Shown here: positions 1-64,000 of the stretch, in pieces
How positions within the stretch are numbered: position 1 is the first letter of the stretch
How the letters are laid out: every line of letters begins with the position of its first letter
Assembly: GCA_964641465.1 (NCBI GenBank)
Contig: CAZXLW010000005.1
Location: forward strand, 49,081-113,080
From: an uncultured Pirellulaceae bacterium
Lineage (GTDB): Bacteria > Planctomycetota > Planctomycetia > Pirellulales > Pirellulaceae
Direction: 5' to 3'
DNA: 64,000 nt
Notes under the pieces: model-generated
What the model saw: only the letters and a program-made list of their open reading frames with translations
The model's database searches: none
Told to the model about the DNA's origin: nothing
Program-made: the position numbers and the translations under genes

Positions 1-110
1 GAGTCAGCTTCTTTCGGAACACCGGCAATCCAAAGCGTTATCAATTCACTGGTCGCGATGCCTGACTCAGTCAGGTTTTGCAGGAATTGTTCTCTGGTTG
101 CGATCGTCAT
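1..110 (-). CDS. N-terminal fragment of an unidentified protein (gene runs off the left edge)
   Basis: Not in the ORF track because it is too short. A minus-strand ATG at 110..108 opens a stop-free frame to base 1: MTIATREQFLQNLTESGIATSELITLWIAGVPKEAD... It lies 55 nt downstream of the glycosyltransferase stop on the same strand. The family cannot be assigned from 36 residues. Confidence 0.3.
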   Translation of the reverse strand, partial: MTIATREQFLQNLTESGIATSELITLWIAGVPKEAD

Positions 111-164
111 GGTTTCGACAGGAAAGAACGAACAGACTAAGGAGATCCTCAACCTTCCATTGTC

Positions 165-1328
165 TCAACCAGCGTCCGGCTCGGCAACTATTTGGTCGAT
201 CGTGTCACGGTACAGGTGCGACAGTTTGCTCATACAATCGTTAATATCGAAACGTTGCGTAGCAATTTTGCGGCAGTCCCGGGCCAGTTTGGCCCGCAGC
301 GGCTCCGATACCAGCAGTTTGGTAGCGGTTTCCGCCATACTTTCTGGTGAGTCGACAGTACATACGACCTGGTAGTCCTCAAGCCCAACCGCGATTTCCG
401 CTGTGCCGCCGACATCGGTTGCCACAAAAGGACAGCCAACGGAAAGAGCTTCCAACAGTACCCGTCCTAAAGGTTCCTGACGTGCGCCGTGCAACAGCAA
501 AGTTGATTCGTTGAGTATGTCAGCGACGTCGGTTCGTCGATCCAGCCAAAACAAATTGGAATTGGATTCAATGCCCAACCGATGGCATCTTTGTTCGAAC
601 TCAACCGCTTCATCCTTTTTCGAATTGCGAGTGCCGACCATGACCAAGGCAAGGTCTTCAAACTGTTTTTCCAATTCGAGAAACGCCCGGATGACATCAT
701 CCGTTCCCTTCCGCATGCCGATCTGTCCGATGCAACAAATCAGCCGTGTCGTCGCAGGCAGCGAAAGTTCCTTATGCAGATACCCCGTTGGTGGCCGTGG
801 GGAAAATGTCTCAAGGTCCACACCGTTGAAGATCACTTGCAGTTTATCTGTCTGGATGCCGTGCTGTTGATGAAAGTCAGCGGTTGCCTGCGAGACAGCA
901 ACGAGCTTTGCAAGTTGATTGATGTCGGAGATTGCCTGCCGGCTAAGCTTGATGATGTCTCGTAAGTAACCGATCGCCGGTAGACCAAGCTGGTTGCTGA
1001 TCGGCCCAACCAGGCGGGATGTCGAAAGACTGTTGCAATGGATCAGGTCCGGCTTCACACGTCCGATCAGTTGTCCAATTCCCTCGCGAATTTCTGCTTG
1101 CGATCTGCGAACTCCGTCAGCGCCGATCAAATTCCAGGTCACATGTTCGATCCGCATCGCATCCAGATACTCCGCGAGCTCTGTTTGATCCGGGCACGCA
1201 ACAACAAAACGAAACGGTTCATTACGCATCGCCTGGACAACGGCCAGCAGTGAGTTCTCACCACCGTTCCGTAGTCCGTACTCGGCGAAAACGAGAATCG
1301 TACTCAGCTGCGGTCTGTCGCTGCTCAT
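165..1328 (-). CDS. GT-B fold glycosyltransferase (group 1 / family 4 type)
   Basis: 387-aa ORF. The C-terminal half 'LLLHGARQEPLGRVLLEALSVGCPFVATDVGGTAEI' matches the E-x7-E region typical of GT4 enzymes. The start overlaps the dinB stop by 4 nt (ATGA at 1328..1325). Confidence 0.85.
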   Translation of the reverse strand: MSSDRPQLSTILVFAEYGLRNGGENSLLAVVQAMRNEPFRFVVACPDQTELAEYLDAMRIEHVTWNLIGADGVRRSQAEIREGIGQLIGRVKPDLIHCNSLSTSRLVGPISNQLGLPAIGYLRDIIKLSRQAISDINQLAKLVAVSQATADFHQQHGIQTDKLQVIFNGVDLETFSPRPPTGYLHKELSLPATTRLICCIGQIGMRKGTDDVIRAFLELEKQFEDLALVMVGTRNSKKDEAVEFEQRCHRLGIESNSNLFWLDRRTDVADILNESTLLLHGARQEPLGRVLLEALSVGCPFVATDVGGTAEIAVGLEDYQVVCTVDSPESMAETATKLLVSEPLRAKLARDCRKIATQRFDINDCMSKLSHLYRDTIDQIVAEPDAG

Positions 1329-2560
1329 TCGTTCAGGTCGGGCCTTCGATCGTGACGAATACCGTGTCTTACACTGGACGCGCGGCGAATAGCAGTTGAG
1401 CCGAACTTGTCTCGAATCGCATCATTCGTTTCATCGACCTGTTTTTGTTTACGCTGTTCTTCGACGTCAAACAAATCCAGCTGCACTTTTTCACTCGGTC
1501 GGCTCAAATTGCTCACGCCCATACCCAGCAGCCGAATACCGCTCGACAACGAAGTCTCCCCGTTGGGCGATAAGGACTTCAACAGCAAGTCGCACGCGCA
1601 ATCAGCGAGAGTTTGCGTGGTACTTGTCGGTTTGGGCAACGTGAACGCTCTGGTGATCGTGCGAAAGTCACCGAACCGGATCTTTACGTTTACCGTTTTG
1701 CCTTCGATGTTATATCGCCGCATCCGACGAGCGACCTGATCAGCAAGTTCGAGGACCCAGGCGCGGAGGATTTCGATCTCGACAATGTCACGATGGAATG
1801 TGGTTTCATGTGAGACTGATTTTGCGTGCCGGTCTGGAACGACGGGCCGAGAATCAATCCCGCGGGCCAGTCGCCAGAAATGTTCGCTGTTGATCCCAAA
1901 CATCGACCGCATATCGTTGGCAGTCAGCCTGCGCAAATCGCCAACAGTTCGGATGCCCAGTTTCGTAAACTTCGATTCGGTGACTTTGCCAATTCCCCAG
2001 ATTCGCCGAATCGATAACGGATCGAGGAACTCCGACACGTTTTCCGGATCGACGACTGTCAGTCCATCGGGCTTGTCTAAATCGCTGGCGACTTTGGCCA
2101 GGAACTTATTCGGTGCCACCCCGGCAGACGCAATGAGCCCCACATCCGATTGAACTCGCTGTTTGATTTGTTTGGCGATGGAAGTCGCATCGCCAAACAG
2201 TCGGACGCAGCCGCTAACATCCAGGAACGCTTCGTCGAGCGAAAGCGGTTCGACAAGCGAAGTGAAGTCAAAGAATATATTACGAATCTGTTTCGAGATA
2301 TCTGCGTAGTACTGCATCCTCGGCTTGATGAATATTAAATCCGGGCACAATCGTAGAGCCTGCGAAGACGCCATCGCGCTGTGAACGCCGAACTTGCGAG
2401 CTTCGTAGCTCGCCGCCGAGATAACTCCTCGACCTTTGGGAGAACCACCGACGACGACTGGCTTACCTTGAAGCTGTGGCTGATCCCGCAATTCAACTGA
2501 CGCATAGAACGCGTCCATATCAATATGCAGAATCATCGTTGTTGCCTCGGTCGTCGACAC
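1325..2560 (-). CDS. dinB: DNA polymerase IV (Y-family translesion polymerase)
   Basis: 411-aa ORF with hallmark motifs 'ILHIDMDAFYASVELRD', 'SLDEAFLDVSG' and 'GVAPNKFLAKVASDLDKPDG'. The length is typical of DinB. Confidence 0.95.
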   Translation of the reverse strand: MSTTEATTMILHIDMDAFYASVELRDQPQLQGKPVVVGGSPKGRGVISAASYEARKFGVHSAMASSQALRLCPDLIFIKPRMQYYADISKQIRNIFFDFTSLVEPLSLDEAFLDVSGCVRLFGDATSIAKQIKQRVQSDVGLIASAGVAPNKFLAKVASDLDKPDGLTVVDPENVSEFLDPLSIRRIWGIGKVTESKFTKLGIRTVGDLRRLTANDMRSMFGINSEHFWRLARGIDSRPVVPDRHAKSVSHETTFHRDIVEIEILRAWVLELADQVARRMRRYNIEGKTVNVKIRFGDFRTITRAFTLPKPTSTTQTLADCACDLLLKSLSPNGETSLSSGIRLLGMGVSNLSRPSEKVQLDLFDVEEQRKQKQVDETNDAIRDKFGSTAIRRASSVRHGIRHDRRPDLNE

Positions 2561-2668
2561 CCACCCTCCCAGGGAAGGCGAGTTTTGGCGGAACAGTCAT
2601 AGTGTTGGATGGACTAGATTCTAGGCGACGGACGACACATCTGGTCGCGCGAAACAAACGAGAATACA

Positions 2669-5170
2669 TCATTTCCCAAATAGCGAGGCTGTCAGTTTCT
2701 TCCATTTGGACTTTCGCCACGCTGTACTGGTGATCGAAAGATAGCTCTCAAGTTTCTCAGCCTCGTCTCTTTGCTCGTTCTGAACCAGGAGTTGGATTAC
2801 ATTGTATTTTGCTTCAAGCCAATGTTCGCCGTCTTTCTTCACACGCGAGGCAATACGACGCCATTGCTGGAGTGCGGCCTCGCCGGGTTTTGCTTGCGAT
2901 GACAATGCTCGCGCATATGCCAATTGAATTCGAGAAGATTTCGGATGCTGCCGGGCAAGTTTTTCCAACGTACCGGTCCCAGCAGCAGGTTCGCCAGCGG
3001 ACGCACCGGCGATCGCTGATTCAATCTCCCAGAACTCACGATCGCTGAGCTCCGGGTCCTGTTTTGCCTTGTTGCATATTTTCAGGATCGGTTTGGCGAA
3101 CGAGCCAACTCGGTCTGCCGGGATGGCCCGTTTTATCTTATCCAGACAACTGGCCAACAATCGCGCATTCGACGGCAACTCATTGATCGCCGATTCAACC
3201 TGCACAAAGTTTTCGTCGGGCCGCAATGATTTATCTGCCTGTTGAAACAACGCGACCAATCGTTGCACCATCAAGGATTCACGAAGCTCCGCAGGTTTCA
3301 ACTTCCTGTCCAACACCGACTCGACCAGTTCCACGGCTTGAGACGGCGCGAGTACGTTGTGTTGCAAGCCAATATCAAGCAACGGAATCAACAACCGTGC
3401 CTTAGACTCGACAGTTGACGTCGAATTGCTTTCGGTTGATTCGATCCGGTTACGCATCCAGCCAACGAACTCCCGCGCAGCCGACTGGGATTCCCGACCG
3501 CTCAACGGACGGATCCACTGTTGTGCAGTCGGCCCAATTAGCAGTGCTGCTTTCGTTAGCAACGGGCTGCCTAACTCGATTTCGGAATAGGATTGAGTTG
3601 CCAGTCGCCAGTCGCCACGTTTCTGATAAACGTTGCCTAACCACAAGCGGGCCTGATTGGCCGACTCCTGTTCCGGCCAGTTAGCGATATGCGTTTGCAG
3701 GTTTTCAATGACGCGATCAGTTTCCTCAGGCGGCAGCTCCGAGTTCAGCTTGAGCAGATTCCAGCAGCCTCGCAAATGCAACTTTGCCGCCGAATCGAAT
3801 TTTGGAAACTTCTCGCCCATCGACAACAGGCACTCCGCCGCTTTCTCGTGCTGGCTGGCCAGTTCGTAACATTCAGAAAGTCGAGCGGTGGTTGCAATCG
3901 CTTGCTCGTTTTGTCCGGCATTTGTCGACAATTTGACAGCCTGCAAAAATGCCTTGGAAGCCGCATCGTAATTCTTGCGACGCAACGCCGTATCGCCTTG
4001 CCGCAACAGGAACTGCAATTCACCGGTACTCGACGATGTATTGCTTGACGTCTCGACCGATCCGACCAACACGATCTCGGCCCGTCGACCCCAGTACGGA
4101 CCATGCCGATTTTCAATTTCCGCAACCAGATCAGTCGCCCATTTCTGCCAGTCAGCTTTATCACTGGCAGCGGCTTTAGTCGACTTAGCCATCAACAATT
4201 GCAATTCGGCCAGCTGCAATCGAGGCGTCGGATACTTGATCACCCGCACAGCAGTCAGCAGCCCATCCCAGGCAGCCTCGTTATTAGATTGAATGGAAGC
4301 ATATATTTTTTCCGTTAGCAACTTGGTCGCCACTTCCGGGTTGGGTACATTCGCAGGAAGCTTGCGAAGCAACTCCAGCGCGGCGGCTTGTTGCCCGACC
4401 AATCGGAAAGCGGACGCCCGGGAGACCTGCGCATCCCACCACAATGGAATGTCCGGATTGGAATTGGACACAACCTGTTCCAGCTGCGAAAGCACTTGAT
4501 TGAGCGCATCAATCCGATTCAACCGATCGCTCAATTCGTACAGCTGCGCCCTGGCCAGGTTCACTTCAGCGGTTCGGTACTGAACATTGTTTTTCAAATT
4601 TCCCAGTTGCTCCGGTGACAACTCGCCAGCCTGCAGAGTACGTGTTCTGGCAATCGGTAACAGCCGGTCAATCTGTTTGTTGATTTCGCGAAACTGACTT
4701 GCTGCTTGTCGGAACTCGTTCAGGGCGAGAGTTCTTTGCTCCGGGCCTGCGATTTCGGCAGCCAGTTCCTGTTGCACCAGACTGCCGTATTGCAAATGGG
4801 CCAACGCAACCTGAACATCCACCAACGGTTGGCGAGGGTGGTTTGGATCTCTGGCTGCAAAATCCGCCGCAACTCGTTCGGCTTGTTCGAAAGCCAAAGC
4901 CCGTTGCTCGCCCAGCGAATGGGTCCCTTGAGTTACTTTCGATCGAACCAGCGCCAGGACGATCGACGAACTACCGATCCGATCCATTGCCTCCGAGCTC
5001 AACTGTTCCTCGGCAAAGGGCGTAACCAGATCAAACAGGCGTCGTTGGGTGAGGCCCTCGATGACTTGCACTGCATCGGCAACCGATTGCGGCTCTTCGT
5101 ACTGCTGAGCAATTGCCGATTGAGCCATCAGCATGATTCCGGCGATCCAACAGAATACCCGATTCATCAC
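2669..5170 (-). CDS. Secreted helical-repeat (TPR-like) protein, last gene of ExbB-ExbD-ExbD module 1
   Basis: 833-aa ORF with signal-peptide-like N-terminus 'MMNRVFCWIAGIMLMAQSAIAQQ'. The composition is Ala/Leu/Gln/Glu-rich and helical-repeat-like throughout. The start overlaps the upstream exbD stop by 4 nt. Confidence 0.7.
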   Translation of the reverse strand: MMNRVFCWIAGIMLMAQSAIAQQYEEPQSVADAVQVIEGLTQRRLFDLVTPFAEEQLSSEAMDRIGSSSIVLALVRSKVTQGTHSLGEQRALAFEQAERVAADFAARDPNHPRQPLVDVQVALAHLQYGSLVQQELAAEIAGPEQRTLALNEFRQAASQFREINKQIDRLLPIARTRTLQAGELSPEQLGNLKNNVQYRTAEVNLARAQLYELSDRLNRIDALNQVLSQLEQVVSNSNPDIPLWWDAQVSRASAFRLVGQQAAALELLRKLPANVPNPEVATKLLTEKIYASIQSNNEAAWDGLLTAVRVIKYPTPRLQLAELQLLMAKSTKAAASDKADWQKWATDLVAEIENRHGPYWGRRAEIVLVGSVETSSNTSSSTGELQFLLRQGDTALRRKNYDAASKAFLQAVKLSTNAGQNEQAIATTARLSECYELASQHEKAAECLLSMGEKFPKFDSAAKLHLRGCWNLLKLNSELPPEETDRVIENLQTHIANWPEQESANQARLWLGNVYQKRGDWRLATQSYSEIELGSPLLTKAALLIGPTAQQWIRPLSGRESQSAAREFVGWMRNRIESTESNSTSTVESKARLLIPLLDIGLQHNVLAPSQAVELVESVLDRKLKPAELRESLMVQRLVALFQQADKSLRPDENFVQVESAINELPSNARLLASCLDKIKRAIPADRVGSFAKPILKICNKAKQDPELSDREFWEIESAIAGASAGEPAAGTGTLEKLARQHPKSSRIQLAYARALSSQAKPGEAALQQWRRIASRVKKDGEHWLEAKYNVIQLLVQNEQRDEAEKLESYLSITSTAWRKSKWKKLTASLFGK

Positions 5171-5631
5171 GTCGCATCGCCTTTGACCGCAAAAGAGACT
5201 TTCTCGAACCCCGACAGCTTTGAAAGATCAAACGCCTCGATCACGTAGCCGAGTGGAACCGTGCCTGCCGGATCCAGGATCACTGGCGCATCGGGCTTGA
5301 GTGCGGAAATCGCGGTCAGGTTTTCTTGCAATTGATCGACGCTTGCCAGGTCCTGTTCGTTGAGTTGCCAACTAGGCTCCGTTCCATTCCAACCAATCTT
5401 GATGACAACATTGTCAAAGTCGGCTTCGGGCGGAGGTTCGGTAAGCTCAGCCGGTTTGTCGCCCAGTTGCGAAGACATTTGGCTTGGCAGGATCTGTTCG
5501 ACAATCTGGAAACTGGCAGTCCACACGAAAAAGATTAACAGCAGAAACACGACGTCGATCATCGGAGTCATGGCCGAATCCATGTTCGTCGATTCCGCGC
5601 GTTGGTTCAACAATTGGCTCGGCCGCTTCAT
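5167..5631 (-). CDS. ExbD/TolR-family biopolymer transport protein
   Basis: 154 aa with a single N-terminal TM carrying the family signature 'MTPMIDVVFLLLIFFV', followed by a periplasmic domain. It overlaps both neighbours by 4 nt. Confidence 0.85.
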   Translation of the reverse strand: MKRPSQLLNQRAESTNMDSAMTPMIDVVFLLLIFFVWTASFQIVEQILPSQMSSQLGDKPAELTEPPPEADFDNVVIKIGWNGTEPSWQLNEQDLASVDQLQENLTAISALKPDAPVILDPAGTVPLGYVIEAFDLSKLSGFEKVSFAVKGDAT

Positions 5632-6053
5632 CGCACCTCATCCCGGTAGACCGCATAGGTGATCTTCCAAATCCCGGCTTTCGCGCAAGCCAACATGATC
5701 GGTTCGACGGACGCGTAGGGAGCGGTACGGCTTCCCCGAATGCGGACTTCGATATCCTCTTCGTCGGCATCGCTGGCCTCCGACAACAACGGTGTCAGCT
5801 CCGCCTGGGTTATTTCTTGTCCACGAACCCACAACGAACCATCCGGCTTAACGTTCACGGTGACACGCGGCGTTTCCTGTTGCACTTCGTTGGATCCGGA
5901 TTGGGCAACCGGCAGTTCGAGCTGCAACTGATTTTCCTGTTTCGCCAAGTGGCTGCTGACGAGAAAAAAGATGATCAACAGGAACACGACGTCGATCATC
6001 GGAGTCATATTGAAGCCGTAACGCCGCATCGGTTTGTATTGAGGTGCACGCAT
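5628..6053 (-). CDS. ExbD/TolR-family biopolymer transport protein
   Basis: 141 aa with 'NMTPMIDVVFLLIIFFLV' and a C-terminal 'VRIRGSRTAPYASVEPIMLACAKAG' periplasmic domain typical of ExbD. Confidence 0.85.
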   Translation of the reverse strand: MRAPQYKPMRRYGFNMTPMIDVVFLLIIFFLVSSHLAKQENQLQLELPVAQSGSNEVQQETPRVTVNVKPDGSLWVRGQEITQAELTPLLSEASDADEEDIEVRIRGSRTAPYASVEPIMLACAKAGIWKITYAVYRDEVR

Positions 6054-6062
6054 GATGCGGCT

Positions 6063-7025
6063 CTATGCCTTCTTTGATTTGCGGCGCAGCGGAGTGAACA
6101 CGTGTTGGGCGGTGTAGGCGGCTTCGGCAACGAACTGGTCGATCTGGTTTCGAAAGATTGCAAATGCACCGATCGAAGGAATCGCGACTATCAATCCGCC
6201 AACGGTCGTGACCAATGCCTGGTAAATTCCCTGAGCCAGTTGCGATGCGCCGGCCATGCCAGGCGGTAATTCCGCGACTTGTTGGAATGCAAAAATCATC
6301 CCGATCACGGTTCCCAACAGTCCCACCATCGGCGCGATGTTTCCGATGACGGATAAGTATTCGATTTTGCGGAACAGCCGTGCTGATTGTTCGGCCAACG
6401 CGTCTTCGAGTGATTTTTCGACACTGTTCCAGCCGAACTCCAACTCAGACATCCCGTGCAGCAACACGAACGACAACAAGCTTGGTTGCGCGTTGCATGC
6501 TTGTTTGGCCGCAGCGACGTCGCCCTTGATCAGCGATTGACGTACGTGGTCCGCAAGCCCTTCTGGCATCAGGTCTCGTTTGCGAATCGTCATCAAGTGG
6601 TCGAAGATCAAATACGCAGCGGTCAACGACAACGCCATCAGCACAAAGATCATGATCGCGCCGATAATGCCACCAGAGAATATGATCTCGAGAATCCCGG
6701 CCGGGGCCTTCGATTCGCCAGCGGCTTGATCCTGCGCGACCACGGGTGAGCAAAAGCTAAAGCCAACCATGGCAAACGCGATGAAACGCCAGGCAGTGTT
6801 TCCTGCAATTCCCGACACACTCCGAGCCTTCGGCTCAACACTCCCAGAGCTAGGGTGAGTTGCACAAACAGGCACAACCGTATTTTCGGCGGCCCGATCA
6901 CGATCGGAATCGCAAAACCTGTGGGCTAGCGCCCGACAGCTAAAACGCGTTGCGTCCAACGAACGCTCGTACGAAGTGAACCAACAGGCTCTCAAAAGTT
7001 CTAATACTCGTTTTGGCATTGCCAA
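6063..7025 (-). CDS. MotA/TolQ/ExbB-family proton channel
   Basis: The C-terminal 230 aa show the ExbB pattern: three TM helices plus 'LSVIGNIAPMVGLLGTVIGMIFAF' and 'GIYQALVTTVGGLIVAIP'. The first ~70 codons look non-coding-like (Arg/Cys-rich). An internal GTG at 6818 would give a signal-peptide-like start 'MSGIAGNTAWRFIAFAMVGFSFCSPVVAQ', similar to the second ExbB in the window. The start is therefore uncertain. Confidence 0.85.
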   Translation of the reverse strand: MAMPKRVLELLRACWFTSYERSLDATRFSCRALAHRFCDSDRDRAAENTVVPVCATHPSSGSVEPKARSVSGIAGNTAWRFIAFAMVGFSFCSPVVAQDQAAGESKAPAGILEIIFSGGIIGAIMIFVLMALSLTAAYLIFDHLMTIRKRDLMPEGLADHVRQSLIKGDVAAAKQACNAQPSLLSFVLLHGMSELEFGWNSVEKSLEDALAEQSARLFRKIEYLSVIGNIAPMVGLLGTVIGMIFAFQQVAELPPGMAGASQLAQGIYQALVTTVGGLIVAIPSIGAFAIFRNQIDQFVAEAAYTAQHVFTPLRRKSKKA

Positions 7026-7033
7026 TCCATTCT

Positions 7034-8071
7034 CTACAACTTGCCCCGGGCCAGCTCAGCGTATTGGCTGGTCGGATGATCGCGAATCAACTCGCGCCAG
7101 ATTGCTGCTGCTTTTCCGTTTGCCGGTCGCGCAGGCTGCGAATTCGTATCACCGTTGTTATCTTCCCTGATTGAGCCACAACGAAACAGGGCGAATGCGG
7201 CTAACGATTTCTTTTCTGGATGCAGAATAGGCACTTTAAGCAAACTTAACTGAGCCTTTTCTTTCATTCCGTTTCGCTGTTGGGCTTCGGCCAGCAACAG
7301 CAGTGGCCCCGCGCGAAGTTTCGAATCAATATTTTCAATCTGAATCTGCCAGCGTTCGATGTCTTGTGGTGCTGCCGACAATACCCGCGTCCGCCAAAGT
7401 TGTGCCGTTGCCAGTTGTGCGATTCTGGTATCGGTGTCGCTGGCCAGTTGCTCGAGAACCTCCACTGCCTGCCCCCGTTTTGTGCCGGACAGTTGCCAGC
7501 TGGCTCCCAACAATCGCAGCAGGCTGTTTTTGGCAGCCATCCATTTCGCCGTTTCGGATTCAGCGGGAGACTTCAGGCCGCTCGCAGACCACGGTAGCGG
7601 GATCAAATGGAAAAATCGCGTTTGTTTGTCAAGTTGATAGAGCTGAAGAAATTTTCGAGTCGTCTGCTGCGGCGATTCCACAGCATCCAAAGTCTGTATC
7701 AACTCGGACAGGACAATTTGCTTGACCCATTCGCGGGATTCAGCACTGAGCGCTGATTCGTAACTGGCGATTGCTTCACGATATTGATTCCTGGAAATCA
7801 GCTCACGAGCTTGTGTCAACTCGGACGGCCAGCGAGTCTGAACGTCGACCACTGAATCGATGTCGATAGTTCGCGTTCGGTCGTTGGCCAACAGTGAGAT
7901 CTTATTGCCGATCCAGTCGGTGATCTGTCCCTTGCGAACCTTGTTGCCGTTACCATCATTGCTGCGAACAACAACCGTGTCCTGGAATGCAACAACGAAG
8001 TTGGGAACGAGAAAACTGACCAGGATCAGGGCAAGTGTTGGACGATGTGCACGAAAGAAACTCGGCATCAA
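7034..8071 (-). CDS. Membrane-anchored TPR-like protein, first gene of ExbB-ExbD-ExbD module 1
   Basis: 345 aa with N-terminal TM/signal 'RPTLALILVSFLVPNFVVAF', a short beta-rich segment, then a helical-repeat region. It has the same architecture as, and by-eye similarity to, the 364-aa protein at 54512..55606. An 8-nt gap separates it from exbB. Confidence 0.65.
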   Translation of the reverse strand: MMPSFFRAHRPTLALILVSFLVPNFVVAFQDTVVVRSNDGNGNKVRKGQITDWIGNKISLLANDRTRTIDIDSVVDVQTRWPSELTQARELISRNQYREAIASYESALSAESREWVKQIVLSELIQTLDAVESPQQTTRKFLQLYQLDKQTRFFHLIPLPWSASGLKSPAESETAKWMAAKNSLLRLLGASWQLSGTKRGQAVEVLEQLASDTDTRIAQLATAQLWRTRVLSAAPQDIERWQIQIENIDSKLRAGPLLLLAEAQQRNGMKEKAQLSLLKVPILHPEKKSLAAFALFRCGSIREDNNGDTNSQPARPANGKAAAIWRELIRDHPTSQYAELARGKL

Positions 8072-8361
8072 GAATTATTCCTTTAATAAAATTGCAGATC
8101 AGCCATCACCGAACTGAAAATCCGCACCCATCTGCGGCAAGCCTTGCCACTGCCACAACAAAACACAATTTTAGAAGTGCACGTCGATTGCGTCAACGTA
8201 ATTGAGCTGATGACGGATTCCCGAGTTGGACCGGCTAGTGCCGTGCCGCTAACATTTTGCGTGAACCATGGCACCCACCTGTTTTGCCGAATAACTGGAC
8301 GAACCTATTGGCTTGTGGATTGTCAGAATATTGCTTGCTAACGTGCAGCGAACATCAAACA

Positions 8362-8724
8362 ATGAATCGGCTTACAAACAAAACCTCGCAACCATCGAAA
8401 CATTCGCCATTTATGTATTCTGAATTCTTTCTTGAAGCGCTTGAAGACAATACCAAACAATTGCCAGTACGGGCCGAAGCTCTGATCGTAAAGCATCATG
8501 AAGGGAAGGCAGTGGTTGGCTGCGGTGGGATTGATCTGGACGAATATGAGCAACTTGGATTTTGCAAAACAAATGCCAGCGATATTCCGCGGCCCTTGAA
8601 AGCTGTGTATTGGGGCGGGGAAGATGCTGATCTTCTTTTTGATGGACATCGCCAAGTGGTCTGGGATGTCGAGTGGCAGGACCATTCCCTGCAAGTGATT
8701 CATCTCGAATGGGAAACGGGATGA
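8362..8724 (+). CDS. Hypothetical protein, possibly the N-terminal half of the downstream AAA+ ATPase
   Basis: The ORF track frame is 8257..8724, and the first ATG is at 8362 (MNRLTNK...). It ends at a TGA (8722..8724) that is in the SAME reading frame as the AAA+ ORF starting 9 nt later. No recognisable motif. Confidence 0.45.
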   Translation: MNRLTNKTSQPSKHSPFMYSEFFLEALEDNTKQLPVRAEALIVKHHEGKAVVGCGGIDLDEYEQLGFCKTNASDIPRPLKAVYWGGEDADLLFDGHRQVVWDVEWQDHSLQVIHLEWETG

Positions 8725-8733
8725 GGTGGCGGA

Positions 8734-9609
8734 GTGCGCGACTGGGTGGTCGCTGAAACGGAAGAAGTCGCCAAAGAATTCATTCTCGATCTGGAGCGGA
8801 AAACGAATGCTCCGGGCGAAGCGATTCTGGTATTTTCCGATGGTTACTGGAGTCGAAGTCGCAATCTGTACAACGCGACGCAGGCGGCCAGTTTTGACGA
8901 TCTCATTCTGACAGGCGACCTGAAGGAGACGATTCGCAGTGAGTTCCGACAGTTCCTGGACTCGGAAGACCGATTCAAAAGTCTGGGCATTTCCTGGCGA
9001 AGGGGAGCGTTGTTTATCGGGCCGCCGGGAAATGGGAAAACGCATTGCGTTCGAGCACTGGTTAAGGAGCTCGGCATTTCAATTTTGTATGTGCAGAGTC
9101 TGAGCCATCATTTCTATACGTCGGAGCAATTGTGGAGCAAAGTTTTTGAGCGGGCGAGGAAGTTGCGGCCATGTGTTCTGGTTTTGGAGGATCTGGATTC
9201 ACTGGTCGACAATGACAACCGTTCTTTCTTTCTCAATCAGCTGGATGGATTTGAGCGGAATCATGGGATGATCATCCTGGCAACAACCAACCATCCCAAA
9301 CAGATTGATTCTGCAATCGTCGATCGCCCCAGCCGATTCGACCGTAAGTACCATTTTAGTCTGCCAGACGAAGATGAGCGTCGTTCATATCTCGCCAGTT
9401 GGCAGCAACGACTGGGTGCTGAAACTGGGTGGCAGCCGGACGAGATCGAAAGTGTTGTATCGGCAACGAAAGGATATTCGTTCGCTTATCTAAAGGAATT
9501 GGTAGTTAGTTCCGTCATGCAGTGGATGCATGACGGGCAGGAAAAATTTGGCAATGAAGTATTGCGACAAGCCAAACAGCTCAAGAAACAAATGAAAACG
9601 GAAATCTGA
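8734..9609 (+). CDS. AAA+ ATPase (classic AAA clade, CDC48/FtsH/BCS1-like module)
   Basis: Walker A 'GPPGNGKT', Walker B 'CVLVLEDLDS', sensor-1/second region of homology 'ILATTNHPKQIDSAIVDRPSRFDRKYHFSLPD'. The start is a GTG with only ~95 aa before Walker A. Confidence 0.85.
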   Translation: MRDWVVAETEEVAKEFILDLERKTNAPGEAILVFSDGYWSRSRNLYNATQAASFDDLILTGDLKETIRSEFRQFLDSEDRFKSLGISWRRGALFIGPPGNGKTHCVRALVKELGISILYVQSLSHHFYTSEQLWSKVFERARKLRPCVLVLEDLDSLVDNDNRSFFLNQLDGFERNHGMIILATTNHPKQIDSAIVDRPSRFDRKYHFSLPDEDERRSYLASWQQRLGAETGWQPDEIESVVSATKGYSFAYLKELVVSSVMQWMHDGQEKFGNEVLRQAKQLKKQMKTEI

Positions 9610-9643
9610 TTGGCTGGCCGCTCTACGCAGATACCGACAGCAA

Positions 9644-12600
9644 CTACTTTCCGTCGGACTTTTCGTTCAAAATGCTATCCAACAGTTTTCTTGCTTTTGC
9701 GACGTCCGCTTCTGCTCCCTTCAGGATTAGCGTTCCAGTCTTTTTGGAAACTTCAATTTTGACAGGACCATCCAGTTTCGTACCGGCAAGCCTTGTTTGA
9801 AAGTCAACCAAGTCGTCTTCAGCCAATTTTTGATTCGTTGTCAGCGAGCTGTTCATGTTTTGGTCGAATTCGAATTCGCCAAAAATGTCAGATTTGATCT
9901 TCATTCGAATTTTATTGTTTTTGATTTCTAGCCCGACTTTGGAACCAACACCGTTTCGAGTGCTGCCTATCGTCTTGACAGCGGTATCTCGAGCGCGGTA
10001 ATCAAAACCGGCGGCATTCAAGAATATTTCTACAGATTCAAAGTAGGTTCTAGTGGTAGTAGGTTTAAAAACATAGGCTTTGAACATGAACGAGGATGCG
10101 GCAACGAATTCGTTGTTCGGTCGAATGTTGTCGGGCAACGTTTTCCAGAGTTTAAGGACCTTTTCGGTTCTATATAGAGTGTGGCTGTGGCTGGAAACAA
10201 CCCACTTCGGATTGTCAGCATATTTTGACCGTAGTTCGTTCAACTGATTTTTGACAAAGTCGACAAGGCCGTGAGTTTCGGGGGCAATTTCGGCTATGTC
10301 AATGAATTCATCAAAGTAGTTGTGCGGATTCTTGGAGTGTTTTTCAATATACTTCGCGAAAATGGCCTCAACGATTGGTTGATTTGACGGCCCCAGTTCT
10401 TTCGCGTGCCTGCCAAGCGTTTCAATCAGGAATTCACTGCAAACGGTCAAGTACCAATCCTGTTCCGCGAGTTTGCCAATGCTCGTCAGGAACTTTGGTT
10501 CAAGCTCATGGAACGTTTCAGGATCTTCGGCAATAAGTACTGGCAATGCGTTTCGGAAACAAGGTCGTATGGAGTATTGCAAATACCAATTGAGACTTAG
10601 GCGATTTCCGATTTCTATTTCTCGAATCATGGCATTGACACCAGTTTCCAAGTCCAGACCGTGCAGAACTTTTTGCATGGTTTTCTCAAACTCGTCGGCT
10701 GCTTCATCACTGGCTACACCGACACCCCGTCTGGCAACCTGCATAATGGCTTCAATCATTTCCGGTTTCTCGAAACCTTCGGCGAGATTCGCGATACCTT
10801 TGATGGCTGGGGTTAGCTGGGTCAGATCCCGTTCGCGTCGAACGATCGCCAACAGCTCTTCGTAGGTCTTACCGTCATAAACTGGCTGCGTTTGCTGCGA
10901 GTTGGTGGACCTTTCCAACTTCGACAGGCTGATTCTGGCATCGCCCAAGCGTTTCCTGGCGTCGCCCAACCGCACTTTCAACGCGTCGATTTCTTTGGCT
11001 GGCTTGGAACCGTCCGCAACGGACGTTTGGAGCAGTCGATGATAACGTTCGACGGTTTCCAATCGGGATCGGAAGAACTGGATGTCGTTTTGGACTTCCG
11101 GTTGTTTGGACAATTCTTCCAAGAGCCTTGTTTGGGAATCGAGCATCGTCAGTTCGTCTGTTTTTCCGCTCTCAAAATCGGCTAACGTTTTAACGGCTTT
11201 TTCTTTCAGCTTAGCGACTGGATCAGAGGGAGCGGTCTCTGAAGCACTCGATGAAACTTCATTCGCGGCTTGTAGTAAGTCAACAGGACTGTCTGAACCT
11301 CCAGGCGTACCAATTGGTTCGGTCCTGGCTATCTCACTGTTGCTTCCTGAGATTTCTTCGCTGGGAACAAGTCCGGGTCCTGAAGATCCGGCGTTTTCAA
11401 AACTTGATAGAGCATCCGCGGTTTCGTTGGCCTCTGACCCTGAATTAAAGCCTGGTAAGTTCTGCTGGCCCTGCGTAGCCGTATTGGCCAATTGTCTACG
11501 TGATTGGCGAGTCTGCATCAGATTGACGATGATCCGAGCACTTTCTCGAAGAATTGGCTGTTCGCCAGTCTTGAAAACATCGTTGACAAGTTTTCGCACT
11601 TCAAGAATTGTTTTTCCCCGCACCTTGATTGGTTTGACTATTGGCAAGTCAATGGTTCCGTCATAGTCAACGGGAACGGGGAAGCCAACCGTTGGCTGCA
11701 AGCCACTTCCTTCGGTTGGCAAATGGATCGGAGGGCTGGCTGCAAACTCCCCCAACACACCGTCAACGAACACGCCAAGAACGTCTCCAGCCTGAACCTT
11801 GTGTGGCTTAGAAGCATCAAACACGGTCTTTTGCGGCTGGTCGATCTCGGAAATGATTTTCTCTATCCGAGTCGACATCACTCGATCATGATTTCCCCAG
11901 ATCCGGACCCATAAAGTATTGAGCCGATCATCAATATGCATTCCCAGTTTCTGAGTATCGGTGCTGTCTCCGCCCAGTATGCTCCTGACCGTAAGCATTG
12001 CTTCTTCCGCCGGCATGTGTTGAATTTCAAATCCTTTGAGTTGCCAACAAAGCTTATCCGAAGCAACCCACGGATTGGTTTGCTTGTCCACTGGGTCTGA
12101 CAAGCTGTTTGCGTCACGTTTATCCGTAACGCGAACGATCTCTTTTTCGCCACGCGACAACGTCAACTGGTTCTTGTTAAGAGTGACGGAATTGTTGTCT
12201 CCAACTGGCCGGATCTCGTAACGACCCGCGTTGATTACGACGGATTGCTTTGTCGCCAAGTCAACAATTTTCACGACTTGTCCGTCCTGGACGAACTCGA
12301 TCTTAACGTCGTCGACCATCGTTTCGATCTCCACCTTGCCTTGGTTGGTGACGATCTGGAAGATCTGCTGGTAATTCATACCAATCGCGACGACCGCGAG
12401 TACGGCCAACATGGCTGCCAGCGATTTCCAAAGGAAACTGGAAGTGGCGTGCTGGTTCGATCGGGTTGGTTTGATCGGAGCCGCCAGCGCAAAATCCCAA
12501 TGTTCGGGAGACTTGTTGACAGCGTTGATGACTGCTTCGGCACTCGGTGGCCGACGCGTCGCTGACTTTTCCAGCAAGCACATGGCGAGGTCGGAAATCT

Positions 12601-13693
12601 CACCAGGTATCGAAGGGTCCCGTTCGTTCGGCGCGGTTGGATGATCCTGTTGGATCGAACGTAACGTCGCCAGAGCGTTGTCGGCACGAAACGGCAACTT
12701 GCCGGTCAGGCATTGGTACATCACGCAACCCAGGCTGAACAGATCACTACGCCCGTCCAGAGTTTCGCCACGACTTTGTTCAGGTGACATATAACAAGGC
12801 GTGCCGGCAATCATGCCGGTGCAGGTAAGCTGCGGATCTTCATCGGCGACGCGAACCAATCCGAAGTCGAGGATCTGTGCTTCTTTTTCCTGATCCGGGA
12901 TCCAGATGTTGCCTGGCTTGATATCGCGATGGATCAAGCTGTGTTGGTGTGCCGCCGCAAGTCCACCAGCCAGTTGGCTGACCAGTCGCTTTGTTTCTTC
13001 CAGTGGCAGTGTTTCTTCGGTGGCCAGTTTTTGTTCCAGAGTCTGCCCCGGAATCCATTGCATGGCGATATAAGACAACGGGCCATCCGAACCAACTTCG
13101 TAGATCGTGACCACGTTCGGATGTTCGATCGCCGCAGTCGCCTTGGCTTCGGCTACGAATCGCGTCCGGGCCTGTTCGCCCAATGACGGACGCAGGACTT
13201 TCAGAACCACGTTGCGATCAAGTCGAGTGTCGATCGCCCGATAGACGACACCAGTGCTGCCAGTCCCCAGTAACTCCTGGACTCGGAAGTGAGCGATTTG
13301 GCCTACGTCATCAGCATGTTCCGCAGACTGCAGCAAGCTGTGGACTTCGATCGCCCGATTGAGCAGCTCCGGTTTCCGGTGGGGCGCGGGGGCTCCGGAT
13401 GAATCGGTTTTCCAACTCTCGGCTTCGGACATCATGCGTTCAATCACATTGCGATCTTCCGCCGGTGACTGGTCCGCGAACTCATCGGACGTCAGTCCCA
13501 GGTCATCCTCCAACGCCTGACGGGTCAAGTCGGAAAACGTATCGTCTACCTTCAGGCCTTCCACAGTTTCCAGACACGGGTCACATTCACTTAGATGTTG
13601 CTGAGTGATTTCAATCTGATTGTCGGGTAGATGTCCTAGCAGAAACTGTTGAAGTTGCTGTTTGGATGGGCAGATGTTTTCTTGCGCGTTCAT
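9644..13693 (-). CDS. Membrane-spanning Hanks-type Ser/Thr protein kinase with a ~900-aa extracytoplasmic multidomain region
   Basis: 1349 aa. The N-terminal Cys motif 'HLSECDPCLETV' is of the zinc-finger/anti-sigma type. Kinase motifs are 'GTGSTGVVY', 'VVLKVL', 'HRDIKPGNIW', 'DFGLVR' and 'MSPEQ'. There is one TM, 'LWKSLAAMLAVLAVVAIGM'. Downstream segments resemble secretin-N and polysaccharide-export (Poly_export) modules, followed by a low-complexity linker, a coiled coil and a helical-repeat region. Confidence 0.9.
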   Translation of the reverse strand: MNAQENICPSKQQLQQFLLGHLPDNQIEITQQHLSECDPCLETVEGLKVDDTFSDLTRQALEDDLGLTSDEFADQSPAEDRNVIERMMSEAESWKTDSSGAPAPHRKPELLNRAIEVHSLLQSAEHADDVGQIAHFRVQELLGTGSTGVVYRAIDTRLDRNVVLKVLRPSLGEQARTRFVAEAKATAAIEHPNVVTIYEVGSDGPLSYIAMQWIPGQTLEQKLATEETLPLEETKRLVSQLAGGLAAAHQHSLIHRDIKPGNIWIPDQEKEAQILDFGLVRVADEDPQLTCTGMIAGTPCYMSPEQSRGETLDGRSDLFSLGCVMYQCLTGKLPFRADNALATLRSIQQDHPTAPNERDPSIPGEISDLAMCLLEKSATRRPPSAEAVINAVNKSPEHWDFALAAPIKPTRSNQHATSSFLWKSLAAMLAVLAVVAIGMNYQQIFQIVTNQGKVEIETMVDDVKIEFVQDGQVVKIVDLATKQSVVINAGRYEIRPVGDNNSVTLNKNQLTLSRGEKEIVRVTDKRDANSLSDPVDKQTNPWVASDKLCWQLKGFEIQHMPAEEAMLTVRSILGGDSTDTQKLGMHIDDRLNTLWVRIWGNHDRVMSTRIEKIISEIDQPQKTVFDASKPHKVQAGDVLGVFVDGVLGEFAASPPIHLPTEGSGLQPTVGFPVPVDYDGTIDLPIVKPIKVRGKTILEVRKLVNDVFKTGEQPILRESARIIVNLMQTRQSRRQLANTATQGQQNLPGFNSGSEANETADALSSFENAGSSGPGLVPSEEISGSNSEIARTEPIGTPGGSDSPVDLLQAANEVSSSASETAPSDPVAKLKEKAVKTLADFESGKTDELTMLDSQTRLLEELSKQPEVQNDIQFFRSRLETVERYHRLLQTSVADGSKPAKEIDALKVRLGDARKRLGDARISLSKLERSTNSQQTQPVYDGKTYEELLAIVRRERDLTQLTPAIKGIANLAEGFEKPEMIEAIMQVARRGVGVASDEAADEFEKTMQKVLHGLDLETGVNAMIREIEIGNRLSLNWYLQYSIRPCFRNALPVLIAEDPETFHELEPKFLTSIGKLAEQDWYLTVCSEFLIETLGRHAKELGPSNQPIVEAIFAKYIEKHSKNPHNYFDEFIDIAEIAPETHGLVDFVKNQLNELRSKYADNPKWVVSSHSHTLYRTEKVLKLWKTLPDNIRPNNEFVAASSFMFKAYVFKPTTTRTYFESVEIFLNAAGFDYRARDTAVKTIGSTRNGVGSKVGLEIKNNKIRMKIKSDIFGEFEFDQNMNSSLTTNQKLAEDDLVDFQTRLAGTKLDGPVKIEVSKKTGTLILKGAEADVAKARKLLDSILNEKSDGK

Positions 13694-14047
13694 GATTGCT
13701 CCCGATCGCCGATTGTTCTGAGGGCTGTATCAAAATGCCGGAAAGCAAGCTTGTCTGCAAAGACTGGGTGAGGTGCAAACAACATCTTGCTTCACGCGGC
13801 AGGCGAAGGGTTCATTGATACCCTTCTCTTAAGGTATGCGCATGAAAACCCAATTGGTACGTTCGGGTCGGATTTTTTTGATAATTTGTCGAATCGTCTA
13901 TTTTTTCCGACAAATTGGGGCCATTACGATATCTCTTGAGCCTCGAAATTCTCAGATTTCGTGACTCGGTTTGAGCACGTTTCACCCTCTGCTAAGTCTC
14001 AGCAGGAGCTTCGACCGCCCTCCCGATTTCAGAAAACCGGCACCACC

Positions 14048-15262
14048 TCAGGCTCCGGCTTGATTGAGGTGTTTGGCGGAATAGACTTTGAGGCCTTCCT
14101 CCATGCACTTCATCGCGGCGGCCAGATCGGCTTGGTTCAGTACGTAGGCGATGCGGACTTCGTCTCGGCCAGCACCGGGCGTGGAGTAAAAACCCTGACC
14201 AGGCGCCATCATCACGGTGGCACCTTCGTATTCGAACTCCTCCAACATCCAGCGACAGAAATCATCCGTGTCTTCAACCGGCAGTCGGACCATCGCATAG
14301 AACGCACCGTTGATGTCTGGACAAACCACACCTTCAATTTGATCGAGCGAAGCCTTCAACTGATCGCGTCGCCCGGCGTACTCTTGCACTACCGAATCGT
14401 AGTAGCTGGTCGGCAATTGATAGACAGCTTCCGCCCCGATCTGACCGTAAGTCGGCGGCGACAACCTCGCTTGAGAAAGCTTGAGCACGGATTGCATCAA
14501 CGCCTTGTTTCGAGAAATCACACAACCAATCCGTGCACCACAAGCCGAGAAGCGTTTCGAAATGGAATCGACCACGATCACGTTCTCGTCCATGCCCTCT
14601 AACCCGAGCGTCGAGAAATGTTGCAATGAGTCATAGGCGAACTCACGGTAGACTTCATCAGAGATCAGGAACAAGTCATGCTTCTGAGCGATCTGCTTCA
14701 ACTGCTCAAGTGATTCCTGGGGGTACAGAATCCCGGTTGGGTTACCCGGGTTGCAGATCAGAATCGCGCGTGTCCTGGGCGTGATTTTTTCTTCGAACTG
14801 TTCGATGGCAGGTAAGGCAAAGTCGTCTTCGATACGAGTCTGAATGGGAACCACGTTAGCACTATTGGCGATCGAGAACGAGCTGTAGTTAGCATAGAAA
14901 GGTTCCGGGACGATCACTTCATCATCCGAATTCATAACGCTGGCGAAAACGAACCCGAGCGCTTCCGATGCACCGGTCGTGACGCTGACTTCATCAACCG
15001 AAAGCGTGTGTCCCAATCGACCGTAGTAGCTCGCGATCTGTGCTCGCAGCGATTCGATTCCGGCAGAGTGCGAATAGGCGACGACTTTAATGTCCGCGTC
15101 CTGAATCGCCTGGAAGAACTCCGGCGGTGTGGGAATATCGGGCTGACCAATGTTTAAATGATAGACCTTGGTCCCTCGTTTCTTGGCGGCTTCGGCATAC
15201 GGGACCAGTTTTCGAATCGGTGATTCGGGTAAATCGTGGGCTCTATCGGACAACTTGGGCAT
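14048..15262 (-). CDS. Class I/II pyridoxal-phosphate-dependent aminotransferase (AspC-like)
   Basis: 404 aa with 'ESPIRKLVPYAEAAKKRGTKVYHLNIGQPD', 'NPGNPTG' and the PLP-lysine motif 'SISKRFSACGARIG'. Confidence 0.9.
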   Translation of the reverse strand: MPKLSDRAHDLPESPIRKLVPYAEAAKKRGTKVYHLNIGQPDIPTPPEFFQAIQDADIKVVAYSHSAGIESLRAQIASYYGRLGHTLSVDEVSVTTGASEALGFVFASVMNSDDEVIVPEPFYANYSSFSIANSANVVPIQTRIEDDFALPAIEQFEEKITPRTRAILICNPGNPTGILYPQESLEQLKQIAQKHDLFLISDEVYREFAYDSLQHFSTLGLEGMDENVIVVDSISKRFSACGARIGCVISRNKALMQSVLKLSQARLSPPTYGQIGAEAVYQLPTSYYDSVVQEYAGRRDQLKASLDQIEGVVCPDINGAFYAMVRLPVEDTDDFCRWMLEEFEYEGATVMMAPGQGFYSTPGAGRDEVRIAYVLNQADLAAAMKCMEEGLKVYSAKHLNQAGA

Positions 15263-15484
15263 AGCACAGCCGTGGGGTTCGTTTTGGTTTCTGGTTGATT
15301 GAAGAACGTAAGTATAAACTTTCGACTAAAAGGGGCATAGGAATTGATGAATAATTGCTTAGCCTATTGGCTGCTGAAAAGGCCGCCGAAAAGATGCCGG
15401 GAAGTCGCTGCTCCCGACGTGAGTAAGCGACAAGGCAAATGACAAAACAAGCGACAGAATATTCATTAGAAAAAGGAAGATAAC

Positions 15485-15985
15485 GTGAGCAATCCAACTG
15501 TTGGCATCGTCATGGGAAGTGACAGTGATTGGCCGAAAATCAACAAGGTGGCCGATGCATTGGCCGAATTTGGTGTCGTCTACGAAGTCCGCGTGATGAG
15601 CGCCCATCGAACGCCCGCGGTAGTATGCGAATACGCGGCAACTGCCCGCGATCGTGGCCTGCAAGTGATCATTGCTGCCGCTGGCGGAGCTGCACATCTG
15701 GCCGGCGTTGTGGCAGCCCATACGACGCTGCCAGTGATCGGGTTGCCAGTTCCGACAGCTGAACTTGGTGGGTTGGACTCCTTGCTCTCGACCGTCCAGA
15801 TGCCGGGCGACGTACCTGTTGCCACGATGGCAGTCGGCATGGGCGGGCCTCGCAACGCCGGTTTGTTTGCCGTTCAAATCATGGCGACCGCGGATGAATC
15901 ACTCCGACAGAAACTCGCCGATTTCAAGCAGGAGTTGACTCAAAAGATTGCCGCCAAAGACGAAAAGCTGCAAGCGGCGTTGTAA
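15485..15985 (+). CDS. purE: N5-carboxyaminoimidazole ribonucleotide mutase
   Basis: 166 aa with '[12 protein letters not shown]', 'VMSAHRTP' and '[26 protein letters not shown]'. GTG start preceded by AGGAAG. Confidence 0.93.
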
Positions 15986-16073
15986 CGAGCCCAGCATAAG
16001 CCGGGTTCATCAATCCGAGCCGGGTCTCAAACTTGAATCTGGCAGGATAGAACTTTAGTATTCGAGGCGCAAC

Positions 16074-17141
16074 ATGACGGTTGATTCTGCGAGCTCAGCG
16101 AACAAGACGGAAACGATGACCTGGGTTGGCGATTGCCAGACCGGGCATCTGCAGCTGATCGACCAGACGCTGCTTCCTAACGAACTCAAACTCATCGAAT
16201 GCCGCGACGTTGAGTCGGTTTGGGAAGCGATCAAAATGCTCCGCGTTCGCGGCGCGCCGGCGATCGGAATCGCGGCGGCCTATGGGTTCGTGATTGGCTT
16301 GCAATCAGGCGACGATTCATTGGGCGTTCGAGCGCGAGAGGCTGCCAAGTATCTGGCGACCAGTCGTCCGACGGCGGTCAATTTATTCTGGGCGTTGAAT
16401 CGGATGCGGGAAGTGTTTGAAACCAACATGGATTCGTTGGACTCAGCGGAGTTGCAGGATCGGATGCTGTCCGAGGCGAAAGCGATCCATGAAGAAGACC
16501 GGCAGATGTGCCACGCGATCGGCAAGCACGGCGCGGCGCTATTGGGAGACGGTTCGGGCGTGTTGACGCATTGTAACGCAGGTGGCCTGGCGACCGCCGA
16601 GTACGGAACGGCGCTGAGTGTTTTCTTTACGGCTCAGGATCAAGGCAAGCAGTTGCATGTTTTTGTTGACGAGACTCGGCCGTTGCTGCAAGGTGCCCGA
16701 CTGACTGCCTGGGAGTTGATGCAGCGAGGCATCGATGCGACGCTGATTTGTGATTCGATGGCTGCCCAAGTCATGAAAGAGGGCAGGGTACAGGCTGTTG
16801 TCACAGGAGCGGATCGAATCGCTGCCAATGGTGATTCAGCCAACAAGATCGGGACGTACTCGATCGCAGTACTGGCGAAAGCTCACGACATTCCGTTCTA
16901 CATTGCAGCTCCCAGCAGCACGTTTGACTTATCGCTGGAGCACGGCGACCAGATTCCGATCGAAGAAAGAACGGCTCAGGAAATTACGCACGGATTCGGC
17001 AAGCAGACGGCACCGGAAGGGGTATCGGTGTACAATCCGGCATTCGATGTGACTCCGGCACATTTGATCAAAGCGATCATCACTGAGCGCGGAGTCATCG
17101 ATCCTATTTCAAGTGATGCGATTGCCAGTCACTTGGCATAA
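16074..17141 (+). CDS. mtnA: Methylthioribose-1-phosphate isomerase (eIF-2B alpha/beta/delta family)
   Basis: 355 aa with 'RGAPAIGIAAAYG', 'RPTAVNLFWAL', 'THCNAGGLATAEYGTAL', 'DETRPLLQGARLTAWEL' and 'GADRIAANGDSANKIGTY'. Confidence 0.9.
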   Translation: MTVDSASSANKTETMTWVGDCQTGHLQLIDQTLLPNELKLIECRDVESVWEAIKMLRVRGAPAIGIAAAYGFVIGLQSGDDSLGVRAREAAKYLATSRPTAVNLFWALNRMREVFETNMDSLDSAELQDRMLSEAKAIHEEDRQMCHAIGKHGAALLGDGSGVLTHCNAGGLATAEYGTALSVFFTAQDQGKQLHVFVDETRPLLQGARLTAWELMQRGIDATLICDSMAAQVMKEGRVQAVVTGADRIAANGDSANKIGTYSIAVLAKAHDIPFYIAAPSSTFDLSLEHGDQIPIEERTAQEITHGFGKQTAPEGVSVYNPAFDVTPAHLIKAIITERGVIDPISSDAIASHLA

Positions 17142-17186
17142 GCCATCGCCATTCAGCGCCGGAATATTCCAATAAGGTCTGTAGAC

Positions 17187-18896
17187 ATGACTACCAACAA
17201 AATTCGATTCGATTTGGCCCTGTTCATTATTCTGATTCTTGGCTTGGTATGCCAATCTTCCGCCTTCGGACATTTCGTATGGGTGGCAAAAACTGACGAT
17301 GGTGGTCAGGTCAGAATCTACTTTGGCGAAGGCCCGCATCCTGACAAAGCCCAGTTCCTTGGTGGACTGAAAGAGATCAAAGTCTGGTCCGTCGATGCGA
17401 ATGGAAATGCAAAACCACTTGCCTATGAAAAGAAAACGGAAGGTGAGAATGGCTGGTTTGAAGCGAAAGCTGGTTCGTCGATACGTGCCGTCGACGTCGA
17501 TTGCCAATACGGACTCTTTTCACGCGGTGAAAAGAGCATGCTGTTGCACTACTGTGCCAAGTACTCTGATTACCAACCGGGCATGAAAACAAATGCGAAC
17601 CCCAAATTACCGGTCGACGTCATTTGCCAATGCGGTGACCAAATGACTACCTTCAATGTTTTGCATAACCAGAAACCGGTGGTCGAAAGTGAAGTTCAAA
17701 TTGTCGAACAAGGAGGCCAGGTTCATGACTTGAAGACTGACAGTCAGGGGATGGTTAAGCTGGATAAAGTGCCCAATGGCCAATGGCTGGTGCGTGCCAA
17801 AGTAACCGAACCGAAGGCTGGTACGTTTGACGGTAAAGAATATAGTGAGAAGCGTACTTACTGCACTCTGGTAATTGGTCTGCAAAAAACTCAAGTGAAG
17901 AATTCAGAACAAGCTGACTCCGAATCAACCAAATCGACTGAATCCGCTGAAGGAATTTCTCAGCCGTTTGCGTCGAAGCTGAAAACAGGCAAGTCGTTGC
18001 CAGAATTACCGGTCGGGATAACCAGCTTCGGTGGTGCAGTCGTCGGCGACCACGTTTATGCCTTTGGTGGCCATTGCGGACACGCTCACGAGTACTACAA
18101 AGGCGCACAGAATAGCAAGCTGTATCGCCTGAATTGGAATTCGCCTACGGACTGGGAAGTTGTTCACGAAGGATCTAGTGGCTTGCAGGGCTTGGCGATG
18201 GTGCAACACCAAGGCAACCTGTATCGAGTCGGTGGCTTCGTAGCCAGGAATGAAGAGGGTGAAGATCAGGATCTTCATTCGGTCGGCGAGTTCGCACGGT
18301 TTAACTCCGACAAAAATGCCTGGGAACAACTTTCTCCGATGCCTGTGCCCAGGTCGTCACTCGACGCGGTAGTAGTTGGCGACAAATTGTTTGTAGTTGG
18401 TGGTTGGACACTGGCCGGCAAAGATTCGACAGTCTGGTGCGATGATGCAGTCTGGATTGACCTGAAAGACAAAGACGCCAAGTGGCAAAAACTCGATGTT
18501 CCATTCAAACGCCGTGCTCTTTCGGTAGGCTTTCAAGGTGACAAGCTGTATGTCATTGGTGGCATGCGAGAAAAAGGTGGTCCGACCGGCGAAGTCAGTG
18601 TCTACGACATTGCCAACAACAAGTGGAGCGACGGGCCCAAGTTACCAGGCGAAAAAGGGATGGAAGGGTTTGGCAATTCCTGTTTCAACGTCGGAGGCAA
18701 ACTGGTGTTGAGTACTTACAGTGGCCAGGTTCTTCGTCTCAATGACGGAAAAGCCGGTTGGGAGAAACTGCATGAACTGGAAACAGGTCGCTTTTTCCAT
18801 CGCCTGTTGCCACTCAACAAGAACAAGTTTGTTCTCGTTGGAGGGGCGAATATGGATGTTGGCAAGTTGCATGACGTTGAGGTCTTTGAGTTTTAA
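17187..18896 (+). CDS. Secreted Kelch-repeat beta-propeller protein with a DUF4198-like N-terminal domain
   Basis: 569 aa with a signal peptide and then 'GHFVWV', the start typical of DUF4198-type periplasmic domains. The C-terminal half has Kelch blades 'VVGDHVYAFGG', 'HQGNLYRVGGF', 'VVGDKLFVVGGW', 'FQGDKLYVIGGM' and 'NKFVLVGG'. Confidence 0.8.
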   Translation: MTTNKIRFDLALFIILILGLVCQSSAFGHFVWVAKTDDGGQVRIYFGEGPHPDKAQFLGGLKEIKVWSVDANGNAKPLAYEKKTEGENGWFEAKAGSSIRAVDVDCQYGLFSRGEKSMLLHYCAKYSDYQPGMKTNANPKLPVDVICQCGDQMTTFNVLHNQKPVVESEVQIVEQGGQVHDLKTDSQGMVKLDKVPNGQWLVRAKVTEPKAGTFDGKEYSEKRTYCTLVIGLQKTQVKNSEQADSESTKSTESAEGISQPFASKLKTGKSLPELPVGITSFGGAVVGDHVYAFGGHCGHAHEYYKGAQNSKLYRLNWNSPTDWEVVHEGSSGLQGLAMVQHQGNLYRVGGFVARNEEGEDQDLHSVGEFARFNSDKNAWEQLSPMPVPRSSLDAVVVGDKLFVVGGWTLAGKDSTVWCDDAVWIDLKDKDAKWQKLDVPFKRRALSVGFQGDKLYVIGGMREKGGPTGEVSVYDIANNKWSDGPKLPGEKGMEGFGNSCFNVGGKLVLSTYSGQVLRLNDGKAGWEKLHELETGRFFHRLLPLNKNKFVLVGGANMDVGKLHDVEVFEF

Positions 18897-18967
18897 TCAA
18901 AGAAACACTCAGTTTTTTGCCATCATAAATCGCTCTAGATGTAGGTTGGACATTCTTGTCCGACGGC

Positions 18968-18991
18968 GTAAGTAAGTAAGCAAGCAAGCAA
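18968..18991. repeat. Compound tetranucleotide microsatellite (GTAA)3(GCAA)3
   Basis: Read directly: gtaagtaagtaagcaagcaagcaa, in the intergenic region between the Kelch gene and the EF-hand/esterase gene. Confidence 0.9.
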
Positions 18992-19215
18992 ACAGGAATG
19001 CCATGCTACGTGTCAGGTAGCATTTTCGGCTTCCTCTTGGGGCAAAGACAATCTCGTCGCCAGTCCAGAGTACACTGAGGTGCTGGAAAGAAAACTTAGG
19101 GCGAAGGCAAAGGGCGTCGGTAGCGCCCCAAACGGGCTTCAAGCGTCGCAACGGAGTAGCGGCTCTAGAGAGAGTGCGTGATGAATCCGTCAAAAGAAAA
19201 TTTGGTGCGAGGAAA

Positions 19216-21468
19216 ATGAAAAACATCGTCATGTTCTTTGCGATGGCATCGTTGTGCTGCTCCGCGCATGCGCATGCGCAAACGCTTGAGCCGTTGGAAG
19301 CATCGAGCGGGGCCTACACTGACGCGTCCATTGACCATTTCCTGAAGAAACACGACAAGGATGGAAACGGCAAATTCGAAAAATCGGAAGACGCGACCCA
19401 ATGGAAGCGGAATAGAAGGCTCGACAAAAATCGTGATGGAGCACTGGACCGAGAGGACCTACGCGGGGTTTTGAAGTATGTGGACAGCCCTGGCAAGCAA
19501 CTACGCAATGTCTGCTTCAAACGCGTAGGGACTAGAAAAATCTTCCTGGATTTCTACTTTCCAGATGTGGATGAAAGCGAAAAGAAGCCGGTCGTCATTT
19601 ATACCCACGGTGGTGGTTGGGGAGCCGGAAGTAAACACGGAGCTGGAAACGCGTCGTTTAACGTCGTTCATCGTGCATTGCTTAAGCAAGGATTTTGCGT
19701 CGCCTCCGTTGGCTATCGGCTTGTCCCCAGAACTGGCGAAACCGCCATGCGAGATTGTGTGATTGATTCCAAAGACGCGCTTCGATTCATCTCGGCGTAT
19801 CGTAAAGAACTGGGGATTGATCCCAATCAGATTTATACTTTTGGTGATTCCGCCGGCGGGCACCTTGCCCAGATGCTGCTGCTCGCTCCTCCTGAAAGCC
19901 TGCAAGGTGATCCTGAATTGGCAAAGCATTCGTACAAAACCGTGGCGGGCGTTTCATGGTACGGGCCATGCGATTTTGAAGATGAGCAGTTGTTTAATCA
20001 CGACGATCGAAAGAAATTCAGGGATCGGTTTGGCCCTCGCATCCTCGGTAAAGACTCAAAGCCAGAGGATAAATTGAAACTTTATCGTGAGGTGAGCCCG
20101 ATCAACTATCTGACGGATGAAAGCCCTCCGCTGTTGATGATCCAGGGCAACAAAGACACGACAATCCCGGTCAAACACGCCTATCATATGCAAGAAAAGG
20201 CGGAGGGATTAAAGGCTCCCGTTGAAATTTTGATTGTGAAAAACGCTGGGCATAACTGGCGAAAAGTCGATGCCAACATCGTTCCAACACGCGATGAGAT
20301 CGTGCAGAAAACGATTCAGTTTTTTGTGGCTCATCAAAAGTCATTGACTAACACCAATGAAAGTAGCTTGGTCCCCAAGGCCTGTTATCCCAAATTCAGC
20401 TGGGACACCACGCCCATGTATTTCATGTTTGGAGATACGCATCGCGTTTTGACTTCAGACGAAGTTGTTTCCATCGCTGCACGGACTGACTTTCTCTGCA
20501 TCGAAAAATCACATGGTCGAAAAGAATTGGGTTCCGCTGAACTGGGTGCGAAGCACGAGTCTGCAGCATTCAAAAAGATCAAACCTGACGCGAAAGTGCT
20601 GTTCTATTTCAATGCCGCCTACGCTTGGCCGTTTACGTCGTACAACCAAGCATTCACGCGGAACAAAATCGACGCACATCCTGAATTGAAAAAGTTCTTG
20701 TTGGTCGATCCTGAAACGGGCCAGTTGGCTCATCGTCGCAACATTTTCCTTTTCGATGTGTTGAACCCGGAGTTTCGTCAGTGGTGGGTCGACACGGTGG
20801 CCAAAGGGGTTGCGGAATCCGGCTGTGATGGAGTCTTTATCGATCAAATGCATGGATTTGTCTGGCTGCGAAAAGCAAAAAGCAAAGAAGTTCAGCAAGC
20901 GATGGGTGACATGATGGGTGCTTTGAAACAGAAGATGGGCCCCGACAAGATCTTGATCGGCAACAATTGCCACCAGACGCTTGCCAAGCATGTTTTTCCA
21001 GCGATAGATGGCAGCATGTTCGAGCATTTCAACAATAAAAGCCTGAGCAAAGAAAGTCTGCTGCAAGACTGGAAAGACATGTCGCGAATTGCAAAGGCCG
21101 GCAAGATGTCGATCTTTCGAATTGGGGTCGAACGTGACCACAGCCTGAGTCAGCAGACGGATCAGCCGACAAGCAGGCGAGAACGTTCCAAGCAGATGGC
21201 GGCATTGGCCAAAGAAAGAGTGGAATATTATCTCGCCTGCTACCTCATCGGTGCGCAGCCTTATTCTTATTTTCAATATGGATGGGGCTTTGCTTTATCA
21301 TCAGGGGCTCTGCAGGATTATCCAGCGCTGAATAAACCGCTTGGCAGTCCCCTGGGCCGCTATCAACGAACCACTCCGCAAGGCTGGGAATTCACCCGCG
21401 AATTCGAGCGTGCCAGTGTTTGGGTGGATACTGAATCCAAGACGGCGAAGATCAAATGGAAGAATTGA
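19216..21468 (+). CDS. Secreted three-module protein: EF-hand pair + alpha/beta-hydrolase (esterase/lipase, HGGG type) + TIM-barrel glycoside-hydrolase-like C-terminal domain
   Basis: The track ORF starts at GTG 19174. The ATG at 19216 with GAGGAAA upstream gives the signal peptide '[22 protein letters not shown]'. EF-hand loops are '[12 protein letters not shown]' and '[12 protein letters not shown]'. Hydrolase motifs are '[11 protein letters not shown]', nucleophile 'GDSAGGHLA' and 'GHNW'. The C-terminal '[14 protein letters not shown]' / 'FEHFN' region resembles GHL15/GH114-like domains. Confidence 0.8.
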
Positions 21469-21500
21469 AGAATCTATTTTTGATAGTTTTTGTTGTTGAA

Positions 21501-21836
21501 CTATCTGCGTTTTCGACGGCAGGTTGTTTCCTCAAGAGAGTTTCGCCTCAGCGCTAATACAACAAGTGCGTCCGGATTGAACTCTGGATCACTGTTTAAG
21601 GCTCCACCATTGTACGCGCCTTCAAAGCGGGTAGTGCCCTCGCAAATCAGGCCATTGTTGAGGCGAGCCAGTGAATTGGTCACACTGCCAACAATGGTCA
21701 GCGTATCGCCCCCCAAGATGACGATTTCGCCGTTGTTGACAATGTCTCCTTGAATCTGGCTGATGGTGCTCCTGCCGATACACGAACAATCGCAATTCTG
21801 TGTCGGCAGGAGCCTCCACCTCCCGACACAACCCAT
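21501..21836 (-). CDS. Orphan small ORF with beta-helix-like repeat segment (possibly a gene remnant)
   Basis: 111-aa ORF with no signal peptide. The segment 'GDIVNNGEIVILGGDTLTIVGSVTNSLARLNNGLICEGTTRFEGAYNGG' is reminiscent of beta-helical repeat proteins. It is the only ORF in a 400-bp gap. Weak call. Confidence 0.25.
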   Translation of the reverse strand: MGCVGRWRLLPTQNCDCSCIGRSTISQIQGDIVNNGEIVILGGDTLTIVGSVTNSLARLNNGLICEGTTRFEGAYNGGALNSDPEFNPDALVVLALRRNSLEETTCRRKRR

Positions 21837-21870
21837 TTAGCGGTTCGGCCCTCGTTAGCCGCCGTTGCGG

Positions 21871-24800
21871 CTACTTTCGATCCGACGAAAGGAAGTGAAA
21901 CAACGCACGGGTTTCGTCGTCGCTCATTTTTTCCAAAAGCCCTTCCGGCATCAATGACAACTTCGTTGGTTTGGAGTCTTCGATTTCTCTTGTTTCAATT
22001 GTCGCGATCTCGGTCGCGGTTTGAATTCGAGTGACTTGCGGAGTCTCCTGCAGAATGACTCCGGTCACGAATCGTCCATCGTCCAGAACAAACTTCGTCG
22101 CACGGAAGGAGTCAGCGACCGACGCATTGGGGTCGATGATGTTCTCGAGCAGATAACTGATGTTCTTGCGGTCGCCGCCAGTCAAATCAGGGCCAACGTT
22201 CTTACCGGCCCCGTGCATCACATGGCAACTTGAACACTTTTCAACAAACAATTTCTTGCCGACCTGGTAACGAGCAAGATCTTTGGCTCGCGTCAGGTTT
22301 ACGTTCTCGGTACACAGCTCTCGTACACGTTTCATTTCTTCCAGTCGTATAGCGTCTGACTGGCGAACTGTGCCCCAGACCTTGGCAAGTTTTGCCGTTA
22401 AAGCAGCGTCTTCGAAATTGGCAATCTGCCGAGCATGTTGGGCAGTAATCGCCGTTTTTGGAATTTCCCCCCTATCAACGGCCGTGAGTAATCGCTCAGC
22501 CCATTTGTTTCGACAGGTCAACGAATCAACGGCAATTCGTTTGCCTTCTGGATCAAGATGCGGGAAACGATTCAGGATGACCTGAGGAGCATTCGAATTG
22601 TCGGTGTAGACCATCGCCTTAATCACGGCATTGGACAGTGCTTTGTTGGAGGCCATGGGTCGCATAAACGAAAACAGGTCCTCCGGCCGAGTCGCGGCAT
22701 ACTCGCCGATCGCCCGTCGTCGTGATTCGACATCCGCATCCTTGCTCTTAGCAATTTTCCGAAGTTCAGCGATCCCTTGCCCGTCCCCGAATATCACATT
22801 GATCTTCTTCAAGTCAGCCTCGATAGACGACACCAATTCCGTTCGCTGAGCTTCATCTGTCTCATGCGTCATAACTGATTCATAAACCTTGTCCCATCCA
22901 GCGGGCTTCGCGATTTTGGTTCGGCCTTCCAAAGCGAGCTTCATGCCTCGCACGACATCTGAAACGATTTCTGGTCGTCCGCTATTCAACAATTGAGCCA
23001 GCTTCGAAGTCATTTCTGGCCGAGAGTCAATTTCTGCAACGATCCGTCGCGCGATGCTTTCACGAACGATCGGAATCTTCGAATCAAGAATCAGCTGAAT
23101 TGCCTGCTCCCAATTAGGAATCACATGTGGCTCAAGTCGGTGCCAGATCAAGTGCGGCTGCGTGCGGTCGCTGCGGTCTGATTCATGGCTCAACAGTGAC
23201 TTAAAGATTTCATAATCAGACTCGAAAGCGAAACGATTCAAGGCGCTGGCAATGTACAGCCGAACCAAGCCGGAAGAATCATTGGCTGCCATTTCAGTCA
23301 ATCGGGCCTTTGTTTCCGAAGACAACTCCGGTTGCTCTGCCAGCAAGCGAACTGCCCATGCGCGAACATGCTCGTCGCCAACCGCTGTCAAATTCACCAG
23401 ATAGGGCGAACTCGTACCACCCACGGAATGCAACGCCCAGAGAGCTCGAAGCATCGGACGCGAATCAGGATTCTCTGATTCATCGAATTGCATTTTCTGC
23501 GTTTCGATGAATTTTTTCAGCAACGTTTTTACCTCCGCCATATCTTCACCGGCGGTGGCTCGTTCTTGCAGGATTCGGCGAGCGTGACGGACAAACCACT
23601 GGTTATCCATTGCATTGGCAGAGACCAGTTGCGTGTCTGACCATTTCGTCAGATCAAAGTCAGCTGGCTGTTTTACTTCACCGTGAGTGATCTTGAAAAT
23701 GCGACCGGAGGTTCGATGGATACCATCGTTCTCGTGGCATTCCCCGATGTCTGACCAGTCCAGCAAATACACTCCACCATCGGGTCCATACGACATCTCG
23801 ATGCCGCGAAACCATGGATCTTCCGATTTGATCATGTCCGGTTCATGACGCGCGGTGTAACCGCAACCGTCTCGTTCCGCTCTTTCCACATTGATTCGGC
23901 GGCCATGAAAATTCGCGGTGAACCACTTATTGCGATACTGCTCCGGCCAGTTATCACCCAGATAACACATCAAACCAGTATGGGCATGCCCGCCACCTAA
24001 CGTGTCGGTAACAGCTGACATACCTTTTGTCTTGGTATTTGACCAAATCTCTTCTGAACGATTCCAGTGGTAGTGGTCGGCTGCTTGCTCGATCACCTGG
24101 TACGTGTGCGGATTGAAGTGAGCTCCGTACATTCGCCGGAACCGCGCGCCGGGAACGACATGAAACATGTGCCCGATCACTGTATTGATCATGAACATCT
24201 CGCCATGATCATCGAAGTCAAAACCCCACGGGTTGGTTCCTCCTTCGGCAACGATTTGAAATTCATCGGATTGTGGATGATATCTCCAGATGGAACAGTT
24301 CATCGCAGTCCGTTGGGAAGGCGAAGAACCGGGCGGCCCGACAAGCGAAGTCGATTGAATCCCATGCCTGCCATACAGCCAACCGTCTGGTCCCCATTGC
24401 AGACCATTGACAACGTTGTGCCGAATCTCTTCAGCATTGAATCCGTCCAGCAAGACTTTCGGTGGCCCGTCGGGAACGTCATCGCCATCGGCGTCTGGAA
24501 CGAACACCAGGTTCGGAGCCGCCGTCAACCAGACTCCACCAAAGCCCAGTTCGATGCCCGTTAGTTTCTGACCTTTGTCCCAGAATACCGTCCGCTTATC
24601 AAAGACGCCATCCTGATCGACGTCCTCCAGAATGACGACTCGATCGTGCAGTTTCAGGTCGAAGTTCTCCTTCCGATGAGAATAGGTCAAACATTCGACG
24701 ACCCACAATCGACCGCGGGAGTCCGAGGTCACCGCAATCGGCTGAATCACATCCGGCTCGTGCGCAAACAGAGTCGCATTGAATCCGGTTGGCATTTTCA

Positions 24801-24948
24801 GCGCCGTCAGTGCCTCGGTGGGCGGAGTGAACGGGATATCCAATGCTTGCGTATTCGGCGGCTCAGAATCCTGTGCAATGATAAGACCAGGAATCGCCAA
24901 AAACCAAAAACATGCTTGCCAAAACCGGCTGTTCGTTACTTTATTCAT
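21871..24948 (-). CDS. PVC-type heme-binding CxxCH protein (membrane-bound dehydrogenase-like beta-propeller + HEAT repeats + C-terminal cytochrome c domain)
   Basis: The track ORF extends to 24993. The ATG at 24948 gives the signal anchor 'MNKVTNSRFWQACFWFLAIPGLIIAQD'. The protein has an N-terminal propeller-like region, a central HEAT-like region, and a C-terminal 'CSSCHVMHGAGKNVGPDLTG' c-type heme motif. This architecture is characteristic of Planctomycetota/Verrucomicrobiota. Confidence 0.85.
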   Translation of the reverse strand: MNKVTNSRFWQACFWFLAIPGLIIAQDSEPPNTQALDIPFTPPTEALTALKMPTGFNATLFAHEPDVIQPIAVTSDSRGRLWVVECLTYSHRKENFDLKLHDRVVILEDVDQDGVFDKRTVFWDKGQKLTGIELGFGGVWLTAAPNLVFVPDADGDDVPDGPPKVLLDGFNAEEIRHNVVNGLQWGPDGWLYGRHGIQSTSLVGPPGSSPSQRTAMNCSIWRYHPQSDEFQIVAEGGTNPWGFDFDDHGEMFMINTVIGHMFHVVPGARFRRMYGAHFNPHTYQVIEQAADHYHWNRSEEIWSNTKTKGMSAVTDTLGGGHAHTGLMCYLGDNWPEQYRNKWFTANFHGRRINVERAERDGCGYTARHEPDMIKSEDPWFRGIEMSYGPDGGVYLLDWSDIGECHENDGIHRTSGRIFKITHGEVKQPADFDLTKWSDTQLVSANAMDNQWFVRHARRILQERATAGEDMAEVKTLLKKFIETQKMQFDESENPDSRPMLRALWALHSVGGTSSPYLVNLTAVGDEHVRAWAVRLLAEQPELSSETKARLTEMAANDSSGLVRLYIASALNRFAFESDYEIFKSLLSHESDRSDRTQPHLIWHRLEPHVIPNWEQAIQLILDSKIPIVRESIARRIVAEIDSRPEMTSKLAQLLNSGRPEIVSDVVRGMKLALEGRTKIAKPAGWDKVYESVMTHETDEAQRTELVSSIEADLKKINVIFGDGQGIAELRKIAKSKDADVESRRRAIGEYAATRPEDLFSFMRPMASNKALSNAVIKAMVYTDNSNAPQVILNRFPHLDPEGKRIAVDSLTCRNKWAERLLTAVDRGEIPKTAITAQHARQIANFEDAALTAKLAKVWGTVRQSDAIRLEEMKRVRELCTENVNLTRAKDLARYQVGKKLFVEKCSSCHVMHGAGKNVGPDLTGGDRKNISYLLENIIDPNASVADSFRATKFVLDDGRFVTGVILQETPQVTRIQTATEIATIETREIEDSKPTKLSLMPEGLLEKMSDDETRALFHFLSSDRK

Positions 24949-25068
24949 GCCGTTAGTATAAATGCCGCGAAATAGATAATCACTAGCCAACATAGGCCAA
25001 CGGACTACAAAAACGTTCCGAATCTTGTAAGTTGGTCAACAATCACTTAGTAGCGAGCAACCAAATAG

Positions 25069-25515
25069 ATGACTGACGAAACACACACTCAGGCTGTTTT
25101 TGCGCCCATCTGGTTTTGGATTGTGGGCGGCATCGTGCTCCTGTGGAATTTGCTGGGCTTCATGGCCTTCGTTGCGCAGATGATGATGACCGAAGAAGCT
25201 CTTTCGACGCTTCCCGAAGCTCAGCAGGAAATTTATCGCAACATCCCAGTATGGGTCACGTTCTGTTTTGCAATCGCGGTGATTTGCGGCGTTCTGGGAT
25301 CCATTTTGCTGCTGTTGCGCGTTCGTCTTGCCGTGCCTGTGCTAATCCTGTCTTTGATCGGAGTCCTGGGACAATATGGACATATGTTTTTCATGACCGA
25401 TACTCCATCGGTCATGGGAGCTGGGGCGATGGTTCTTCCGGCTGTTGTGGTACTCATCGCGATCGGGTTGGTCCCTTATTCGTTGGTTTGCAAAAACCGT
25501 GGGTACCTAAAATAG
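25069..25515 (+). CDS. Small integral membrane protein (4 predicted TM helices), unknown function
   Basis: 148 aa with four hydrophobic stretches (IWFWIVGGIVLLWNLLGFMAFV, VWVTFCFAIAVICGVLGSILLLL, VPVLILSLIGVLGQYGHMFF, MVLPAVVVLIAIGLVPYSLV). Confidence 0.6.
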   Translation: MTDETHTQAVFAPIWFWIVGGIVLLWNLLGFMAFVAQMMMTEEALSTLPEAQQEIYRNIPVWVTFCFAIAVICGVLGSILLLLRVRLAVPVLILSLIGVLGQYGHMFFMTDTPSVMGAGAMVLPAVVVLIAIGLVPYSLVCKNRGYLK

Positions 25516-25616
25516 TCGTTTGGCCTTGAATTCAAGGAAGCACTTTTGAAGCTCCTCGAATTTTGCGTACATATCAATCTGTGTTCATCCATGTCTATCT
25601 GTGGCCATAATTTTCA

Positions 25617-26546
25617 CTAAATCAACAATTCACCGCGAATGATCGTGGCTGCGTTGCCGCCAACTTTCACCGTTTCGATCGCGTCCGGTTGGCCGACAAC
25701 TTCCACCTTGGCTCGGCCGGGTCGTCCCATCCAATGACCTTGCTCGGCCACGAATTTTGGCGAATCCATCAAGCCGTGATGCCAGATATACGCACCCATC
25801 CCGCCGGTTGCCGAACCAGTGAATGGATCTTCGAAAGTGCTGCCGCCATGTGATGCGACAACGTGACGGGCAAAGGTGTCACCGGACTCCGTTGCGCCTT
25901 CAAGACAAAAAATGTGCGGACTGAAAAACTTCTCTCGCTCGCGAAAGGCGACGTAATCTGCGGCGTTGAGCGCAACCCGCCTGAGCGCATCATGGTCGCG
26001 GACGGGTATCATCAATTGTGGTGTGCCCGTGCTGACAATTTGAATGGGTGGGCCAGCGAGTGAATCCTCAGGTTGCAAACCAAAGATCGGTAAGATCTGC
26101 TCGGACGAGAAAGTTGCACCAAATTTTGGCGCTAACTGCGACATGATCACTTGGTCGACTGAACGCGGTTGATCGGAACCAGGCTTGCCCGACCATACAA
26201 TGTCAATCGGCAAGACACCGGCAGGAAGCTGGAGCATGATTTGCGTCGTACTGCCTGGCTCGCCAATTTTATCCGAGGGAATCCTGTTGGTAGTGGCCAG
26301 TGCGTAAATCGTTGCAATTGTTGGATGGCCCGCCAACGGAATCTCTTCATCAGGAGTGAAATAGCGTGCCCCTACGTCTGCCACATCCGATTTCAACACA
26401 AACGCCGTTTCAGAAAGGTTGTTCTCTTTGGCGATCGCCTGCATCGTTTCAGTGGATAGGTCGTCGGCGTCGAATACGATTGCGCAGGGGTTGCCGCCTA
26501 GGGGTTGATCCGTGAACGCATCGACCTGCATGAACTCGTGAGTCAT
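25617..26546 (-). CDS. PhzF-family isomerase (phenazine biosynthesis-like protein)
   Basis: 309 aa with 'MQVDAFTDQPLGGNPCAIVF', 'NLSETAFV' and 'FTPDEEIPLAGHPTIA', the typical PhzF/DAP-epimerase-fold signature. Confidence 0.9.
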   Translation of the reverse strand: MTHEFMQVDAFTDQPLGGNPCAIVFDADDLSTETMQAIAKENNLSETAFVLKSDVADVGARYFTPDEEIPLAGHPTIATIYALATTNRIPSDKIGEPGSTTQIMLQLPAGVLPIDIVWSGKPGSDQPRSVDQVIMSQLAPKFGATFSSEQILPIFGLQPEDSLAGPPIQIVSTGTPQLMIPVRDHDALRRVALNAADYVAFREREKFFSPHIFCLEGATESGDTFARHVVASHGGSTFEDPFTGSATGGMGAYIWHHGLMDSPKFVAEQGHWMGRPGRAKVEVVGQPDAIETVKVGGNAATIIRGELLI

Positions 26547-26689
26547 TCGCTGTCCCGTTTTTCAGTGCCAATTGAGTATTTTCAAACCTCAATTATCGAC
26601 ATGGAGTCTCAGTCCGGCAATCGCTTTCTTCAAAAACCCCAAGCGTTAAAACAACGACTCTAGATATTCGACAAGATCGGCGCGGCATG

Positions 26690-29600
26690 TCAGTTCTGAG
26701 CCCCCTTTCCCTTCAGGAACTCCTTCGTCTTCTGCAACGTTTTCGCATCAGGTTCTTCGGCGCCGTTTGTGCGAAGAAACTCAATGTACGATTTGTGGCC
26801 TTCGGCAATCGCCAGAGACAAAGCTGTTTCACCCGAGTCGTGAGTTTTGAGATTCACGTCAAAGCCCTTGTCGAGGCAAAGCTGCGCCAGGGCCAATTGA
26901 TGCTCAACTGTCGGATCTTCGCCCAGAGGTCCGTAGTAAAAGTCCGAGATGAATTTGTGGGCAAGCAGATGCAGTGGGTAGAGGAAGTCGTGTTCGTAGA
27001 ATGCGTCGCGTTCTTTCAAGTAGTCAAGATTCAACTCGATAACTCGCCGGTAGTCTTCGAACATGCCTTTCCGATTGTGGCTGGTGATCGCATTGCGAAT
27101 GCAGTGAGCAGCCGCAAAGGTCGTGTGCCGCTCGCCGCAAATCTCCATACACAACTCGACGGTCCGCGCGTCGCCATGCCATGCCGATCCGTAAAGAAAC
27201 GCTTCGTGGACGTTGCCGCCCCAGTGGTCTCGAGTTTCAGCGGTCGGGTGATTTTTCAACAACCACTCAATCGTCTCGTAGTCTTTGGCGATTGCAATTG
27301 CATAGTGATTAGGATGACCGCCCAGCGAAAGCACTCGGTCGAACAATTTGATAATCTCAGGGGCGTCAGCGGCGATTGGTTTTATTTGAGCTTTCATATC
27401 TGCGTCGATATCTGAAAAGCCTTTCCAAACCATATTCTTTGGAGCGCCGGCTGCGAGTGCCGCGTTGTAGACACGCGTTTCGAATGGCACGTCACAGTTC
27501 GGGTGCGCGTGCACGTCGGCACCGGCGTCGAGCAACATGTTGATCATTTCGAAGTTGCCGTGACTCAACGCATTCATCAGCGGCATTCCTGTTTCTCTGA
27601 CTCCTTCCGGAAATGGAGGAGTCTTTTTGGCATCCGGATCGGCGCCAGCGTCCAGCAGCCGTCGCACCATTTCCAGGTTGTTCTGTCTCGTAGCCTGCCA
27701 GAGCGGGAACGAGTCGGTATCTCGATTCTCTGGATCGAAGTCTTTGCCAGCCAGCGACTGGTCCTTGGCCAGACATTCCTTTGCCGTTTCCCAATCGCCA
27801 CTTTGCATGGCATCCCAGAACTTCTTTTCAACTGCTGTTGTACTTCCCGAATTTTCTTTGCCGCTCGCGGTGATGTTTGTAGTACCGTCTTCAGGTGGAA
27901 CTGAATCTGACTTCCGGCTAAAGCCGGTACTACGAACTTGTGCTAAATCTTCAAAGAACGAGACTACTTTGTCTCGGCCTTTGGCCTTGGCAAGATCGCT
28001 GGCTGTGTTGCCTGCGTTATCGGCAACACTTGTGTCGGCTCCATGATCGACCAACAGTTTGACAACACTCGTATGGCTGTTGCGAATCGCTGCGGAGTGC
28101 AGTGAAGTTCGTCCTTCATCGTCAAGCTTATTGGGATCGGCTCCGTTTTTTAGTAACCACTTGACAGCCTCGATGGAGCCGCGATTGGAGCTGCCATGCA
28201 GCAACGTCCGCTTCTGAGCCGGGTAAATTGAGTTGATGTCAAAGCCGTTCTTTAAGATCACGTTTGCGACCTTTTCAAACGGTTCGCCACTGCGCTGATG
28301 AGGCTCAAAGGCAAATTCAACGGCTTGGTGAAGTTCGTTGATCTTGATCTGCCCGGCATCAATCAGTTTTTGCATGATGTCCGGGTTGCCACCGAACCAA
28401 GCGCACATCAGTGCCGGCGTCAGCGGGATTTCGTTTTCAACGACCAAATTCGTGGCGACGCCGCATTCGATCAGAAACTTACTCGTCGATTCCAGTTTTG
28501 ATTTGTAGTCGGCGTTGGTTCGCCCCAATCCTGAGGCTGTTGCATAGTGCAACAAGTTGAATCCATTTTCATCGCGAAGTTCGCTGATTACTTTCTCGCC
28601 GTCATCGCCTTTGGATTCAGCGAAGGTTTTTAAGTACTGAACATCGCCGACAGAAGCTCGAACAAAAGGATCTTCCGGTAAGCCAACACCATTTGCGACG
28701 TACTCAATCAATTCAATGTTGCCGTACATCGCTGCGGTACAGATCGCCGGTTGTTTCATCCAGTCAACTCGTGCCAACGGGTCGAGTCCCTTGTCGATGC
28801 AGAATTGAAGAATCTGCTGGTGCCCGTCGTTGTGCTTTACCGTTCGGAAATCGGTAACAGCTCGCTCGAATACTGCGCCCAAGTCGAATCTCTCATCGCT
28901 TTGCCAAAGTTCATGCAGTTTTTCGAAGTCGCCTTTCTTGGCAAGATCTTTGAAACGCGGAGACGCGGAGGGCGCAGAGGTAGATTCGGAGTGTTGCTCT
29001 CTTTGATCTCCCTCTCCGTGATCTCCGTGCCTCTGTGTTTTGGATTTATTCACGTCATCAGTTGAGCCCTTTGTGCCGTCAGACATGGCGTTGTCCAGCA
29101 AGTCGACAATCGCTTTATCGCGCATGTGCCAACTGGCCCAACTCAGCGGACTGTCTCCATTGGCATCTCGAATGTTTGGATCGGCTCCCGCGTCCAGCAG
29201 TAACTTGATGATCTCGGGAGTGCCATACGCAGCAGCGCGATGGAGCGGCGTTTCTCCTCGAACTCGCGCGTCACGCCACAGCATGTAGGTCTTTTTTCCG
29301 GGCAACGTTTGACGGTTCGGATCGGCGCCGGCGTCGAGTAGAGACTTGACTTGTTCGAAGTTGTCACCGCAAACTGAGTGGTGCAGTGCAGTTTCTCCGT
29401 TGTGATGGCTGGAGACATTGGCGTCAGCCCCCGCATCAAGCATCGCTTTGAGACACTCCGTGTTAAACCCAGCGATGCCGACCAGCACCGGCAAGATATT
29501 TTCGTTTCGCTGCAAGTCAGGATTCGCACCTTTCGAAAGCAAATACTTGGTGATCTCCGGATGAAAATTCAGCAATGTGCCTGAACCGTTTTCGTCATAA

Positions 29601-32600
29601 GCGTTTGGATCGGCTCCAGCTTCGATCAGCTCTTTGACTTTTTTGAGATCGCCAGCAAAAGCGGCACCCCAAAGCTCTGGGTTGCGACGAGGATTGCCTT
29701 CGAAATCCAACAACTCGATCACTTCCTGCGATGCTAGATTTCGAATCGCCAAGCAACAGGGCGTATCGCCAACTTCATTGCGTAACGTCTTGTCGGCTCC
29801 AGCATCGAGTAGCCGCTGAATCGAAACGATGTCACCGGACGTGGCTGCCTGATGCAACGTTTTAGGCGAGTTGGATTTAACCTGAAAAGGTTCCATTTCA
29901 AATCCATCCAGCGTGTCGAGGTCAAAGGCTTCATGACTGCCTCGACCGAAGTCAATTTGAACCACGTTCATAGTTTCGCTGCAGTGGTATTCTCCGTCAA
30001 TGTAATATTGGAATTTGGTACTTGTTGGGAACCAGATGCCGTCGATAACCGAAAGTTCGTTTTCAATTCGCAAGTCATAGGTTTTGTTTTTGACTTTGGA
30101 AACTCGTCGCAGCAGAACTGGTTGATAACCTTGCTTTTTTGCCAAACCAATTTCGTAGTTCCATTTCATGCCGTCCACATCAGCTTCAAACTTCACGACC
30201 CTTTGGAGGCCGTCTGCAGAATCTTCGAAACTAAAATCCCGGGCACCTTCTGGAAGCAGGTTTTCTTCCAACGAGCGCGAGTTGACCGATTCAACAAACC
30301 ACGGAATCAACCCAAACTTTCGGTAGTCGGGGTCAATCTTGGGTTCCGGTTTGCCACCCCAACGCTGTAGTGGCTGGTCATCAAAGAGTCGAACCCCATA
30401 TTCCGGCGTGTATATCTCGACCAATTGTTGGTTGAAGGACGCGTTTTCCGACAGCTGGTTGAAACGAAAACGATTGCCATCGTGATACAACTGGTAATGC
30501 CGTGGACTGGTTTCAGATCGATCGTGAAACAAAGGGTCGATGATGAATTTCAAACGAGCTTGCACGATTGAGTTGCGTGTTTTGATAATAGTGTCGACGA
30601 GATTCTTGTAGCTTTCGGCGTCCGCAACCTCGTCAGGCTCAGTGTTTGGCTGGTTAACATCGAAGCCAAGTGACTCTTTGAGCAGTGCGACGATTTCTTC
30701 GTGGCCTCCTTTTTGAGCAAGTTCCATTGGCCGATGAGCCTGAAACTCGGCAGGCAAATTCGGGTCGGCGCCGTGCTTTAGCAGCTCGCGAACCAATTCA
30801 ATATCACCACGATCGGCTGCGCTGGACAAAGCTGTCCGTTGCCGCTCGATGTTTACGGCATTGACGTCGCCACCGGCATCGACGAACGCAGAAACAAAGG
30901 CCACATCTTTATTCCAGTGCAGTTTTGTCGCACCCATCCATTTCACCGAAGTGTCGACAGGTTTTACTTCCGCACCATGTTCAGTGAGTAACTCAAGCAA
31001 TCGACCTTCGAATCCGCGTGCATTGCGTTCAGCGATTCGCGACTTGGCTTCGTCACCAAATCGTTTCAGGTACGCTTCCAGTAAGTCTGCATCTCGATAG
31101 AGCAGGATGACCTCCAGCAAATGCCTGACTTGCCAATCGGAAACGGTATCACGAGCCAGGACTTCGCGGACCGCTGCGGCGGCGACTTCATGTTCAGGCT
31201 TGTCGTTACGTTGCGGAATAACGATATGTTCTTTGCCACTGTGTTCGTTGAGCAGCTCAATCATCCGCTTGCGATCGGCTTTATCTTTAATCCACAAGTT
31301 TGCAGCAAACAATGTGTCGCCAGAACTGTCCGAGAACTGCATCGGCTCAGCACCGTTCTTAAGCAACAACTCGGCACTTTCATATTCGTTGCGGCTGACG
31401 GCGGTATAAAGTGCGCATCCGAATGGAGCGGTGTGCTCCGTCATGTTCGGGTCGGCCTTGTGCTCAAGCAGCAACTGCAGCATCTCAAGGTTCCCAACGG
31501 CGGCATTCAAAGGGCTGCCCAGATGGCCAGGCATATGGTGGACCAGAGATTTGTCTTTAGCCAGCATCTTTTTGACTTGTTCCAGATCACCACTGCCGAT
31601 CGCTGTATGGAAATCGACTTCGGCGCCCAGCTCCAGCAGCCTGTCTCGAGCCGCTATAACGTGCGACCAATCATCCAGTCCGCGGACCAACTCCTTTTTG
31701 CGGTTGGTCCACATCTTCACCTGATGCGGCATGGCATGCGCGCCGTTGCGGCGACTGGGATCAGCACCTCGTTCAACCAGCAAATCAATCATCGGGATTT
31801 GCCGTGAGAATGCTGCCCAATGCAGCGCCGTGTTGCCGTCTTCGTCGGCAATGTTTACTCGCTCAGCATCTTCGTCGAGTAGTTGCTTCATCGCTTCGAC
31901 GTCTTGATCGCACAACGCCTGAACCATCAGCTGTATATCGGGATGGTAGTTGAATTTGTTTTCGATCCGCTGCAGCATCAAGTCATGGATCTCATCGTGC
32001 CCCATTTCTTTGGCGATACTCAACATCCGTTCCCAACCGTACCAGCCCCACTTTTCCGTGAGCTCCGTGTCGGCCGTCAGCAGAATCTTGACGCATTGTG
32101 TGTGGCCGCCGTAGATCGCCAGATCAAGCGGACAGTGATATCGGAACGCAAGGTCCTTTAGCCGAGAATCCTTTTCGATCAGCTTTTTGACGACTTCCGC
32201 TTTTCCATCGGCTGCCGCGCACCACAGTTCCCAACCATCGTCGTAATCAATTTCACGCGAAGCCAAACCAAAAGGAGCTTGCCAGGGATGCAGATCATTG
32301 ATGTCCGCATCTCCGTAGCCAAAGGAAAGGTCAGGGCGTTGCATGCGAGTGAAGTTGTCGGAGTAACGAGGCATTGCTTTACTTTCGTATTTGTTTTCTA
32401 AGTCAGAAAAGAGGCTGGAGGCGAGCAGGCATGTTCCCGCAACAAGGACGGGCAATGTGATTAGTACCAGTGGAATACGAGCCCGAAGCGTCAGCGAGTG
32501 GTTTATTAGAGGGCCTGTTCCCAAAAACCACTTACTTGCGTTTCGGGCTTGCATTGGTGGGTCAGCTGCACGACTCTCAACAATCCTTTGGACTCGTATC

Positions 32601-33610
32601 AGCAGCGAACCGTCCGTAGCCGCAAGCGCCGGGCTTGTCCTGGCTGATGCACCACTGCGACATTGCTCCAGTTGCAACAGCGCACGTGCGTAAGTGATCT
32701 GGTCGCTGCTCTGACGTACAACTTCTTCATCAGCGGCAAACTCGCGCTCGGTGCGAATCTGTTTTGACAACCACCAAACGCATGGATGATAAAACAGTAA
32801 CGACTCGATGCCCGTTTGCATCACATTGACGAGATAGTCATGTCGTTTGATGTGTATCAGTTCGTGCAGCAGTATCAACTCAAATTCACGAGCACTCAAG
32901 CCACTCACCATCGCAGGCGGAAGCAGAATAATCGGCTTCAGCCAGCCTATTAGTGTTGGCACGTCAACGAGTTTTGATTGCTTGAGCTGGATTCGCGTAG
33001 ACAACCCCATTCGTTGGATCAGTTTCTCGAACGGTGCCAAGACTTCGATCGGTGGTTGGCTGGTATCGGTAAGGCTTAACTGACGGGCTTTGCTCCATTG
33101 CATCATCGAATGGCCAAGCATAACCAATGCTCCGAGCAACCAAAGCCACGCCAGACCTGTCAGCCAATAGTTTGCCTGAACCGAGGTGACGGCGACGTCC
33201 GCAATTTTCGCATGTTGCGGCGGAAAACCTGGCTCGATTCGCTCGAGGTTGATTGGAGTGGCGCGGTTGGTTTCAACAGCTCCATCAAACTGGACGCCGG
33301 GTCCCCATTCTCGGGCCTGTAAATCAGCGGTGCGATTTACTAATTGCAGCTGCCGAGGTCGTTCCGACAAAGCCGCAGGTGAATCGGAGATCGAAAATGT
33401 TGCTATTGGTGCCAACAACATCAACAACAGCCCGCAACATTGGATTACATATCGAGAATTTGCTGAGCGAAGCAACTTCAACGCTTGCCCGATTCTCAGG
33501 AGCAAAGTAACTGCGATCGCAATCAGAGCGATTTGCCAAAGCGAATGCAGCAACGCAATCCCGATCCGTTGCAGAACAGGATTGCCGAACAAATCAGCGA
33601 TACCGTTCAT
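26690..33610 (-). CDS. BlaR1/MecR1-type M56 zinc-metalloprotease signal transducer fused to a giant ankyrin-repeat region
   Basis: 2306 aa. The N-terminal ~400 aa form a TM bundle ('LLHSLWQIALIAIAV...') with the HEXXH motif 'HELIH' encoded at 32866..32852 and the M56-typical 'LLFYHPCVWWL'. The last TM is 'IPLVLITLPVLVAGTCLLASSLF' at about aa 380-400. About 1900 aa follow, in which I count roughly 20 ankyrin loop signatures (e.g. 'DAGADPNIRD', 'KHGADPNLPA', 'KNGADPNKLD', 'TALHWAA', 'TPLHRAAAYG'). A ~300-aa non-ankyrin insert and two Ser/Thr/Gly-rich linkers interrupt the repeats. The ATG overlaps the blaI stop by 1 nt. Confidence 0.9.
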   Translation of the reverse strand: MNGIADLFGNPVLQRIGIALLHSLWQIALIAIAVTLLLRIGQALKLLRSANSRYVIQCCGLLLMLLAPIATFSISDSPAALSERPRQLQLVNRTADLQAREWGPGVQFDGAVETNRATPINLERIEPGFPPQHAKIADVAVTSVQANYWLTGLAWLWLLGALVMLGHSMMQWSKARQLSLTDTSQPPIEVLAPFEKLIQRMGLSTRIQLKQSKLVDVPTLIGWLKPIILLPPAMVSGLSAREFELILLHELIHIKRHDYLVNVMQTGIESLLFYHPCVWWLSKQIRTEREFAADEEVVRQSSDQITYARALLQLEQCRSGASARTSPALAATDGSLLIRVQRIVESRAADPPMQARNASKWFLGTGPLINHSLTLRARIPLVLITLPVLVAGTCLLASSLFSDLENKYESKAMPRYSDNFTRMQRPDLSFGYGDADINDLHPWQAPFGLASREIDYDDGWELWCAAADGKAEVVKKLIEKDSRLKDLAFRYHCPLDLAIYGGHTQCVKILLTADTELTEKWGWYGWERMLSIAKEMGHDEIHDLMLQRIENKFNYHPDIQLMVQALCDQDVEAMKQLLDEDAERVNIADEDGNTALHWAAFSRQIPMIDLLVERGADPSRRNGAHAMPHQVKMWTNRKKELVRGLDDWSHVIAARDRLLELGAEVDFHTAIGSGDLEQVKKMLAKDKSLVHHMPGHLGSPLNAAVGNLEMLQLLLEHKADPNMTEHTAPFGCALYTAVSRNEYESAELLLKNGAEPMQFSDSSGDTLFAANLWIKDKADRKRMIELLNEHSGKEHIVIPQRNDKPEHEVAAAAVREVLARDTVSDWQVRHLLEVILLYRDADLLEAYLKRFGDEAKSRIAERNARGFEGRLLELLTEHGAEVKPVDTSVKWMGATKLHWNKDVAFVSAFVDAGGDVNAVNIERQRTALSSAADRGDIELVRELLKHGADPNLPAEFQAHRPMELAQKGGHEEIVALLKESLGFDVNQPNTEPDEVADAESYKNLVDTIIKTRNSIVQARLKFIIDPLFHDRSETSPRHYQLYHDGNRFRFNQLSENASFNQQLVEIYTPEYGVRLFDDQPLQRWGGKPEPKIDPDYRKFGLIPWFVESVNSRSLEENLLPEGARDFSFEDSADGLQRVVKFEADVDGMKWNYEIGLAKKQGYQPVLLRRVSKVKNKTYDLRIENELSVIDGIWFPTSTKFQYYIDGEYHCSETMNVVQIDFGRGSHEAFDLDTLDGFEMEPFQVKSNSPKTLHQAATSGDIVSIQRLLDAGADKTLRNEVGDTPCCLAIRNLASQEVIELLDFEGNPRRNPELWGAAFAGDLKKVKELIEAGADPNAYDENGSGTLLNFHPEITKYLLSKGANPDLQRNENILPVLVGIAGFNTECLKAMLDAGADANVSSHHNGETALHHSVCGDNFEQVKSLLDAGADPNRQTLPGKKTYMLWRDARVRGETPLHRAAAYGTPEIIKLLLDAGADPNIRDANGDSPLSWASWHMRDKAIVDLLDNAMSDGTKGSTDDVNKSKTQRHGDHGEGDQREQHSESTSAPSASPRFKDLAKKGDFEKLHELWQSDERFDLGAVFERAVTDFRTVKHNDGHQQILQFCIDKGLDPLARVDWMKQPAICTAAMYGNIELIEYVANGVGLPEDPFVRASVGDVQYLKTFAESKGDDGEKVISELRDENGFNLLHYATASGLGRTNADYKSKLESTSKFLIECGVATNLVVENEIPLTPALMCAWFGGNPDIMQKLIDAGQIKINELHQAVEFAFEPHQRSGEPFEKVANVILKNGFDINSIYPAQKRTLLHGSSNRGSIEAVKWLLKNGADPNKLDDEGRTSLHSAAIRNSHTSVVKLLVDHGADTSVADNAGNTASDLAKAKGRDKVVSFFEDLAQVRSTGFSRKSDSVPPEDGTTNITASGKENSGSTTAVEKKFWDAMQSGDWETAKECLAKDQSLAGKDFDPENRDTDSFPLWQATRQNNLEMVRRLLDAGADPDAKKTPPFPEGVRETGMPLMNALSHGNFEMINMLLDAGADVHAHPNCDVPFETRVYNAALAAGAPKNMVWKGFSDIDADMKAQIKPIAADAPEIIKLFDRVLSLGGHPNHYAIAIAKDYETIEWLLKNHPTAETRDHWGGNVHEAFLYGSAWHGDARTVELCMEICGERHTTFAAAHCIRNAITSHNRKGMFEDYRRVIELNLDYLKERDAFYEHDFLYPLHLLAHKFISDFYYGPLGEDPTVEHQLALAQLCLDKGFDVNLKTHDSGETALSLAIAEGHKSYIEFLRTNGAEEPDAKTLQKTKEFLKGKGAQN

Positions 33611-33999
33611 CAGCCATCTCCCTGTTGAAGTTGGTCAAGCAACTCGCGAATCTCGTCCAGTTCTTCCTGTGATGCTTTCTTGGAGGAAAGCGCCTGGATG
33701 ACCATACGGCCAGGGGAGCCTCCGTAAACACGATCCATCAAGTCACGCATCATTCCCTTCTGCGTCGTCTCCTGTTTCTTGACGGTGCGATAAATGTGCG
33801 GCCGTGCCGATTCGTCTCGTTTGACAAGTTCTTTGTCCAACATCACCGACAACATTTTGACGGTCGTCGAGTAATTAGTTTCCTTGTTCCTTGAGATCGC
33901 TTCGTGGATAACACGCACCGGCGACGGGCCAAATTCCCAGAGCACTCGCAGTATTTGCAATTCCGCAGCAGTTGGTTGCGATGAACTTTCCCAAGGCAT
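33610..33999 (-). CDS. BlaI/MecI/CopY-family winged-helix transcriptional repressor
   Basis: The track ORF begins at GTG 34068. The ATG at 33999 gives 'MPWESSSQPTAAELQILRVLWEFGPSPVRVIHEAISRNKETNYSTTVKMLSVMLDKELVKRDESARPHIY', the canonical Penicillinase_R fold pattern. The stop overlaps the blaR1-like start (TGATG). Confidence 0.85.
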   Translation of the reverse strand: MPWESSSQPTAAELQILRVLWEFGPSPVRVIHEAISRNKETNYSTTVKMLSVMLDKELVKRDESARPHIYRTVKKQETTQKGMMRDLMDRVYGGSPGRMVIQALSSKKASQEELDEIRELLDQLQQGDG

Positions 34000-34098
34000 A
34001 ATTGACTCTTTTCTGTGTTGAAGTCGGGTAAGCCTGTGAAGCCAGGTTGGCAATGCGAACGCTTGCACCGAAAGCCGACTTGCTGTTTCCGGTCAGTT

Positions 34099-34116
34099 TA
34101 GCGAAGTTCTTCGCTA
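34099..34116. promoter_or_regulatory. Perfect 18-bp palindrome TAGCGAAG-TT-CTTCGCTA upstream of blaI (candidate operator)
   Basis: Read directly. It lies 100 nt upstream of the ATG at 33999. A degenerate second copy (AGCGAA-AGAC-TTCGCT, 34130..34145) is nested in an AAGCCA/TGGCTT inverted repeat (34121..34154). Operator function is inferred only. Confidence 0.3.
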
Positions 34117-34282
34117 GTGCAAGCCAAAAAGCGAAAGACTTCGCTAACTGGCTTAACGAGGGGTTTTTTAGAGTTGGCCACAGATGGGCACGGATAAACA
34201 CGGATCAAAAACTGTTTCGTGTTTTTGCTTGAATTCGCCAACGATGAAGGTCTTCGGAACGCGTTTTAACTGAATCACGTAT

Positions 34283-34579
34283 TTAGCCTTCGTAGATGAC
34301 GTAGTCAATTTCTTGCCAGGACTCGACTTCCGGGATCCAGATATCATTGACGAAAGCAACGTGTTCAGGATGTTCGTTGTAGAACTGGTAGGTGTCTTCA
34401 TCGTCGAATTCCATTGACAATCCAAAACGATGCTCGCATTTTGAGCTAACATGTCGCAAGATTTCGAATTTTTTGACAGTCGCGATTTGATCAAGCTTCT
34501 GGGCAGCTTCGAGCAATCGCTTTTCCGCTTCCGTTCCGGCCTCATGCTTGGGAGTGAACATCACAGTGTGTCGGATCAT
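34283..34579 (-). CDS. Dabb-family stress-responsive alpha/beta-barrel protein
   Basis: The track ORF extends to 34672. The ATG at 34579 gives 'MIRHTVMFTPKHEAG...FEILRHVSSKCEHRFGLSMEFDDEDTYQFYNEHPEHVAFV', which is the Dabb domain pattern at ~98 aa. Confidence 0.75.
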   Translation of the reverse strand: MIRHTVMFTPKHEAGTEAEKRLLEAAQKLDQIATVKKFEILRHVSSKCEHRFGLSMEFDDEDTYQFYNEHPEHVAFVNDIWIPEVESWQEIDYVIYEG

Positions 34580-34882
34580 CAGTTTTCTGGTGGCTTGTTG
34601 GGTGCGAGTCGAATAAACGTTGGCATTGCCAAGCTGGGCACCGAGTTTGCCATCGTTTATGCCACGAATCAACAGCTTCGGCTCCCTTTTTAAATAAAAC
34701 CCATCGGCGGGCGGTTTGGATATAACGTCGAGTTTTCAAGCCCTTAAGAGTACTGGACCGCACAATCGGAACCTGGTTTCAGGATCATTCCTTGGAATGG
34801 CATTTTTGATTTCGTAGTAGGTACAATAGGTTTCGATTGTTATTTTAAATGTGTTCTTACTAAATTCTTCTCAGAGCTACAG

Positions 34883-36295
34883 ATGTCAGCCAAGCCAACG
34901 ATCTGGAACTTTGGGAAGAACGTTCGGATTGAACCAGAGCATATTTATCAGCCAGGTTCCGTAGATGAACTGCTGGTAATTCTTGGACGTCATCGCAACG
35001 AAAAAATCCGTGCGGTGGGTTCGCTGCATGCCTGGAGCGATGCGGCCAAAACAACAGAAGTTGTTGTTAGAACCGATCATTTAAATTCGATCGAAATCGA
35101 CACGGCGTCACAGTTGGTAAAGGTTGGAGGCGGCTGCAAGGTCAAACGTCTGTTGCAGGAACTTGCCAAACACGGTTTTACTTTGCCTTCGGTCGGTTTG
35201 ATCGACGAGCAAACGGTAGCCGGTGCTGTTTCGACGGCGACACATGGTTCCGGCAAGAGAAGCTTGTCGCACTATATTCAAGCCGTGGAAATCGCACACT
35301 TTGACAATGACACCGGCGAAGCAAAGCTGTCACGCATTGACTCCGGCATCGAACTTGAGGCCGCGCGGTGTTCGATTGGTTTGCTGGGAATCATGGTATC
35401 AATCACGTTTCGTTGCGTTCCGAAGTACAACATCGAAGAACACGCGGCTGCGCATGCGAATCTGGAATCCGTTTTGGCTATGGAGTCCAGTCATCCGCAG
35501 CAACAGTTTTACTTGATGCCCTGGTCGTGGACTTTCTTTGGTCATCATCGAGTTGAATGCAAAAAGGTTCGAAGTTCATTGGCTACGATCTACCGCTGGT
35601 ACTGTTTTCTGGTGGTTGACGTCGGGTTGCATGTCGCCATGTTCATGCTTGCGAAAATCCTCAAACAAGCATGGGCAATTCGCTTGTTCTTCAAACGCGT
35701 GTTGCCGTTGACGATTATCCGCTATTGGAAAGTCGTCGATGATTCGCACGCGATGCTTACGATGGAACACGAGTTGTTTCGACACATCGAAATTGAGTTG
35801 TTTGTTCAGAGAGCAAAATTGAAATACGCGACCAGCTTTGTGACCGATGTGCTGGCTTGGTGTGGCGGAACTGTATTACAAAACCAAGGCGATACTCTCG
35901 ATCAAATCAATCAGATTGGTTGTCAGGATGCGTTTGACAAATTGAAGGGGTGTTACGTGCACCACTATCCGATCTGTTACCGCCGGGTGCAATGCGATGA
36001 TGCACTGCTTGCGATGTCGACGGCGAGCGACGAATCTACCGAAGACTGGTACGCGATCAGTTTTATTAGCTACCAATGGCCGAACGATCGGGATGGCTTT
36101 TTCCAGTTTGCGAACTTCATCGCGCCCGCGATGGCCGAGTTGTTTGGAGGTCGTTGCCATTGGGGCAAATACAACCCTTTGAGTCAGTCGACCAATGACC
36201 AACTTTACCCGCGAATCGAAGAGTTCCGAGGCGTGGTCAAGCGATTCGATGAGCGCGGAGCATTCAGAAACCGATGGCTTGATCGCGTTCTGTAG
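34883..36295 (+). CDS. FAD-linked oxidase of the D-arabinono-1,4-lactone / L-gulonolactone oxidase family
   Basis: 470 aa with an N-terminal FAD_binding_4 pattern ('PGSVDELLVILGRHRNEKIRAVGSLHAWSD', 'VSTATHGSG') and a C-terminal ALO-like 'GGRCHWGK'. It contains a markedly hydrophobic internal stretch 'YRWYCFLVVDVGLHVAMFMLAKIL'. Confidence 0.8.
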   Translation: MSAKPTIWNFGKNVRIEPEHIYQPGSVDELLVILGRHRNEKIRAVGSLHAWSDAAKTTEVVVRTDHLNSIEIDTASQLVKVGGGCKVKRLLQELAKHGFTLPSVGLIDEQTVAGAVSTATHGSGKRSLSHYIQAVEIAHFDNDTGEAKLSRIDSGIELEAARCSIGLLGIMVSITFRCVPKYNIEEHAAAHANLESVLAMESSHPQQQFYLMPWSWTFFGHHRVECKKVRSSLATIYRWYCFLVVDVGLHVAMFMLAKILKQAWAIRLFFKRVLPLTIIRYWKVVDDSHAMLTMEHELFRHIEIELFVQRAKLKYATSFVTDVLAWCGGTVLQNQGDTLDQINQIGCQDAFDKLKGCYVHHYPICYRRVQCDDALLAMSTASDESTEDWYAISFISYQWPNDRDGFFQFANFIAPAMAELFGGRCHWGKYNPLSQSTNDQLYPRIEEFRGVVKRFDERGAFRNRWLDRVL

Positions 36296-36427
36296 AATGG
36301 TTCGTTCATCTTCTGGGACTGAGAGGACGTCAAAAAGAGGCTGATCGACCTTTGGACGGTGTCAAAATTTCGAAATGCCGTGTACGTTGGATCTGAATAA
36401 CTTGCCCCGAACATTGGCCGAATTGAC

Positions 36428-37822
36428 ATGTCACTACGTACCTTCTTTTGTTGCCTGTTTTGTTTGCCGTTGCTTGCTGAAGTATCTACAGGCGAAGAAG
36501 CCAAACCCAATTTCATTATCATCTTTACCGACGATCAGGGTTACGGCGACCTTGGTTGTTTTGGTTCCAAGACGATTAACACCCCGAACATAGATCAACT
36601 GGCGGCTCGCGGAAGAAAGTACACGAGCTTCTATGTGCCTTGTTCAGTTTGTTCGCCTTCACGGGCCGCTTTGTTGACAGGTTGCTACCCAAAACGGATC
36701 GGTATGCACGAGCATGTGCTGTTCCCGAAAAGTGAATATGGTTTGAATCCAGATGAATACACGATCGCCGATCACCTGAAGTCGCAGGGGTATTCAACGG
36801 CATGCGTTGGCAAATGGCACCTCGGGCATCTTCCTGAGGTGCTTCCGCGAGCCAACGGATTCGATTCCTATTTTGGGATCCCGTACTCGAATGACATGAA
36901 TCATCCGGACAACAAGCGAAAGACCAAATTGAAAAGCGACGCATTGTGGGCCGACCAGGAATCGGCGATTACCGGTTGGAATACACCATTGGTGGAAAAC
37001 GAGAAGATAGTCGAATTGCCGGCAGATCAAAGAACGATCACTCGACGCTATACGGATAGAGCGATTGAGTTTGTAACGGCGAACAAAAACAAACCGTTCT
37101 TTTTGTATTTGCCGCATTCAATGCCGCACATTCCGCTCTACGTTCCTGATGATGCCTACGATCCCGATCCGGCAAACGCCTACAAATGTGTTATCGAGCA
37201 TATCGATAGCGAAACAGGACGCTTGATGAAAACCGTTAAAGACCTCGGGCTTTCCGACAGCACGTACGTAATTTTCACGTCCGACAATGGACCTTGGCTC
37301 TGGTTCAAAAATCACGGCGGATCTGCTGGACCGCTGAGGTCCGGGAAAGGGACAACGTTCGAAGGAGGGCAACGAGTGCCTTGCGTTATCGCCGGTCCGG
37401 GCATTCCAGCCGGAACCAGCACCGATGCGTTCACGACGACGATGGACTTATTGCCGACGATTGCCGCGATTGTGGGCCAGCCGTTGCCTGGCGAAAGAAA
37501 AATAGATGGCCTGGATATTCGTCCGACATTTACTTCTGACAAATCGCCGCGAGAAGAAATGATTTTCTATTCGCCACATGGCGCACTGACCGGCCTTCGA
37601 CGTGAAAACTGGAAGTATCTGGCGATCAAACCTCGTAAACAGAAAAATGAGTCAGAGCCTGAGGTCAAGCGATACCTGTTCGATCTCGCCAAGGATTTGG
37701 GCGAACAGAACAATCGCCTCGAACAGGAACCAGAACTTGTTAAGTCAATGGAAGAACAAATGAAGCTACTTGACGATGAAATCACCGCCAACGCCCGGCC
37801 CGTTTGGCGGAAGCCGGAATAG
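36428..37822 (+). CDS. Cys-type arylsulfatase (formylglycine-dependent sulfatase family)
   Basis: 464 aa with a signal peptide, 'IIIFTDDQGYGDLGCFGS', the FGly motif 'CSPSRAALLTG' and 'GKWHLG'. Confidence 0.93.
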   Translation: MSLRTFFCCLFCLPLLAEVSTGEEAKPNFIIIFTDDQGYGDLGCFGSKTINTPNIDQLAARGRKYTSFYVPCSVCSPSRAALLTGCYPKRIGMHEHVLFPKSEYGLNPDEYTIADHLKSQGYSTACVGKWHLGHLPEVLPRANGFDSYFGIPYSNDMNHPDNKRKTKLKSDALWADQESAITGWNTPLVENEKIVELPADQRTITRRYTDRAIEFVTANKNKPFFLYLPHSMPHIPLYVPDDAYDPDPANAYKCVIEHIDSETGRLMKTVKDLGLSDSTYVIFTSDNGPWLWFKNHGGSAGPLRSGKGTTFEGGQRVPCVIAGPGIPAGTSTDAFTTTMDLLPTIAAIVGQPLPGERKIDGLDIRPTFTSDKSPREEMIFYSPHGALTGLRRENWKYLAIKPRKQKNESEPEVKRYLFDLAKDLGEQNNRLEQEPELVKSMEEQMKLLDDEITANARPVWRKPE

Positions 37823-37845
37823 TCTGCGCTTCATTCAACTTGAAT

Positions 37846-39060
37846 TCAGATTCCGGCATCGAGATTATTGAATTTGCCGATCTTCAAAAGCTCTTTCAAC
37901 ATCGCCGTTGGGTTGGCGAATCGCTGGTCAGGATCCTTGGCCAGTAATTTCAATACGACATCCTGAAACAGTTCGTTGGTTGACAGCTGGAAATTCTTGG
38001 GAGGCGCCGGTGTCTCATCGCGAACATTGGCGATCATCTCCACCATCGTATCTCCACTGATCGGAGGTCGGCCGGTCAACAGTGCATAACAGGTAGCGCC
38101 CAAGCCGTACAAATCGCTTCGCGTATCGACATCGGCGTCTGCCTTGGTTCGCTCGGGAGCGAGGTAGGGAATGTCACCGAGAATCTGGCCCGGTTGAGTC
38201 ACCTGCTGAGCCAGCGTACCTTCCAACGCCTTGGCCAACATGAAATCGCCCAGCAAACATGCGCCATCGCTCTTGCGACGAAGAATGTTGATCGGTGTTA
38301 CGTTGCGATGAACGATCTTGTTTTCGAAACCGGTTTGCAAAGCTCGTCCGATATCGACGGCGACTCGCCAGACCTTTTTCCAGTCCATCATGCCTTCGAT
38401 ACCGATGTTCTCAATTTCAGCCGCGAGGTTATCGCCGTCCACGAACTCCATCGCTGCCCAGCAGTATGGCCCGTTCTTGCCGGCGTTGAACAGCTTGACG
38501 ATCCGCTCGTCTTTGATCGGCAGCATCGTTTTCATCGCGCGAACGAATCGCTGACGCTGTTCGTCATTGGCAGTGAATTGAGGCGATAGAACTTTGACTG
38601 CCGCGACGCGATTTTTTTCGCTGTCCGTCGCCTTGAACATCATGCCAGAATTACCTGTGCCGACAATCTTGTCCAACATGTACGGACCCAATTGCACGCC
38701 AACCAGGTCTTTGAGCGGCTTGATAAGAGTCGGCTGCTCAACGTAGCCTGGCGCGATGGTTGTCTCGCCATCGTCCTTGATAATTTGCATTGTCGAGTCA
38801 CCGACGCGGATGGTGTTACCAATCTCAACATTCTCGGTTTTGATCTGCGTATTGTCGACGAATGTGCCGGACGAACTTCCCAGGTCCGTGATCGAGATCG
38901 AGTTCTCAAGTACGGCGACTTCGAAATGAACTCTGGATACAGACGGATCGTTGATTTGTGTATCGGATTTGTCGCCGCGACCGACGACCAGTTTTTTACC
39001 AGGTGACAAATCAAAAGCACGTCCTTTGTCAGGACCCGAGATTATTTTTAGCTGCAGCAT
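37846..39060 (-). CDS. FHA-domain protein fused to a degenerate Ser/Thr kinase domain (predicted pseudokinase)
   Basis: 404 aa. The FHA domain shows 'LVVGRGDKSDTQINDPSVSRVHFEV...GSSSGTFVDN'. The kinase-like domain has 'GTGNSGMMF' and 'AAVKVL' but 'HRNVTPINIL' instead of HRDxKPxN (Asn codon at 38304..38302), 'DFM' instead of DFG (Met codon at 38241..38239), and 'RFVRAMK' where the alpha-C Glu is expected. Confidence 0.85.
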   Translation of the reverse strand: MLQLKIISGPDKGRAFDLSPGKKLVVGRGDKSDTQINDPSVSRVHFEVAVLENSISITDLGSSSGTFVDNTQIKTENVEIGNTIRVGDSTMQIIKDDGETTIAPGYVEQPTLIKPLKDLVGVQLGPYMLDKIVGTGNSGMMFKATDSEKNRVAAVKVLSPQFTANDEQRQRFVRAMKTMLPIKDERIVKLFNAGKNGPYCWAAMEFVDGDNLAAEIENIGIEGMMDWKKVWRVAVDIGRALQTGFENKIVHRNVTPINILRRKSDGACLLGDFMLAKALEGTLAQQVTQPGQILGDIPYLAPERTKADADVDTRSDLYGLGATCYALLTGRPPISGDTMVEMIANVRDETPAPPKNFQLSTNELFQDVVLKLLAKDPDQRFANPTAMLKELLKIGKFNNLDAGI

Positions 39061-39190
39061 TGCACTTCAATAACGTTCAAATTGACTACTCAGAATCAGC
39101 CCGATCAGAATGGGCTTTGGTGTGACTATAGTAAAGCAAAACCCGGAAATCAGGAAAGCAAAACCGGGTAATTGCAGTTTATAAACTAAA

Positions 39191-39226
39191 GAACGCGGCG
39201 TTCCATTGAGTTGGAACGCCGCGTTC
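39191..39226 (-). terminator. Intrinsic terminator hairpin downstream of ndk
   Basis: Perfect 15-bp inverted repeat GAACGCGGCGTTCCA / TGGAACGCCGCGTTC with a 6-nt loop, about 60 nt after the ndk stop. On the minus strand it is followed by TTTAGTTTAT. Confidence 0.7.
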
Positions 39227-39286
39227 GGTTCGAGTTTCCGGTTGGAAATGATTTTTCCACGTAGGCGGATTTGCGCTTCGAAGCGA

Positions 39287-39748
39287 TTACGCTTCGTCGC
39301 CGGCGCGATACCACTTGGCCAGATCTGGCTGGAAGTCGCAAAGTTCTGCGTCGGTGAAATAGAGACCAATTTCCCGAGCCGCGGCTTCCGGTCCGTCCGA
39401 AGCGTGGACGAGGTTCATCTGGCGGCTGCTGGAAAAGTCCCCCCGAATGGTGCCGGGTGCTGCTTCCAGGCCGCTGGTCTTGCCAAGCATTTCACGAACC
39501 ACACGGATCGAATTGAGCCCTTCCAGGACAACGGCGACGACTGGTGCTCCCGTAATGAACTCTTCGAGGCCGGAGTAAAACGGCTTTTCGACGTGCTCTG
39601 CGTAGTGCTGTTTGGACAACTCAGGGGTGACGTGCATGAGCTTCATGGCCACGATTGAGAGTGCTTTATTCTCGAAGCGGGTAATGATTTGTCCGATAAG
39701 CCGACGCTGAACGGCATCTGGCTTGAGTAGAATTAGTGTTCTTTCCAT
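39287..39748 (-). CDS. ndk: Nucleoside diphosphate kinase
   Basis: The track ORF extends to 39922, but the conserved protein begins at ATG 39748: 'MERTLILLKPDAVQRRLIGQIITRFE...', 'NLVHASDGPE' (active-site His). Confidence 0.95.
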   Translation of the reverse strand: MERTLILLKPDAVQRRLIGQIITRFENKALSIVAMKLMHVTPELSKQHYAEHVEKPFYSGLEEFITGAPVVAVVLEGLNSIRVVREMLGKTSGLEAAPGTIRGDFSSSRQMNLVHASDGPEAAAREIGLYFTDAELCDFQPDLAKWYRAGDEA

Positions 39749-40095
39749 CGATATTGATCCCGGAGGGTTCAGAAAATTCTGTAGTTGATTTTTGAAGCGT
39801 CGGATTCTAGCAGAGTTTTCCCCCTTCCGAAAACCACCAAATTTTGCCAAACTAGCCGTTATTCCCGAGGATTTCGGTCTGACTCGTGGCAGATGTTTGT
39901 CTCGCAGCCGAGCATTGGGCAACCGCCGACCAGCGATGGCAAGTCGTCAGAGCTTACGCAGTAGCCGACTTGCAAGGCCCAGCCGTTTTAGGCAAGGCAT
40001 GAACAAGTCCTCACATTGGTACATATTCAGAACTGCGGTTCATTCTATTAGTCGGGCTCCTGTAATTTCATACCCCGCCCGCTCGCGAGTCTTCC

Positions 40096-41958
40096 ATGGT
40101 CACGACCACAGATCAATTTCCTTCCACGGCCAAGCCGTCCGAATCTGTTTCCGGAGTCACTGTACGACTGGCCGGCGACAGTGGTGACGGAATGCAGTTG
40201 CTGGGTACTCAGCTAACCAATACATCGGCGTTGTCCGGCAATGATGTCGCAACGTTTCCAGACTTCCCGGCCGAGATCCGTGCACCCCGCGGTACACGGG
40301 CTGGCGTCAGTGGATTTCAGGTGCAGTTTTCCGCCGAAGAGATTTTCACTCCCGGCGACGGTTTGGACGCGCTGATTTGTATGAACCCGGCAGCGCTGGT
40401 TACGAATATCGCTGACTTGAAATCATCCGGGATCCTGGTTGTCAATTCCGACAGCTTTGAAGCCAAAGACCTCAAGCTTGCCAAGCTCGACGAAAATCCG
40501 TTGGACGGCAGTTCGCTCGAAAAATATCGTGTGATCAAAGTTCCGATGACTTCGTTGACTCGTAAAGCAGTCGAAGAGACCGGTGTCTCTACGAAGATCG
40601 CTGATCGCTGTAAGAACTTTTTCGCGATGGGTTTGGTGTTCTGGTTGTACGGTCGCGAAGTCGAACCGACATTGAATTTCATTGAGGCGAAATTCAAAGG
40701 TAAGCCGGACGTCGCAGCGGCGAACCGAATGGCCCTCAACGCCGGTTGGAACTTTGGCGAGACCACCGAACACTTCGCTTCGACGTATCAAGTGGCACCG
40801 GCGGAACTGAAACCGGGTACCTATCGAAATATCATGGGCAACCAGGCATTGGCTTGGGGACTGATATCGGCATCGCAGCTCAGCAAGAAACAGTTGTTCC
40901 TGGGTTCGTATCCGATCACGCCTGCCAGTGACGTTTTGCATGAGCTGAGTAAATTCAAACACTTCGGCGTGCGAACATTTCAGGCGGAGGACGAGATCGC
41001 TGCCGTTTGTTCGACGGTTGGAGCTGCATTCGGTGGCTCGATGGCAGTCACCACCAGCAGCGGCCCCGGAATCGCGCTCAAGGGCGAAGGAATCGGGCTC
41101 GGTGTGATTCTCGAATTGCCGTTTATCGTGATCGACATTCAACGTGGCGGCCCAAGTACTGGTTTGCCGACCAAGACGGAACAGTCGGATTTGCTGATGG
41201 TCAAACATGGACGCAACGGAGAGTCTCCGATGCCGATCATTGCAGCACAAAGTCCAAGCGACTGTTTCATGGTTGCGATTGAAGCCTGGCGTATTGCCAC
41301 CAAGTTCATGACTCCTGTGTTCATCTTGTCGGATGGTTACATCGCCAACGGTGCCGAGCCATGGAAGATTCCGAACGCCGCGGACCTGGAGCCAATCGAA
41401 GTCACACACCCGCAAGCCAACGGCGAAACGTTCCTGCCCTACAGCCGCGATGAAAATCTTGCTCGACCCTGGGCCATTCCAGGCACGCCCGGACTGGCGC
41501 ATCGGATTGGTGGCTTGGAGAAAGAAGACGGGACTGGAAACGTTAGCTACGATCCGGAAAACCATCAGCACATGGTCGACACGCGAGCGAACAAGATTGC
41601 CAAAGTCGCTGACTTCGTTGATCCATTAGAGGTCGACGGACCGGAAGGTGGTTTGTTGGTGCTTGGCTGGGGAGGCACGTACGGTGCCTGCCGAACGGCC
41701 GTACACACTTGCCGAGAAAACGGAATGCAAGTCGCCCACGCGCACCTCCGTTGGCTCAACCCGTTCCCCAGGAACCTGGCAGAAGTCCTCAGCAAGTTCG
41801 ACAAGATCCTGATCCCGGAATTGAATTCGGGTCAGCTTCGAATGATCATCAAGAGCGAGTTTGATGTCGCGGTCGAAGGCCTTAACAAAGTCAAAGGCAA
41901 ACCGTTTCGCGTCAGTGAAGTGGTTGAGAAGATCCAACAGATTTCCCCAAGCAAATAG
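40096..41958 (+). CDS. korA: 2-oxoglutarate/2-oxoacid:ferredoxin oxidoreductase, alpha subunit
   Basis: 620 aa with the N-terminal gamma-like domain 'VRLAGDSGDGMQLLG' followed by the alpha domain 'GNQALAWGLI...GSYPITPASD'. It is paired with a TPP-binding beta subunit. Confidence 0.88.
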   Translation: MVTTTDQFPSTAKPSESVSGVTVRLAGDSGDGMQLLGTQLTNTSALSGNDVATFPDFPAEIRAPRGTRAGVSGFQVQFSAEEIFTPGDGLDALICMNPAALVTNIADLKSSGILVVNSDSFEAKDLKLAKLDENPLDGSSLEKYRVIKVPMTSLTRKAVEETGVSTKIADRCKNFFAMGLVFWLYGREVEPTLNFIEAKFKGKPDVAAANRMALNAGWNFGETTEHFASTYQVAPAELKPGTYRNIMGNQALAWGLISASQLSKKQLFLGSYPITPASDVLHELSKFKHFGVRTFQAEDEIAAVCSTVGAAFGGSMAVTTSSGPGIALKGEGIGLGVILELPFIVIDIQRGGPSTGLPTKTEQSDLLMVKHGRNGESPMPIIAAQSPSDCFMVAIEAWRIATKFMTPVFILSDGYIANGAEPWKIPNAADLEPIEVTHPQANGETFLPYSRDENLARPWAIPGTPGLAHRIGGLEKEDGTGNVSYDPENHQHMVDTRANKIAKVADFVDPLEVDGPEGGLLVLGWGGTYGACRTAVHTCRENGMQVAHAHLRWLNPFPRNLAEVLSKFDKILIPELNSGQLRMIIKSEFDVAVEGLNKVKGKPFRVSEVVEKIQQISPSK

Positions 41959-41999
41959 TACAAACAAAATAGTAGATCAGAGCGTAAGGAAGAGCATCC

Positions 42000-43016
42000 A
42001 TGAGCAGCACAGAACTACCTGTACTCAAGCCAGCTGACTTTGCATCCGATCAGGATGTCCGATGGTGTCCCGGTTGCGGCGACTACTCCATTCTTGCCAA
42101 CATGAAAAAGGCGTTGCCGGACTTGGGCGTGACTCCCGACAACACCGTATTCATCTCGGGGATTGGTTGCTCCAGCCGTTTTCCTTACTACATGAATACT
42201 TATGGCATGCACAGCATTCATGGCCGTGCACCTGCGTTTGCGACCGGCCTGAAATCGTCTCGCCCTGATCTGAATGTCTGGGTGATCACTGGCGATGGCG
42301 ATGCACTGAGTATCGGTGGCAATCACTTGATGCACGCGATCCGTCGTAACATCGACATCAATATCGTGCTGTTTAATAATCGAATCTACGGATTGACCAA
42401 AGGACAGTACTCGCCGACTTCAAGCGTCGGTCACGTGACTAAGAGTACGCCGGCAGGTTCGATCGACCATCCGCTGAATCCGATCTCCGTTGCCTTGGCA
42501 GCCGAAGCCACGTTCGTTGCTCGCAGTATCGATGTGAATGCCAAGCACCTGATCCCAACGCTGAAGCGAGCGGCCGAACATCGCGGAACGTCTTTCGTCG
42601 AAGTTTATCAGAACTGCAACGTCTTTAATGACGGCGTCTGGGATTACATGAAAGACAAGGCGACCAAAGACGATAACTCGTTGTTCCTTGAGCACGGCAA
42701 GCCGATGATTTTCGGTGGCGGCAAGAAAGGGATTCGCCTGAATGGTTGGAGTCCGGAAGTCGTCGACTTGGACGGCAGTATCGCCCAGGATGACTTGCTG
42801 TTCCATGATGAAAAGGCACTGAATCCACAACTGGCATTCATGCTTAGTCGCATGCGAGTTCCTGATTTCCCAGAACCGCTGGGCGTCTTCCGCTGTGTCG
42901 AACGAGCTACCTATGATTCAGCTCTAAACGCACAGATTGATCAAGCCGTGTCCGATAGAGGGGCAGGGCAGTTGGATCAACTGTTCCGCAGCGGCGAAAC
43001 CTGGGACGTTTCCTGA
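42000..43016 (+). CDS. korB: 2-oxoglutarate/2-oxoacid:ferredoxin oxidoreductase, beta (TPP-binding) subunit
   Basis: 338 aa with 'WCPGCGDYSIL', 'SGIGCSSRFPYY' and 'GDGDALSIGGNHL'. Confidence 0.9.
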   Translation: MSSTELPVLKPADFASDQDVRWCPGCGDYSILANMKKALPDLGVTPDNTVFISGIGCSSRFPYYMNTYGMHSIHGRAPAFATGLKSSRPDLNVWVITGDGDALSIGGNHLMHAIRRNIDINIVLFNNRIYGLTKGQYSPTSSVGHVTKSTPAGSIDHPLNPISVALAAEATFVARSIDVNAKHLIPTLKRAAEHRGTSFVEVYQNCNVFNDGVWDYMKDKATKDDNSLFLEHGKPMIFGGGKKGIRLNGWSPEVVDLDGSIAQDDLLFHDEKALNPQLAFMLSRMRVPDFPEPLGVFRCVERATYDSALNAQIDQAVSDRGAGQLDQLFRSGETWDVS

Positions 43017-43031
43017 ATCGGAGCGCAATAA

Positions 43032-43064
43032 AAAAACGCGCCGGCTTGAAGCAGACGCGTTTTT
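43032..43064. terminator. Bidirectional terminator-like hairpin between convergent korB and the Gly/Cys-rich protein gene
   Basis: AAAAACGCG (43032..43040) pairs with CGCGTTTTT (43056..43064) around a 15-nt loop. An A-run and a T-run flank the GC core on both strands. The stem is short, hence moderate confidence. Confidence 0.5.
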
Positions 43065-43132
43065 CTCAGGAAACCAAATCTCGGATGAGACGGGAAGACT
43101 TTTAAATTCGATGAGATTTGTATTCCTGGGTG

Positions 43133-43951
43133 CTACCGAATGTGAGACCACGGGGCACGAACTGGATAGACTCCCAGCTGATTAGTGTTTGATGGCCAGT
43201 GCGGTGCAGACGAAAATTGCTGCGAGATCCCGCTGCCTCCGCCTGGATTAGCCGAACCGAACTGATGGTTGATTGGCAGGCTCGTTGTGCCGCCAACTCC
43301 CCACGAGTAATTTGTCTGGAACGATGCGGTGGGAGGAACAACCAAAGCGGTTGGTGCATTCCATCGCCAGTAATTATGTCCGCCGTGCCACGGAGTCTGC
43401 TGGGCTCGGCTGCGGTTCCACGCATCCGTACGGGCGGCATCGATTCCATTATGACTGTACGCGTACCCAGGAGCAGGGTGAAATCGGTCGCGAGAAGCTT
43501 GCCAAGCTCGCTTGACTCCCATCTGGTACTGGCGAAGTTGGCAACCAGGACAAGCTACATCCCAATTGCCATTGGTGAACTGACAATTTCCCTGGCAAGG
43601 CCATTTGCTTTGGTCGACACTGTTGCCGATACCAGTCGTGGGATCCACGTTGTCTGTTGGACCTGGGTCGATCAAGGTCTCGCCTTTGCGGGCACACAGT
43701 CCGCACAGCTTCCCGCGAAGGCAACGTCCGCCACAGCCACTGCAAACTCCGCCTCCACCGGCATCGTAGCCTTCGGTACCGCCATCATAGTACTCGGAGC
43801 CACCGCCAATGTATTCCGAACCACCACCATCGTAGTACTCCGAGCCAACACAATCCTGGCACTGGGCACTGACATCTGCATTGATGCCTGCGTTGATGCC
43901 AATCGCGGCCACGAGGACCAGCGTTCTATAAAGGATTTCTTTCATTTCCAT
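43133..43951 (-). CDS. Secreted Gly/Cys/Tyr-rich protein, unknown function
   Basis: 272 aa with signal peptide 'LYRTLVLVAAIGINAGINADVSAQ', the internal repeat 'GSEYYDGGGSEYIGGGSEYYDGG', and Cys clusters 'CQDC', 'CSGCGGRCLRGKLCGLC' and 'CQGNCQ...CPGC'. Preferred over the long antisense ORF (see rejected items). Confidence 0.6.
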   Translation of the reverse strand: MEMKEILYRTLVLVAAIGINAGINADVSAQCQDCVGSEYYDGGGSEYIGGGSEYYDGGTEGYDAGGGGVCSGCGGRCLRGKLCGLCARKGETLIDPGPTDNVDPTTGIGNSVDQSKWPCQGNCQFTNGNWDVACPGCQLRQYQMGVKRAWQASRDRFHPAPGYAYSHNGIDAARTDAWNRSRAQQTPWHGGHNYWRWNAPTALVVPPTASFQTNYSWGVGGTTSLPINHQFGSANPGGGSGISQQFSSAPHWPSNTNQLGVYPVRAPWSHIR

Positions 43952-44018
43952 TCCTGGGGTTTGTTGTTCGCCAACATGTTTAGTTTCACTGGCCGACCGG
44001 ATTGTTCGGCAATCTGCT

Positions 44019-44765
44019 TTAACGGTAATTTCGACTGTTCATGGATTCAGCTGCTCGAGCGACAGCCTGTTGCCGAGCGTTGTTCCAGTTCGAAGATTTG
44101 GCAGCACAACTTTCGCAGCCGCCGTATCCACTTCCGCCGCCGCTTTCGTATCCATAGCCATCACCGTAGTCGCCGGAATCGAATCCGCCACAACTCCCGT
44201 CGCTGCATCCACCGCCACTGCCATGTCCAAGACCACCAAGTCCACCGAAGTGTCCGCCACCATGATGACCAAGTGCTCCGTGTAGCAAACCAGTCTTCGG
44301 ACGCGGAACTGTGTATCTTCTGTTCCAGGCGTTTTGCAATTTCTGGAACGGCAGAGTGACTCCCGGCAGCGGAACAACGCTGTTGCTTCCACTTTGCCAG
44401 CGAACGGTTGTCTTGTTGACGCCGTAGCCGCCTTGGTTACGTCCGCCACCGCACTGGTCGCAGTAGAACGATTCGGGTGTCGCGTAATAGCGATAGTAAT
44501 CTCGCTGGTGAGCGTACATGTGTTCGTGCGGCATCAGTGGCTGGTACGTGTTGTACGTATGGCCAACATGACGAGGCACTTGGTGAGGTGCCGGGTACAA
44601 TTCCGCGTGAGTCGAACTGGCTCCCTGCGTGTAGTACTGCGAGAACAAGTTGTTAGGCCGGCTGCCTTGAGCAACAACGGCGTCTGCTGCCATGGTGACA
44701 ACGGTGAAACAGACTATCGCGACAATGGTTTTACCGTGTCGGCAAATTTGATTTTGGGTCTTCAT
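44019..44765 (-). CDS. Secreted Gly/His/Tyr-rich protein, unknown function
   Basis: 248 aa with signal/TM 'TIVAIVCFTVVTMAADAVVAQ', a His/Tyr/Pro-rich segment 'YPAPHQVPRHVGHTYNTYQPLMPHEHMYAHQRDYYRYY', and a Gly-rich tail 'GHHGGGHFGGLGGLGHGSGGGCSDGSCGG...GGCESC'. Confidence 0.6.
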   Translation of the reverse strand: MKTQNQICRHGKTIVAIVCFTVVTMAADAVVAQGSRPNNLFSQYYTQGASSTHAELYPAPHQVPRHVGHTYNTYQPLMPHEHMYAHQRDYYRYYATPESFYCDQCGGGRNQGGYGVNKTTVRWQSGSNSVVPLPGVTLPFQKLQNAWNRRYTVPRPKTGLLHGALGHHGGGHFGGLGGLGHGSGGGCSDGSCGGFDSGDYGDGYGYESGGGSGYGGCESCAAKSSNWNNARQQAVARAAESMNSRNYR

Positions 44766-45148
44766 CGTTCAGGTTCCTGCTGATTAGTGTTTCCCAACGG
44801 CGGCGAGTTTGCTGCCTTTGTGATCCGGTACAGGCCGTTTCGGACAAACGATCGCTGCGATTGCAATCCGCGGATTCACTGGATTCAGTTGAGTTTTTCG
44901 GCGAGTAGGCAAAACTGCTTTCAGCCAAAAGTTCCGATCTTCCGTGCAAACTGATTCGAGCCACGATACAACCGGAAGAACGTTTACAACCAAAACTGCC
45001 TGATTGCTACATTTTGCCTGGCACGCAAGTGTTGCCTTTTCCGGATACAGGCACAATTAGAAAGCCTGATCCAGCTTCTCATTCGTGGTGGTGGCGCTTG
45101 ATGGCGATCTACACGAGGCGATGAATTGGAATAGAAGGCAAAAGTACC

Positions 45149-47098
45149 TTAAACGTCGATCTCTCCGGCGTCTTCGGCGCGGTTCATGATGAAGTGGAAT
45201 CTTGCCATGGCGTCTTTGCCCATCAAGTCACTGATCACTCGGTCCGTTTCCAGTTGATCGTCAATTTCGACTTTCAACAAACGACGCGTTTTCGGATTCA
45301 AAGTCGTTTCCCACAACACTTTTGGCATCATCTCGCCCAAGCCCTTAAATCGCGTGATCTCTGGGGTCGAACGACCGTCGCCATGTTCTTCCAGGATTCG
45401 GGCTCGGTCTTCTTCGTCGGCGGCCCAGTGAGTTGTTTTCCCGATATCAATTCGAAACAACGGTGGCACGGCAATATACAAACAGCCGTTGGCAATCAAT
45501 TGAGGCATATGGCGATAAAAGAAGGTTAACAACAAAGTTGTAATATGGTGACCGTCCGAATCGGCATCCGCCAACAAGATGATGCGGTCGTACCGCAGAC
45601 CGGCCATATTCATCTTGGGGCCAATCCCACATCCAATGGCGGTAACCAGGTCCTGGATCTCTTTGTTCTCCAGGATTTTCTTCATGGTCGCGTTTTCAGT
45701 GTTCAAGACTTTACCACGCAACGGCAGGATCGCCTGGTTGTTGCGATCACGACCCTGTTTGGCCGACCCGCCAGCCGAGTCACCTTCGACAATAAACAGC
45801 TCGGAATCGCCTCGTCCTGAATTCAGGCAATCGCTCAACTTGCCCGGCAGCATAGATCGTTTGCCGCCAGTCTTGCGAGAAACCGCAGCGGAAGCAGCCC
45901 GCGACGCCGCCCGCGCACGAGCCGCAGCAATGATCCGTGCGATGATCCCGTCGGCAGTCTCCCGATTGTTGTTCATCCACTGTTCGAGGGCAGGGCGGAC
46001 CGCCCCGTCAATCATACTTTGCACTTCCGCGTTGTTCAGTCGATCCTTGGTTTGCCCCTGGAATGACGGTTCAGCGATAAAGATCGAAACGATCGCAACC
46101 ATACCTTCGCGAATATCATCCGGCAGAATCTTCACACCACGCGGGATCAAGTTGTGCATGTCAAAGTAGTTTCGCACCGCCTTGTTCAAGCCAGCTCGGA
46201 AACCGTTTTCGTGAGTTCCACCGCTACCGGTCGGGATCCCGTTTACATACGAGCGGACGTGCTCGTCGGTCGATTCAGTCCACTGCAACGCGAACTCGAA
46301 ACGATCGGGATCGGAAACGCTCAACGTAAACGGCGCTTCGTGAATCGGATTGGCCTCGCGCTGTTTGCAAATCTTGGCGAGGTAGTCAACGATCCCGTTC
46401 TCGTGAAAGAAGGATTCCTTCTTGCCATTCACATCGTCGATGAAATTGACTTTCAGGCCACGGTGGAGAAAGCTGGCAATTTCCAAGCGTTGTCGAACTG
46501 TGTCGGGATTGAACTGGGTGCGGGGGAAGATCGTCGGATCTGGTGAAAACGAAATCGAAGTCCCGGTCCCTCGTACATTCCCTTTCAGTTTCTGCAGCTT
46601 GGTCTTGGCGTGCCCTTTGGCAAATTCCATTTTGTACTGCGCCCCTCCGCGCCGTACGACTGCGACCAGTTTCTTCGAAAGCGCGTTGACGACAGACGCA
46701 CCAACGCCGTGCAAACCTCCGGCCGTTTTATAATTGTCGCCGTCAAATTTACCGCCAGCATGCAGAACGGTAAGCACCGTTTCCAAAGCACTCTTTTTGG
46801 TCTTGGCATGTTTGTCGATTGGAATGCCGCGTCCGTTGTCGGAAACCGTGACCGATTCGCCATCCTTGTGAAGCTGCACCGTGATCTCGGTCGCGTGCCC
46901 GTTCATGGCCTCGTCGATCGAGTTATCCATGATCTCCCAGATCAAGTGATGCAAACCGGCGGACTGAACGCCGCCAATGTACATGCCTGGGCGTTTGCGA
47001 ACGGGTTCCAAGCCCTCAAGGACCGTGATATTTTCGCTTTGATACGATTTGGCCTTGGTGGATTTCGTTTTCGATTTCGATTTGGTAGCTGTGGGCAT
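45149..47098 (-). CDS. Type IIA DNA topoisomerase B subunit (GyrB/ParE family; probably ParE-like)
   Basis: 649 aa with 'VLEGLEPVRKRPGMYIGG', 'HLIWEIMDNSIDEA', the TOPRIM motifs 'ELFIVEGDSAGGSA' and 'ILLADADSDGHHI'. It has an unusual N-terminal 'MPTATKSKSKTKSTKAKS'. Confidence 0.93.
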   Translation of the reverse strand: MPTATKSKSKTKSTKAKSYQSENITVLEGLEPVRKRPGMYIGGVQSAGLHHLIWEIMDNSIDEAMNGHATEITVQLHKDGESVTVSDNGRGIPIDKHAKTKKSALETVLTVLHAGGKFDGDNYKTAGGLHGVGASVVNALSKKLVAVVRRGGAQYKMEFAKGHAKTKLQKLKGNVRGTGTSISFSPDPTIFPRTQFNPDTVRQRLEIASFLHRGLKVNFIDDVNGKKESFFHENGIVDYLAKICKQREANPIHEAPFTLSVSDPDRFEFALQWTESTDEHVRSYVNGIPTGSGGTHENGFRAGLNKAVRNYFDMHNLIPRGVKILPDDIREGMVAIVSIFIAEPSFQGQTKDRLNNAEVQSMIDGAVRPALEQWMNNNRETADGIIARIIAAARARAASRAASAAVSRKTGGKRSMLPGKLSDCLNSGRGDSELFIVEGDSAGGSAKQGRDRNNQAILPLRGKVLNTENATMKKILENKEIQDLVTAIGCGIGPKMNMAGLRYDRIILLADADSDGHHITTLLLTFFYRHMPQLIANGCLYIAVPPLFRIDIGKTTHWAADEEDRARILEEHGDGRSTPEITRFKGLGEMMPKVLWETTLNPKTRRLLKVEIDDQLETDRVISDLMGKDAMARFHFIMNRAEDAGEIDV

Positions 47099-47177
47099 GG
47101 TGTGTTGCAGATTCTGGTTTGTTTCAAATCCGATTTTGTAATTTGCAATAGCTGGTGGAGACCACCGTCAGCGGTAA

Positions 47178-49700
47178 CTAACTTTCGGAACTTACCGGTT
47201 TCAGTTCGCCAGGCGGCTTGATTGGGGGCCAGACGATTTTGGCAATCTTGCCGTTCTTCTGGATCTCATTTCCCTTGCCACCGCGAGACGTCGTGCGGTA
47301 CTTGGCAGTGGAGATTGTTTTCTGTGCTCCGCGATTGGTTTCGACGACCAGCAAGTCCCGATCACCTGTCGATGGTTTGAACCCAAGCAACTTGTCTGTC
47401 TTGGCCAACTTGATCAGCGTGACGCCTTTGCCTGCACCGGAGAGGTAATTGATGTCTTCGGTTGGACAAATAACGGCTCGGCAGTCCTGCGAGATTGCCA
47501 GGATCGTTTCGCTGCTGTCGATCGCATAGACACCGATCAACTCGGCACCCTTGGTAGCCCTCGCATAACGCCGTCCGCTACGCGTCGACGGCTCGACAAA
47601 CATCTCCAGCCCGAATCGCAGCGCGAAACCGTTGCTCGATGCAGCCAATCCATGCTTGTCGGGTAAGTATTCAGGCTGTTTGGGATCGGCGTAAACGTCG
47701 CCGATCACGCGGGGATCGAACGACAACATGGCGACAATCCGTTCGCCATCCTTCAAGCGGAAAATCTTTTGAATCGGATCGCCAAATCCTGTGGACGCTG
47801 GAATGTCAGCCATGCGGGCGGTGTAACAAACTCCGGTGGATGAAAAGAACCCAACCGTATTTCGTGTGGAACCACCCACGCAAGCCAAAACCGCATCGCC
47901 TTGTCGCAGTCGACTCTTGGCCGGATCAGCAATGTTCCGCTGACGTTTCACCCAGCCGTCTTTGGTGATCAAGACGTGACATTCTTCGTTGACAATAAAG
48001 TCTTCGGCGCTGATTTCGACTTCTTCCGAAACCGCTTCGATCTTCGTTCGGCGTTTGGCGTCCGGCAGTTTGCAATAGGTAGTGATCAACTCCTGAATTT
48101 CAGTTCGCACAATGGCCCAGCGTCCGGACGCGTTGGTGTCGGCGGTATCTTCTTTCAACAGCTTCCGGATCTCGCGTGCGCGTTTTTCTTTCTTTTTCAG
48201 CTCATCGAGGACGAGGTTGATTTCCAGCTTCGCCAAACGATACAACTTCAATTCCAGGATCGCTTCCGTTTGTTCGGCGTCCAGTCCGGTTTGTTTTCCT
48301 TTTCCTTCCTTGAGCGGGAAGCGTTTCATGATCTTGACGGCCGCGTCCGCTTTCCCATCGCTGCGACGGATGATTTTGATGACTTCGTCCAACACGTCGA
48401 AGATGGTGACAAAACCACGGAGGATATGAATCCTCTTTTCCAACGCCGCTAACTCGTTTTGCAGTCGCCGGGTGACAACGTCCAGTCGAAACTGCAGGAA
48501 ATACCAAAGCGCTTCCTTCAAACCCAATCTCTCGGGGCGACCAACGTCCGGGTTTTCTGTCGGGACCAGACAGGTCAAGTTGACGTTAAAGTTTGTTTGC
48601 AGTTGCGTATTCTTGTACAGAAACGCCAGGACTTTGTCCGGGTCCGCGTCTTTTTTTAGTACCAAATCGATACGAATGTCATCGGTCGAAAGATCACGAA
48701 CTTCGGTGACTAACGGCAGCTTACTGGAATAAACCAGGTCTGAAATCCGCTCCACCAAGCTGGCTTTGTTGACCGCATAAGGAATCGAGGTGATCTGCAA
48801 AACCCGGCCGGTTTTCTTATTGCCGCCGATAAGCTTGCTTTGCCCACGAGTCGTAATCGCGCCTTGTCCAGTGCGATAAATTTCACGCAACTCTTCCTTG
48901 CTGTTAATGACTTGCCCGCCCAACGGGAAGTCAGGACCTTGAACGGCATCCTGGGCTACCAATTGATAGTCTTTGATCTCCGGGTCCTTTAACAACTTCA
49001 AACAGGCGTTGCAAAGTTCCTTCAAGTTGTGAGGTGGAATGTTGGTCGCCATGCCAACTGCGATTCCGGTCGCTCCGTTGAGCAACAGGTTCGGTATGCG
49101 GCTTGGCAACACCACGGGCTCTTCGCGGCTGCCGTCATAGTTGGGGCGGAACGCGACCGTCAGCGTCGAGAGATCGGTTAACAGTTCGCCGGCAATTCGC
49201 GTCCGGCGACATTCGGTGTATCGCATTGCCGCCGCGTTGTCGCCGTCGATCGAACCAAAGTTCCCGCTGCCGTCGATGAGCGGCATACGCAGCGAGAATG
49301 GTTGAGCCATCCTTACCAAAGCGTCATAGATCGAACTATCGCCGTGCGGATGGTAGTTCGCCATCGCGTCACCGACGACCTTCGCGCTTTTGCGATGCTT
49401 GGCGTTGTGGTCGAGGCTAAGCTGCCGCGTGGTATACAGGATCCGACGCTGCACCGGCTTCATGCCGTCGCGAACATCCGGCAGCGCTCGGGACGTGATT
49501 ACTGACAGCGAGTAGTTCAGATAACGGGTTTGAGCGGCCAGTCGCAGCGGAACGTTTTCCAGTCCCAACGTTTCGGCTTCATCAAACAGAGCGCGCTGCT
49601 TTCCGTTTTGCTTGCCATTCGATCTGGCTTTGCTTGCCGATTTACTTTTCGAGCCAGATTTCTTGCTGGCTTTCTTTTTTACGGGCCGGCGTTTTGCCAC
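47178..49700 (-). CDS. Type IIA DNA topoisomerase A subunit (GyrA/ParC family; probably ParC-like)
   Basis: 840 aa with '[19 protein letters not shown]', '[17 protein letters not shown]' and the active-site 'AAMRYTE'. There is no GyrA-box in the first C-terminal blade. It carries a 40-aa Lys/Ser-rich N-terminal extension. Confidence 0.93.
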
Positions 49701-50031
49701 TTCAATCCCTTCTGATCACTGTCACTGTTGAACGTAAACTGGCGTTGCCGCGTTTGTTGTCGGGTCCGGATCCGCATGGATCCATTCACTCGACGAGAAC
49801 AAAATCGACGCGCAACGGCCGATCGCCATTGCCTCATACCGGCAGCCGCGGTGGTTTGGGGGGATTGTACCAATCAGGCGGTTTTGGATACAGGCTGCTT
49901 TTCGTGCGAATTACGGTTCATCGCGAGCTGCTATTCGAGACGCCAATCAAGGCTCCATTCGCCATACCGGCACCGCAGGCAGTACTCGCTGGTTCGGGTT
50001 GAACGACCTGATGTAAGAAAACGAACGCTGG

Positions 50032-51882
50032 TCAATCCGTAAGAATGGCACCGCACGACTGGAAATGGGTTCGCTGTGCCTCGTCGTAGTTCGCACCACG
50101 CAGGTCGACAAGGTAGAAGTCGACATCTTTCACGCGCGCACCGATCAGATCGCAACCTTGCAGGCTGGCTTTGCGAATATCTTCGATTCGCCGGAAATGC
50201 TGGTCAAAGTAATCATCGGTGTAAAACCCGGTTCTGGTCCCGTGCGAAGGGTACGGACTTCCCACGATTCCGCTGCGAGTCGAACCGTAGTGAAACTGGC
50301 AACCGGAAAAGTCGACGCCTCGCAAATTGCAGTTCGTCCAGACGATGTCACCCAGCTTCGCACACGTGAGCAGGCTGTCGGTTAGATCGCAATCATGCAA
50401 TTTGGATTCCGAAAAATCTGCATCAGATATCTGACAACCACGTAAACAAATGTTGTCCAGAACGATTCCCGCGAAGTTGCTTCTAGACAGATCGCACTTC
50501 AGAAAATACGTGTCACGGGTCACGACATGTCGCAGATCAACTTGTGAGATTGACGTACGTTTGAACTTCGTACCAACCAGCGTAGCACCAGACATTTTGC
50601 TTCGGTTCAGTTTCGCAAAAAACAAAGTTGCGAAATTCAAATTCGCATTTCGAAGGTCTGCTCCGAGAAAGTCCGTTTTGCAGAAACCGCCACGTTCCAG
50701 ATTCGCGTTGGATAAGCATGCGCTTGAGAAATCCGCTTTGTCAGCATTGACGCCGCGGAGGTTGGCATCGGAAAAGTCTGCATGCTTGGCGACCAGTTTC
50801 TCGAGATTGCTGTTCGTCAAATTGGCACTAGCGAAACTACTGCCAGTGACATTCGTATTCGCGAGACTGCAGAACGGCAGATTGGCTTTCATAAAAATGG
50901 CCATCGTGACCAGAGAATTTTCAAGAATCAGCTCTGGTGCTCCGAAACCCGGTAACTGAGCACCGAACAAATTCAGTTCGCGTTGCCGGGACGGCTGCCA
51001 TGTTGAGTCCAGCTTGAAGAGCAGGCTGGCTGCGTTTCCTGAGTGACTATCCCAGACCTTGTTGGCCAGAGTGTTCAGGTGTTCAACGGCGTCATCGTTT
51101 GTTTCCGCAAACAATCGGCTGGCAAAATACTCGATCCAGATCGGCGTCACCATCCGCGCCAGACACTCGGGCGTTTTTCCTTGCCGTAACGATTCGATCA
51201 GTTTACCGGTGGCGATCACGTACCGCACCGTTTGGACACTCAAGAACTTTACGGTTTCCTCGTCTACGTAGCGTGGGGCGAACTTCTGCAACTCGATGCC
51301 GGCATTGACATCATCAAAATGATGTTCAACGCATTTGGAAATGACTCGGCCGCGGTATTGTTTGTGCTTGAAACGCAGCGATTCAAAGTGAGTCAGAATT
51401 GCCGCCTCGATAGTTGCAACGTCATCCTGTTCGATCATCACGTCGAGTGTTCTGGCCAGCACACGAGGAGAACCACTGGCGAGCCAAAGATCTTCGCTCA
51501 CCATCAATCGGCCCATGACGGACTTGCACCGATCCGGAGCCGTTGCCAGTAAGTAGTCAATGCAATCGTCCCGCGACCACCGGGCCAATTTCAATTTAAC
51601 ACTACCGTGTGTAAACGAAGGTGCCGTATAAACGGTCAAGTCCCATGCTTTCAGGTCTTCGATGGATTCGCCGTTGTCCAGGAATCGGAGTTTCGGTTGG
51701 CCAGTGAAATAATTTTGCAAATGGGCGATGGCAGTTGATTTGCCTTCACCAACCAGTCTGACGGCCAGAGTCTTCGAGTCAATGTAATCTGAAATGAGGT
51801 CAACCAACGGTACCACTTCACCATCGGAGTTATAGGTCCTTGGCTCGACCGCTGCGACGAAATTTTCAGGTGGCTTGGACAA
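50032..51882 (-). CDS. Pentapeptide-repeat protein with a ~300-aa N-terminal domain carrying a P-loop-like motif
   Basis: 616 aa. 'VRLVGEGKSTAIAHL' (GxGKST) lies near aa 45. From about aa 300 there are long runs of A(D/N)LxX pentapeptides ('ANLTNSNLEKLVAKHADFSDANLRGVNADKADFSSACLSNANLERGGF...'). The C-terminal 'FYTDDY...LQGCDLIGARVKDVDFYLVDLRGANYD' is typical of the family. Confidence 0.85.
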   Translation of the reverse strand: MSKPPENFVAAVEPRTYNSDGEVVPLVDLISDYIDSKTLAVRLVGEGKSTAIAHLQNYFTGQPKLRFLDNGESIEDLKAWDLTVYTAPSFTHGSVKLKLARWSRDDCIDYLLATAPDRCKSVMGRLMVSEDLWLASGSPRVLARTLDVMIEQDDVATIEAAILTHFESLRFKHKQYRGRVISKCVEHHFDDVNAGIELQKFAPRYVDEETVKFLSVQTVRYVIATGKLIESLRQGKTPECLARMVTPIWIEYFASRLFAETNDDAVEHLNTLANKVWDSHSGNAASLLFKLDSTWQPSRQRELNLFGAQLPGFGAPELILENSLVTMAIFMKANLPFCSLANTNVTGSSFASANLTNSNLEKLVAKHADFSDANLRGVNADKADFSSACLSNANLERGGFCKTDFLGADLRNANLNFATLFFAKLNRSKMSGATLVGTKFKRTSISQVDLRHVVTRDTYFLKCDLSRSNFAGIVLDNICLRGCQISDADFSESKLHDCDLTDSLLTCAKLGDIVWTNCNLRGVDFSGCQFHYGSTRSGIVGSPYPSHGTRTGFYTDDYFDQHFRRIEDIRKASLQGCDLIGARVKDVDFYLVDLRGANYDEAQRTHFQSCGAILTD

Positions 51883-52095
51883 AAAGAATAACGCTCCAGA
51901 TTGACCTTTCTAATAATCATTTCAGTCCTGGATTCAAGGTCAACCAATTTTTGACGCACAGGTGTCAATTTCTTAAACGGAAGGGCGTAGTCCTTGGTTT
52001 TTGGGCCGGCAGACTGTAACCGGCGACTATAGAGTCGAGGCGTGGGCTAACGGCGAACCGCTAAATTTCGAATGCGGCCAAGAGATCTGTCAGTC

Positions 52096-52163
52096 ATGAA
52101 TTGCCGGGTGCCATTGCCTGAACTGACAGGTGCCATGGCCATGAATTGACGGGTGCCATGTTT
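52096..52163. repeat. Three tandem 22-23-bp direct repeats (core TGAAYTGMCRGGTGCCAT)
   Basis: Read directly: TGAATTGCCGGGTGCCAT (52097..52114), TGAACTGACAGGTGCCAT (52119..52136), TGAATTGACGGGTGCCAT (52142..52159). They lie in an ORF-free 540-bp intergenic region. Confidence 0.85.
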
Positions 52164-52422
52164 ACGCGAGCGTTGGTGGTTACGTGCGCCGCACGGTCCA
52201 AGCATGCTCACGCCGCGTTGACCATTGCCTGATCCGTAGCGTAAGCATGCCGTTGCGAGGAGTTTGGTTTATTACTGGAATGGCGTGAACATGGCACCCA
52301 AAAACCAGGGACGCAGACTATTCAATGCAATTCTGACGGACCATTAGAATGACGGACCACTAAAATGAAGGAAGTGCCGCAGGCGGGTTGCGTCGGACAC
52401 ATTGTCCCCGGTCCCATCTTCA

Positions 52423-52935
52423 TCAGTTCTGAGCGTTATTGCGGAACGTGATTTTTTCGATCAGTGTTTTGACCGAATCGTCGGGCATGACTTTGCCGGA
52501 AACAGCACCGATGGCTCTTACGGTGTATTGATACTTGAGCGAGTAGTCGATATCGAACTCGACTTCCACGTCGTCTGCGGACGATGGATCGGAGTTGCCG
52601 GCCAGGACCGATTCGACAAAGTTTGTCAAATCGGAAAACATCGTTTGGCCGGTAAGTTGTTGAGATTGCAATTGATCGTCAACATCGATGTTCGCGATGT
52701 CTCCATCCGCCCCGGCATTCAGTTTGACAGTGATCAACGTCTTCAGGTTTTCGTCGATCGTCTCAGATGGTGGCTCGATGGCTGCCAATGGCATCCGCAC
52801 ATTGAAATCGCCTTCCAATGCAACGATTTTGAAAGTCATGATGAAGAATACCAATAGCTGAAACACGACGTCGATCATCGCCGTCATGTTCAATTTGACT
52901 TCTTCGTCTTGTTGGCTTCCACCGCCAAATCTCAT
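52423..52935 (-). CDS. ExbD/TolR-family biopolymer transport protein
   Basis: 170 aa with 'LNMTAMIDVVFQLLVFFIMTF' and then a periplasmic domain. Confidence 0.85.
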   Translation of the reverse strand: MRFGGGSQQDEEVKLNMTAMIDVVFQLLVFFIMTFKIVALEGDFNVRMPLAAIEPPSETIDENLKTLITVKLNAGADGDIANIDVDDQLQSQQLTGQTMFSDLTNFVESVLAGNSDPSSADDVEVEFDIDYSLKYQYTVRAIGAVSGKVMPDDSVKTLIEKITFRNNAQN

Positions 52936-53019
52936 GATATCTTTCGCTCGAGTTCTTTCGTTTTCGGTTCGTTCATGCTTCAGGCTGTATTTCGAATCGT
53001 GTTCGTCTCAGTAGTCCAG

Positions 53020-53463
53020 TCAGTCGACTCGTTCCTTGACTCGAAACGAAAAATTCTCCAGCTTCAGTGACTGGCACTTGGTCATCAGTTCCTGGACCAG
53101 CCCGGTAGGCGTATCCTGGTGCGATCGAATGATGACGGCGATTTCGCCCGGCGGGACATTCTCACGTTGCGCCGCCGAGATTTCGCGATTCAACAGGCCG
53201 GTGAGGAATTCTATCTGAGGGACTTTCTGTCCAGAAAATTTCACGCTGCCATCGGGAAGCAAATTCAAAATGATCTGATACTCCGGCCGTGTCTCAGGTG
53301 GACGGGCCAGTTGATGGGCCGGTAACAGAATCTCTTCAGCACGATCGACTTCTGAGAAATTGATCAGCAGCATGAAAAACGCGATCAACTGGAACGTGAC
53401 GTCGATCATCGGCGTCAGGTCCGCTTCCAGAATGCCAGAGTCTGTTTTTTTTCGAAACTTCAT
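53020..53463 (-). CDS. ExbD/TolR-family biopolymer transport protein
   Basis: 147 aa with 'DLTPMIDVTFQLIAFFMLLINF' and C-terminal 'IAVIIRSHQDTPTGLVQELMTKCQ'. Confidence 0.85.
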   Translation of the reverse strand: MKFRKKTDSGILEADLTPMIDVTFQLIAFFMLLINFSEVDRAEEILLPAHQLARPPETRPEYQIILNLLPDGSVKFSGQKVPQIEFLTGLLNREISAAQRENVPPGEIAVIIRSHQDTPTGLVQELMTKCQSLKLENFSFRVKERVD

Positions 53464-53490
53464 ATCTTGTTGGTCGTTGCTCGTGCGCGA

Positions 53491-54291
53491 TCAGGCTTCG
53501 GTCTTGGTTCCGACTTTCTCGAACCGGTTCATCAAACGATCGCTGGTTATCCCGACTTCCAGAACCTGTCGTTGAATGATATTGCGAATGATGTTGAACG
53601 CTGCGATGGCCGGGATCGCGATCGCCAGACCGATCAGTGTTGTTAGCAGGGCCGTTGAAATACCGGATGCCAGTTTGGTGGCGTCGGGCGCGGTGCCGCC
53701 TAATGCGATGACCTGGAACGATGTGATCATTCCGTGAACCGTGCCGAACAAACCGATCATCGGGCTGATGGTTCCAATCAAAGCCAGATAGCTGAGGCGG
53801 TGATCCAGTTTCAGGCTCTCTTCTTCGCCCACTTCCTGCATGGAATCGACGGCGCTTTGGTAGCTGCCGGATAGCTTGGCCATCCCGGCGGCCAGAACGT
53901 TGCCGAGGAATGACTCGTCAGCTTTCGCCAGCTCGTATGCTTCCTGATATTGTTTCTGATCCAGATGAGCTTCGAATCCTTCGATCAGGTGCTGGGGGCA
54001 AACATAGTCCCGTCGCGCGGCAAGGATGTTCATGATCAGGAATGCAAAGAAGACGAATGACAAAGCGAGGAAGATCAGAATGTATCCCCAACCCAGCGAT
54101 TCGATCAGCCACGTCAGAACATTCTTGGAAGGCTGAGCAGTCTCGGCAGCTCCGTCCTGGGCAAACGCCAGGTCGGCTTGCCAGGCCGCGAGAATCCCGA
54201 TCATTGCAAACAGGACTAATTTGAATTTCGCCATTTTGGCAACGCTTCTCGAACCCATACTCTCCTCAATTTCCGCTGCAACAATCTGCAC
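53491..54291 (-). CDS. MotA/TolQ/ExbB-family proton channel with signal peptide
   Basis: 266 aa with 'LIGTISPMIGLFGTVHGMITSF' and 'GISTALLTTLIGLAIAIPAIAAFN'. The N-terminal 'MAKFKLVLFAMIGILAAWQADLAFAQ' suggests the true start is one of the internal ATGs (codon 12 or 20). Confidence 0.88.
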   Translation of the reverse strand: MQIVAAEIEESMGSRSVAKMAKFKLVLFAMIGILAAWQADLAFAQDGAAETAQPSKNVLTWLIESLGWGYILIFLALSFVFFAFLIMNILAARRDYVCPQHLIEGFEAHLDQKQYQEAYELAKADESFLGNVLAAGMAKLSGSYQSAVDSMQEVGEEESLKLDHRLSYLALIGTISPMIGLFGTVHGMITSFQVIALGGTAPDATKLASGISTALLTTLIGLAIAIPAIAAFNIIRNIIQRQVLEVGITSDRLMNRFEKVGTKTEA

Positions 54292-54511
54292 GTTCGGTAT
54301 CTGCCCTTAAATCAAAACGCCAATTTTAGGGCAATGTTGTGTTCATTCAATTGTCGAAACCAGCGAATGTGCGACAGGTTCCGCTAATTCTGTGGAAGTG
54401 GGTTGAGACGCAGGGATCTACCCGTTTGTCGACAAAAACCAAAGTTAGTCACGAAAATATTTCTCATAACGGCTTGTGTATCGACAGATAACTCAAGCTT
54501 GGCTTGGTTTC

Positions 54512-55606
54512 TTACAATTTTGAAGCCCAGATTGAGCTTCGGTATCTGGTCGTCAGCAATTCTCGGGCGCGATTGGCTCGTTCGGTTTCTTTGAGCTGGG
54601 GCCAGATCTGCGTCAAGTTATATAGCGCTTCTGCGTGAGCATCGGCCTCTGTCGGGAATAGTAGCTCGGTATGCAGGAACGCCCGACATGCTTTCTTTAA
54701 ATCGCCCGATTTCACGTAGCAGGTTCCCAGCGCGTTGTAGGCAGAAGCAAACAGCTTGGTGTTGTCCGCGTTCTCGTCCTGGATGATCTTTTCCAACTGG
54801 GCGATTGCTGGCTCGAAATTTCCTTCCAGCGCCGCGATTTTGGCTAGTTGGCACGTGGCAAGCAATTTGTATTGCCGAGCATTGGCACTGCTTCCGTCCA
54901 TTCCGGCCAATGCCTGGTAGCTCTTTTTGGCAGACGCGAAATTGCCCTGGTGGACTAGCGTTTCACCTTCATAAAAATGTCCGCGAAGTTCATAGTCTTC
55001 CCATTGCGACTTGGTTAGCTTGTTGAATTCTTTTTGAGCTTGTTGTGTCTTGCCGTTGGCGACCAACAGTTGGGCATACAGTTCGACTACTGGGACCAGT
55101 CGATACGAATCACTGTTGGATTTGACGAAGCCTCCAACCAATTGCTCAGCAGCTTGAGTCGTGATTGCCGGATCGCCGCGCAGTGATTTCTTGCCGGATG
55201 CCATTGCCTCCAGGTACTGCATCTCCTGTTTTGCGAATTTAGATTTCGGAGCTTCATCAATCTTGGCGAGTGTTTTCAGGCAATCGTCGAACCGATCGCT
55301 TTCAAGATGATCCCGGGCCCGACCAATATTTCGAGGTTCGCCAGCGAAGCTGATCTTGTTGATTTCGCTGGCCGGAATTTCTTTCTGGGATCCGTTATCG
55401 TCGATCGTAACCTTGAACGCGGACGTCGCAACGACCTTCCCGCGAACCAGGCTGTTGCCACCCCGCTTGCCTTTACGATAGATATTATCTTTCTGTCCGA
55501 ATCCCACGGAAGCTGACAAAGAAACCGACACAACGACGATCGCCACAAGCATCGGTCGCACGGTGAAAGTTTGCTGGCTGACGTATGAATCAGATTGCAT
55601 TGTCAT
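54512..55606 (-). CDS. Membrane-anchored TPR protein of ExbB-ExbD-ExbD module 2
   Basis: 364 aa with TM 'VRPMLVAIVVVSVSLSASVGF', a short beta segment 'LVRGKVVATSAFKVTIDDNGSQKEIPASEINKISF', then clear TPR-like repeats ('GNFASAKKSYQALA', 'GNFEPAIAQLEKII', 'GDLKKACRAFLHT'). Confidence 0.75.
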   Translation of the reverse strand: MTMQSDSYVSQQTFTVRPMLVAIVVVSVSLSASVGFGQKDNIYRKGKRGGNSLVRGKVVATSAFKVTIDDNGSQKEIPASEINKISFAGEPRNIGRARDHLESDRFDDCLKTLAKIDEAPKSKFAKQEMQYLEAMASGKKSLRGDPAITTQAAEQLVGGFVKSNSDSYRLVPVVELYAQLLVANGKTQQAQKEFNKLTKSQWEDYELRGHFYEGETLVHQGNFASAKKSYQALAGMDGSSANARQYKLLATCQLAKIAALEGNFEPAIAQLEKIIQDENADNTKLFASAYNALGTCYVKSGDLKKACRAFLHTELLFPTEADAHAEALYNLTQIWPQLKETERANRARELLTTRYRSSIWASKL

Positions 55607-55624
55607 TTGCAGTTCCGTTGGTTC

Positions 55625-58600
55625 TTAATTCATGGATTTGATTTGTTGCGTCATTTTTGCCTCAAGCGCTTCGAACTTGGGTTTCCATTGCGGTCCGCCG
55701 AGTGCCGGGGTCTTGGTCTTGGCAATTTTTAAACGCTTCTGAGCCGCTTGCACGACTTTGGAATTTTTCTCGATGACGCCGTATTCAAACCGAGTCGAGA
55801 CAGCGGCGAAAACAGATTTGAAGTACGCGTCTGAAAGGTCCGGGTTCGATTTCAAAGCGTTGGCCAACTTGGTCCAGCCCCAGATCAGATTCTTCTCGCG
55901 TCCGTTATCGGGGTCTTTGAATCGTTCGGTACCGCCGAGGGCTTTGGCCAGCGGCTTCGAAGTTTTCGTTTGCGTGCCCCAGCGTTGCAAAGTCGAGGCA
56001 GCGTCCAATTGCAGCTGCCAGGAATTAGGTGTTTGCTTTAATAATGCGATCAAGTCTTTTATCGCGTCTTCGAATTTGCCGGACCCACGCTTGGCGAGGG
56101 CTTGCTGTCGTTTGAGTTCGCCCAACAATCGTGGTTCTTTGATACCCATTTTTGCCGCCCGATCCAGCGCGCTGGCCGCCGAAGCATAGAGCGATTTCGC
56201 TTCCTTTTCTTTGGACTGCGCGACGAACATGTCGCCGAGGCTCATGTATGTCTTGCCGGTCCAGATGATCGTGTTGGGATCCGTGGACTCGGACTGCAAC
56301 GCGTTGAGGAACTCGTTCAAGTTCTTGACAAACGCCTGTTGATCCTTGGGGTCTTTGATGGTGTCCAGTTGTTTTTCCAGCTCGACAGCAATCAAGCGAT
56401 ACATATTGCTGACATCTTTTTTCATTGCCTGGTCACCCGCCTTGTCGGCTCGGGTCTGCATCGCTCGAACAACCGCCAGCGCCTTGTCGGCCCAGTTGCC
56501 CGGTAGCGACTTGTCACCAAGAGCAGCCAGGTAGACTTTGCCTGCCGATTTGTATGTTTCGGAAACAAACAGGTCGCTGCGTCCGTTCTGAAACACAACC
56601 GGATGTTTCAGCTTGACAAGATCGACGGGCGCTATTGTTTCCGATTCGAGTTGTTTGACGGCGGCGCTGACGTTGCCGGATTCCAAATGCGCGTTTACCA
56701 GAAACAGCGAACCCCAGACAGCGTCCATCGACAGGTTGTCGCGCGTGAATGACTTGACTCCACTCGACAAATACTCGGTCGCGAAGTCGAGCCGTGTGGC
56801 CAATTGGTCGGTGTCTTCCTGTCCGGCTTTCTTTTTGCGTTGATAAACGAACCAGAGCTTGGTTCCCAGTTTGATATCCAACAAAGCTCGTTTCGGTGAG
56901 TCCGCCGGGATGCTGTCAATCAGTTGACTGGCCGTGGCGATTTCAGCGTCCGTCAGCGATGGCTTGGAAAGCAGCAACTTGGTCAGCGTCGATGTCGCCT
57001 CCGATGCCTCTGTCGAACCTGGCCATTGTCCGCTCACTTTCTGAGCCAGATCCTGCAATCGTTCTCGTTCAAAGTCACGACTTTCTGGATCCGCTTTGTC
57101 GTGCATCGCTGCATAGCTGCGGACGGCGATGCTGCCCGCCTGTTTGCTAAACGCGATCGTTGGATAACGACTGACCAGGAATTCGCCAATCAGGGCTGAT
57201 TCGAAATAGTTGCCGGCAACGAAGTGACAAATACTCTGCAGGTAACGGATCTGGTTTCGGTCTTCGCGAGTTGTCGTCGAATCCGCCAGCAGCAACGCTC
57301 GATCAAATGTTGCCAGACACGATTGGGTCCGCGATTTTAGTTGTCCTTCCAAATCAGACAGCTGTTCTTTGATGGCTGGGTCTGCCGATGGAGATTGCAA
57401 CTGACGCTTCGCATCACTGACGTCCGCAAACAGTCCTTCGATTTCCGTAACCAAATCGAGCCCACGTTGTTTCGCCTCGGCAAACGTATTAACCGGTTTG
57501 GAATCGACAGGTGCTCTCTCAGCCGTTGAGCTAATGTTGAGATTCCATTTTGCCATCAAGTCACGAGCTGCGTCACGATGTTTGCCGGGCAGTCGAGCCA
57601 GTCCCTTGATCAGCTTTGACGCGTCGCGGAAAAAGTTTTTGATGCGGCCGTCGCTGGGGTCGGTCAGTTTTAAGTCGGTAGCTTTGGCGTGGTAGGCGCG
57701 GGCCAGTTCCATTTGAATGCGTTGCCAATCTGGCTCTCTCAAGTCGTTTCGAGTCAACTTTTGGCTGATCGGTTCGACGTTGGCAATCACGTCGTTGAAC
57801 GGATACGGATCCGTTTTTGACCAGCAATCGGCGGACAGTGCGAGTGCTTGCCGCTTGATGCTTTTGAGCGAACCACTGCCCCCGAGCGCCAATAGCTCCT
57901 GGAGCAAATTCAATGCGGTCGTGTACGATCCCATTTTGTGATGGCATCGTGCGGCGAAGAAGCAGGAATAGATACCGGCGTGGTAGCGTGGATACTTCCC
58001 CCATAGTTCTTCAAACTCTGTGGCTGCTCTTTCAAGGCTTTGTTTTCGTTCAGGATTGTTGTCTTCCAGAGTGTCCGCATAACGTTCGACAATTTGCGGC
58101 ACGTTCATACGGACGACGGTGAAGGTCTCGCGTAGCTTTTTGAGTTTCGATTTCGAGTTTGCATCACGCAGGTCGACTTGGCTGTTGTCCAGAATGGTTT
58201 TGTAAGACGTTCGCGCACGGCCGAAAGCATCCAGTGCCTTTTTCAAGAACTCCCGTGCTTTGGCAAATTGTGATTCTTTTTCCCCGGCTGTCAGTCGTTC
58301 GTTGTCAGCCTGATTCAGATACAAGTTGGCTCGTCGGAACAGCAAGTCGCCCTGATTCTTTTGCGACTGCGCCTTCAATTCTGCATTGGCGGCCGACGAC
58401 TCGGATGCAGCCAGAAGTTTTTCCGCAGAATCAAGACGTTGTTCAATCGCCGCAACCTCTCGCATCCGAGACGTGCTGTCGATCAGAGTTTGCGCACGCT
58501 CAAACGGGAGCGACTGCTTGAACGCAGCCGACGCCAGTGGACTGGACTCCATGTCCTGCAAGTAGTCCAGCGCGATGTCGTGGTATCCTTGATCGCGGAG

Positions 58601-58705
58601 TGCCTGCAGGAAACGCTCGCTGGGTTCGTCGCCATGCGTGGCTGACAACGAACAAATTGCGCACAGTCCAATTGCAAAACGAGCGATAAACGCCGTAGGT
58701 TTCAT
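55625..58705 (-). CDS. Large secreted helical-repeat (TPR-like) protein, first gene of ExbB-ExbD-ExbD module 2
   Basis: 1026 aa with signal peptide 'MKPTAFIARFAIGLCAICSLSATHG'. It is all-helical repeat-like. The N- and C-terminal regions resemble those of the 833-aa protein at 2669..5170 by eye. Confidence 0.75.
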   Translation of the reverse strand: MKPTAFIARFAIGLCAICSLSATHGDEPSERFLQALRDQGYHDIALDYLQDMESSPLASAAFKQSLPFERAQTLIDSTSRMREVAAIEQRLDSAEKLLAASESSAANAELKAQSQKNQGDLLFRRANLYLNQADNERLTAGEKESQFAKAREFLKKALDAFGRARTSYKTILDNSQVDLRDANSKSKLKKLRETFTVVRMNVPQIVERYADTLEDNNPERKQSLERAATEFEELWGKYPRYHAGIYSCFFAARCHHKMGSYTTALNLLQELLALGGSGSLKSIKRQALALSADCWSKTDPYPFNDVIANVEPISQKLTRNDLREPDWQRIQMELARAYHAKATDLKLTDPSDGRIKNFFRDASKLIKGLARLPGKHRDAARDLMAKWNLNISSTAERAPVDSKPVNTFAEAKQRGLDLVTEIEGLFADVSDAKRQLQSPSADPAIKEQLSDLEGQLKSRTQSCLATFDRALLLADSTTTREDRNQIRYLQSICHFVAGNYFESALIGEFLVSRYPTIAFSKQAGSIAVRSYAAMHDKADPESRDFERERLQDLAQKVSGQWPGSTEASEATSTLTKLLLSKPSLTDAEIATASQLIDSIPADSPKRALLDIKLGTKLWFVYQRKKKAGQEDTDQLATRLDFATEYLSSGVKSFTRDNLSMDAVWGSLFLVNAHLESGNVSAAVKQLESETIAPVDLVKLKHPVVFQNGRSDLFVSETYKSAGKVYLAALGDKSLPGNWADKALAVVRAMQTRADKAGDQAMKKDVSNMYRLIAVELEKQLDTIKDPKDQQAFVKNLNEFLNALQSESTDPNTIIWTGKTYMSLGDMFVAQSKEKEAKSLYASAASALDRAAKMGIKEPRLLGELKRQQALAKRGSGKFEDAIKDLIALLKQTPNSWQLQLDAASTLQRWGTQTKTSKPLAKALGGTERFKDPDNGREKNLIWGWTKLANALKSNPDLSDAYFKSVFAAVSTRFEYGVIEKNSKVVQAAQKRLKIAKTKTPALGGPQWKPKFEALEAKMTQQIKSMN

Positions 58706-58833
58706 ACTCTTTTCCCGATGCTCTAGTGAGACTTCTATTATCGAGTCGCATGGTCAATATTTCAACGGCGAAGGTGAATCAGTTGTTGCGATATTGCGGT
58801 ACTTTTCGAGCAGAATCGCGGTAAAATTAAGTT

Positions 58834-60138
58834 ATGGATTTCAATCTTCAACCCGATTCTCATTCGACAAACCGAGCGAATGAACGTCCGCCCAACTATT
58901 TTTCTGCTTCTGTCAAACTGCGGCTGGCCACGTTGGTGGCGGCGTTGGGTTTGGTTTTTCTTGCGATGAACGAAGCCGGTAAACCCGCAACTTGGGAACG
59001 ATTGGGTTTCGCGGATTCAAACGAGCAATCGGAACAGCCTGCTGAGGCCAACGCCGGTGTGATCCAGGTCACAGAGCATTTGCCTCGTCGTCAATCGTCG
59101 GAAGATGTGAGTTCTACTCTCCAGAAATTTTGGGGGCAGCAGATTCTGAAGTTCGACAAAATTGAAAAGCAGAAATTGTCGGATCGTTTGCGGTCGTTGC
59201 AGTCCGGAGGATCCGAATCATTTGAAGGGTCGCTCGGTGGCGGGATTGAACGGGGACTCGAACAGTTTTTGCAGGAGGCCCGGGACGTCGATCCGGATTC
59301 GATCGAGATGGTGGAACGATCTGTCCGTTCGATTGTGGGGAAGTCCTCAAGTCATTCGGACGCCGATTTGCAACAGGTCCGCAGTGTGCTTGATCGGCAT
59401 GCCTACGGTTTGGTCGAAGATCGTTCTTCCATGAATCGTTCGGTTGAAAGCCTGGCCTGGAATCGGACCTGGGAGAATGTGTTTGACCAAGGCAATGTAG
59501 CCGAGTTCGAGCCCGTCTCGTATTTGCAACTATCGGGGCAACCAGGGGCTTATCGCGGGAAGCCAATTCGAGTTACCGGAATCGTACGCGGGGCACAGAC
59601 GTTGCCGCTTCCTGATGAACACAAGTTGGGCCTGAATGCTTATCAGGTTCTCTGGGTCAAACCAGTTGGTTCCAATCGAACTCCATTTTGTATTTACGCG
59701 GCCAAGTTGCCAGACGGTTTTCCAAACCCTGGCGATCAGTTTTTGACTCTTGACGAAGAGGTGGTTGTCGATGGCTACTTCTTCAAGTTGCGTTCCTATG
59801 AAGCGACCAATAATCAAGTCGAGATTTGTCCGTTGATCGTTGCCGACAAAGTCGTGTGGAACCAAAAGACTGACCAAGTCGCGGGAGCAACTCCATCATG
59901 GGAGCCTCCGCGTTGGTTGTTGGTCCTGTTCTTCGTCGGCATGCCGGTGTTGGCTGGGGTAATGGCGTTGAGCGTTTATCGGTCGACTCGATCGTTGCGT
60001 CGTTCGTATTCTGAGGTAGCCGAAGAAGTGGAGTCGAATCTTGGGCAACTGGTCAATGATCAGAGTGTGATGTCAGATCGCGAGCGGATGGCAGAGTTTT
60101 CCAGGTCGATAGATCGCACAGACCGCGAGATATCCTGA
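58834..60138 (+). CDS. Bitopic membrane protein (TM near both termini), unknown function; paralogue of the next gene
   Basis: 434 aa with an N-terminal TM 'LRLATLVAALGLVFLAM' and a C-terminal TM 'WLLVLFFVGMPVLAGVMALSVY'. The conserved block 'YRGKPIRVTGIVRGAQ...CIYAAKLPDGFP...VVDGYFFKLRSYEA...ICPLIVADK' is shared with the 482-aa neighbour. Confidence 0.7.
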   Translation: MDFNLQPDSHSTNRANERPPNYFSASVKLRLATLVAALGLVFLAMNEAGKPATWERLGFADSNEQSEQPAEANAGVIQVTEHLPRRQSSEDVSSTLQKFWGQQILKFDKIEKQKLSDRLRSLQSGGSESFEGSLGGGIERGLEQFLQEARDVDPDSIEMVERSVRSIVGKSSSHSDADLQQVRSVLDRHAYGLVEDRSSMNRSVESLAWNRTWENVFDQGNVAEFEPVSYLQLSGQPGAYRGKPIRVTGIVRGAQTLPLPDEHKLGLNAYQVLWVKPVGSNRTPFCIYAAKLPDGFPNPGDQFLTLDEEVVVDGYFFKLRSYEATNNQVEICPLIVADKVVWNQKTDQVAGATPSWEPPRWLLVLFFVGMPVLAGVMALSVYRSTRSLRRSYSEVAEEVESNLGQLVNDQSVMSDRERMAEFSRSIDRTDREIS

Positions 60139-61587
60139 ATGCGACATCAAGCGAAGGCACTGCGAACAATTGCCAGAGTTCGTTTTCTAAGAGTTTGTTT
60201 TCTGTGTGTGTTGGTGCTGATCCTGTTGGCGATCGGCAGTGACTCGGCGAAGTCTCAGGATTCGCCGGCTGCGTTATCCGGATTTTCGTCTTCCGAGATT
60301 TTTGACATCACCGATGGGCGACCGTTGAAGATGCAGGATCCTGCCTTGTCGAGATTGCTGTTTCGCGTCATGCAGACTTCTCGGACAAGCCTGCGGAAAT
60401 ACGGTCAAACCGATGCAGGTGTCGGTGTTAAAGAAATTCGGTCGAGCCCCAGGGATTACCGGTGTCATGTGATCTCGATTGCTGGTTTGGCGACCGATTG
60501 TCTGACGATCCAGAATTCTCTGGCGGAGGAGGGCGAGCCTAACCAGCGCATAGTGCTCGTTCGGGTTGAAACGGAATCTGGCGAGGAGTGCGTTGTTGTC
60601 CTGCCGGCCAGTAGGGCGGATTTTGCCAACCGATGGCTAGCGAGTGAACGGATCCATGAGCCGGTCAAGTTTCAAGGTTTCTTCCTTGCCGTTTATGATT
60701 TCCATGCGGACGCAGAAGCGGATGCGGCGTTGCAGGTTCTGAATCTGAAACAGGCGGAGTGTCCAGTCTTGGTCGCCAATCAACTGGAATGGTATCCCGA
60801 CGGGAATAGCCAGGTGGCGACCACCATGTCGGAACAGTTGCTCGCAAAACATCGCGTTGACATTGGAGAAAAAATTGGACGCATGAACGGCAAGATGACG
60901 AAACAGGATTCCTTGCCGTTTTATCAACTGTTGGCCGCAGCGGATTCAATCGAAGCAGTGGGTTTTCCGACTGCGGAACAAGTTAAATTCACGGATTGTT
61001 TGCAGCGACCGAGGCAGTGTTTTCGCAAGCCAGTTCAAGTCCGTGGCCTGGTTCGTCAAGTCACAGAAGTCAAAGTATCCGATCCGCAAATCAATGCCGA
61101 GTTTGGGCTGAAGCGTTACTATCAACTGCAAATGTTTGTTCCGCTGAAGAACCAACAGATTGTTGTTCAGGCACCTCGCTCGGATGCGAACGGGTCAGCC
61201 GATGAGAATGACGGCAAGATTCGTCACGAGAACCGATTCCCGGTGACTGTTTGCGTGGCGAAATTGCCTGCCCCGATAGAGGAAGTCGAAGGCAAGTTGG
61301 CTGCAGTCGAGGGCTTCTTCTTTAAGCTCTGGAATTACGAATCCGAGTTGTCTCGTTCCAAGTCCGCGAGCCTGAATCAGATCAGTCCGCTGATCGTCGG
61401 GCAACAACCCAAGTTGATTGCCGATAGCAGCCAGGATCTGAATTGGTGGATTGGATTGGCCGCGTTGTTGGGGATAACTGGTATTGCGATGTTGGCTTGG
61501 TTTTACCGGCCCACCGAACAACGATCGGCAATTCGTTCTGATCTGCCGGATTCAATCGAGATGCCAGGCGATGATCAGGTTAGTTAA
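60139..61587 (+). CDS. Bitopic membrane protein, tandem paralogue of 58834..60138
   Basis: 482 aa with an N-terminal TM 'VCFLCVLVLILLAIG' and a C-terminal TM 'WWIGLAALLGITGIAMLAWFY'. It carries 'FRKPVQVRGLVRQV...VCVAKLPAPIE...AVEGFFFKLWNYES...ISPLIVGQQ'. The ATG directly abuts the upstream TGA. Confidence 0.7.
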   Translation: MRHQAKALRTIARVRFLRVCFLCVLVLILLAIGSDSAKSQDSPAALSGFSSSEIFDITDGRPLKMQDPALSRLLFRVMQTSRTSLRKYGQTDAGVGVKEIRSSPRDYRCHVISIAGLATDCLTIQNSLAEEGEPNQRIVLVRVETESGEECVVVLPASRADFANRWLASERIHEPVKFQGFFLAVYDFHADAEADAALQVLNLKQAECPVLVANQLEWYPDGNSQVATTMSEQLLAKHRVDIGEKIGRMNGKMTKQDSLPFYQLLAAADSIEAVGFPTAEQVKFTDCLQRPRQCFRKPVQVRGLVRQVTEVKVSDPQINAEFGLKRYYQLQMFVPLKNQQIVVQAPRSDANGSADENDGKIRHENRFPVTVCVAKLPAPIEEVEGKLAAVEGFFFKLWNYESELSRSKSASLNQISPLIVGQQPKLIADSSQDLNWWIGLAALLGITGIAMLAWFYRPTEQRSAIRSDLPDSIEMPGDDQVS

Positions 61588-61982
61588 TGGGCACCAATCC
61601 ATACACGCCGCCAGATGCACCGATTGAAGTCGAAAATTCGCGTTCTGATCGGGACAGTCGATTCGGGTCCCGCCTGTTGTTTTTTCTTTCGGCATCGTGT
61701 TGCGGGCTTGCTTTGTTTGTTTTTGGGGCCGGGACTTTTTTTTGGCTTGCAATGACACGTGCCGGGCGCGAACCACATCGGATGGGTGACAGCTTCGATT
61801 TTTGGTCAGACGAAGCCATAATTCTACTGTCACTCGGATTCGCCGCGATCGGGTGCTGGTTTGGCTGGCGATTGATACGAAGGTCAGCCTGGTGGGGGCT
61901 CGTTGCAATCATGCCGAACGCACTTTGGATATTACTTCTGATAGGGACGGTTTTGTACGGGTTCATTCACAAACTGGGATGA
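61587..61982 (+). CDS. Small integral membrane protein (about 4 TM), unknown function
   Basis: 131 aa. The ATG overlaps the upstream TAA (TAATG). Hydrophobic segments include 'LLFFLSASCCGLALFVFGAGTFFWLAM' and 'WWGLVAIMPNALWILLLIGTVLYGFI'. Confidence 0.6.
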   Translation: MGTNPYTPPDAPIEVENSRSDRDSRFGSRLLFFLSASCCGLALFVFGAGTFFWLAMTRAGREPHRMGDSFDFWSDEAIILLSLGFAAIGCWFGWRLIRRSAWWGLVAIMPNALWILLLIGTVLYGFIHKLG

Positions 61983-62084
61983 ACGTTTACCACTTGCGTT
62001 TAGGATTAGGCTGCGAGATACTCGTTGATCCGATTTATCAAACAACGAAGCCGCGTTGCGGCGATGCACTAAGCGAGTAAGCAC

Positions 62085-63062
62085 ATGAAAGATCCAGTAA
62101 GAGTAGCCGTCACCGGGGCAGCAGGACAAATCAGTTATGGATTATTGTTTCGCATTGCTGCCGGCAATATGTTGGGCCCGGATCAACCGATCATCTTGCA
62201 GTTGATCGAAATCCCGCCGGCTATGAATGCTCTGCAAGGCGTGGTTATGGAACTGAACGATTGTGCGTTTCCGCTGTTGAGTGAGGTGGTGGCGACTGAC
62301 GATCCGAACGTTGGCTTTTCCGGTACGGACTATGCGATTCTGGTCGGTGCGATGCCGCGTAAGAAAGGAATGTTGCGTAAGGACTTGTTAGAAGCGAACT
62401 CCAAGATCTTTTCAGGGCAGGGCAAAGCACTGAATGACAACGCGAGCAAGGATTGCAAAGTTCTGGTCGTGGGGAACCCAGCTAACACCAACGCATTGAT
62501 TACAGCTTCCAATGCACCGAACTTGAACCCGCGAAATATTAATGCGATGACACGGCTGGATCACAATCGAGCGATCAGTCAATTGGCCACGCACACCGGT
62601 TCGTTGGCAAATACAGTTTCCAAGATGACGATCTGGGGTAATCACTCGGCAACGCAATACCCGGACATCAGCCAGGCAACGGTAGGCGGAAGTGCGGCCA
62701 GCGGGAAAGTTGAAGAAGCCTGGTACCGCGACACGTTCATTCCAGCAGTACAACAGCGTGGAGCAGCGATCATTGAAGCGAGAGGTTCTTCAAGTGCGGC
62801 GTCTGCAGCCAATGCTGCGGTTGATCATATTCGTGATTGGGTTGCTGGTACGCCGGACGGAGACTGGGTCAGCATGGCGGTTCCCAGCGACGGGAGCTAC
62901 GGCATTGAAGAAGGGCTGATTTATTCTTTTCCAGTGACTTGTAAAGCTGGTGAGTACACGATCGTGCCAGACTTGCCGATTGACGACTTCAGTCGTGAGC
63001 GAATGGACGCGACAATGCAAGAGCTAAAAGACGAGCGTGACAGCATCAAAGATCTCTTGTAG
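62085..63062 (+). CDS. mdh: NAD-dependent malate dehydrogenase (LDH-like type 2 MDH)
   Basis: 325 aa with '[23 protein letters not shown]', '[14 protein letters not shown]' and '[12 protein letters not shown]'. Confidence 0.93.
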
Positions 63063-63076
63063 ATCATCTGAGCTAG

Positions 63077-63107
63077 CAGGTTTCCAACAAGAACAGTTGG
63101 AAACCTG
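63077..63107 (+). terminator. Strong hairpin downstream of mdh (terminator-like, no U-tract)
   Basis: Perfect 12-bp inverted repeat CAGGTTTCCAAC / GTTGGAAACCTG with a 7-nt loop, starting 15 nt after the mdh stop. The sequence that follows is not T-rich. Confidence 0.45.
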
Positions 63108-63178
63108 AACGCAAAATACTGTTCGCGGAGTGCAGTTGACATCGCAAACTGAGTGTTTTACAACCTCGTCCTTGCGAT

Positions 63179-63982
63179 TTGACCCGAACGTCAGTCGATA
63201 TAGTGACGGCGATGAATAGAATAAAAATAAGTCCGCTCGCGGCCTTTCCCGCGAAGCCAATCAACCCTTCCGCTTCGATAAAATCTGCTCCTTCGAAAAC
63301 CAAAATTGCAACCGAACTGGAATCGGTTTTCGAATGTCAGAAGCATCCCAGCGCGACAGACAGTTGTCTGTTTGTGCCGTTGCACTACGAGAAGAACTAC
63401 GAGTATCCGCTGCTGGTTTGGCTGCACAACAACGGCGATGATCCGCAGCAGATTCATCGCGTGATGCCGCAACTGAGCCTGCGTAATTTCGTGGCAGTCG
63501 CGCCACAAGCGGCCTTGGGTGATCATCATTGTGGTTACTATTGGGATCAGGATCCGTCGTCAATTGATTATGCTGCCGACGCAGTACTCGAATCGATTGA
63601 CTTGGCTCGACTGCGTACCAACATCAATAGCAAGCGTATTTTCATTGGTGGATTCGGAGCAGCCGGAACGATGGCGTTTCGAGTTGCCTTGACGCACCCG
63701 GACTTGTTCTCAGGTATTGCGTCAATCAATGGTCCGTTGCCAGAAGGGTCGGCTCCGCTTGGTCGTTGGGGAAGTAGCCGGAACGTTGAAGTGTTCTGGT
63801 CGCACTGTCGCAAGTCGCAGGAATTTGAGCAAACGCAACTTTGCGAACAACTGCGGTTGCTACACATCGCCGGTTTCTCGGTCACGCTTCGTCAGTATCC
63901 TGGTGCGGATGAACTGACCGCGGCAACGCTAGCGGACTTGAACAGCTGGATCATGCAGATGTTCAATACTACGATTGCCTGA
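63179..63982 (+). CDS. Alpha/beta-hydrolase-fold protein of the phospholipase/carboxylesterase type, apparently lacking the nucleophile Ser
   Basis: 267 aa, with a TTG start at 63179 and an alternative ATG at 63212. It shows 'YPLLVWLHNNGDD' and 'RIFIGGFGAAGTMAF', where the family normally has GFSQGG. Confidence 0.65.
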   Translation: MTRTSVDIVTAMNRIKISPLAAFPAKPINPSASIKSAPSKTKIATELESVFECQKHPSATDSCLFVPLHYEKNYEYPLLVWLHNNGDDPQQIHRVMPQLSLRNFVAVAPQAALGDHHCGYYWDQDPSSIDYAADAVLESIDLARLRTNINSKRIFIGGFGAAGTMAFRVALTHPDLFSGIASINGPLPEGSAPLGRWGSSRNVEVFWSHCRKSQEFEQTQLCEQLRLLHIAGFSVTLRQYPGADELTAATLADLNSWIMQMFNTTIA

Positions 63983-64000
63983 TCGTCGGCGTAGGTCTCC

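What the first reader, a model, noticed from the sequence alone, without database searches (positions are those of the whole stretch)
26690..34068. BlaI/BlaR1-type regulatory pair whose sensor carries a ~1900-aa predicted periplasmic ankyrin-repeat array
Seen: a BlaI-like winged-helix repressor is translationally coupled (TGATG overlap at 33610) to a 2306-aa protein. The first ~400 aa of that protein form a typical M56 transducer, with a TM bundle, HELIH at 32866..32852, 'FYHPCVWW' and a final TM at about aa 380-400. All the rest follows that last TM. It holds roughly 20 recognisable ankyrin loops (GADPN/GADVN type, 'TALHWAA', 'TPLHRAAAYG') in several blocks, a ~300-aa non-ankyrin insert, and two low-complexity linkers. 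Known: in BlaR1/MecR1 the domain after the last TM is extracellular and is the ligand sensor (a penicillin-binding domain), and signalling leads to proteolytic inactivation of BlaI. Ankyrin repeats are protein-protein interaction modules that are usually cytosolic or belong to secreted effectors. Inference: this is a BlaR1-type proteolytic switch that has replaced the beta-lactam sensor with an enormous protein-binding scaffold. It may sense envelope or extracellular proteins. Neither the regulon nor the signal is known.
Basis: partly seen in the sequence, partly recalled or inferred. Interest (0 to 1): 0.7.

Follow-up and report, generated by a model that had tools for sequence, protein, structure and literature searches.

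The report
BlaI/BlaR-type switch with giant ankyrin tail
This is a real two-gene repressor and membrane-protease switch of the BlaI/BlaR family from a Pirellulaceae-type planctomycete, in which the usual penicillin-sensing domain is replaced by a roughly 1,900-residue ankyrin-repeat region predicted to lie outside the cytoplasmic membrane; it is an uncharacterised member of a family already known to carry very diverse sensor domains.

Summary
Window 33610-33999(-) encodes a 129-aa BlaI/MecI/CopY-type repressor (Pfam Penicillinase_R, E 2e-26). It overlaps by one base (TGATG) a 2306-aa ORF, 26690-33610(-). Residues 1-400 of that ORF are a Peptidase_M56 module: Pfam E 2e-37, H249ExxH253 and E290xxxD294 invariant in 60 homologues, four strong TM helices, and S. 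aureus BlaR1 cryo-EM structures as the best AF2/Foldseek match. Everything after TM4 (aa 379-397) is soluble. It holds 19-25 ankyrin repeats in four blocks, a ~250-aa orphan beta-rich insert and two low-complexity linkers.

The ORF is not an artefact. It has no DNA repeats, a 98%-identical full-length copy sits in an independent assembly, and dN/dS is 0.12-0.15. BlaR1 topology, charge bias across TM4 in 120 homologues, and paralogues carrying Secretin, POTRA, Poly_export or PD40 after the same TM4 all place the ankyrin region outside the cytoplasm. That is inference, not proof.

Two GCGAA-N4-TTCGC palindromes sit in the blaI promoter and are conserved in five orthologous loci. They predict autoregulation.

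Novelty is modest. A 2026 survey already reports 254 M56 architectures, with only ~6% beta-lactam sensors, and M56-ankyrin fusions recur in public data. The signal and the regulon remain unknown.

The parts
33610..33999 (-). blaI-like repressor gene (129 aa, winged-helix Penicillinase_R; no Cys, so not a CopY-type metal sensor)
   Evidence: Pfam PF03965 E 2e-26, covering 2-115 of 115 profile positions. Full-length alignment to S. aureus BlaI 1SD4 (E 2e-8), M. tuberculosis 2G9W and MecI. The ATG-33999 start is conserved in L001, L002, L005 and L008.
26690..33610 (-). M56-ankyrin gene (2306 aa). It overlaps the blaI stop by 1 nt (TGATG).
   Evidence: A 98%-identical full-length orthologue is P0001/L001.
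32411..33610 (-). M56 transmembrane-protease module (aa 1-400). TM1 is aa 20-38, TM2 56-74, an outside loop 75-147, TM3 148-166, the cytoplasmic gluzincin domain with a re-entrant segment 217-238, and TM4 379-397.
   Evidence: Hydropathy. AF2 pLDDT 75 and pTM 0.69. Foldseek best hits are BlaR1 8EXS/8EXT/8EXQ/8EXP/8EXR, E 5e-6, prob 1.0. phmmer aligns aa 206-312 to BlaR1 158-266.
32852..32866 (-). HELIH zinc-binding and catalytic motif (H249, E250, H253)
   Evidence: Invariant in alignments of 50 and 60 homologues. Aligns with BlaR1 H201EYAH205.
32729..32743 (-). E290-F-A-A-D294, the third zinc ligand motif (ExxxD)
   Evidence: E290 and D294 are invariant. Aligns with BlaR1 E242VEAD246 (motif defined in PMC9834060).
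32420..32476 (-). TM4 (aa 379-397), the last membrane helix. It is followed by the conserved juxtamembrane motif MPRYSD (aa 414-419).
   Evidence: KD19 = 2.39, the strongest in the protein. No segment above 1.4 occurs after it. Flanking charge is K/R 2 before; K/R 2 and D/E 3 after.
30677..32233 (-). Ankyrin block 1 (aa ~460-978), about 10 repeats including degenerate ones
   Evidence: Pfam Ank families. Repeat HMM. dN/dS 0.15 against L001.
29876..30676 (-). Orphan non-ankyrin insert (aa ~979-1245). It has an N-terminal helix and then a predicted meander of beta strands. GC is 0.47 against ~0.53 in the flanks.
   Evidence: No Pfam hit and no PDB sequence hit. No word-index homologue. No homologue among the 150 listed hits (all E<=3e-10) of an exhaustive search of 1.84 billion representatives. 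No homologue among the 270 proteins fetched up to that point. Absent from orthologues P0003/L002 and L004, where the flanks are contiguous. AF2 pLDDT is 40 and the fold is unresolved. GC.
29096..29875 (-). Ankyrin block 2 (aa 1246-1505), 5 repeats including 'NFHPE...NENILPVLVG' and 'TPLHRAAAYG'
   Evidence: 70-75% identical blocks occur in P0004 and P0005.
28958..29095 (-). Low-complexity linker 1 (aa 1506-1551)
   Evidence: Sequence.
27944..28957 (-). Helical/ankyrin block 3 (aa 1552-1889)
27827..27943 (-). Low-complexity linker 2 (aa 1890-1928)
   Evidence: Sequence.
26693..27826 (-). C-terminal ankyrin/helical module (aa 1929-2306). It is shared by all close M56-Ank orthologues and duplicated in P0002.
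   Evidence: Free-standing 376-397-aa homologues without signal peptides are P0272-P0275.
34100..34115 (.). Proximal operator candidate, palindrome AGCGAAG-NN-CTTCGCT. It lies in the 16-nt spacer between the putative -35 and -10 hexamers.
   Evidence: Conserved in L001, L002, L004, L005, L006 and L008.
34130..34145 (.). Distal operator candidate (same palindrome, 1 mismatch), 30 bp from the proximal one
34095..34122 (-). Putative sigma-70-like promoter TTGCAC-N16-TAAACT (inferred)
   Evidence: Read from the sequence. The same layout occurs in L002 (TTGTGT/TAAGCT), L005 (TTGCAT/TAAATT) and L008 (TTGACG-16-TAGAAT). The strict consensus scan did not call it.

Best explanation
This is an autoregulated BlaI/BlaR-family (Peptidase M56) proteolytic signalling pair from a Pirellulaceae-type planctomycete.

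Proposed mechanism:
1. BlaI-like dimers bind two GCGAA-N4-TTCGC palindromes. One lies between the -35 and -10 hexamers of the operon's own promoter, so binding represses blaI and the M56-ankyrin gene.
2. The 2306-aa protein sits in the cytoplasmic membrane with BlaR1 topology (N-out, four TM helices, C-out). Its gluzincin site (H249, E250, H253, E290) faces the cytoplasm.
3. The ~1,900-aa ankyrin-rich region lies in the enlarged planctomycetal periplasm and serves as the input module. It binds a macromolecular, most likely protein, ligand.
4. Ligand binding is relayed through TM4 and the outside loop to the protease. The protease inactivates BlaI and the operon is derepressed, together with any distal targets.

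What is shown: gene pair and coupling, family membership, intact catalytic motifs, fold, position of all ankyrin repeats after the last TM, conserved operator-like palindromes, and purifying selection.

What is inferred: outside location, BlaI cleavage, ankyrin as the sensor, and the nature of the ligand.
For: Family and motifs:
- Pfam and NCBIfam hits.
- Invariant HExxH and ExxxD in 50-60 homologues.
- The AF2 model of aa 1-450 has BlaR1 cryo-EM structures as its top six PDB matches, E 5e-6 to 5e-4, prob 1.0.
- The sequence aligns to the BlaR1 active-site region.

Topology:
- There are four strong hydrophobic helices and nothing above threshold after aa 400.
- Positive-inside bias: loop 1 carries +4 and 0 acidic residues; the protease side of TM3 and TM4 carries +2 each.
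- In 120 homologues K+R averages 2.7 before TM4 and 1.2 after, while D+E averages 1.0 before and 2.5 after. Only 2 of 120 have another hydrophobic segment downstream.
- BlaR1 is Nout-Cout with a cytosolic active site (PMC9834060).
- Paralogues with the same chassis carry PD40, Secretin, POTRA, Poly_export/SLBB, ExbD or CarboxypepD_reg after TM4.
- In other M56-Ank fusions the ankyrin repeats share the post-TM4 chain with CarboxypepD_reg/Big_1/MG4, FG-GAP or Laminin_G_3.

Regulation:
- The window holds exactly two palindromes, both in the blaI promoter. Chance expectation is 0.26-0.31; 4 of 100 shuffles reached two.
- The same pair, at 30-33 bp spacing, lies upstream of blaI in every orthologous locus whose upstream DNA was available (L001, L002, L004, L005, L006, L008), although the flanking DNA diverges.
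- In L008 the proximal site fills the spacer of a near-consensus TTGACG-16-TAGAAT promoter.
- About 96% of M56 proteins have a BlaI gene within five genes, and the family is proposed to share a mechanism of signal-induced BlaI proteolysis (PMC13492132).

Reality of the ORF.

Biological plausibility: planctomycetes have an extended periplasm into which macromolecules are taken up (PMC12673574).
Against: - No topology was measured. DeepTMHMM was not available, so the outside location rests on homology, charge bias and domain co-occurrence.
- Free-standing homologues of the C-terminal module (33-37% identity, ~94% coverage) have no signal peptide. One is a genuine gene in the complete Mariniblastus fucicola genome, not next to an M56 gene. 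The module can therefore apparently work in the cytoplasm.
- The S. aureus BlaI cleavage dipeptide N101-F102 aligns with Q-A here, so cleavage cannot be inferred from the site.
- No target gene other than the operon itself carries the palindrome in 64 kb, and neighbouring genes are not conserved between orthologous loci. The output is unknown.
- Nothing identifies the ligand.
- The promoter hexamers are weak and were not called by the consensus scan.
Confidence: 0.6

Rival explanations
1. The ankyrin array is the payload rather than the sensor. In this reading the protein is a membrane-anchored periplasmic scaffold, tether or binder/neutraliser (compare the periplasmic ankyrin protein Bd3460, which blocks peptidoglycan endopeptidases). 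The M56-BlaI part only provides feedback control of the protein's own abundance. The signal would be sensed elsewhere, for example by the aa 75-147 outside loop, or through occupancy or folding stress of the array.
For: - The only operator sites found are at the operon's own promoter, and no conserved neighbouring target gene exists.
- Paralogues carry structural or machine domains such as Secretin, POTRA and Poly_export, which look like effectors more than ligand sensors.
- Bd3460 is a precedent (PMC4686830).
Against: - In every characterised BlaIR system the extracytoplasmic C-terminal domain is the input (PMC9834060, PMC13492132).
- The exact-match operator scan of other genomes was very stringent, so distal targets are not excluded.
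Confidence: 0.25
2. The ankyrin region is cytoplasmic, because of atypical topology or a TM4 that does not span the membrane. It would then recruit cytosolic substrates or partners to the M56 protease.
For: - Ankyrin repeats are mostly cytosolic.
- Free-standing homologues of the C-terminal module lack signal peptides.
- Neighbouring standalone ankyrin proteins in L007 also lack them.
Against: - TM4 is the most hydrophobic segment of the protein (KD 2.39), and there is no further hydrophobic segment to bring the chain back.
- The fold matches BlaR1, with its cytosolic active site and C-out topology.
- The charge bias holds in 120 homologues.
- Ankyrin repeats co-occur after TM4 with CarboxypepD_reg, Big_1, FG-GAP and LamG domains, and paralogues carry Secretin or POTRA there.
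Confidence: 0.08
3. The giant ORF is an assembly artefact, produced by collapsed, expanded or chimeric repeats, or it is a decaying pseudogene.
For: - Divergence between the window and L001 is mosaic.
- Blocks are shared with other chassis at 94-96% nucleotide identity. In metagenome assemblies this could partly reflect chimeric contigs.
Against: - No DNA-level repeats in 6.9 kb.
- An uninterrupted 2306-codon ORF.
- The same full-length ORF in an independent scaffold with the same flanking genes.
- dN/dS of 0.12-0.15 in the divergent blocks.
- Orthologues of 1766-2349 aa in other assemblies.
Confidence: 0.02

Closest known systems
S. aureus BlaR1/BlaI and MecR1/MecI (canonical beta-lactam sensor-transducer and repressor; cryo-EM 8EXP-8EXT)
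   Same: - M56 membrane-protease fold with four TM helices plus a re-entrant segment.
- HExxH and ExxxD motifs.
- The input domain follows the last TM.
- A winged-helix BlaI-type repressor is encoded in the same operon.
- Paired dyad operators sit at the promoter.
   Different: - There is no penicillin-binding (transpeptidase/OXA-like) domain. NCBIfam blaR1_generic scores 101 bits against a cut-off of 400.
- The C-terminal region is ~1,900 aa of ankyrin repeats instead of ~250 aa.
- The repressor gene lies upstream and is translationally coupled.
- The operator is GCGAA-N4-TTCGC.
- The BlaI N101-F102 cleavage dipeptide is not conserved.
Non-canonical BlaIR systems without a beta-lactam domain: C. 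difficile CenIR, M. tuberculosis/M. abscessus BlaIR (Rv1846c/Rv1845c), P. aeruginosa PvmSR
   Same: These are M56 protease and BlaI repressor pairs whose input is not a beta-lactam. The general concept that 'BlaR' C-terminal domains are diverse (254 architectures, ~6% with a TP domain, 96% next to BlaI) is already published (PMC13492132; bioRxiv 10.64898/2026.08.03.742534).
   Different: Those proteins have short, absent or unstructured C-terminal regions. Here the region is a giant folded repeat array, and no member with an ankyrin input has been studied (one search found no paper combining the two terms).
Giant M56 paralogues of Pirellulales/Planctomycetota (uncharacterised; e.g. 'Regulatory protein BlaR1' of Novipirellula aureliae P0019, 'M56 family metallopeptidase' of Rhodopirellula sp. 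SWK7 P0023)
   Same: The same chassis at 30-40% identity, a single TM4 followed by 1,000-3,000 aa of soluble modules, and the same lineage.
   Different: Their C-terminal modules are CarboxypepD_reg, HEAT, WD40, LRR, Secretin, ExbD, PD40, thioredoxin-like and others. Ankyrin is one option among many; 13 of the 120 listed carry it.
Periplasmic ankyrin-repeat proteins: Bdellovibrio Bd3460, Rickettsia RARP-1
   Same: Ankyrin repeats working as protein binders in the periplasm of Gram-negative bacteria (PMC4686830; bioRxiv 10.1101/2022.02.23.481736).
   Different: Those are small soluble proteins exported by signal peptides. They are not fused to a membrane protease or linked to a repressor.
Anti-sigma factor receptors that bind protein ligands (e.g. 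RsiV-lysozyme)
   Same: They work alike in principle: an extracytoplasmic protein-binding domain controls proteolytic release of a transcription factor (PMC4183432, listed).
   Different: The machinery is unrelated (site-1/site-2 proteolysis of an anti-sigma factor). This is an analogy only and was not tested.

Membership tests
Peptidase M56 (BlaR1/MecR1 family, PF05569) | Profile match above the curated threshold | tested here: met
   129.3 bits against a cut-off of 31, aa 133-323.
Peptidase M56 (BlaR1/MecR1 family, PF05569) | Gluzincin motifs HExxH and ExxxD | tested here: met
   H249ELIH253 and E290FAAD294, invariant in 50-60 homologues. They align to BlaR1 H201/H205 and E242/D246.
Peptidase M56 (BlaR1/MecR1 family, PF05569) | Four TM helices plus a re-entrant segment, Nout-Cout, BlaR1-like fold | tested here: met
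   Hydropathy, AF2 and Foldseek to 8EXS and relatives at E 5e-6. The orientation itself is inferred from charge bias.
Peptidase M56 (BlaR1/MecR1 family, PF05569) | Adjacent BlaI-type repressor gene | tested here: met
   1-nt overlap with the PF03965 gene. The same pairing occurs in L001, L002, L005 and L008.
Peptidase M56 (BlaR1/MecR1 family, PF05569) | Zinc-dependent cleavage of the cognate repressor | not testable with these tools
   Needs biochemistry.
Bona fide beta-lactam sensor BlaR1/MecR1 | C-terminal penicillin-binding (transpeptidase/class D-like) sensor domain | tested here: not met
   No PF00905 or related hit. NCBIfam scores: blaR1_generic 100.9 against 400, sensor_MecR1 33.7 against 1200, sensor_BlaR1 16.8 against 1200.
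BlaI/MecI/CopY repressor family (PF03965) | Full-length winged-helix plus dimerisation-domain match | tested here: met
   93 bits against 22.6, profile positions 2-115 of 115. PDB BlaI 1SD4 at E 2e-8 over residues 10-125.
BlaI/MecI/CopY repressor family (PF03965) | Specific subfamily: BlaI or MecI equivalog, or CopY with a C-terminal Cys metal site | tested here: not met
   All NCBIfam subfamily scores are below cut-off: 50.7 against 180 and 42.5 against 121.95. The protein contains no cysteine. The N101-F102 site is Q-A.
BlaI/MecI/CopY repressor family (PF03965) | Dyad operators overlapping the regulated promoter | tested here: inconclusive
   Two conserved GCGAA-N4-TTCGC palindromes lie in the promoter region in the window and six related loci. 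Binding was not tested.
Ankyrin-repeat proteins (PF12796/PF00023) | Multiple 33-residue repeats matching the profile | tested here: met
   Ank_2 E 5e-105 with 9 stretches. 19 repeats at i-E<0.01.
Extracytoplasmic (periplasmic) sensor domain | Located on the trans side of the membrane from the protease | tested here: inconclusive
   Predicted. Partly countered by free-standing homologues without signal peptides. No dedicated topology predictor or experiment was available.

The most novel reading that the evidence does not exclude
Pirellulaceae may keep a recombining repertoire of BlaI-M56 switches. Their giant periplasmic repeat arrays (ankyrin here; HEAT, WD40 or LRR in paralogues) would act as receptors for proteins or other macromolecules taken up into the enlarged planctomycetal periplasm.

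In this reading, ankyrin cassettes are exchanged between otherwise divergent M56/BlaI chassis: 94-96% nucleotide identity in the cassettes against ~72% in the chassis. Orphan domains are inserted as well. The result would be a diversifying receptor system wired to transcription by proteolysis.
Probability: 0.12. Interest if true: 0.7.

Novelty: new member of a known kind. Interest (0 to 1): 0.33.

Why it matters
If the prediction holds, this protein is one of the largest single-chain transmembrane sensors in bacteria. It would also be a clear case of ankyrin repeats used as an extracytoplasmic input to a proteolytic transcription switch.

It adds a concrete, testable example to the recent view that BlaIR systems are general envelope or environment sensors rather than antibiotic sensors. 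The example comes with a defined operator candidate and promoter layout.

It also points to planctomycetes, with their enlarged periplasm that takes up macromolecules, as the place where this family has diversified most.

In itself it is an uncharacterised member of a catalogued family. Neither the signal nor the regulon can be read from the sequence.

Tried and rejected
- Orphan insert. Pfam at E<=1 gave only a sub-threshold DUF7397 hit. A PDB sequence search found nothing and the word-index homologue search found nothing.
- Exhaustive phmmer. I set the query to aa 1024-1290, which included ~45 aa of the next ankyrin repeat. All 150 listed hits matched through that tail. The result therefore shows only that the insert has no homologue among the 150 listed hits (all E<=3e-10); weaker ones were not visible.
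- Single-sequence AF2 of the insert gave pLDDT 40, and Foldseek found nothing significant. A LolB match had prob 0.99 but E 0.32, so I keep it only as a lead.
- A local phmmer of the insert against the 270 proteins fetched up to that point hit only P0001.
- The exact-protein lookup of the window ORF was not on record.
- The strict sigma-70 scan found no promoter. The promoter proposed here is read by eye and by conservation.
- The exact 19-mer operator scan of genome representatives found three Pirellulaceae MAGs plus one Bdellovibrionota hit. The three Pirellulaceae hits were all at blaI promoters (the Bdellovibrionota hit, L003, was not examined), so no regulon member was found.
- Literature searches for M56 with ankyrin, or BlaR1 in planctomycetes, found nothing specific.
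- P0271, an apparent 378-aa free-standing copy 97% identical to the C-terminus, proved to be a contig-edge fragment of the same gene and was discarded.
- The standalone ankyrin genes next to P0002 (L007) have no signal peptides and gave no link to the system.
- I considered a CopY-type metal-sensing repressor and rejected it: the protein has no Cys and scores below the cut-off.
- I considered an assembly artefact and rejected it.

Full report
**1. What is in the sequence**

On the minus strand, ORF 26690-33610 encodes 2306 aa. The ORF upstream, 33610-34068 at its maximum, encodes a BlaI-like protein. The two share base 33610 (…GGC TGA TG AAC…), so the repressor's TGA stop overlaps the ATG of the large gene.

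Pfam gives Peptidase_M56 for aa 133-323 of the large protein (129 bits, cut-off 31). It also gives very strong ankyrin families (Ank_2 E 5e-105) and Penicillinase_R for the small protein (93 bits, cut-off 22.6, whole profile covered).

- HELIH is aa 249-253, nt 32852-32866.
- FYHPCVWW is aa 273-280.
- The last TM is aa 379-397.

The repressor's real start is almost certainly ATG 33999 (129 aa, MPWESS…). This is how the gene is called in the 98%-identical locus L001, and the N-terminus is conserved in the orthologues of L002, L005 and L008. The upstream GTG extension is not conserved.

**2. The ORF is real**

- The 6.9-kb ORF has no tandem or dispersed DNA repeats, so the ankyrin repeats are diverged at the nucleotide level.
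- An independent metagenome scaffold (L001) carries the same 2306-codon ORF at 98.4% nucleotide identity with the same neighbours.
- Other assemblies hold orthologues of 2349 aa (P0003, 67% identity in the N-terminal ~980 aa) and 1766 aa (P0004, a gene call truncated at the N-terminus).
- Between the window and L001, dN/dS is 0.18 overall and 0.12-0.15 in the two divergent blocks.

**3. Anatomy of the large protein**

Hydropathy shows four strong helices (aa 20-38, 56-74, 148-166, 379-397) and a weaker segment at 217-238 just before HELIH. Nothing exceeds the threshold after aa 400.

In alignments of 50 and 60 homologues, H249, E250, H253, E290 and D294 are invariant.

An AF2 model of aa 1-450 built from a 50-sequence alignment reached pLDDT 75 and pTM 0.69. 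Its six best PDB matches are all S. aureus BlaR1 cryo-EM structures, E 5e-6 to 5e-4, prob 1.0. phmmer aligns aa 206-312 to BlaR1 158-266, pairing HELIH with H201EYAH205 and EFAAD with E242VEAD246.

The BlaR1 structure paper describes four TM helices, a re-entrant loop carrying HExxH, a cytosol-facing active site and an Nout-Cout topology (PMC9834060). The weak 217-238 segment therefore corresponds to the re-entrant part of the protease and is not a fifth TM.

After TM4 the protein contains:
- a conserved juxtamembrane motif, MPRYSD;
- ankyrin block 1 (aa ~460-978);
- a non-ankyrin insert (aa ~979-1245);
- ankyrin block 2 (aa 1246-1505);
- a low-complexity linker (aa 1506-1551);
- a helical/ankyrin block (aa 1552-1889);
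- a second linker (aa 1890-1928);
- a C-terminal ankyrin/helical module (aa 1929-2306).

An iterated repeat HMM finds 19 ankyrin repeats at i-E<0.01 and 25 at <1.

**4. Which side of the membrane?**

No dedicated predictor was available, so I combined five independent lines.
- (a) Homology to BlaR1 in fold and topology.
- (b) The positive-inside rule. Loop 1 has 4 K/R and no acidic residues. The segments after TM3 and before TM4 have 2 K/R each and no acidic residues. The 15 residues after TM4 have 2 K/R and 3 D/E.
- (c) The same bias across 120 homologues. K+R averages 2.7 before TM4 and 1.2 after; D+E averages 1.0 before and 2.5 after. Only 2 of 120 have any further strongly hydrophobic segment.
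- (d) Paralogues with the same chassis carry, after TM4, domain types that work only in the periplasm or outer membrane: PD40, Secretin, POTRA, Poly_export+SLBB, ExbD and CarboxypepD_reg.
- (e) In other M56-ankyrin fusions the ankyrin repeats share the post-TM4 chain with CarboxypepD_reg/Big_1/MG4, FG-GAP or Laminin_G_3 domains, with no intervening hydrophobic segment.

Together these make an extracytoplasmic ankyrin region the best-supported reading.

One observation points the other way. The C-terminal module has free-standing homologues of 376-397 aa (33-37% identity, ~94% coverage) that start directly with the domain and have no signal peptide. One is a genuine gene in the complete Mariniblastus fucicola genome and is not next to an M56 gene. 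The module is therefore not restricted to the periplasm. An apparent 378-aa copy at 97% identity (P0271) is only a contig-edge fragment of this same gene.

**5. Regulation**

Upstream of blaI there are two copies of the palindrome AGCGAAG-NN-CTTCGCT, at 34100-34115 and 34130-34145. These are the only matches in 64 kb, to the 16-mer with up to two mismatches and to the core GCGAA-N4-TTCGC. Chance expectation is 0.26-0.31, and 4 of 100 shuffles reached two.

The same pair, 30-33 bp apart, lies upstream of blaI in L001, L002, L004, L005, L006 and L008, although the surrounding DNA has diverged. L007 starts inside blaI, so it gives no information.

In the window the proximal dyad fills the 16-nt spacer of TTGCAC…TAAACT. 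In L008 it fills the spacer of a near-consensus TTGACG-16-TAGAAT. This is the classical arrangement for repression by promoter occlusion. The strict consensus scan did not call a promoter in the window, so the hexamers are an inference.

The genes flanking the pair differ between orthologous loci. In L002 a second BlaI-M56 pair without this operator follows directly. The pair is therefore a self-contained, probably autoregulated module. Any distal regulon is unknown. An exact 19-mer scan of species-representative genomes found three Pirellulaceae MAGs, each hit lying at a blaI promoter, plus one Bdellovibrionota hit (L003) that I did not examine further.

The repressor aligns over its full length with S. 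aureus BlaI, M. tuberculosis Rv1846c and MecI. It has no cysteine, so it is not a CopY-type metal sensor. The S. aureus N101-F102 cleavage dipeptide aligns with Q-A.

**6. The insert**

Residues ~979-1245 have:
- no Pfam match;
- no PDB sequence match;
- no word-index homologue;
- no homologue among the 270 proteins fetched up to that point, other than P0001.

In the exhaustive search all 150 listed hits matched through the ankyrin tail that I had mistakenly left in the query. It shows only that the insert has no homologue among the 150 listed hits (all E<=3e-10).

The insert is exactly absent from the orthologues P0003/L002 and L004, where the flanking blocks are contiguous. Its GC content is lower, 0.47 against ~0.53. 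Single-sequence AF2 suggests an N-terminal helix followed by a beta meander, but pLDDT is only 40. Foldseek gave nothing significant. A LolB match (prob 0.99, E 0.32) is no more than a lead.

**7. How it compares with what is known**

The N-terminal module meets every sequence and fold criterion for Peptidase M56. The protein fails the criteria for a true beta-lactam sensor: it has no transpeptidase-like domain, and NCBIfam blaR1_generic scores 101 against a cut-off of 400.

A 2026 J Bacteriol paper on C. difficile CenIR surveyed ~15,000 M56 proteins. It found 254 architectures, only ~6% with the beta-lactam-binding domain, and 96% within five genes of a BlaI homologue. It concluded that BlaIR systems sense varied signals (PMC13492132). 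Non-canonical BlaIR systems are also described in mycobacteria and P. aeruginosa. The concept of a BlaR1-type switch with a non-beta-lactam input is therefore already established, and 'replacement of the beta-lactam sensor' is not the right evolutionary framing.

M56-ankyrin fusions recur. Thirteen of the 120 best hits carry both, two of them named by JGI 'ankyrin repeat protein/beta-lactamase regulating signal transducer'. Further examples appear. They have very different architectures, down to a 600-aa protein (P0309).

The larger setting is an abundant set of giant (1,300-3,400 aa) M56 paralogues in Pirellulales with almost any repeat or periplasmic module after TM4.

Periplasmic ankyrin proteins also have precedents: Bd3460 and RARP-1.

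I found no paper on M56-ankyrin proteins or on the planctomycetal M56 expansion.

**8. Mechanism proposed**

My best reading (confidence ~0.6) is an autoregulated BlaIR-type switch.
1. BlaI dimers occupy the two dyads and block the promoter.
2. The M56 protein sits Nout-Cout with its zinc site in the cytoplasm.
3. The ankyrin array in the periplasm binds a macromolecular ligand.
4. The change is relayed through TM4 and the aa 75-147 outside loop, the counterpart of BlaR1's EL1.
5. The protease inactivates BlaI.

Planctomycetes have an extended periplasm into which macromolecules are taken up (PMC12673574). That gives periplasmic protein-binding sensors a plausible purpose, but this link is speculative.

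The main rival (~0.25) is that the array is the payload, a scaffold or binder whose level is feedback-controlled. This fits the absence of any other detectable target. A cytoplasmic array (~0.08) and an artefact (~0.02) are unlikely.

**9. Verdict**

The architectural interpretation is supported, the functional one is untested, and the novelty claim is over-stated. This is a new, uncharacterised member of a known and recently surveyed kind.

Its notable points are its size, the ankyrin input, a clean operator candidate, and signs of cassette exchange. Interest is about 0.33.

Noticed in passing
window 26720-29896 vs L007 1525-4683; window 30677-32980 vs L004 894-3197: There are signs of cassette exchange between divergent chassis.
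- P0002 (L007) has an M56 module only 38% identical at the protein level (~71-75% nt in conserved patches). Its C-terminal 3,159 nt are 95.9% identical to the window.
- In L004, ankyrin block 1 is 94.4% identical, while blaI and the N-terminus are ~72% identical.

This suggests recent recombination of ankyrin cassettes between BlaI-M56 paralogues or lineages. Chimeric metagenome assembly is not excluded.
   Followed up: partly
window 26690-33610 vs L001 10001-16921: Divergence between two near-identical strains is mosaic. There are zero differences in aa 1-400 and 985-1510. In aa 401-984 dS is 0.145, and in aa 1929-2306 it is 0.077, both with dN/dS 0.12-0.15.
   Followed up: partly
window 29876-30676: A ~250-aa orphan beta-rich domain is inserted between ankyrin blocks. 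It is absent from the closest orthologues, has lower GC (0.47), and has no detectable homologue anywhere. Its fold is unresolved; a LolB-like match is only a weak lead.
   Followed up: yes
proteins P0110, P0104, P0072, P0025, P0014 (homologues): Paralogous M56 proteins are fused after TM4 to Secretin, POTRA, Poly_export+SLBB, PD40 or ExbD domains. These are single chains that would link an inner-membrane protease to outer-membrane-type modules.
   Followed up: partly
L009 8001-9176 (Mariniblastus fucicola CP042912.1, within 1885729-1902904); P0272-P0274: Free-standing ~380-390-aa homologues of the C-terminal ankyrin/helical module have no signal peptide and no M56 neighbour.
   Followed up: partly
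L002 9157-12618: A second BlaI-M56 pair (156 aa and 806 aa, with a weak Esterase_PHB hit) lies directly downstream of the M56-ankyrin orthologue. It lacks the GCGAA-N4-TTCGC operator, so the tandem paralogous switches probably have different operator specificity.
   Followed up: no
window 32354-32371 (aa 414-419): The juxtamembrane motif (A/T/P)M(P/S)RYSD follows directly after TM4 and is conserved in the window protein, P0002, P0003 and P0004. In P0002 it marks the junction to the swapped cassette.
   Followed up: no
window 9644-13693 (-): A 1349-aa Ser/Thr protein kinase carries a Poly_export domain at aa 630-707. It is another giant modular putative transmembrane sensor in the same window.
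   Followed up: no
window 21871-24993 (-) vs L001 18618-21739 and L010 2983-6065: The DUF7133-HEAT-cytochrome c gene is one 1040-aa ORF in the window but is called as two genes (789 + 247/235 aa) in two related assemblies. This may be a frameshift or stop polymorphism, or an assembly error.
   Followed up: no
window 45149-51882 (-): A 616-aa pentapeptide-repeat protein is encoded immediately upstream of gyrA/parC-like and gyrB/parE-like topoisomerase genes. The arrangement recalls Qnr/MfpA-type topoisomerase-protecting proteins.
   Followed up: no
window 34283-34672 (-): A Dabb (stress-responsive A/B barrel) gene lies directly upstream of the blaI promoter on the same strand. It is also present in L001 but not in other orthologous loci.
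   Followed up: no

Follow-up and report, generated by a model that had tools for sequence, protein, structure and literature searches.

Two paralogous ExbB-ExbD-ExbD/TPR modules, candidate TonB-independent motors, in a Pirellulaceae bacterium

Results

Two five-gene modules, each with one ExbB/TolQ-family gene, two ExbD/TolR-like genes and two genes for helical-repeat proteins, lie on the minus strand of a 64,000-nt stretch of DNA from an uncultured, Mariniblastus-like Pirellulaceae bacterium (hereafter the window). BLASTP and profile comparisons show all five protein pairs to be, at the level of sequence, ancient paralogues. On balance we think it likely that each module would encode an inner-membrane motor of the ExbB/TolQ family, driven by the proton motive force, together with a dedicated periplasmic scaffold. 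The original prediction of a duplicated machine is supported: the two loci have related TPR proteins, neither is TonB or TolA and the genes are co-conserved.

Module 2 (58705..52423) starts with the genes for two helical-repeat proteins, a secreted-looking alpha-solenoid of 1026 aa (55625..58705; ORF list and AF2) and a secreted-looking medium protein of 364 aa (54512..55606; Pfam TPR matches and AF2). The motor genes follow, encoding an ExbB/TolQ-family proton-channel subunit (53491..54291; 266 aa from the longest start; PF01618, 97.8 bits), a first ExbD/TolR-like protein with its transmembrane Asp in MIDV (53020..53463; 147 aa; PF02472, 62.7 bits) and a second, divergent one that also has the transmembrane Asp (52423..52935; 170 aa; PF02472, 49.1 bits). 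Successive ORFs are separated by 18, 220, 27 and 84 nt, and the ORF list bears out the coordinates, strand and gaps first given for all five.

The intergenic region 5' of module 2 (58706..58833, minus strand) is shared with a divergent gene at 58834; its best promoter-like site (58765-58737), a consensus match only, agrees at 10 of 12 positions. Another such consensus match (54350-54323) lies in the gap that separates the motor genes from the TPR pair (54292..54511, minus strand), where a small hairpin (54506-54494) follows the stop of the 364-aa gene. Promoter-like matches were no more numerous than chance would give (5 vs 3.8 expected), and an Rfam search of the gap gave no match. Translation of ExbB probably starts at the ATG near 54258, after GAGGAG, which would lengthen the gap 3' of the 364-aa gene to about 250 nt. 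The comparable gap is ~180-200 nt in the relatives inspected (loci L001 and L005).

Module 1 (8071..2669, minus strand) has the same components with the large protein encoded last instead of first, as originally described. A secreted-looking 345-aa protein with a beta-domain and TPRs, the paralogue of the 364-aa protein (7034..8071), precedes an ExbB/TolQ-family subunit (6063..7025; longest ORF 320 aa; PF01618, 90.9 bits), two ExbD/TolR-like proteins (5628..6053, 141 aa, PF02472, 86.6 bits; 5167..5631, 154 aa, PF02472, 76.1 bits) and a secreted-looking alpha-solenoid of 833 aa, the paralogue of the 1026-aa protein (2669..5170). The second ExbD gene overlaps the preceding ExbD gene and the 833-aa gene by 4 nt each. 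The true start of module 1 ExbB is probably downstream of the longest-ORF start, since the gene called in a relative is 260 aa long.

Both ExbBs exceeded the Pfam MotA_ExbB cut-off of 22.9 bits, and the four ExbDs (49-87 bits) exceeded the ExbD cut-off of 25.4 bits. The TPMIDV motif expected of the ExbDs was found in all four, with its Asp, and is conserved throughout the four subfamilies. Signal-peptide-like N-termini, noticed earlier on both ExbBs, are conserved in both families and end A-x-A-Q-[E/D]. The ExbB threonines (TM2 GTV, TM3 TT) are invariant. The TM3 glutamate of ExbB/TolQ, which we take to be E176/E173 of E. coli, is replaced in both families: module 2 ExbB has Thr where E. coli ExbB has Glu176, and at this site the module-2 family has Thr, Lys or Gln and the module-1 family Gln, suggesting that the proton path may differ from that of ExbB/TolQ. 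Among PDB entries, ExbB and TolQ were equally close to module 2 ExbB. The best NCBIfam matches of the module proteins were TolQ (84 bits vs an equivalog cut-off of 221), TolR (at most 60 vs 127) and YbgF/CpoB (38 vs 90), and scores were also far below the ExbB and ExbD equivalog cut-offs.

The two ExbBs are 32% identical over 256 aa (BLASTP E 4e-33) and the first ExbDs 31% identical, again significant by BLASTP. For the second ExbDs the BLASTP match was confined to the N-terminal ~49 residues, and only profiles related them over their full length (E 6.8e-16). Pairwise BLASTP gave no significant match for either TPR pair, medium or large. When the medium families were compared by hhalign, they matched with a probability of 99.15 (E 3.8e-19) over 305 columns, starting with the N-terminal beta domain, which is not TPR, and reaching the C-terminus; this reproduced the earlier by-eye alignment of the 364-aa protein with the 345-aa protein in their N-terminal segments. 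Profile-profile comparison of the large families gave a probability of 99.9 (E 4.6e-36, 836 columns) and, in a second comparison, E 3.1e-31 over 794 columns. Medium and large matches both beat the TPR-versus-TPR background on the same families (best E 5.4e-11, 210 columns only). Paralogy holds for all five pairs, although the by-eye evidence was less strong than stated, as the TPR pairs lack significant BLASTP matches. The duplication is ancient, at 13-17% identity. The occurrence of two copies within 50 kb, initially used as an argument, is incidental and carries no weight, since the modules are ~750 kb apart in a related complete genome. A complete Mariniblastus MAG has both modules in the same gene orders.

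Both medium proteins match TPR in Pfam, and the large proteins give sub-threshold TPR matches only. The 1026-aa protein was modeled as an all-alpha solenoid (AF2, pLDDT 85.9) whose N-terminus resembles a signal peptide and whose two lobes of helical repeats (~29-386 and 408-1025) are joined by a disordered linker. Foldseek returned only generic TPR/HEAT scaffolds for this model, and the homologues of the protein are all unnamed or 'hypothetical protein'. The 364-aa model (AF2, pLDDT 91.9) has a five-stranded beta domain (residues 40-86) and ~8 TPR-like hairpins (residues 92-363); residues 54-87 match NCBIfam Lepto_7_Nterm at 24.8 bits, below the 43-bit cut-off. In the medium-family consensus A-Q comes right after the N-terminal hydrophobic stretch, and the N-terminus of the 364-aa protein is probably a cleaved signal peptide and not a membrane anchor. 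The label 'TM+TPR' given to it before is better replaced by signal peptide, beta domain and TPR, which is the more likely arrangement. Judged by eye, the medium and large proteins appear to be secreted. With 1485 representative clusters at E <= 1e-30, the medium family is large. Some relatives encode a medium and a large protein as one polypeptide; the natural fusions P0169 and P0196 each contain both proteins in full, suggesting that the two would form a periplasmic complex. The idea that the 364-aa, 345-aa or large TPR proteins are divergent TonB or TolA was rejected. RNA runs from the same study contained none of the sequence.

The module family is widespread over Pirellulales loci and both gene orders are conserved among relatives. 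Among testable module-2 loci, 62 of 67 have the large gene upstream and 51 of 63 have ExbB-ExbD-ExbD downstream. The module-1 order recurs among metagenome loci. Unrelated housekeeping neighbors (xerD-like, prmC and prfA) are also syntenic over many loci, so adjacency alone is weak evidence in this lineage; the argument for one system is carried by same-strand tight spacing and by the medium-large fusions.

As first reported for TonB-like and receptor genes, the ORFs of the window yielded no gene for TonB, for a TonB-dependent receptor or for a vWA protein. 'Five-part' describes the module-1 type incompletely, since module-1 relatives usually add a sixth gene, directly upstream in 20 of 26 testable cases. 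Its product combines a membrane helix like that of TonB/TolA (P-x-W-x-x-S-x3-H) with an acidic disordered linker and a vWA domain. The sixth gene remains beside the genes for the medium and large proteins when the motor genes are found elsewhere, and it occurs with a medium-large fusion in two-gene units that have no adjacent motor genes. A different S-x3-H/vWA protein adjoins a module-2-type TPR pair in Rubripirellula; at module-2 loci an adjacent transducer was found in only 1 of 80. The transducer gene was absent from the window and from 10 kb past its left end. In this genome the module 1 transducer, lost or relocated, does not adjoin its module, and none adjoins module 2.

Discussion

The sixth gene of module-1 relatives fits the class of 'vWA force transducer' put forward in 2025 (PMC12204202, Mol Biol Evol). 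That paper proposes TPR-tolQ-tolR-tolR-vWA clusters, with a membrane-tethered vWA protein, for the PVC group. Common to both is a cluster that combines a TPR gene with one TolQ/ExbB-like gene and two distinct TolR/ExbD-like genes, as is, in the 20 relatives, an adjacent protein with S-x3-H helix, disordered linker and vWA domain. In contrast, the window has no vWA gene, and the relatives carry theirs upstream of the TPR gene, not downstream of the motor genes. The TPR gene of those clusters is likened to the medium family by gene content, and the sections of the paper cited here do not mention an 830-1030-aa solenoid, a second module (large gene first, no vWA) or medium-large fusions.

The Agl-Glt core of Myxococcus and relatives (AglR, AglQ, AglS, GltD, GltE, GltG, GltC) is a precedent in which a TolQ pentamer and a TolR heterodimer act with a large and a small periplasmic TPR protein (PMC11761067, PMC3169522). 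It too has one TolQ-like and two non-identical TolR-like subunits, with a large periplasmic TPR 'pillar' (GltD) bound by a smaller TPR protein (GltE), the TPR parts being likened by description; in both cases the operon is conserved in non-gliding bacteria. Unlike this core, the modules belong to Pirellulales, lack GltC and a GltG/GltJ-type transducer (TonB C-terminal domain), and have a medium protein with an N-terminal beta domain, none being described for GltE. In the flagellar motor of Campylobacter and Helicobacter, the large periplasmic TPR proteins PflA/PflB set the position of a 5:2 motor that belongs to the same superfamily (PMC12222027, PDB 9hmf). Chain 9hmf_K was among the Foldseek matches of both models, but the resemblance is that of TPRs in general (TM-scores 0.18-0.45), the motor concerned is MotAB, as part of a flagellum, and the window has no flagellar context.

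By analogy with the model of AglR5-AglQ-AglS, an ExbB pentamer would enclose an ExbD heterodimer, and proton flow would move the helix of a transducer that docks on ExbB. The periplasmic domain of the transducer, or those of the ExbDs, might then act on the medium-large complex, which would span the periplasm and pass force or a conformational change to a target in the cell wall or outer membrane. The mode of action of such a motor would resemble that of Ton, Tol or the Agl-Glt core, but with no TonB, TolA, TolB or Pal and no TonB-dependent receptor.

The modules have the motor superfamily in common with Ton (ExbB-ExbD-TonB) and Tol-Pal (TolQ-TolR-TolA-TolB-Pal-CpoB), as well as the Asp of ExbD and the threonines of ExbB, and Tol-Pal has a TPR protein, CpoB, alongside its motor. 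The modules differ in having two ExbD paralogues, not one, ExbBs with signal-peptide-like N-termini and no TM3 Glu, and equivalog scores far under cut-off throughout. That their motor genes are ordinary Ton energizers, with TonB and receptors encoded elsewhere and the TPR proteins as accessories, is unlikely. Membership of the superfamily would allow it, tonB is often unlinked from exbBD (PMC12204202) and Vibrio TonB2 systems have a TPR accessory protein, TtpD (PMC6957404). However, TonB and its receptors are reported to be rare or absent in Planctomycetes: of the planctomycete genomes surveyed, only four yielded TonB and receptors, Pirellula and Blastopirellula having a single receptor apiece and R. 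baltica having none on record (PMC3422733), although the module family is widespread in Pirellulales. In relatives, moreover, the TPR pair is linked to the vWA transducer, not TonB. A planctomycete replacement for Tol-Pal, in which CpoB-like TPR proteins help to stabilize or constrict the outer membrane in budding or division, is doubtful. The best NCBIfam matches point that way, and the role is vacant in Planctomycetes, which lack Pal (PMC12204202 supplement). Against this, the TPR matches are generic, TolA, TolB and Pal are absent from the window, and no link from the modules to division genes was found.

It is also improbable that the modules form a surface machine of the Agl-Glt kind, by which an adhesin would be moved or exposed (in attachment, holdfast or surface translocation), with true GltD and GltE homologues as the large and medium proteins. 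GltG/GltJ, GltC and outer-membrane Glt genes are absent from the window, and we know of no gliding in Pirellulales. The parts list is the same, down to a TPR pillar of ~1000-1200 aa and a smaller partner (PMC3169522, PMC11761067), and vWA domains function in Myxococcus adhesion (PMC12204202), but the passage on core-complex taxa in the 2011 survey does not name Planctomycetes. The notion that the five genes are neighbors by descent only, and not one functional system, was already disfavored and is very improbable. The syntenic housekeeping genes would fit it, and the 220-250-nt gap, which contains a promoter-like site, may divide module 2 between two transcripts; yet two paralogous modules of different gene order have the same five-gene composition, their genes lie on the same strand and are tightly spaced, and medium-large fusions exist.

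The reading as a motor with a dedicated scaffold is the one we retain. The description as an uncharacterized system stands in that the module set lacks experimental characterization, but the class is not wholly undescribed, given the clusters proposed in PMC12204202. The modules resemble these recently proposed TonB-independent force-transducing systems.

Gene content of the two modules

The original prediction described five genes on one strand with a defined order and spacing, and an ORF scan placed all of them exactly as claimed. In module 2, the gene set at 58705..52423 on the minus strand, the gene for the large helical-repeat protein (1026 aa; 58705..55625) is followed by that for the medium protein (364 aa; 55606..54512), an ExbB gene (54291..53491), a first ExbD gene (147 aa; 53463..53020) and a second ExbD gene (170 aa; 52935..52423), all on the minus strand and separated in that order by 18, 220, 27 and 84 nt. 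Translation of ExbB probably starts at the ATG near 54258, which follows a GAGGAG sequence. The paralogous set, module 1, lies on the same strand (8071..2669) and encodes a medium protein of 345 aa, ExbB, two ExbDs and, last, a large protein of 833 aa.

The ExbBs of modules 2 and 1 matched PF01618 (MotA_ExbB) with 97.8 and 90.9 bits, respectively (cut-off 22.9), and found ExbB and TolQ structures in the PDB at E about 1e-12. The ExbDs matched PF02472 with 49-87 bits (cut-off 25.4). Pfam TPR matches were clear in the 364-aa protein and weak in the other TPR proteins. At the module 2 locus, Rfam gave no match and the count of predicted promoters and terminators was not above chance; RNA runs of the same study contain no sequence of the locus.

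The modules are paralogous

Between modules, BLASTP aligned the ExbBs at 32% identity over 256 residues (E 4e-33) and the first ExbDs at 31% identity (E 5e-16), while the match between the second ExbDs (E 2e-7) was confined to the membrane helix. Neither the medium pair nor the large pair was significant by pairwise BLASTP, so profiles were needed, and family alignments were assembled from database hits and fetched loci. Compared in this way, the medium families matched with a probability of 99.15 (E 3.8e-19) over 305 columns, from the N-terminal non-TPR segment to the C-terminus, a range that takes in the N-terminal segments originally aligned by eye. The large families matched with a probability of 99.9 (E 4.6e-36, 836 columns), and independently made alignments gave E 3.1e-31 over 794 columns. 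Because TPR proteins attract one another, the background was measured on the same families: medium against large profiles reached at best E 5.4e-11 over merely 210 columns. Both paralogue matches are far above this background and collinear end to end.

Profile comparison showed the ExbD subfamilies to be all mutually related (E 1e-14 to 7e-22), with the second ExbD of module 2 scoring slightly better against the first ExbD of module 1. Since the second ExbD cannot be assigned cleanly as an orthologue across the modules, we make no claim about the order of the duplications. The predicted paralogy holds by BLASTP for the ExbBs and first ExbDs and by profiles for the two TPR pairs; the second ExbDs are related too, with a less clear orthology. 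The predicted argument from proximity, that two copies within 50 kb point to a duplicated machine, did not survive. A complete Mariniblastus MAG (OZ253677.1) carries both modules in the same two gene orders about 750 kb apart, which indicates that the duplication is old and the spacing in the window incidental. Modules 1 and 2 are products of an ancient duplication.

Conservation in relatives

We found 182 confirmed relatives of the module 2 medium protein in a species-level genome collection. The best 80 of these are all from Planctomycetota, mostly from Pirellulaceae, Thermoguttaceae, Lacipirellulaceae and their allies. A merged medium profile, searched exhaustively with HMMER, returned 1485 representative clusters (E <= 1e-30); of these, the top 150 all cover essentially the whole profile and are nearly all 320-370 aa long. 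A survey of the neighboring families bore out their expected co-conservation: among module-2-type loci with enough sequence, the large gene lies directly upstream of the medium gene in 62 of 67, and ExbB-ExbD-ExbD lie directly downstream of it in 51 of 63. The module 1 gene order was found again in metagenome loci, and there are variant loci in which the medium and large genes are adjacent and the motor genes are missing. Homologues of the large protein are unnamed or annotated as "hypothetical protein."

A third arrangement (L002/L003, L047, L059, L065, L068 and L083) has a lone medium-type gene beside a gene for an alpha/beta hydrolase, together with a TPR protein of about 820 aa encoded on the opposite strand. 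At L002/L003 it adjoins the flagellar basal-body genes fliF, fliE, flgC and flgB and a sigma-54 regulator. The 820-aa protein was considered as a member of the large family and rejected, since its match is at the TPR background only.

Several other genes in the window were noted. A 1349-aa Ser/Thr protein kinase (9644..13693, minus strand) has extracytoplasmic matches to Poly_export (SLBB-like) and a Secretin_N-like domain; a homologue of equal length adjoins module 1 in the Mariniblastus MAG (L004) and is not found at L110/L111. Divergent from module 2 on the plus strand are genes for proteins of 434 and 482 aa (58834..60138 and 60139..61587) that are weakly paralogous (E 1e-4) and have no Pfam match. 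Each has a hydrophobic helix at either end and, between the helices, a conserved domain (…YRG…G.FFK…Y…PL…). Their homologues flank about 40 of 80 module 2 loci, a synteny no stronger than that of housekeeping neighbors, and as candidate transducers they were dismissed since the TonB-like helix motif is absent. A 616-aa pentapeptide-repeat protein (50032..51882, minus strand) is encoded between gyrA/gyrB (45149..49700) and module 2; its gene is beside module 2 in 1 of 80 loci and so is not conserved there. Farther away, the minus-strand segment 26690..34068 encodes a BlaI/Penicillinase_R-type repressor (33610..34068) and, after it, a 2306-aa protein in which an M56 peptidase domain of the BlaR1 type occurs together with a very long stretch of ankyrin repeats.

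Predicted structures and motor residues

In the AF2 model of the 364-aa protein (pLDDT 91.9), an N-terminal helix of low confidence (residues 18-31) and a beta domain of five strands (40-86) precede about eight TPR-like hairpins. This protein had been described as a membrane-anchored TPR protein. The TPR part stands, by both Pfam and AF2. The membrane anchor is less likely: the family consensus has A-Q straight after the hydrophobic stretch and lacks a conserved Cys, so that the N-terminus is probably a cleaved signal peptide. Residues 54-87 matched the NCBIfam model Lepto_7_Nterm, the N-terminal domain of LA_0442/LA_0875 (E 1.3e-5; 24.8 bits, cut-off 43), which hints that the small beta domain may also occur in Leptospira proteins. 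The 1026-aa protein was modeled (pLDDT 85.9, pTM 0.48) as two lobes of helical repeats with a disordered linker (390-401) between them. Foldseek searches of the PDB with both models returned generic TPR/HEAT scaffolds only, among them the periplasmic TPR scaffold from the flagellar motor of Campylobacter, and therefore gave no functional lead.

The membrane Asp of the predicted shared ExbD motif (MIDV) is kept in all four ExbD subfamilies, and the pore-lining threonines of ExbB (GTV in TM2 and TT in TM3) are invariant in 58 module-2-type and 17 module-1-type proteins. The TM3 glutamate of ExbB/TolQ (E. coli E176/E173), an important residue, is replaced in both ExbB families; the aligned residue is Thr in the module 2 ExbB of the window. 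At this position the module 2 family has T in 38, K in 9 and Q in 6 of 58 proteins, and the module 1 family has Q in 16 of 17. Both ExbB families have signal-peptide-like N-termini ending in A-x-A-Q-[E/D], in agreement with the cleavable-looking signal peptides seen at the outset.

A vWA gene and natural fusions at module-1-type loci

Unbiased clustering of neighbor genes detected a sixth gene. Coding for 320-380 aa, it directly precedes the module-1-type medium gene, with both on one strand, in 20 of the 26 loci of relatives that could be tested. In its product, an N-terminal helix with an invariant P-x-W-x-x-S-x3-H is joined by an acidic linker rich in Gly and Pro to a vWA domain (VWA_3, 28.6 bits, cut-off 27) that has a D-x-S-x-S MIDAS motif. 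The S-x3-H sequence is the core of the "SHLS" motif by which TonB and TolA bind their motors. The five parts of the predicted conserved composition do recur, and module-1-type loci usually add this sixth. The same helix-linker-vWA architecture was proposed as a "vWA force transducer" in Mol Biol Evol 2025 (PMC12204202).

Neither tblastn nor a six-frame profile search found a vWA gene in the window, and none was found within 10 kb beyond its left end. The gene is also missing in the nearest relatives (61% identity), which have a 228/237-aa gene in its place upstream of module 1. That gene was considered as a degraded vWA gene and rejected, as its motif (…PNHVHV…) is transposase-like. At the usual position of the vWA gene, the window has a 155-aa ORF (8257..8724) and an AAA ATPase ORF (8734..9609; Pfam AAA, 87 bits), both on the plus strand and in the same frame with a single stop between them. 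The segment 8257..9609 could be a replacement, or a split or pseudogenised gene. Another candidate transducer, a 179-aa ORF at 15362..15898, was set aside because its hydrophobic stretch with S-x3-H is C-terminal and it has no Pfam domain.

Among module-2-type loci, a vWA neighbor was found in one alone, L028 (Rubripirellula MAG OZ244207.1). The 635-aa protein encoded there (L028:11155-13209, minus strand) combines a TonB-like helix (GVISLLVH…) with a linker rich in Pro and Glu, a vWA domain (PF00092, 35.7 bits) and a C-terminal part that is long and helical. Its gene is convergent to a module-2-type large-medium pair, and the locus has no ExbBD genes. At E 1e-3 the protein is unrelated to the module 1 vWA family.

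Two of the best medium-family matches, P0169 and P0196, are fusions of about 1172-1173 aa that form separate entries in a library clustered at 50% identity. Each begins as an entire module-1-type medium protein and continues as a large protein that is complete but for the signal peptide; the large-family profile covers positions 40-850 of 851 (E 1.9e-225 and 5.4e-215). In two-gene units (L112:420-4996 and L113:6760-11522), a gene with the S-x3-H helix and vWA domain precedes the fusion gene, and ExbB/ExbD genes were not found near either unit. The vWA gene and the fusions together constitute Rosetta-stone evidence for one working unit, in which the medium and large proteins would act together in the periplasm with the vWA transducer.

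Comparison with known systems

Ordinary Ton energisation is one rival reading of the modules. The window ExbBs scored 62.7 and 45.3 bits against 206.2 for the NCBIfam equivalog, and the ExbDs reached at most 47.4 bits against 216 with one model and 46.4 against 152.95 with another. As predicted, a Pfam scan of ORFs in the 64-kb window found no TonB or TonB-dependent receptor; TolA, TolB and Pal were likewise absent from these ORFs. Envelope stabilisation of the Tol type is a second rival. The ExbBs scored 84.4 and 74.7 bits for TolQ, far below the cut-off of 221, and the scores for TolR (at most 60 bits against 127.3) and YbgF (at most 38.4 against 90.1) were also far too low. TonB and its receptors were detected in just four planctomycete genomes of those surveyed (PMC3422733), and Pal was not found in Planctomycetes (PMC12204202). 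R. baltica exbB (RB12053) and exbD (RB12055), potential counterparts of the genes described here, are induced by salt (PMC2754498). Pirellulales planctomycetes are mostly without TonB, TonB-dependent receptors and Tol-Pal.

Adhesin handling of the Agl-Glt type is a third rival; the Agl-Glt core also has one TolQ-like and two non-identical TolR-like proteins. The modeled large and medium proteins resemble GltD/GltE in architecture, and neither a GltG-type transducer, with its TonB C-terminal domain, nor GltC was found in the window. The vWA force-transducer cluster (PMC12204202), as in Tichowtungia, likewise shares with both modules a TPR protein, a tolQ-like gene and two heterologous tolR-like genes, whereas its adjacent protein with an SHLS-type helix, linker and vWA domain is missing at both window modules. 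The system was predicted to be uncharacterised; this holds for experiment, and the 2025 bioinformatic description partly anticipated it. A PADLOC scan that left out the module 1 ExbDs gave no membership in Zorya or other anti-phage defence, returning a weak superfamily match of ExbB to ZorA (E 2.3e-5, 21 bits) and a marginal one of the large protein to CARF_TM (E 5e-4, 17.7 bits), with no match for the remaining proteins of the scan.

Discussion

We have documented the parts of the two modules, their paralogy and conservation, the fusions and the link of module-1-type loci to a protein with a TonB-like helix and a vWA domain. The modules are a real, conserved, anciently duplicated system of the ExbB/TolQ-motor-plus-periplasmic-transducer type. 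Ton and Tol motors of solved structure and the modeled AglR5-AglQ-AglS complex suggest, by analogy, that an ExbB pentamer would enclose an ExbD heterodimer, that proton flow would drive a transducer docked on ExbB, and that the effect would be relayed through the periplasm by the medium-large TPR complex. In module 2 the transducer may be encoded elsewhere or be the one that serves module 1; alternatively, ExbD may work on the scaffold without an intermediary.

A broader proposal, which we put forward as doubtful, is that two paralogous machines specific to the lineage energise the outer envelope of Pirellulales. In either machine an ExbB5-ExbD heterodimer motor would work on a periplasm-spanning complex of two TPR proteins, via a vWA transducer or ExbD directly, and one or both machines could power a planctomycete-specific process. 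If this is true, candidate processes are the tethering of the outer membrane in budding and the uptake of macromolecules into the enlarged periplasm.

To our knowledge, 5:2 motors of the ExbB/TolQ/MotA type are the sole route by which inner-membrane energy reaches the Gram-negative outer envelope. The discovery of each new output module (Ton, Tol, flagellar stators, gliding, type IX secretion, Zorya) has started a research field. The family described here is large, conserved and without a phenotype, in a phylum of unusual envelope biology from which Ton and Tol-Pal are mostly missing. Its parts are clearly defined, natural fusions indicate interacting partners, and it exists in two paralogous versions, of which the module 1 type usually comes with a vWA protein and the other does not. 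With these features, three questions become open to direct test: what supplies the planctomycete outer membrane with energy, whether a vWA domain can substitute for the C-terminal domain of TonB/TolA, and what role the TPR scaffold plays.
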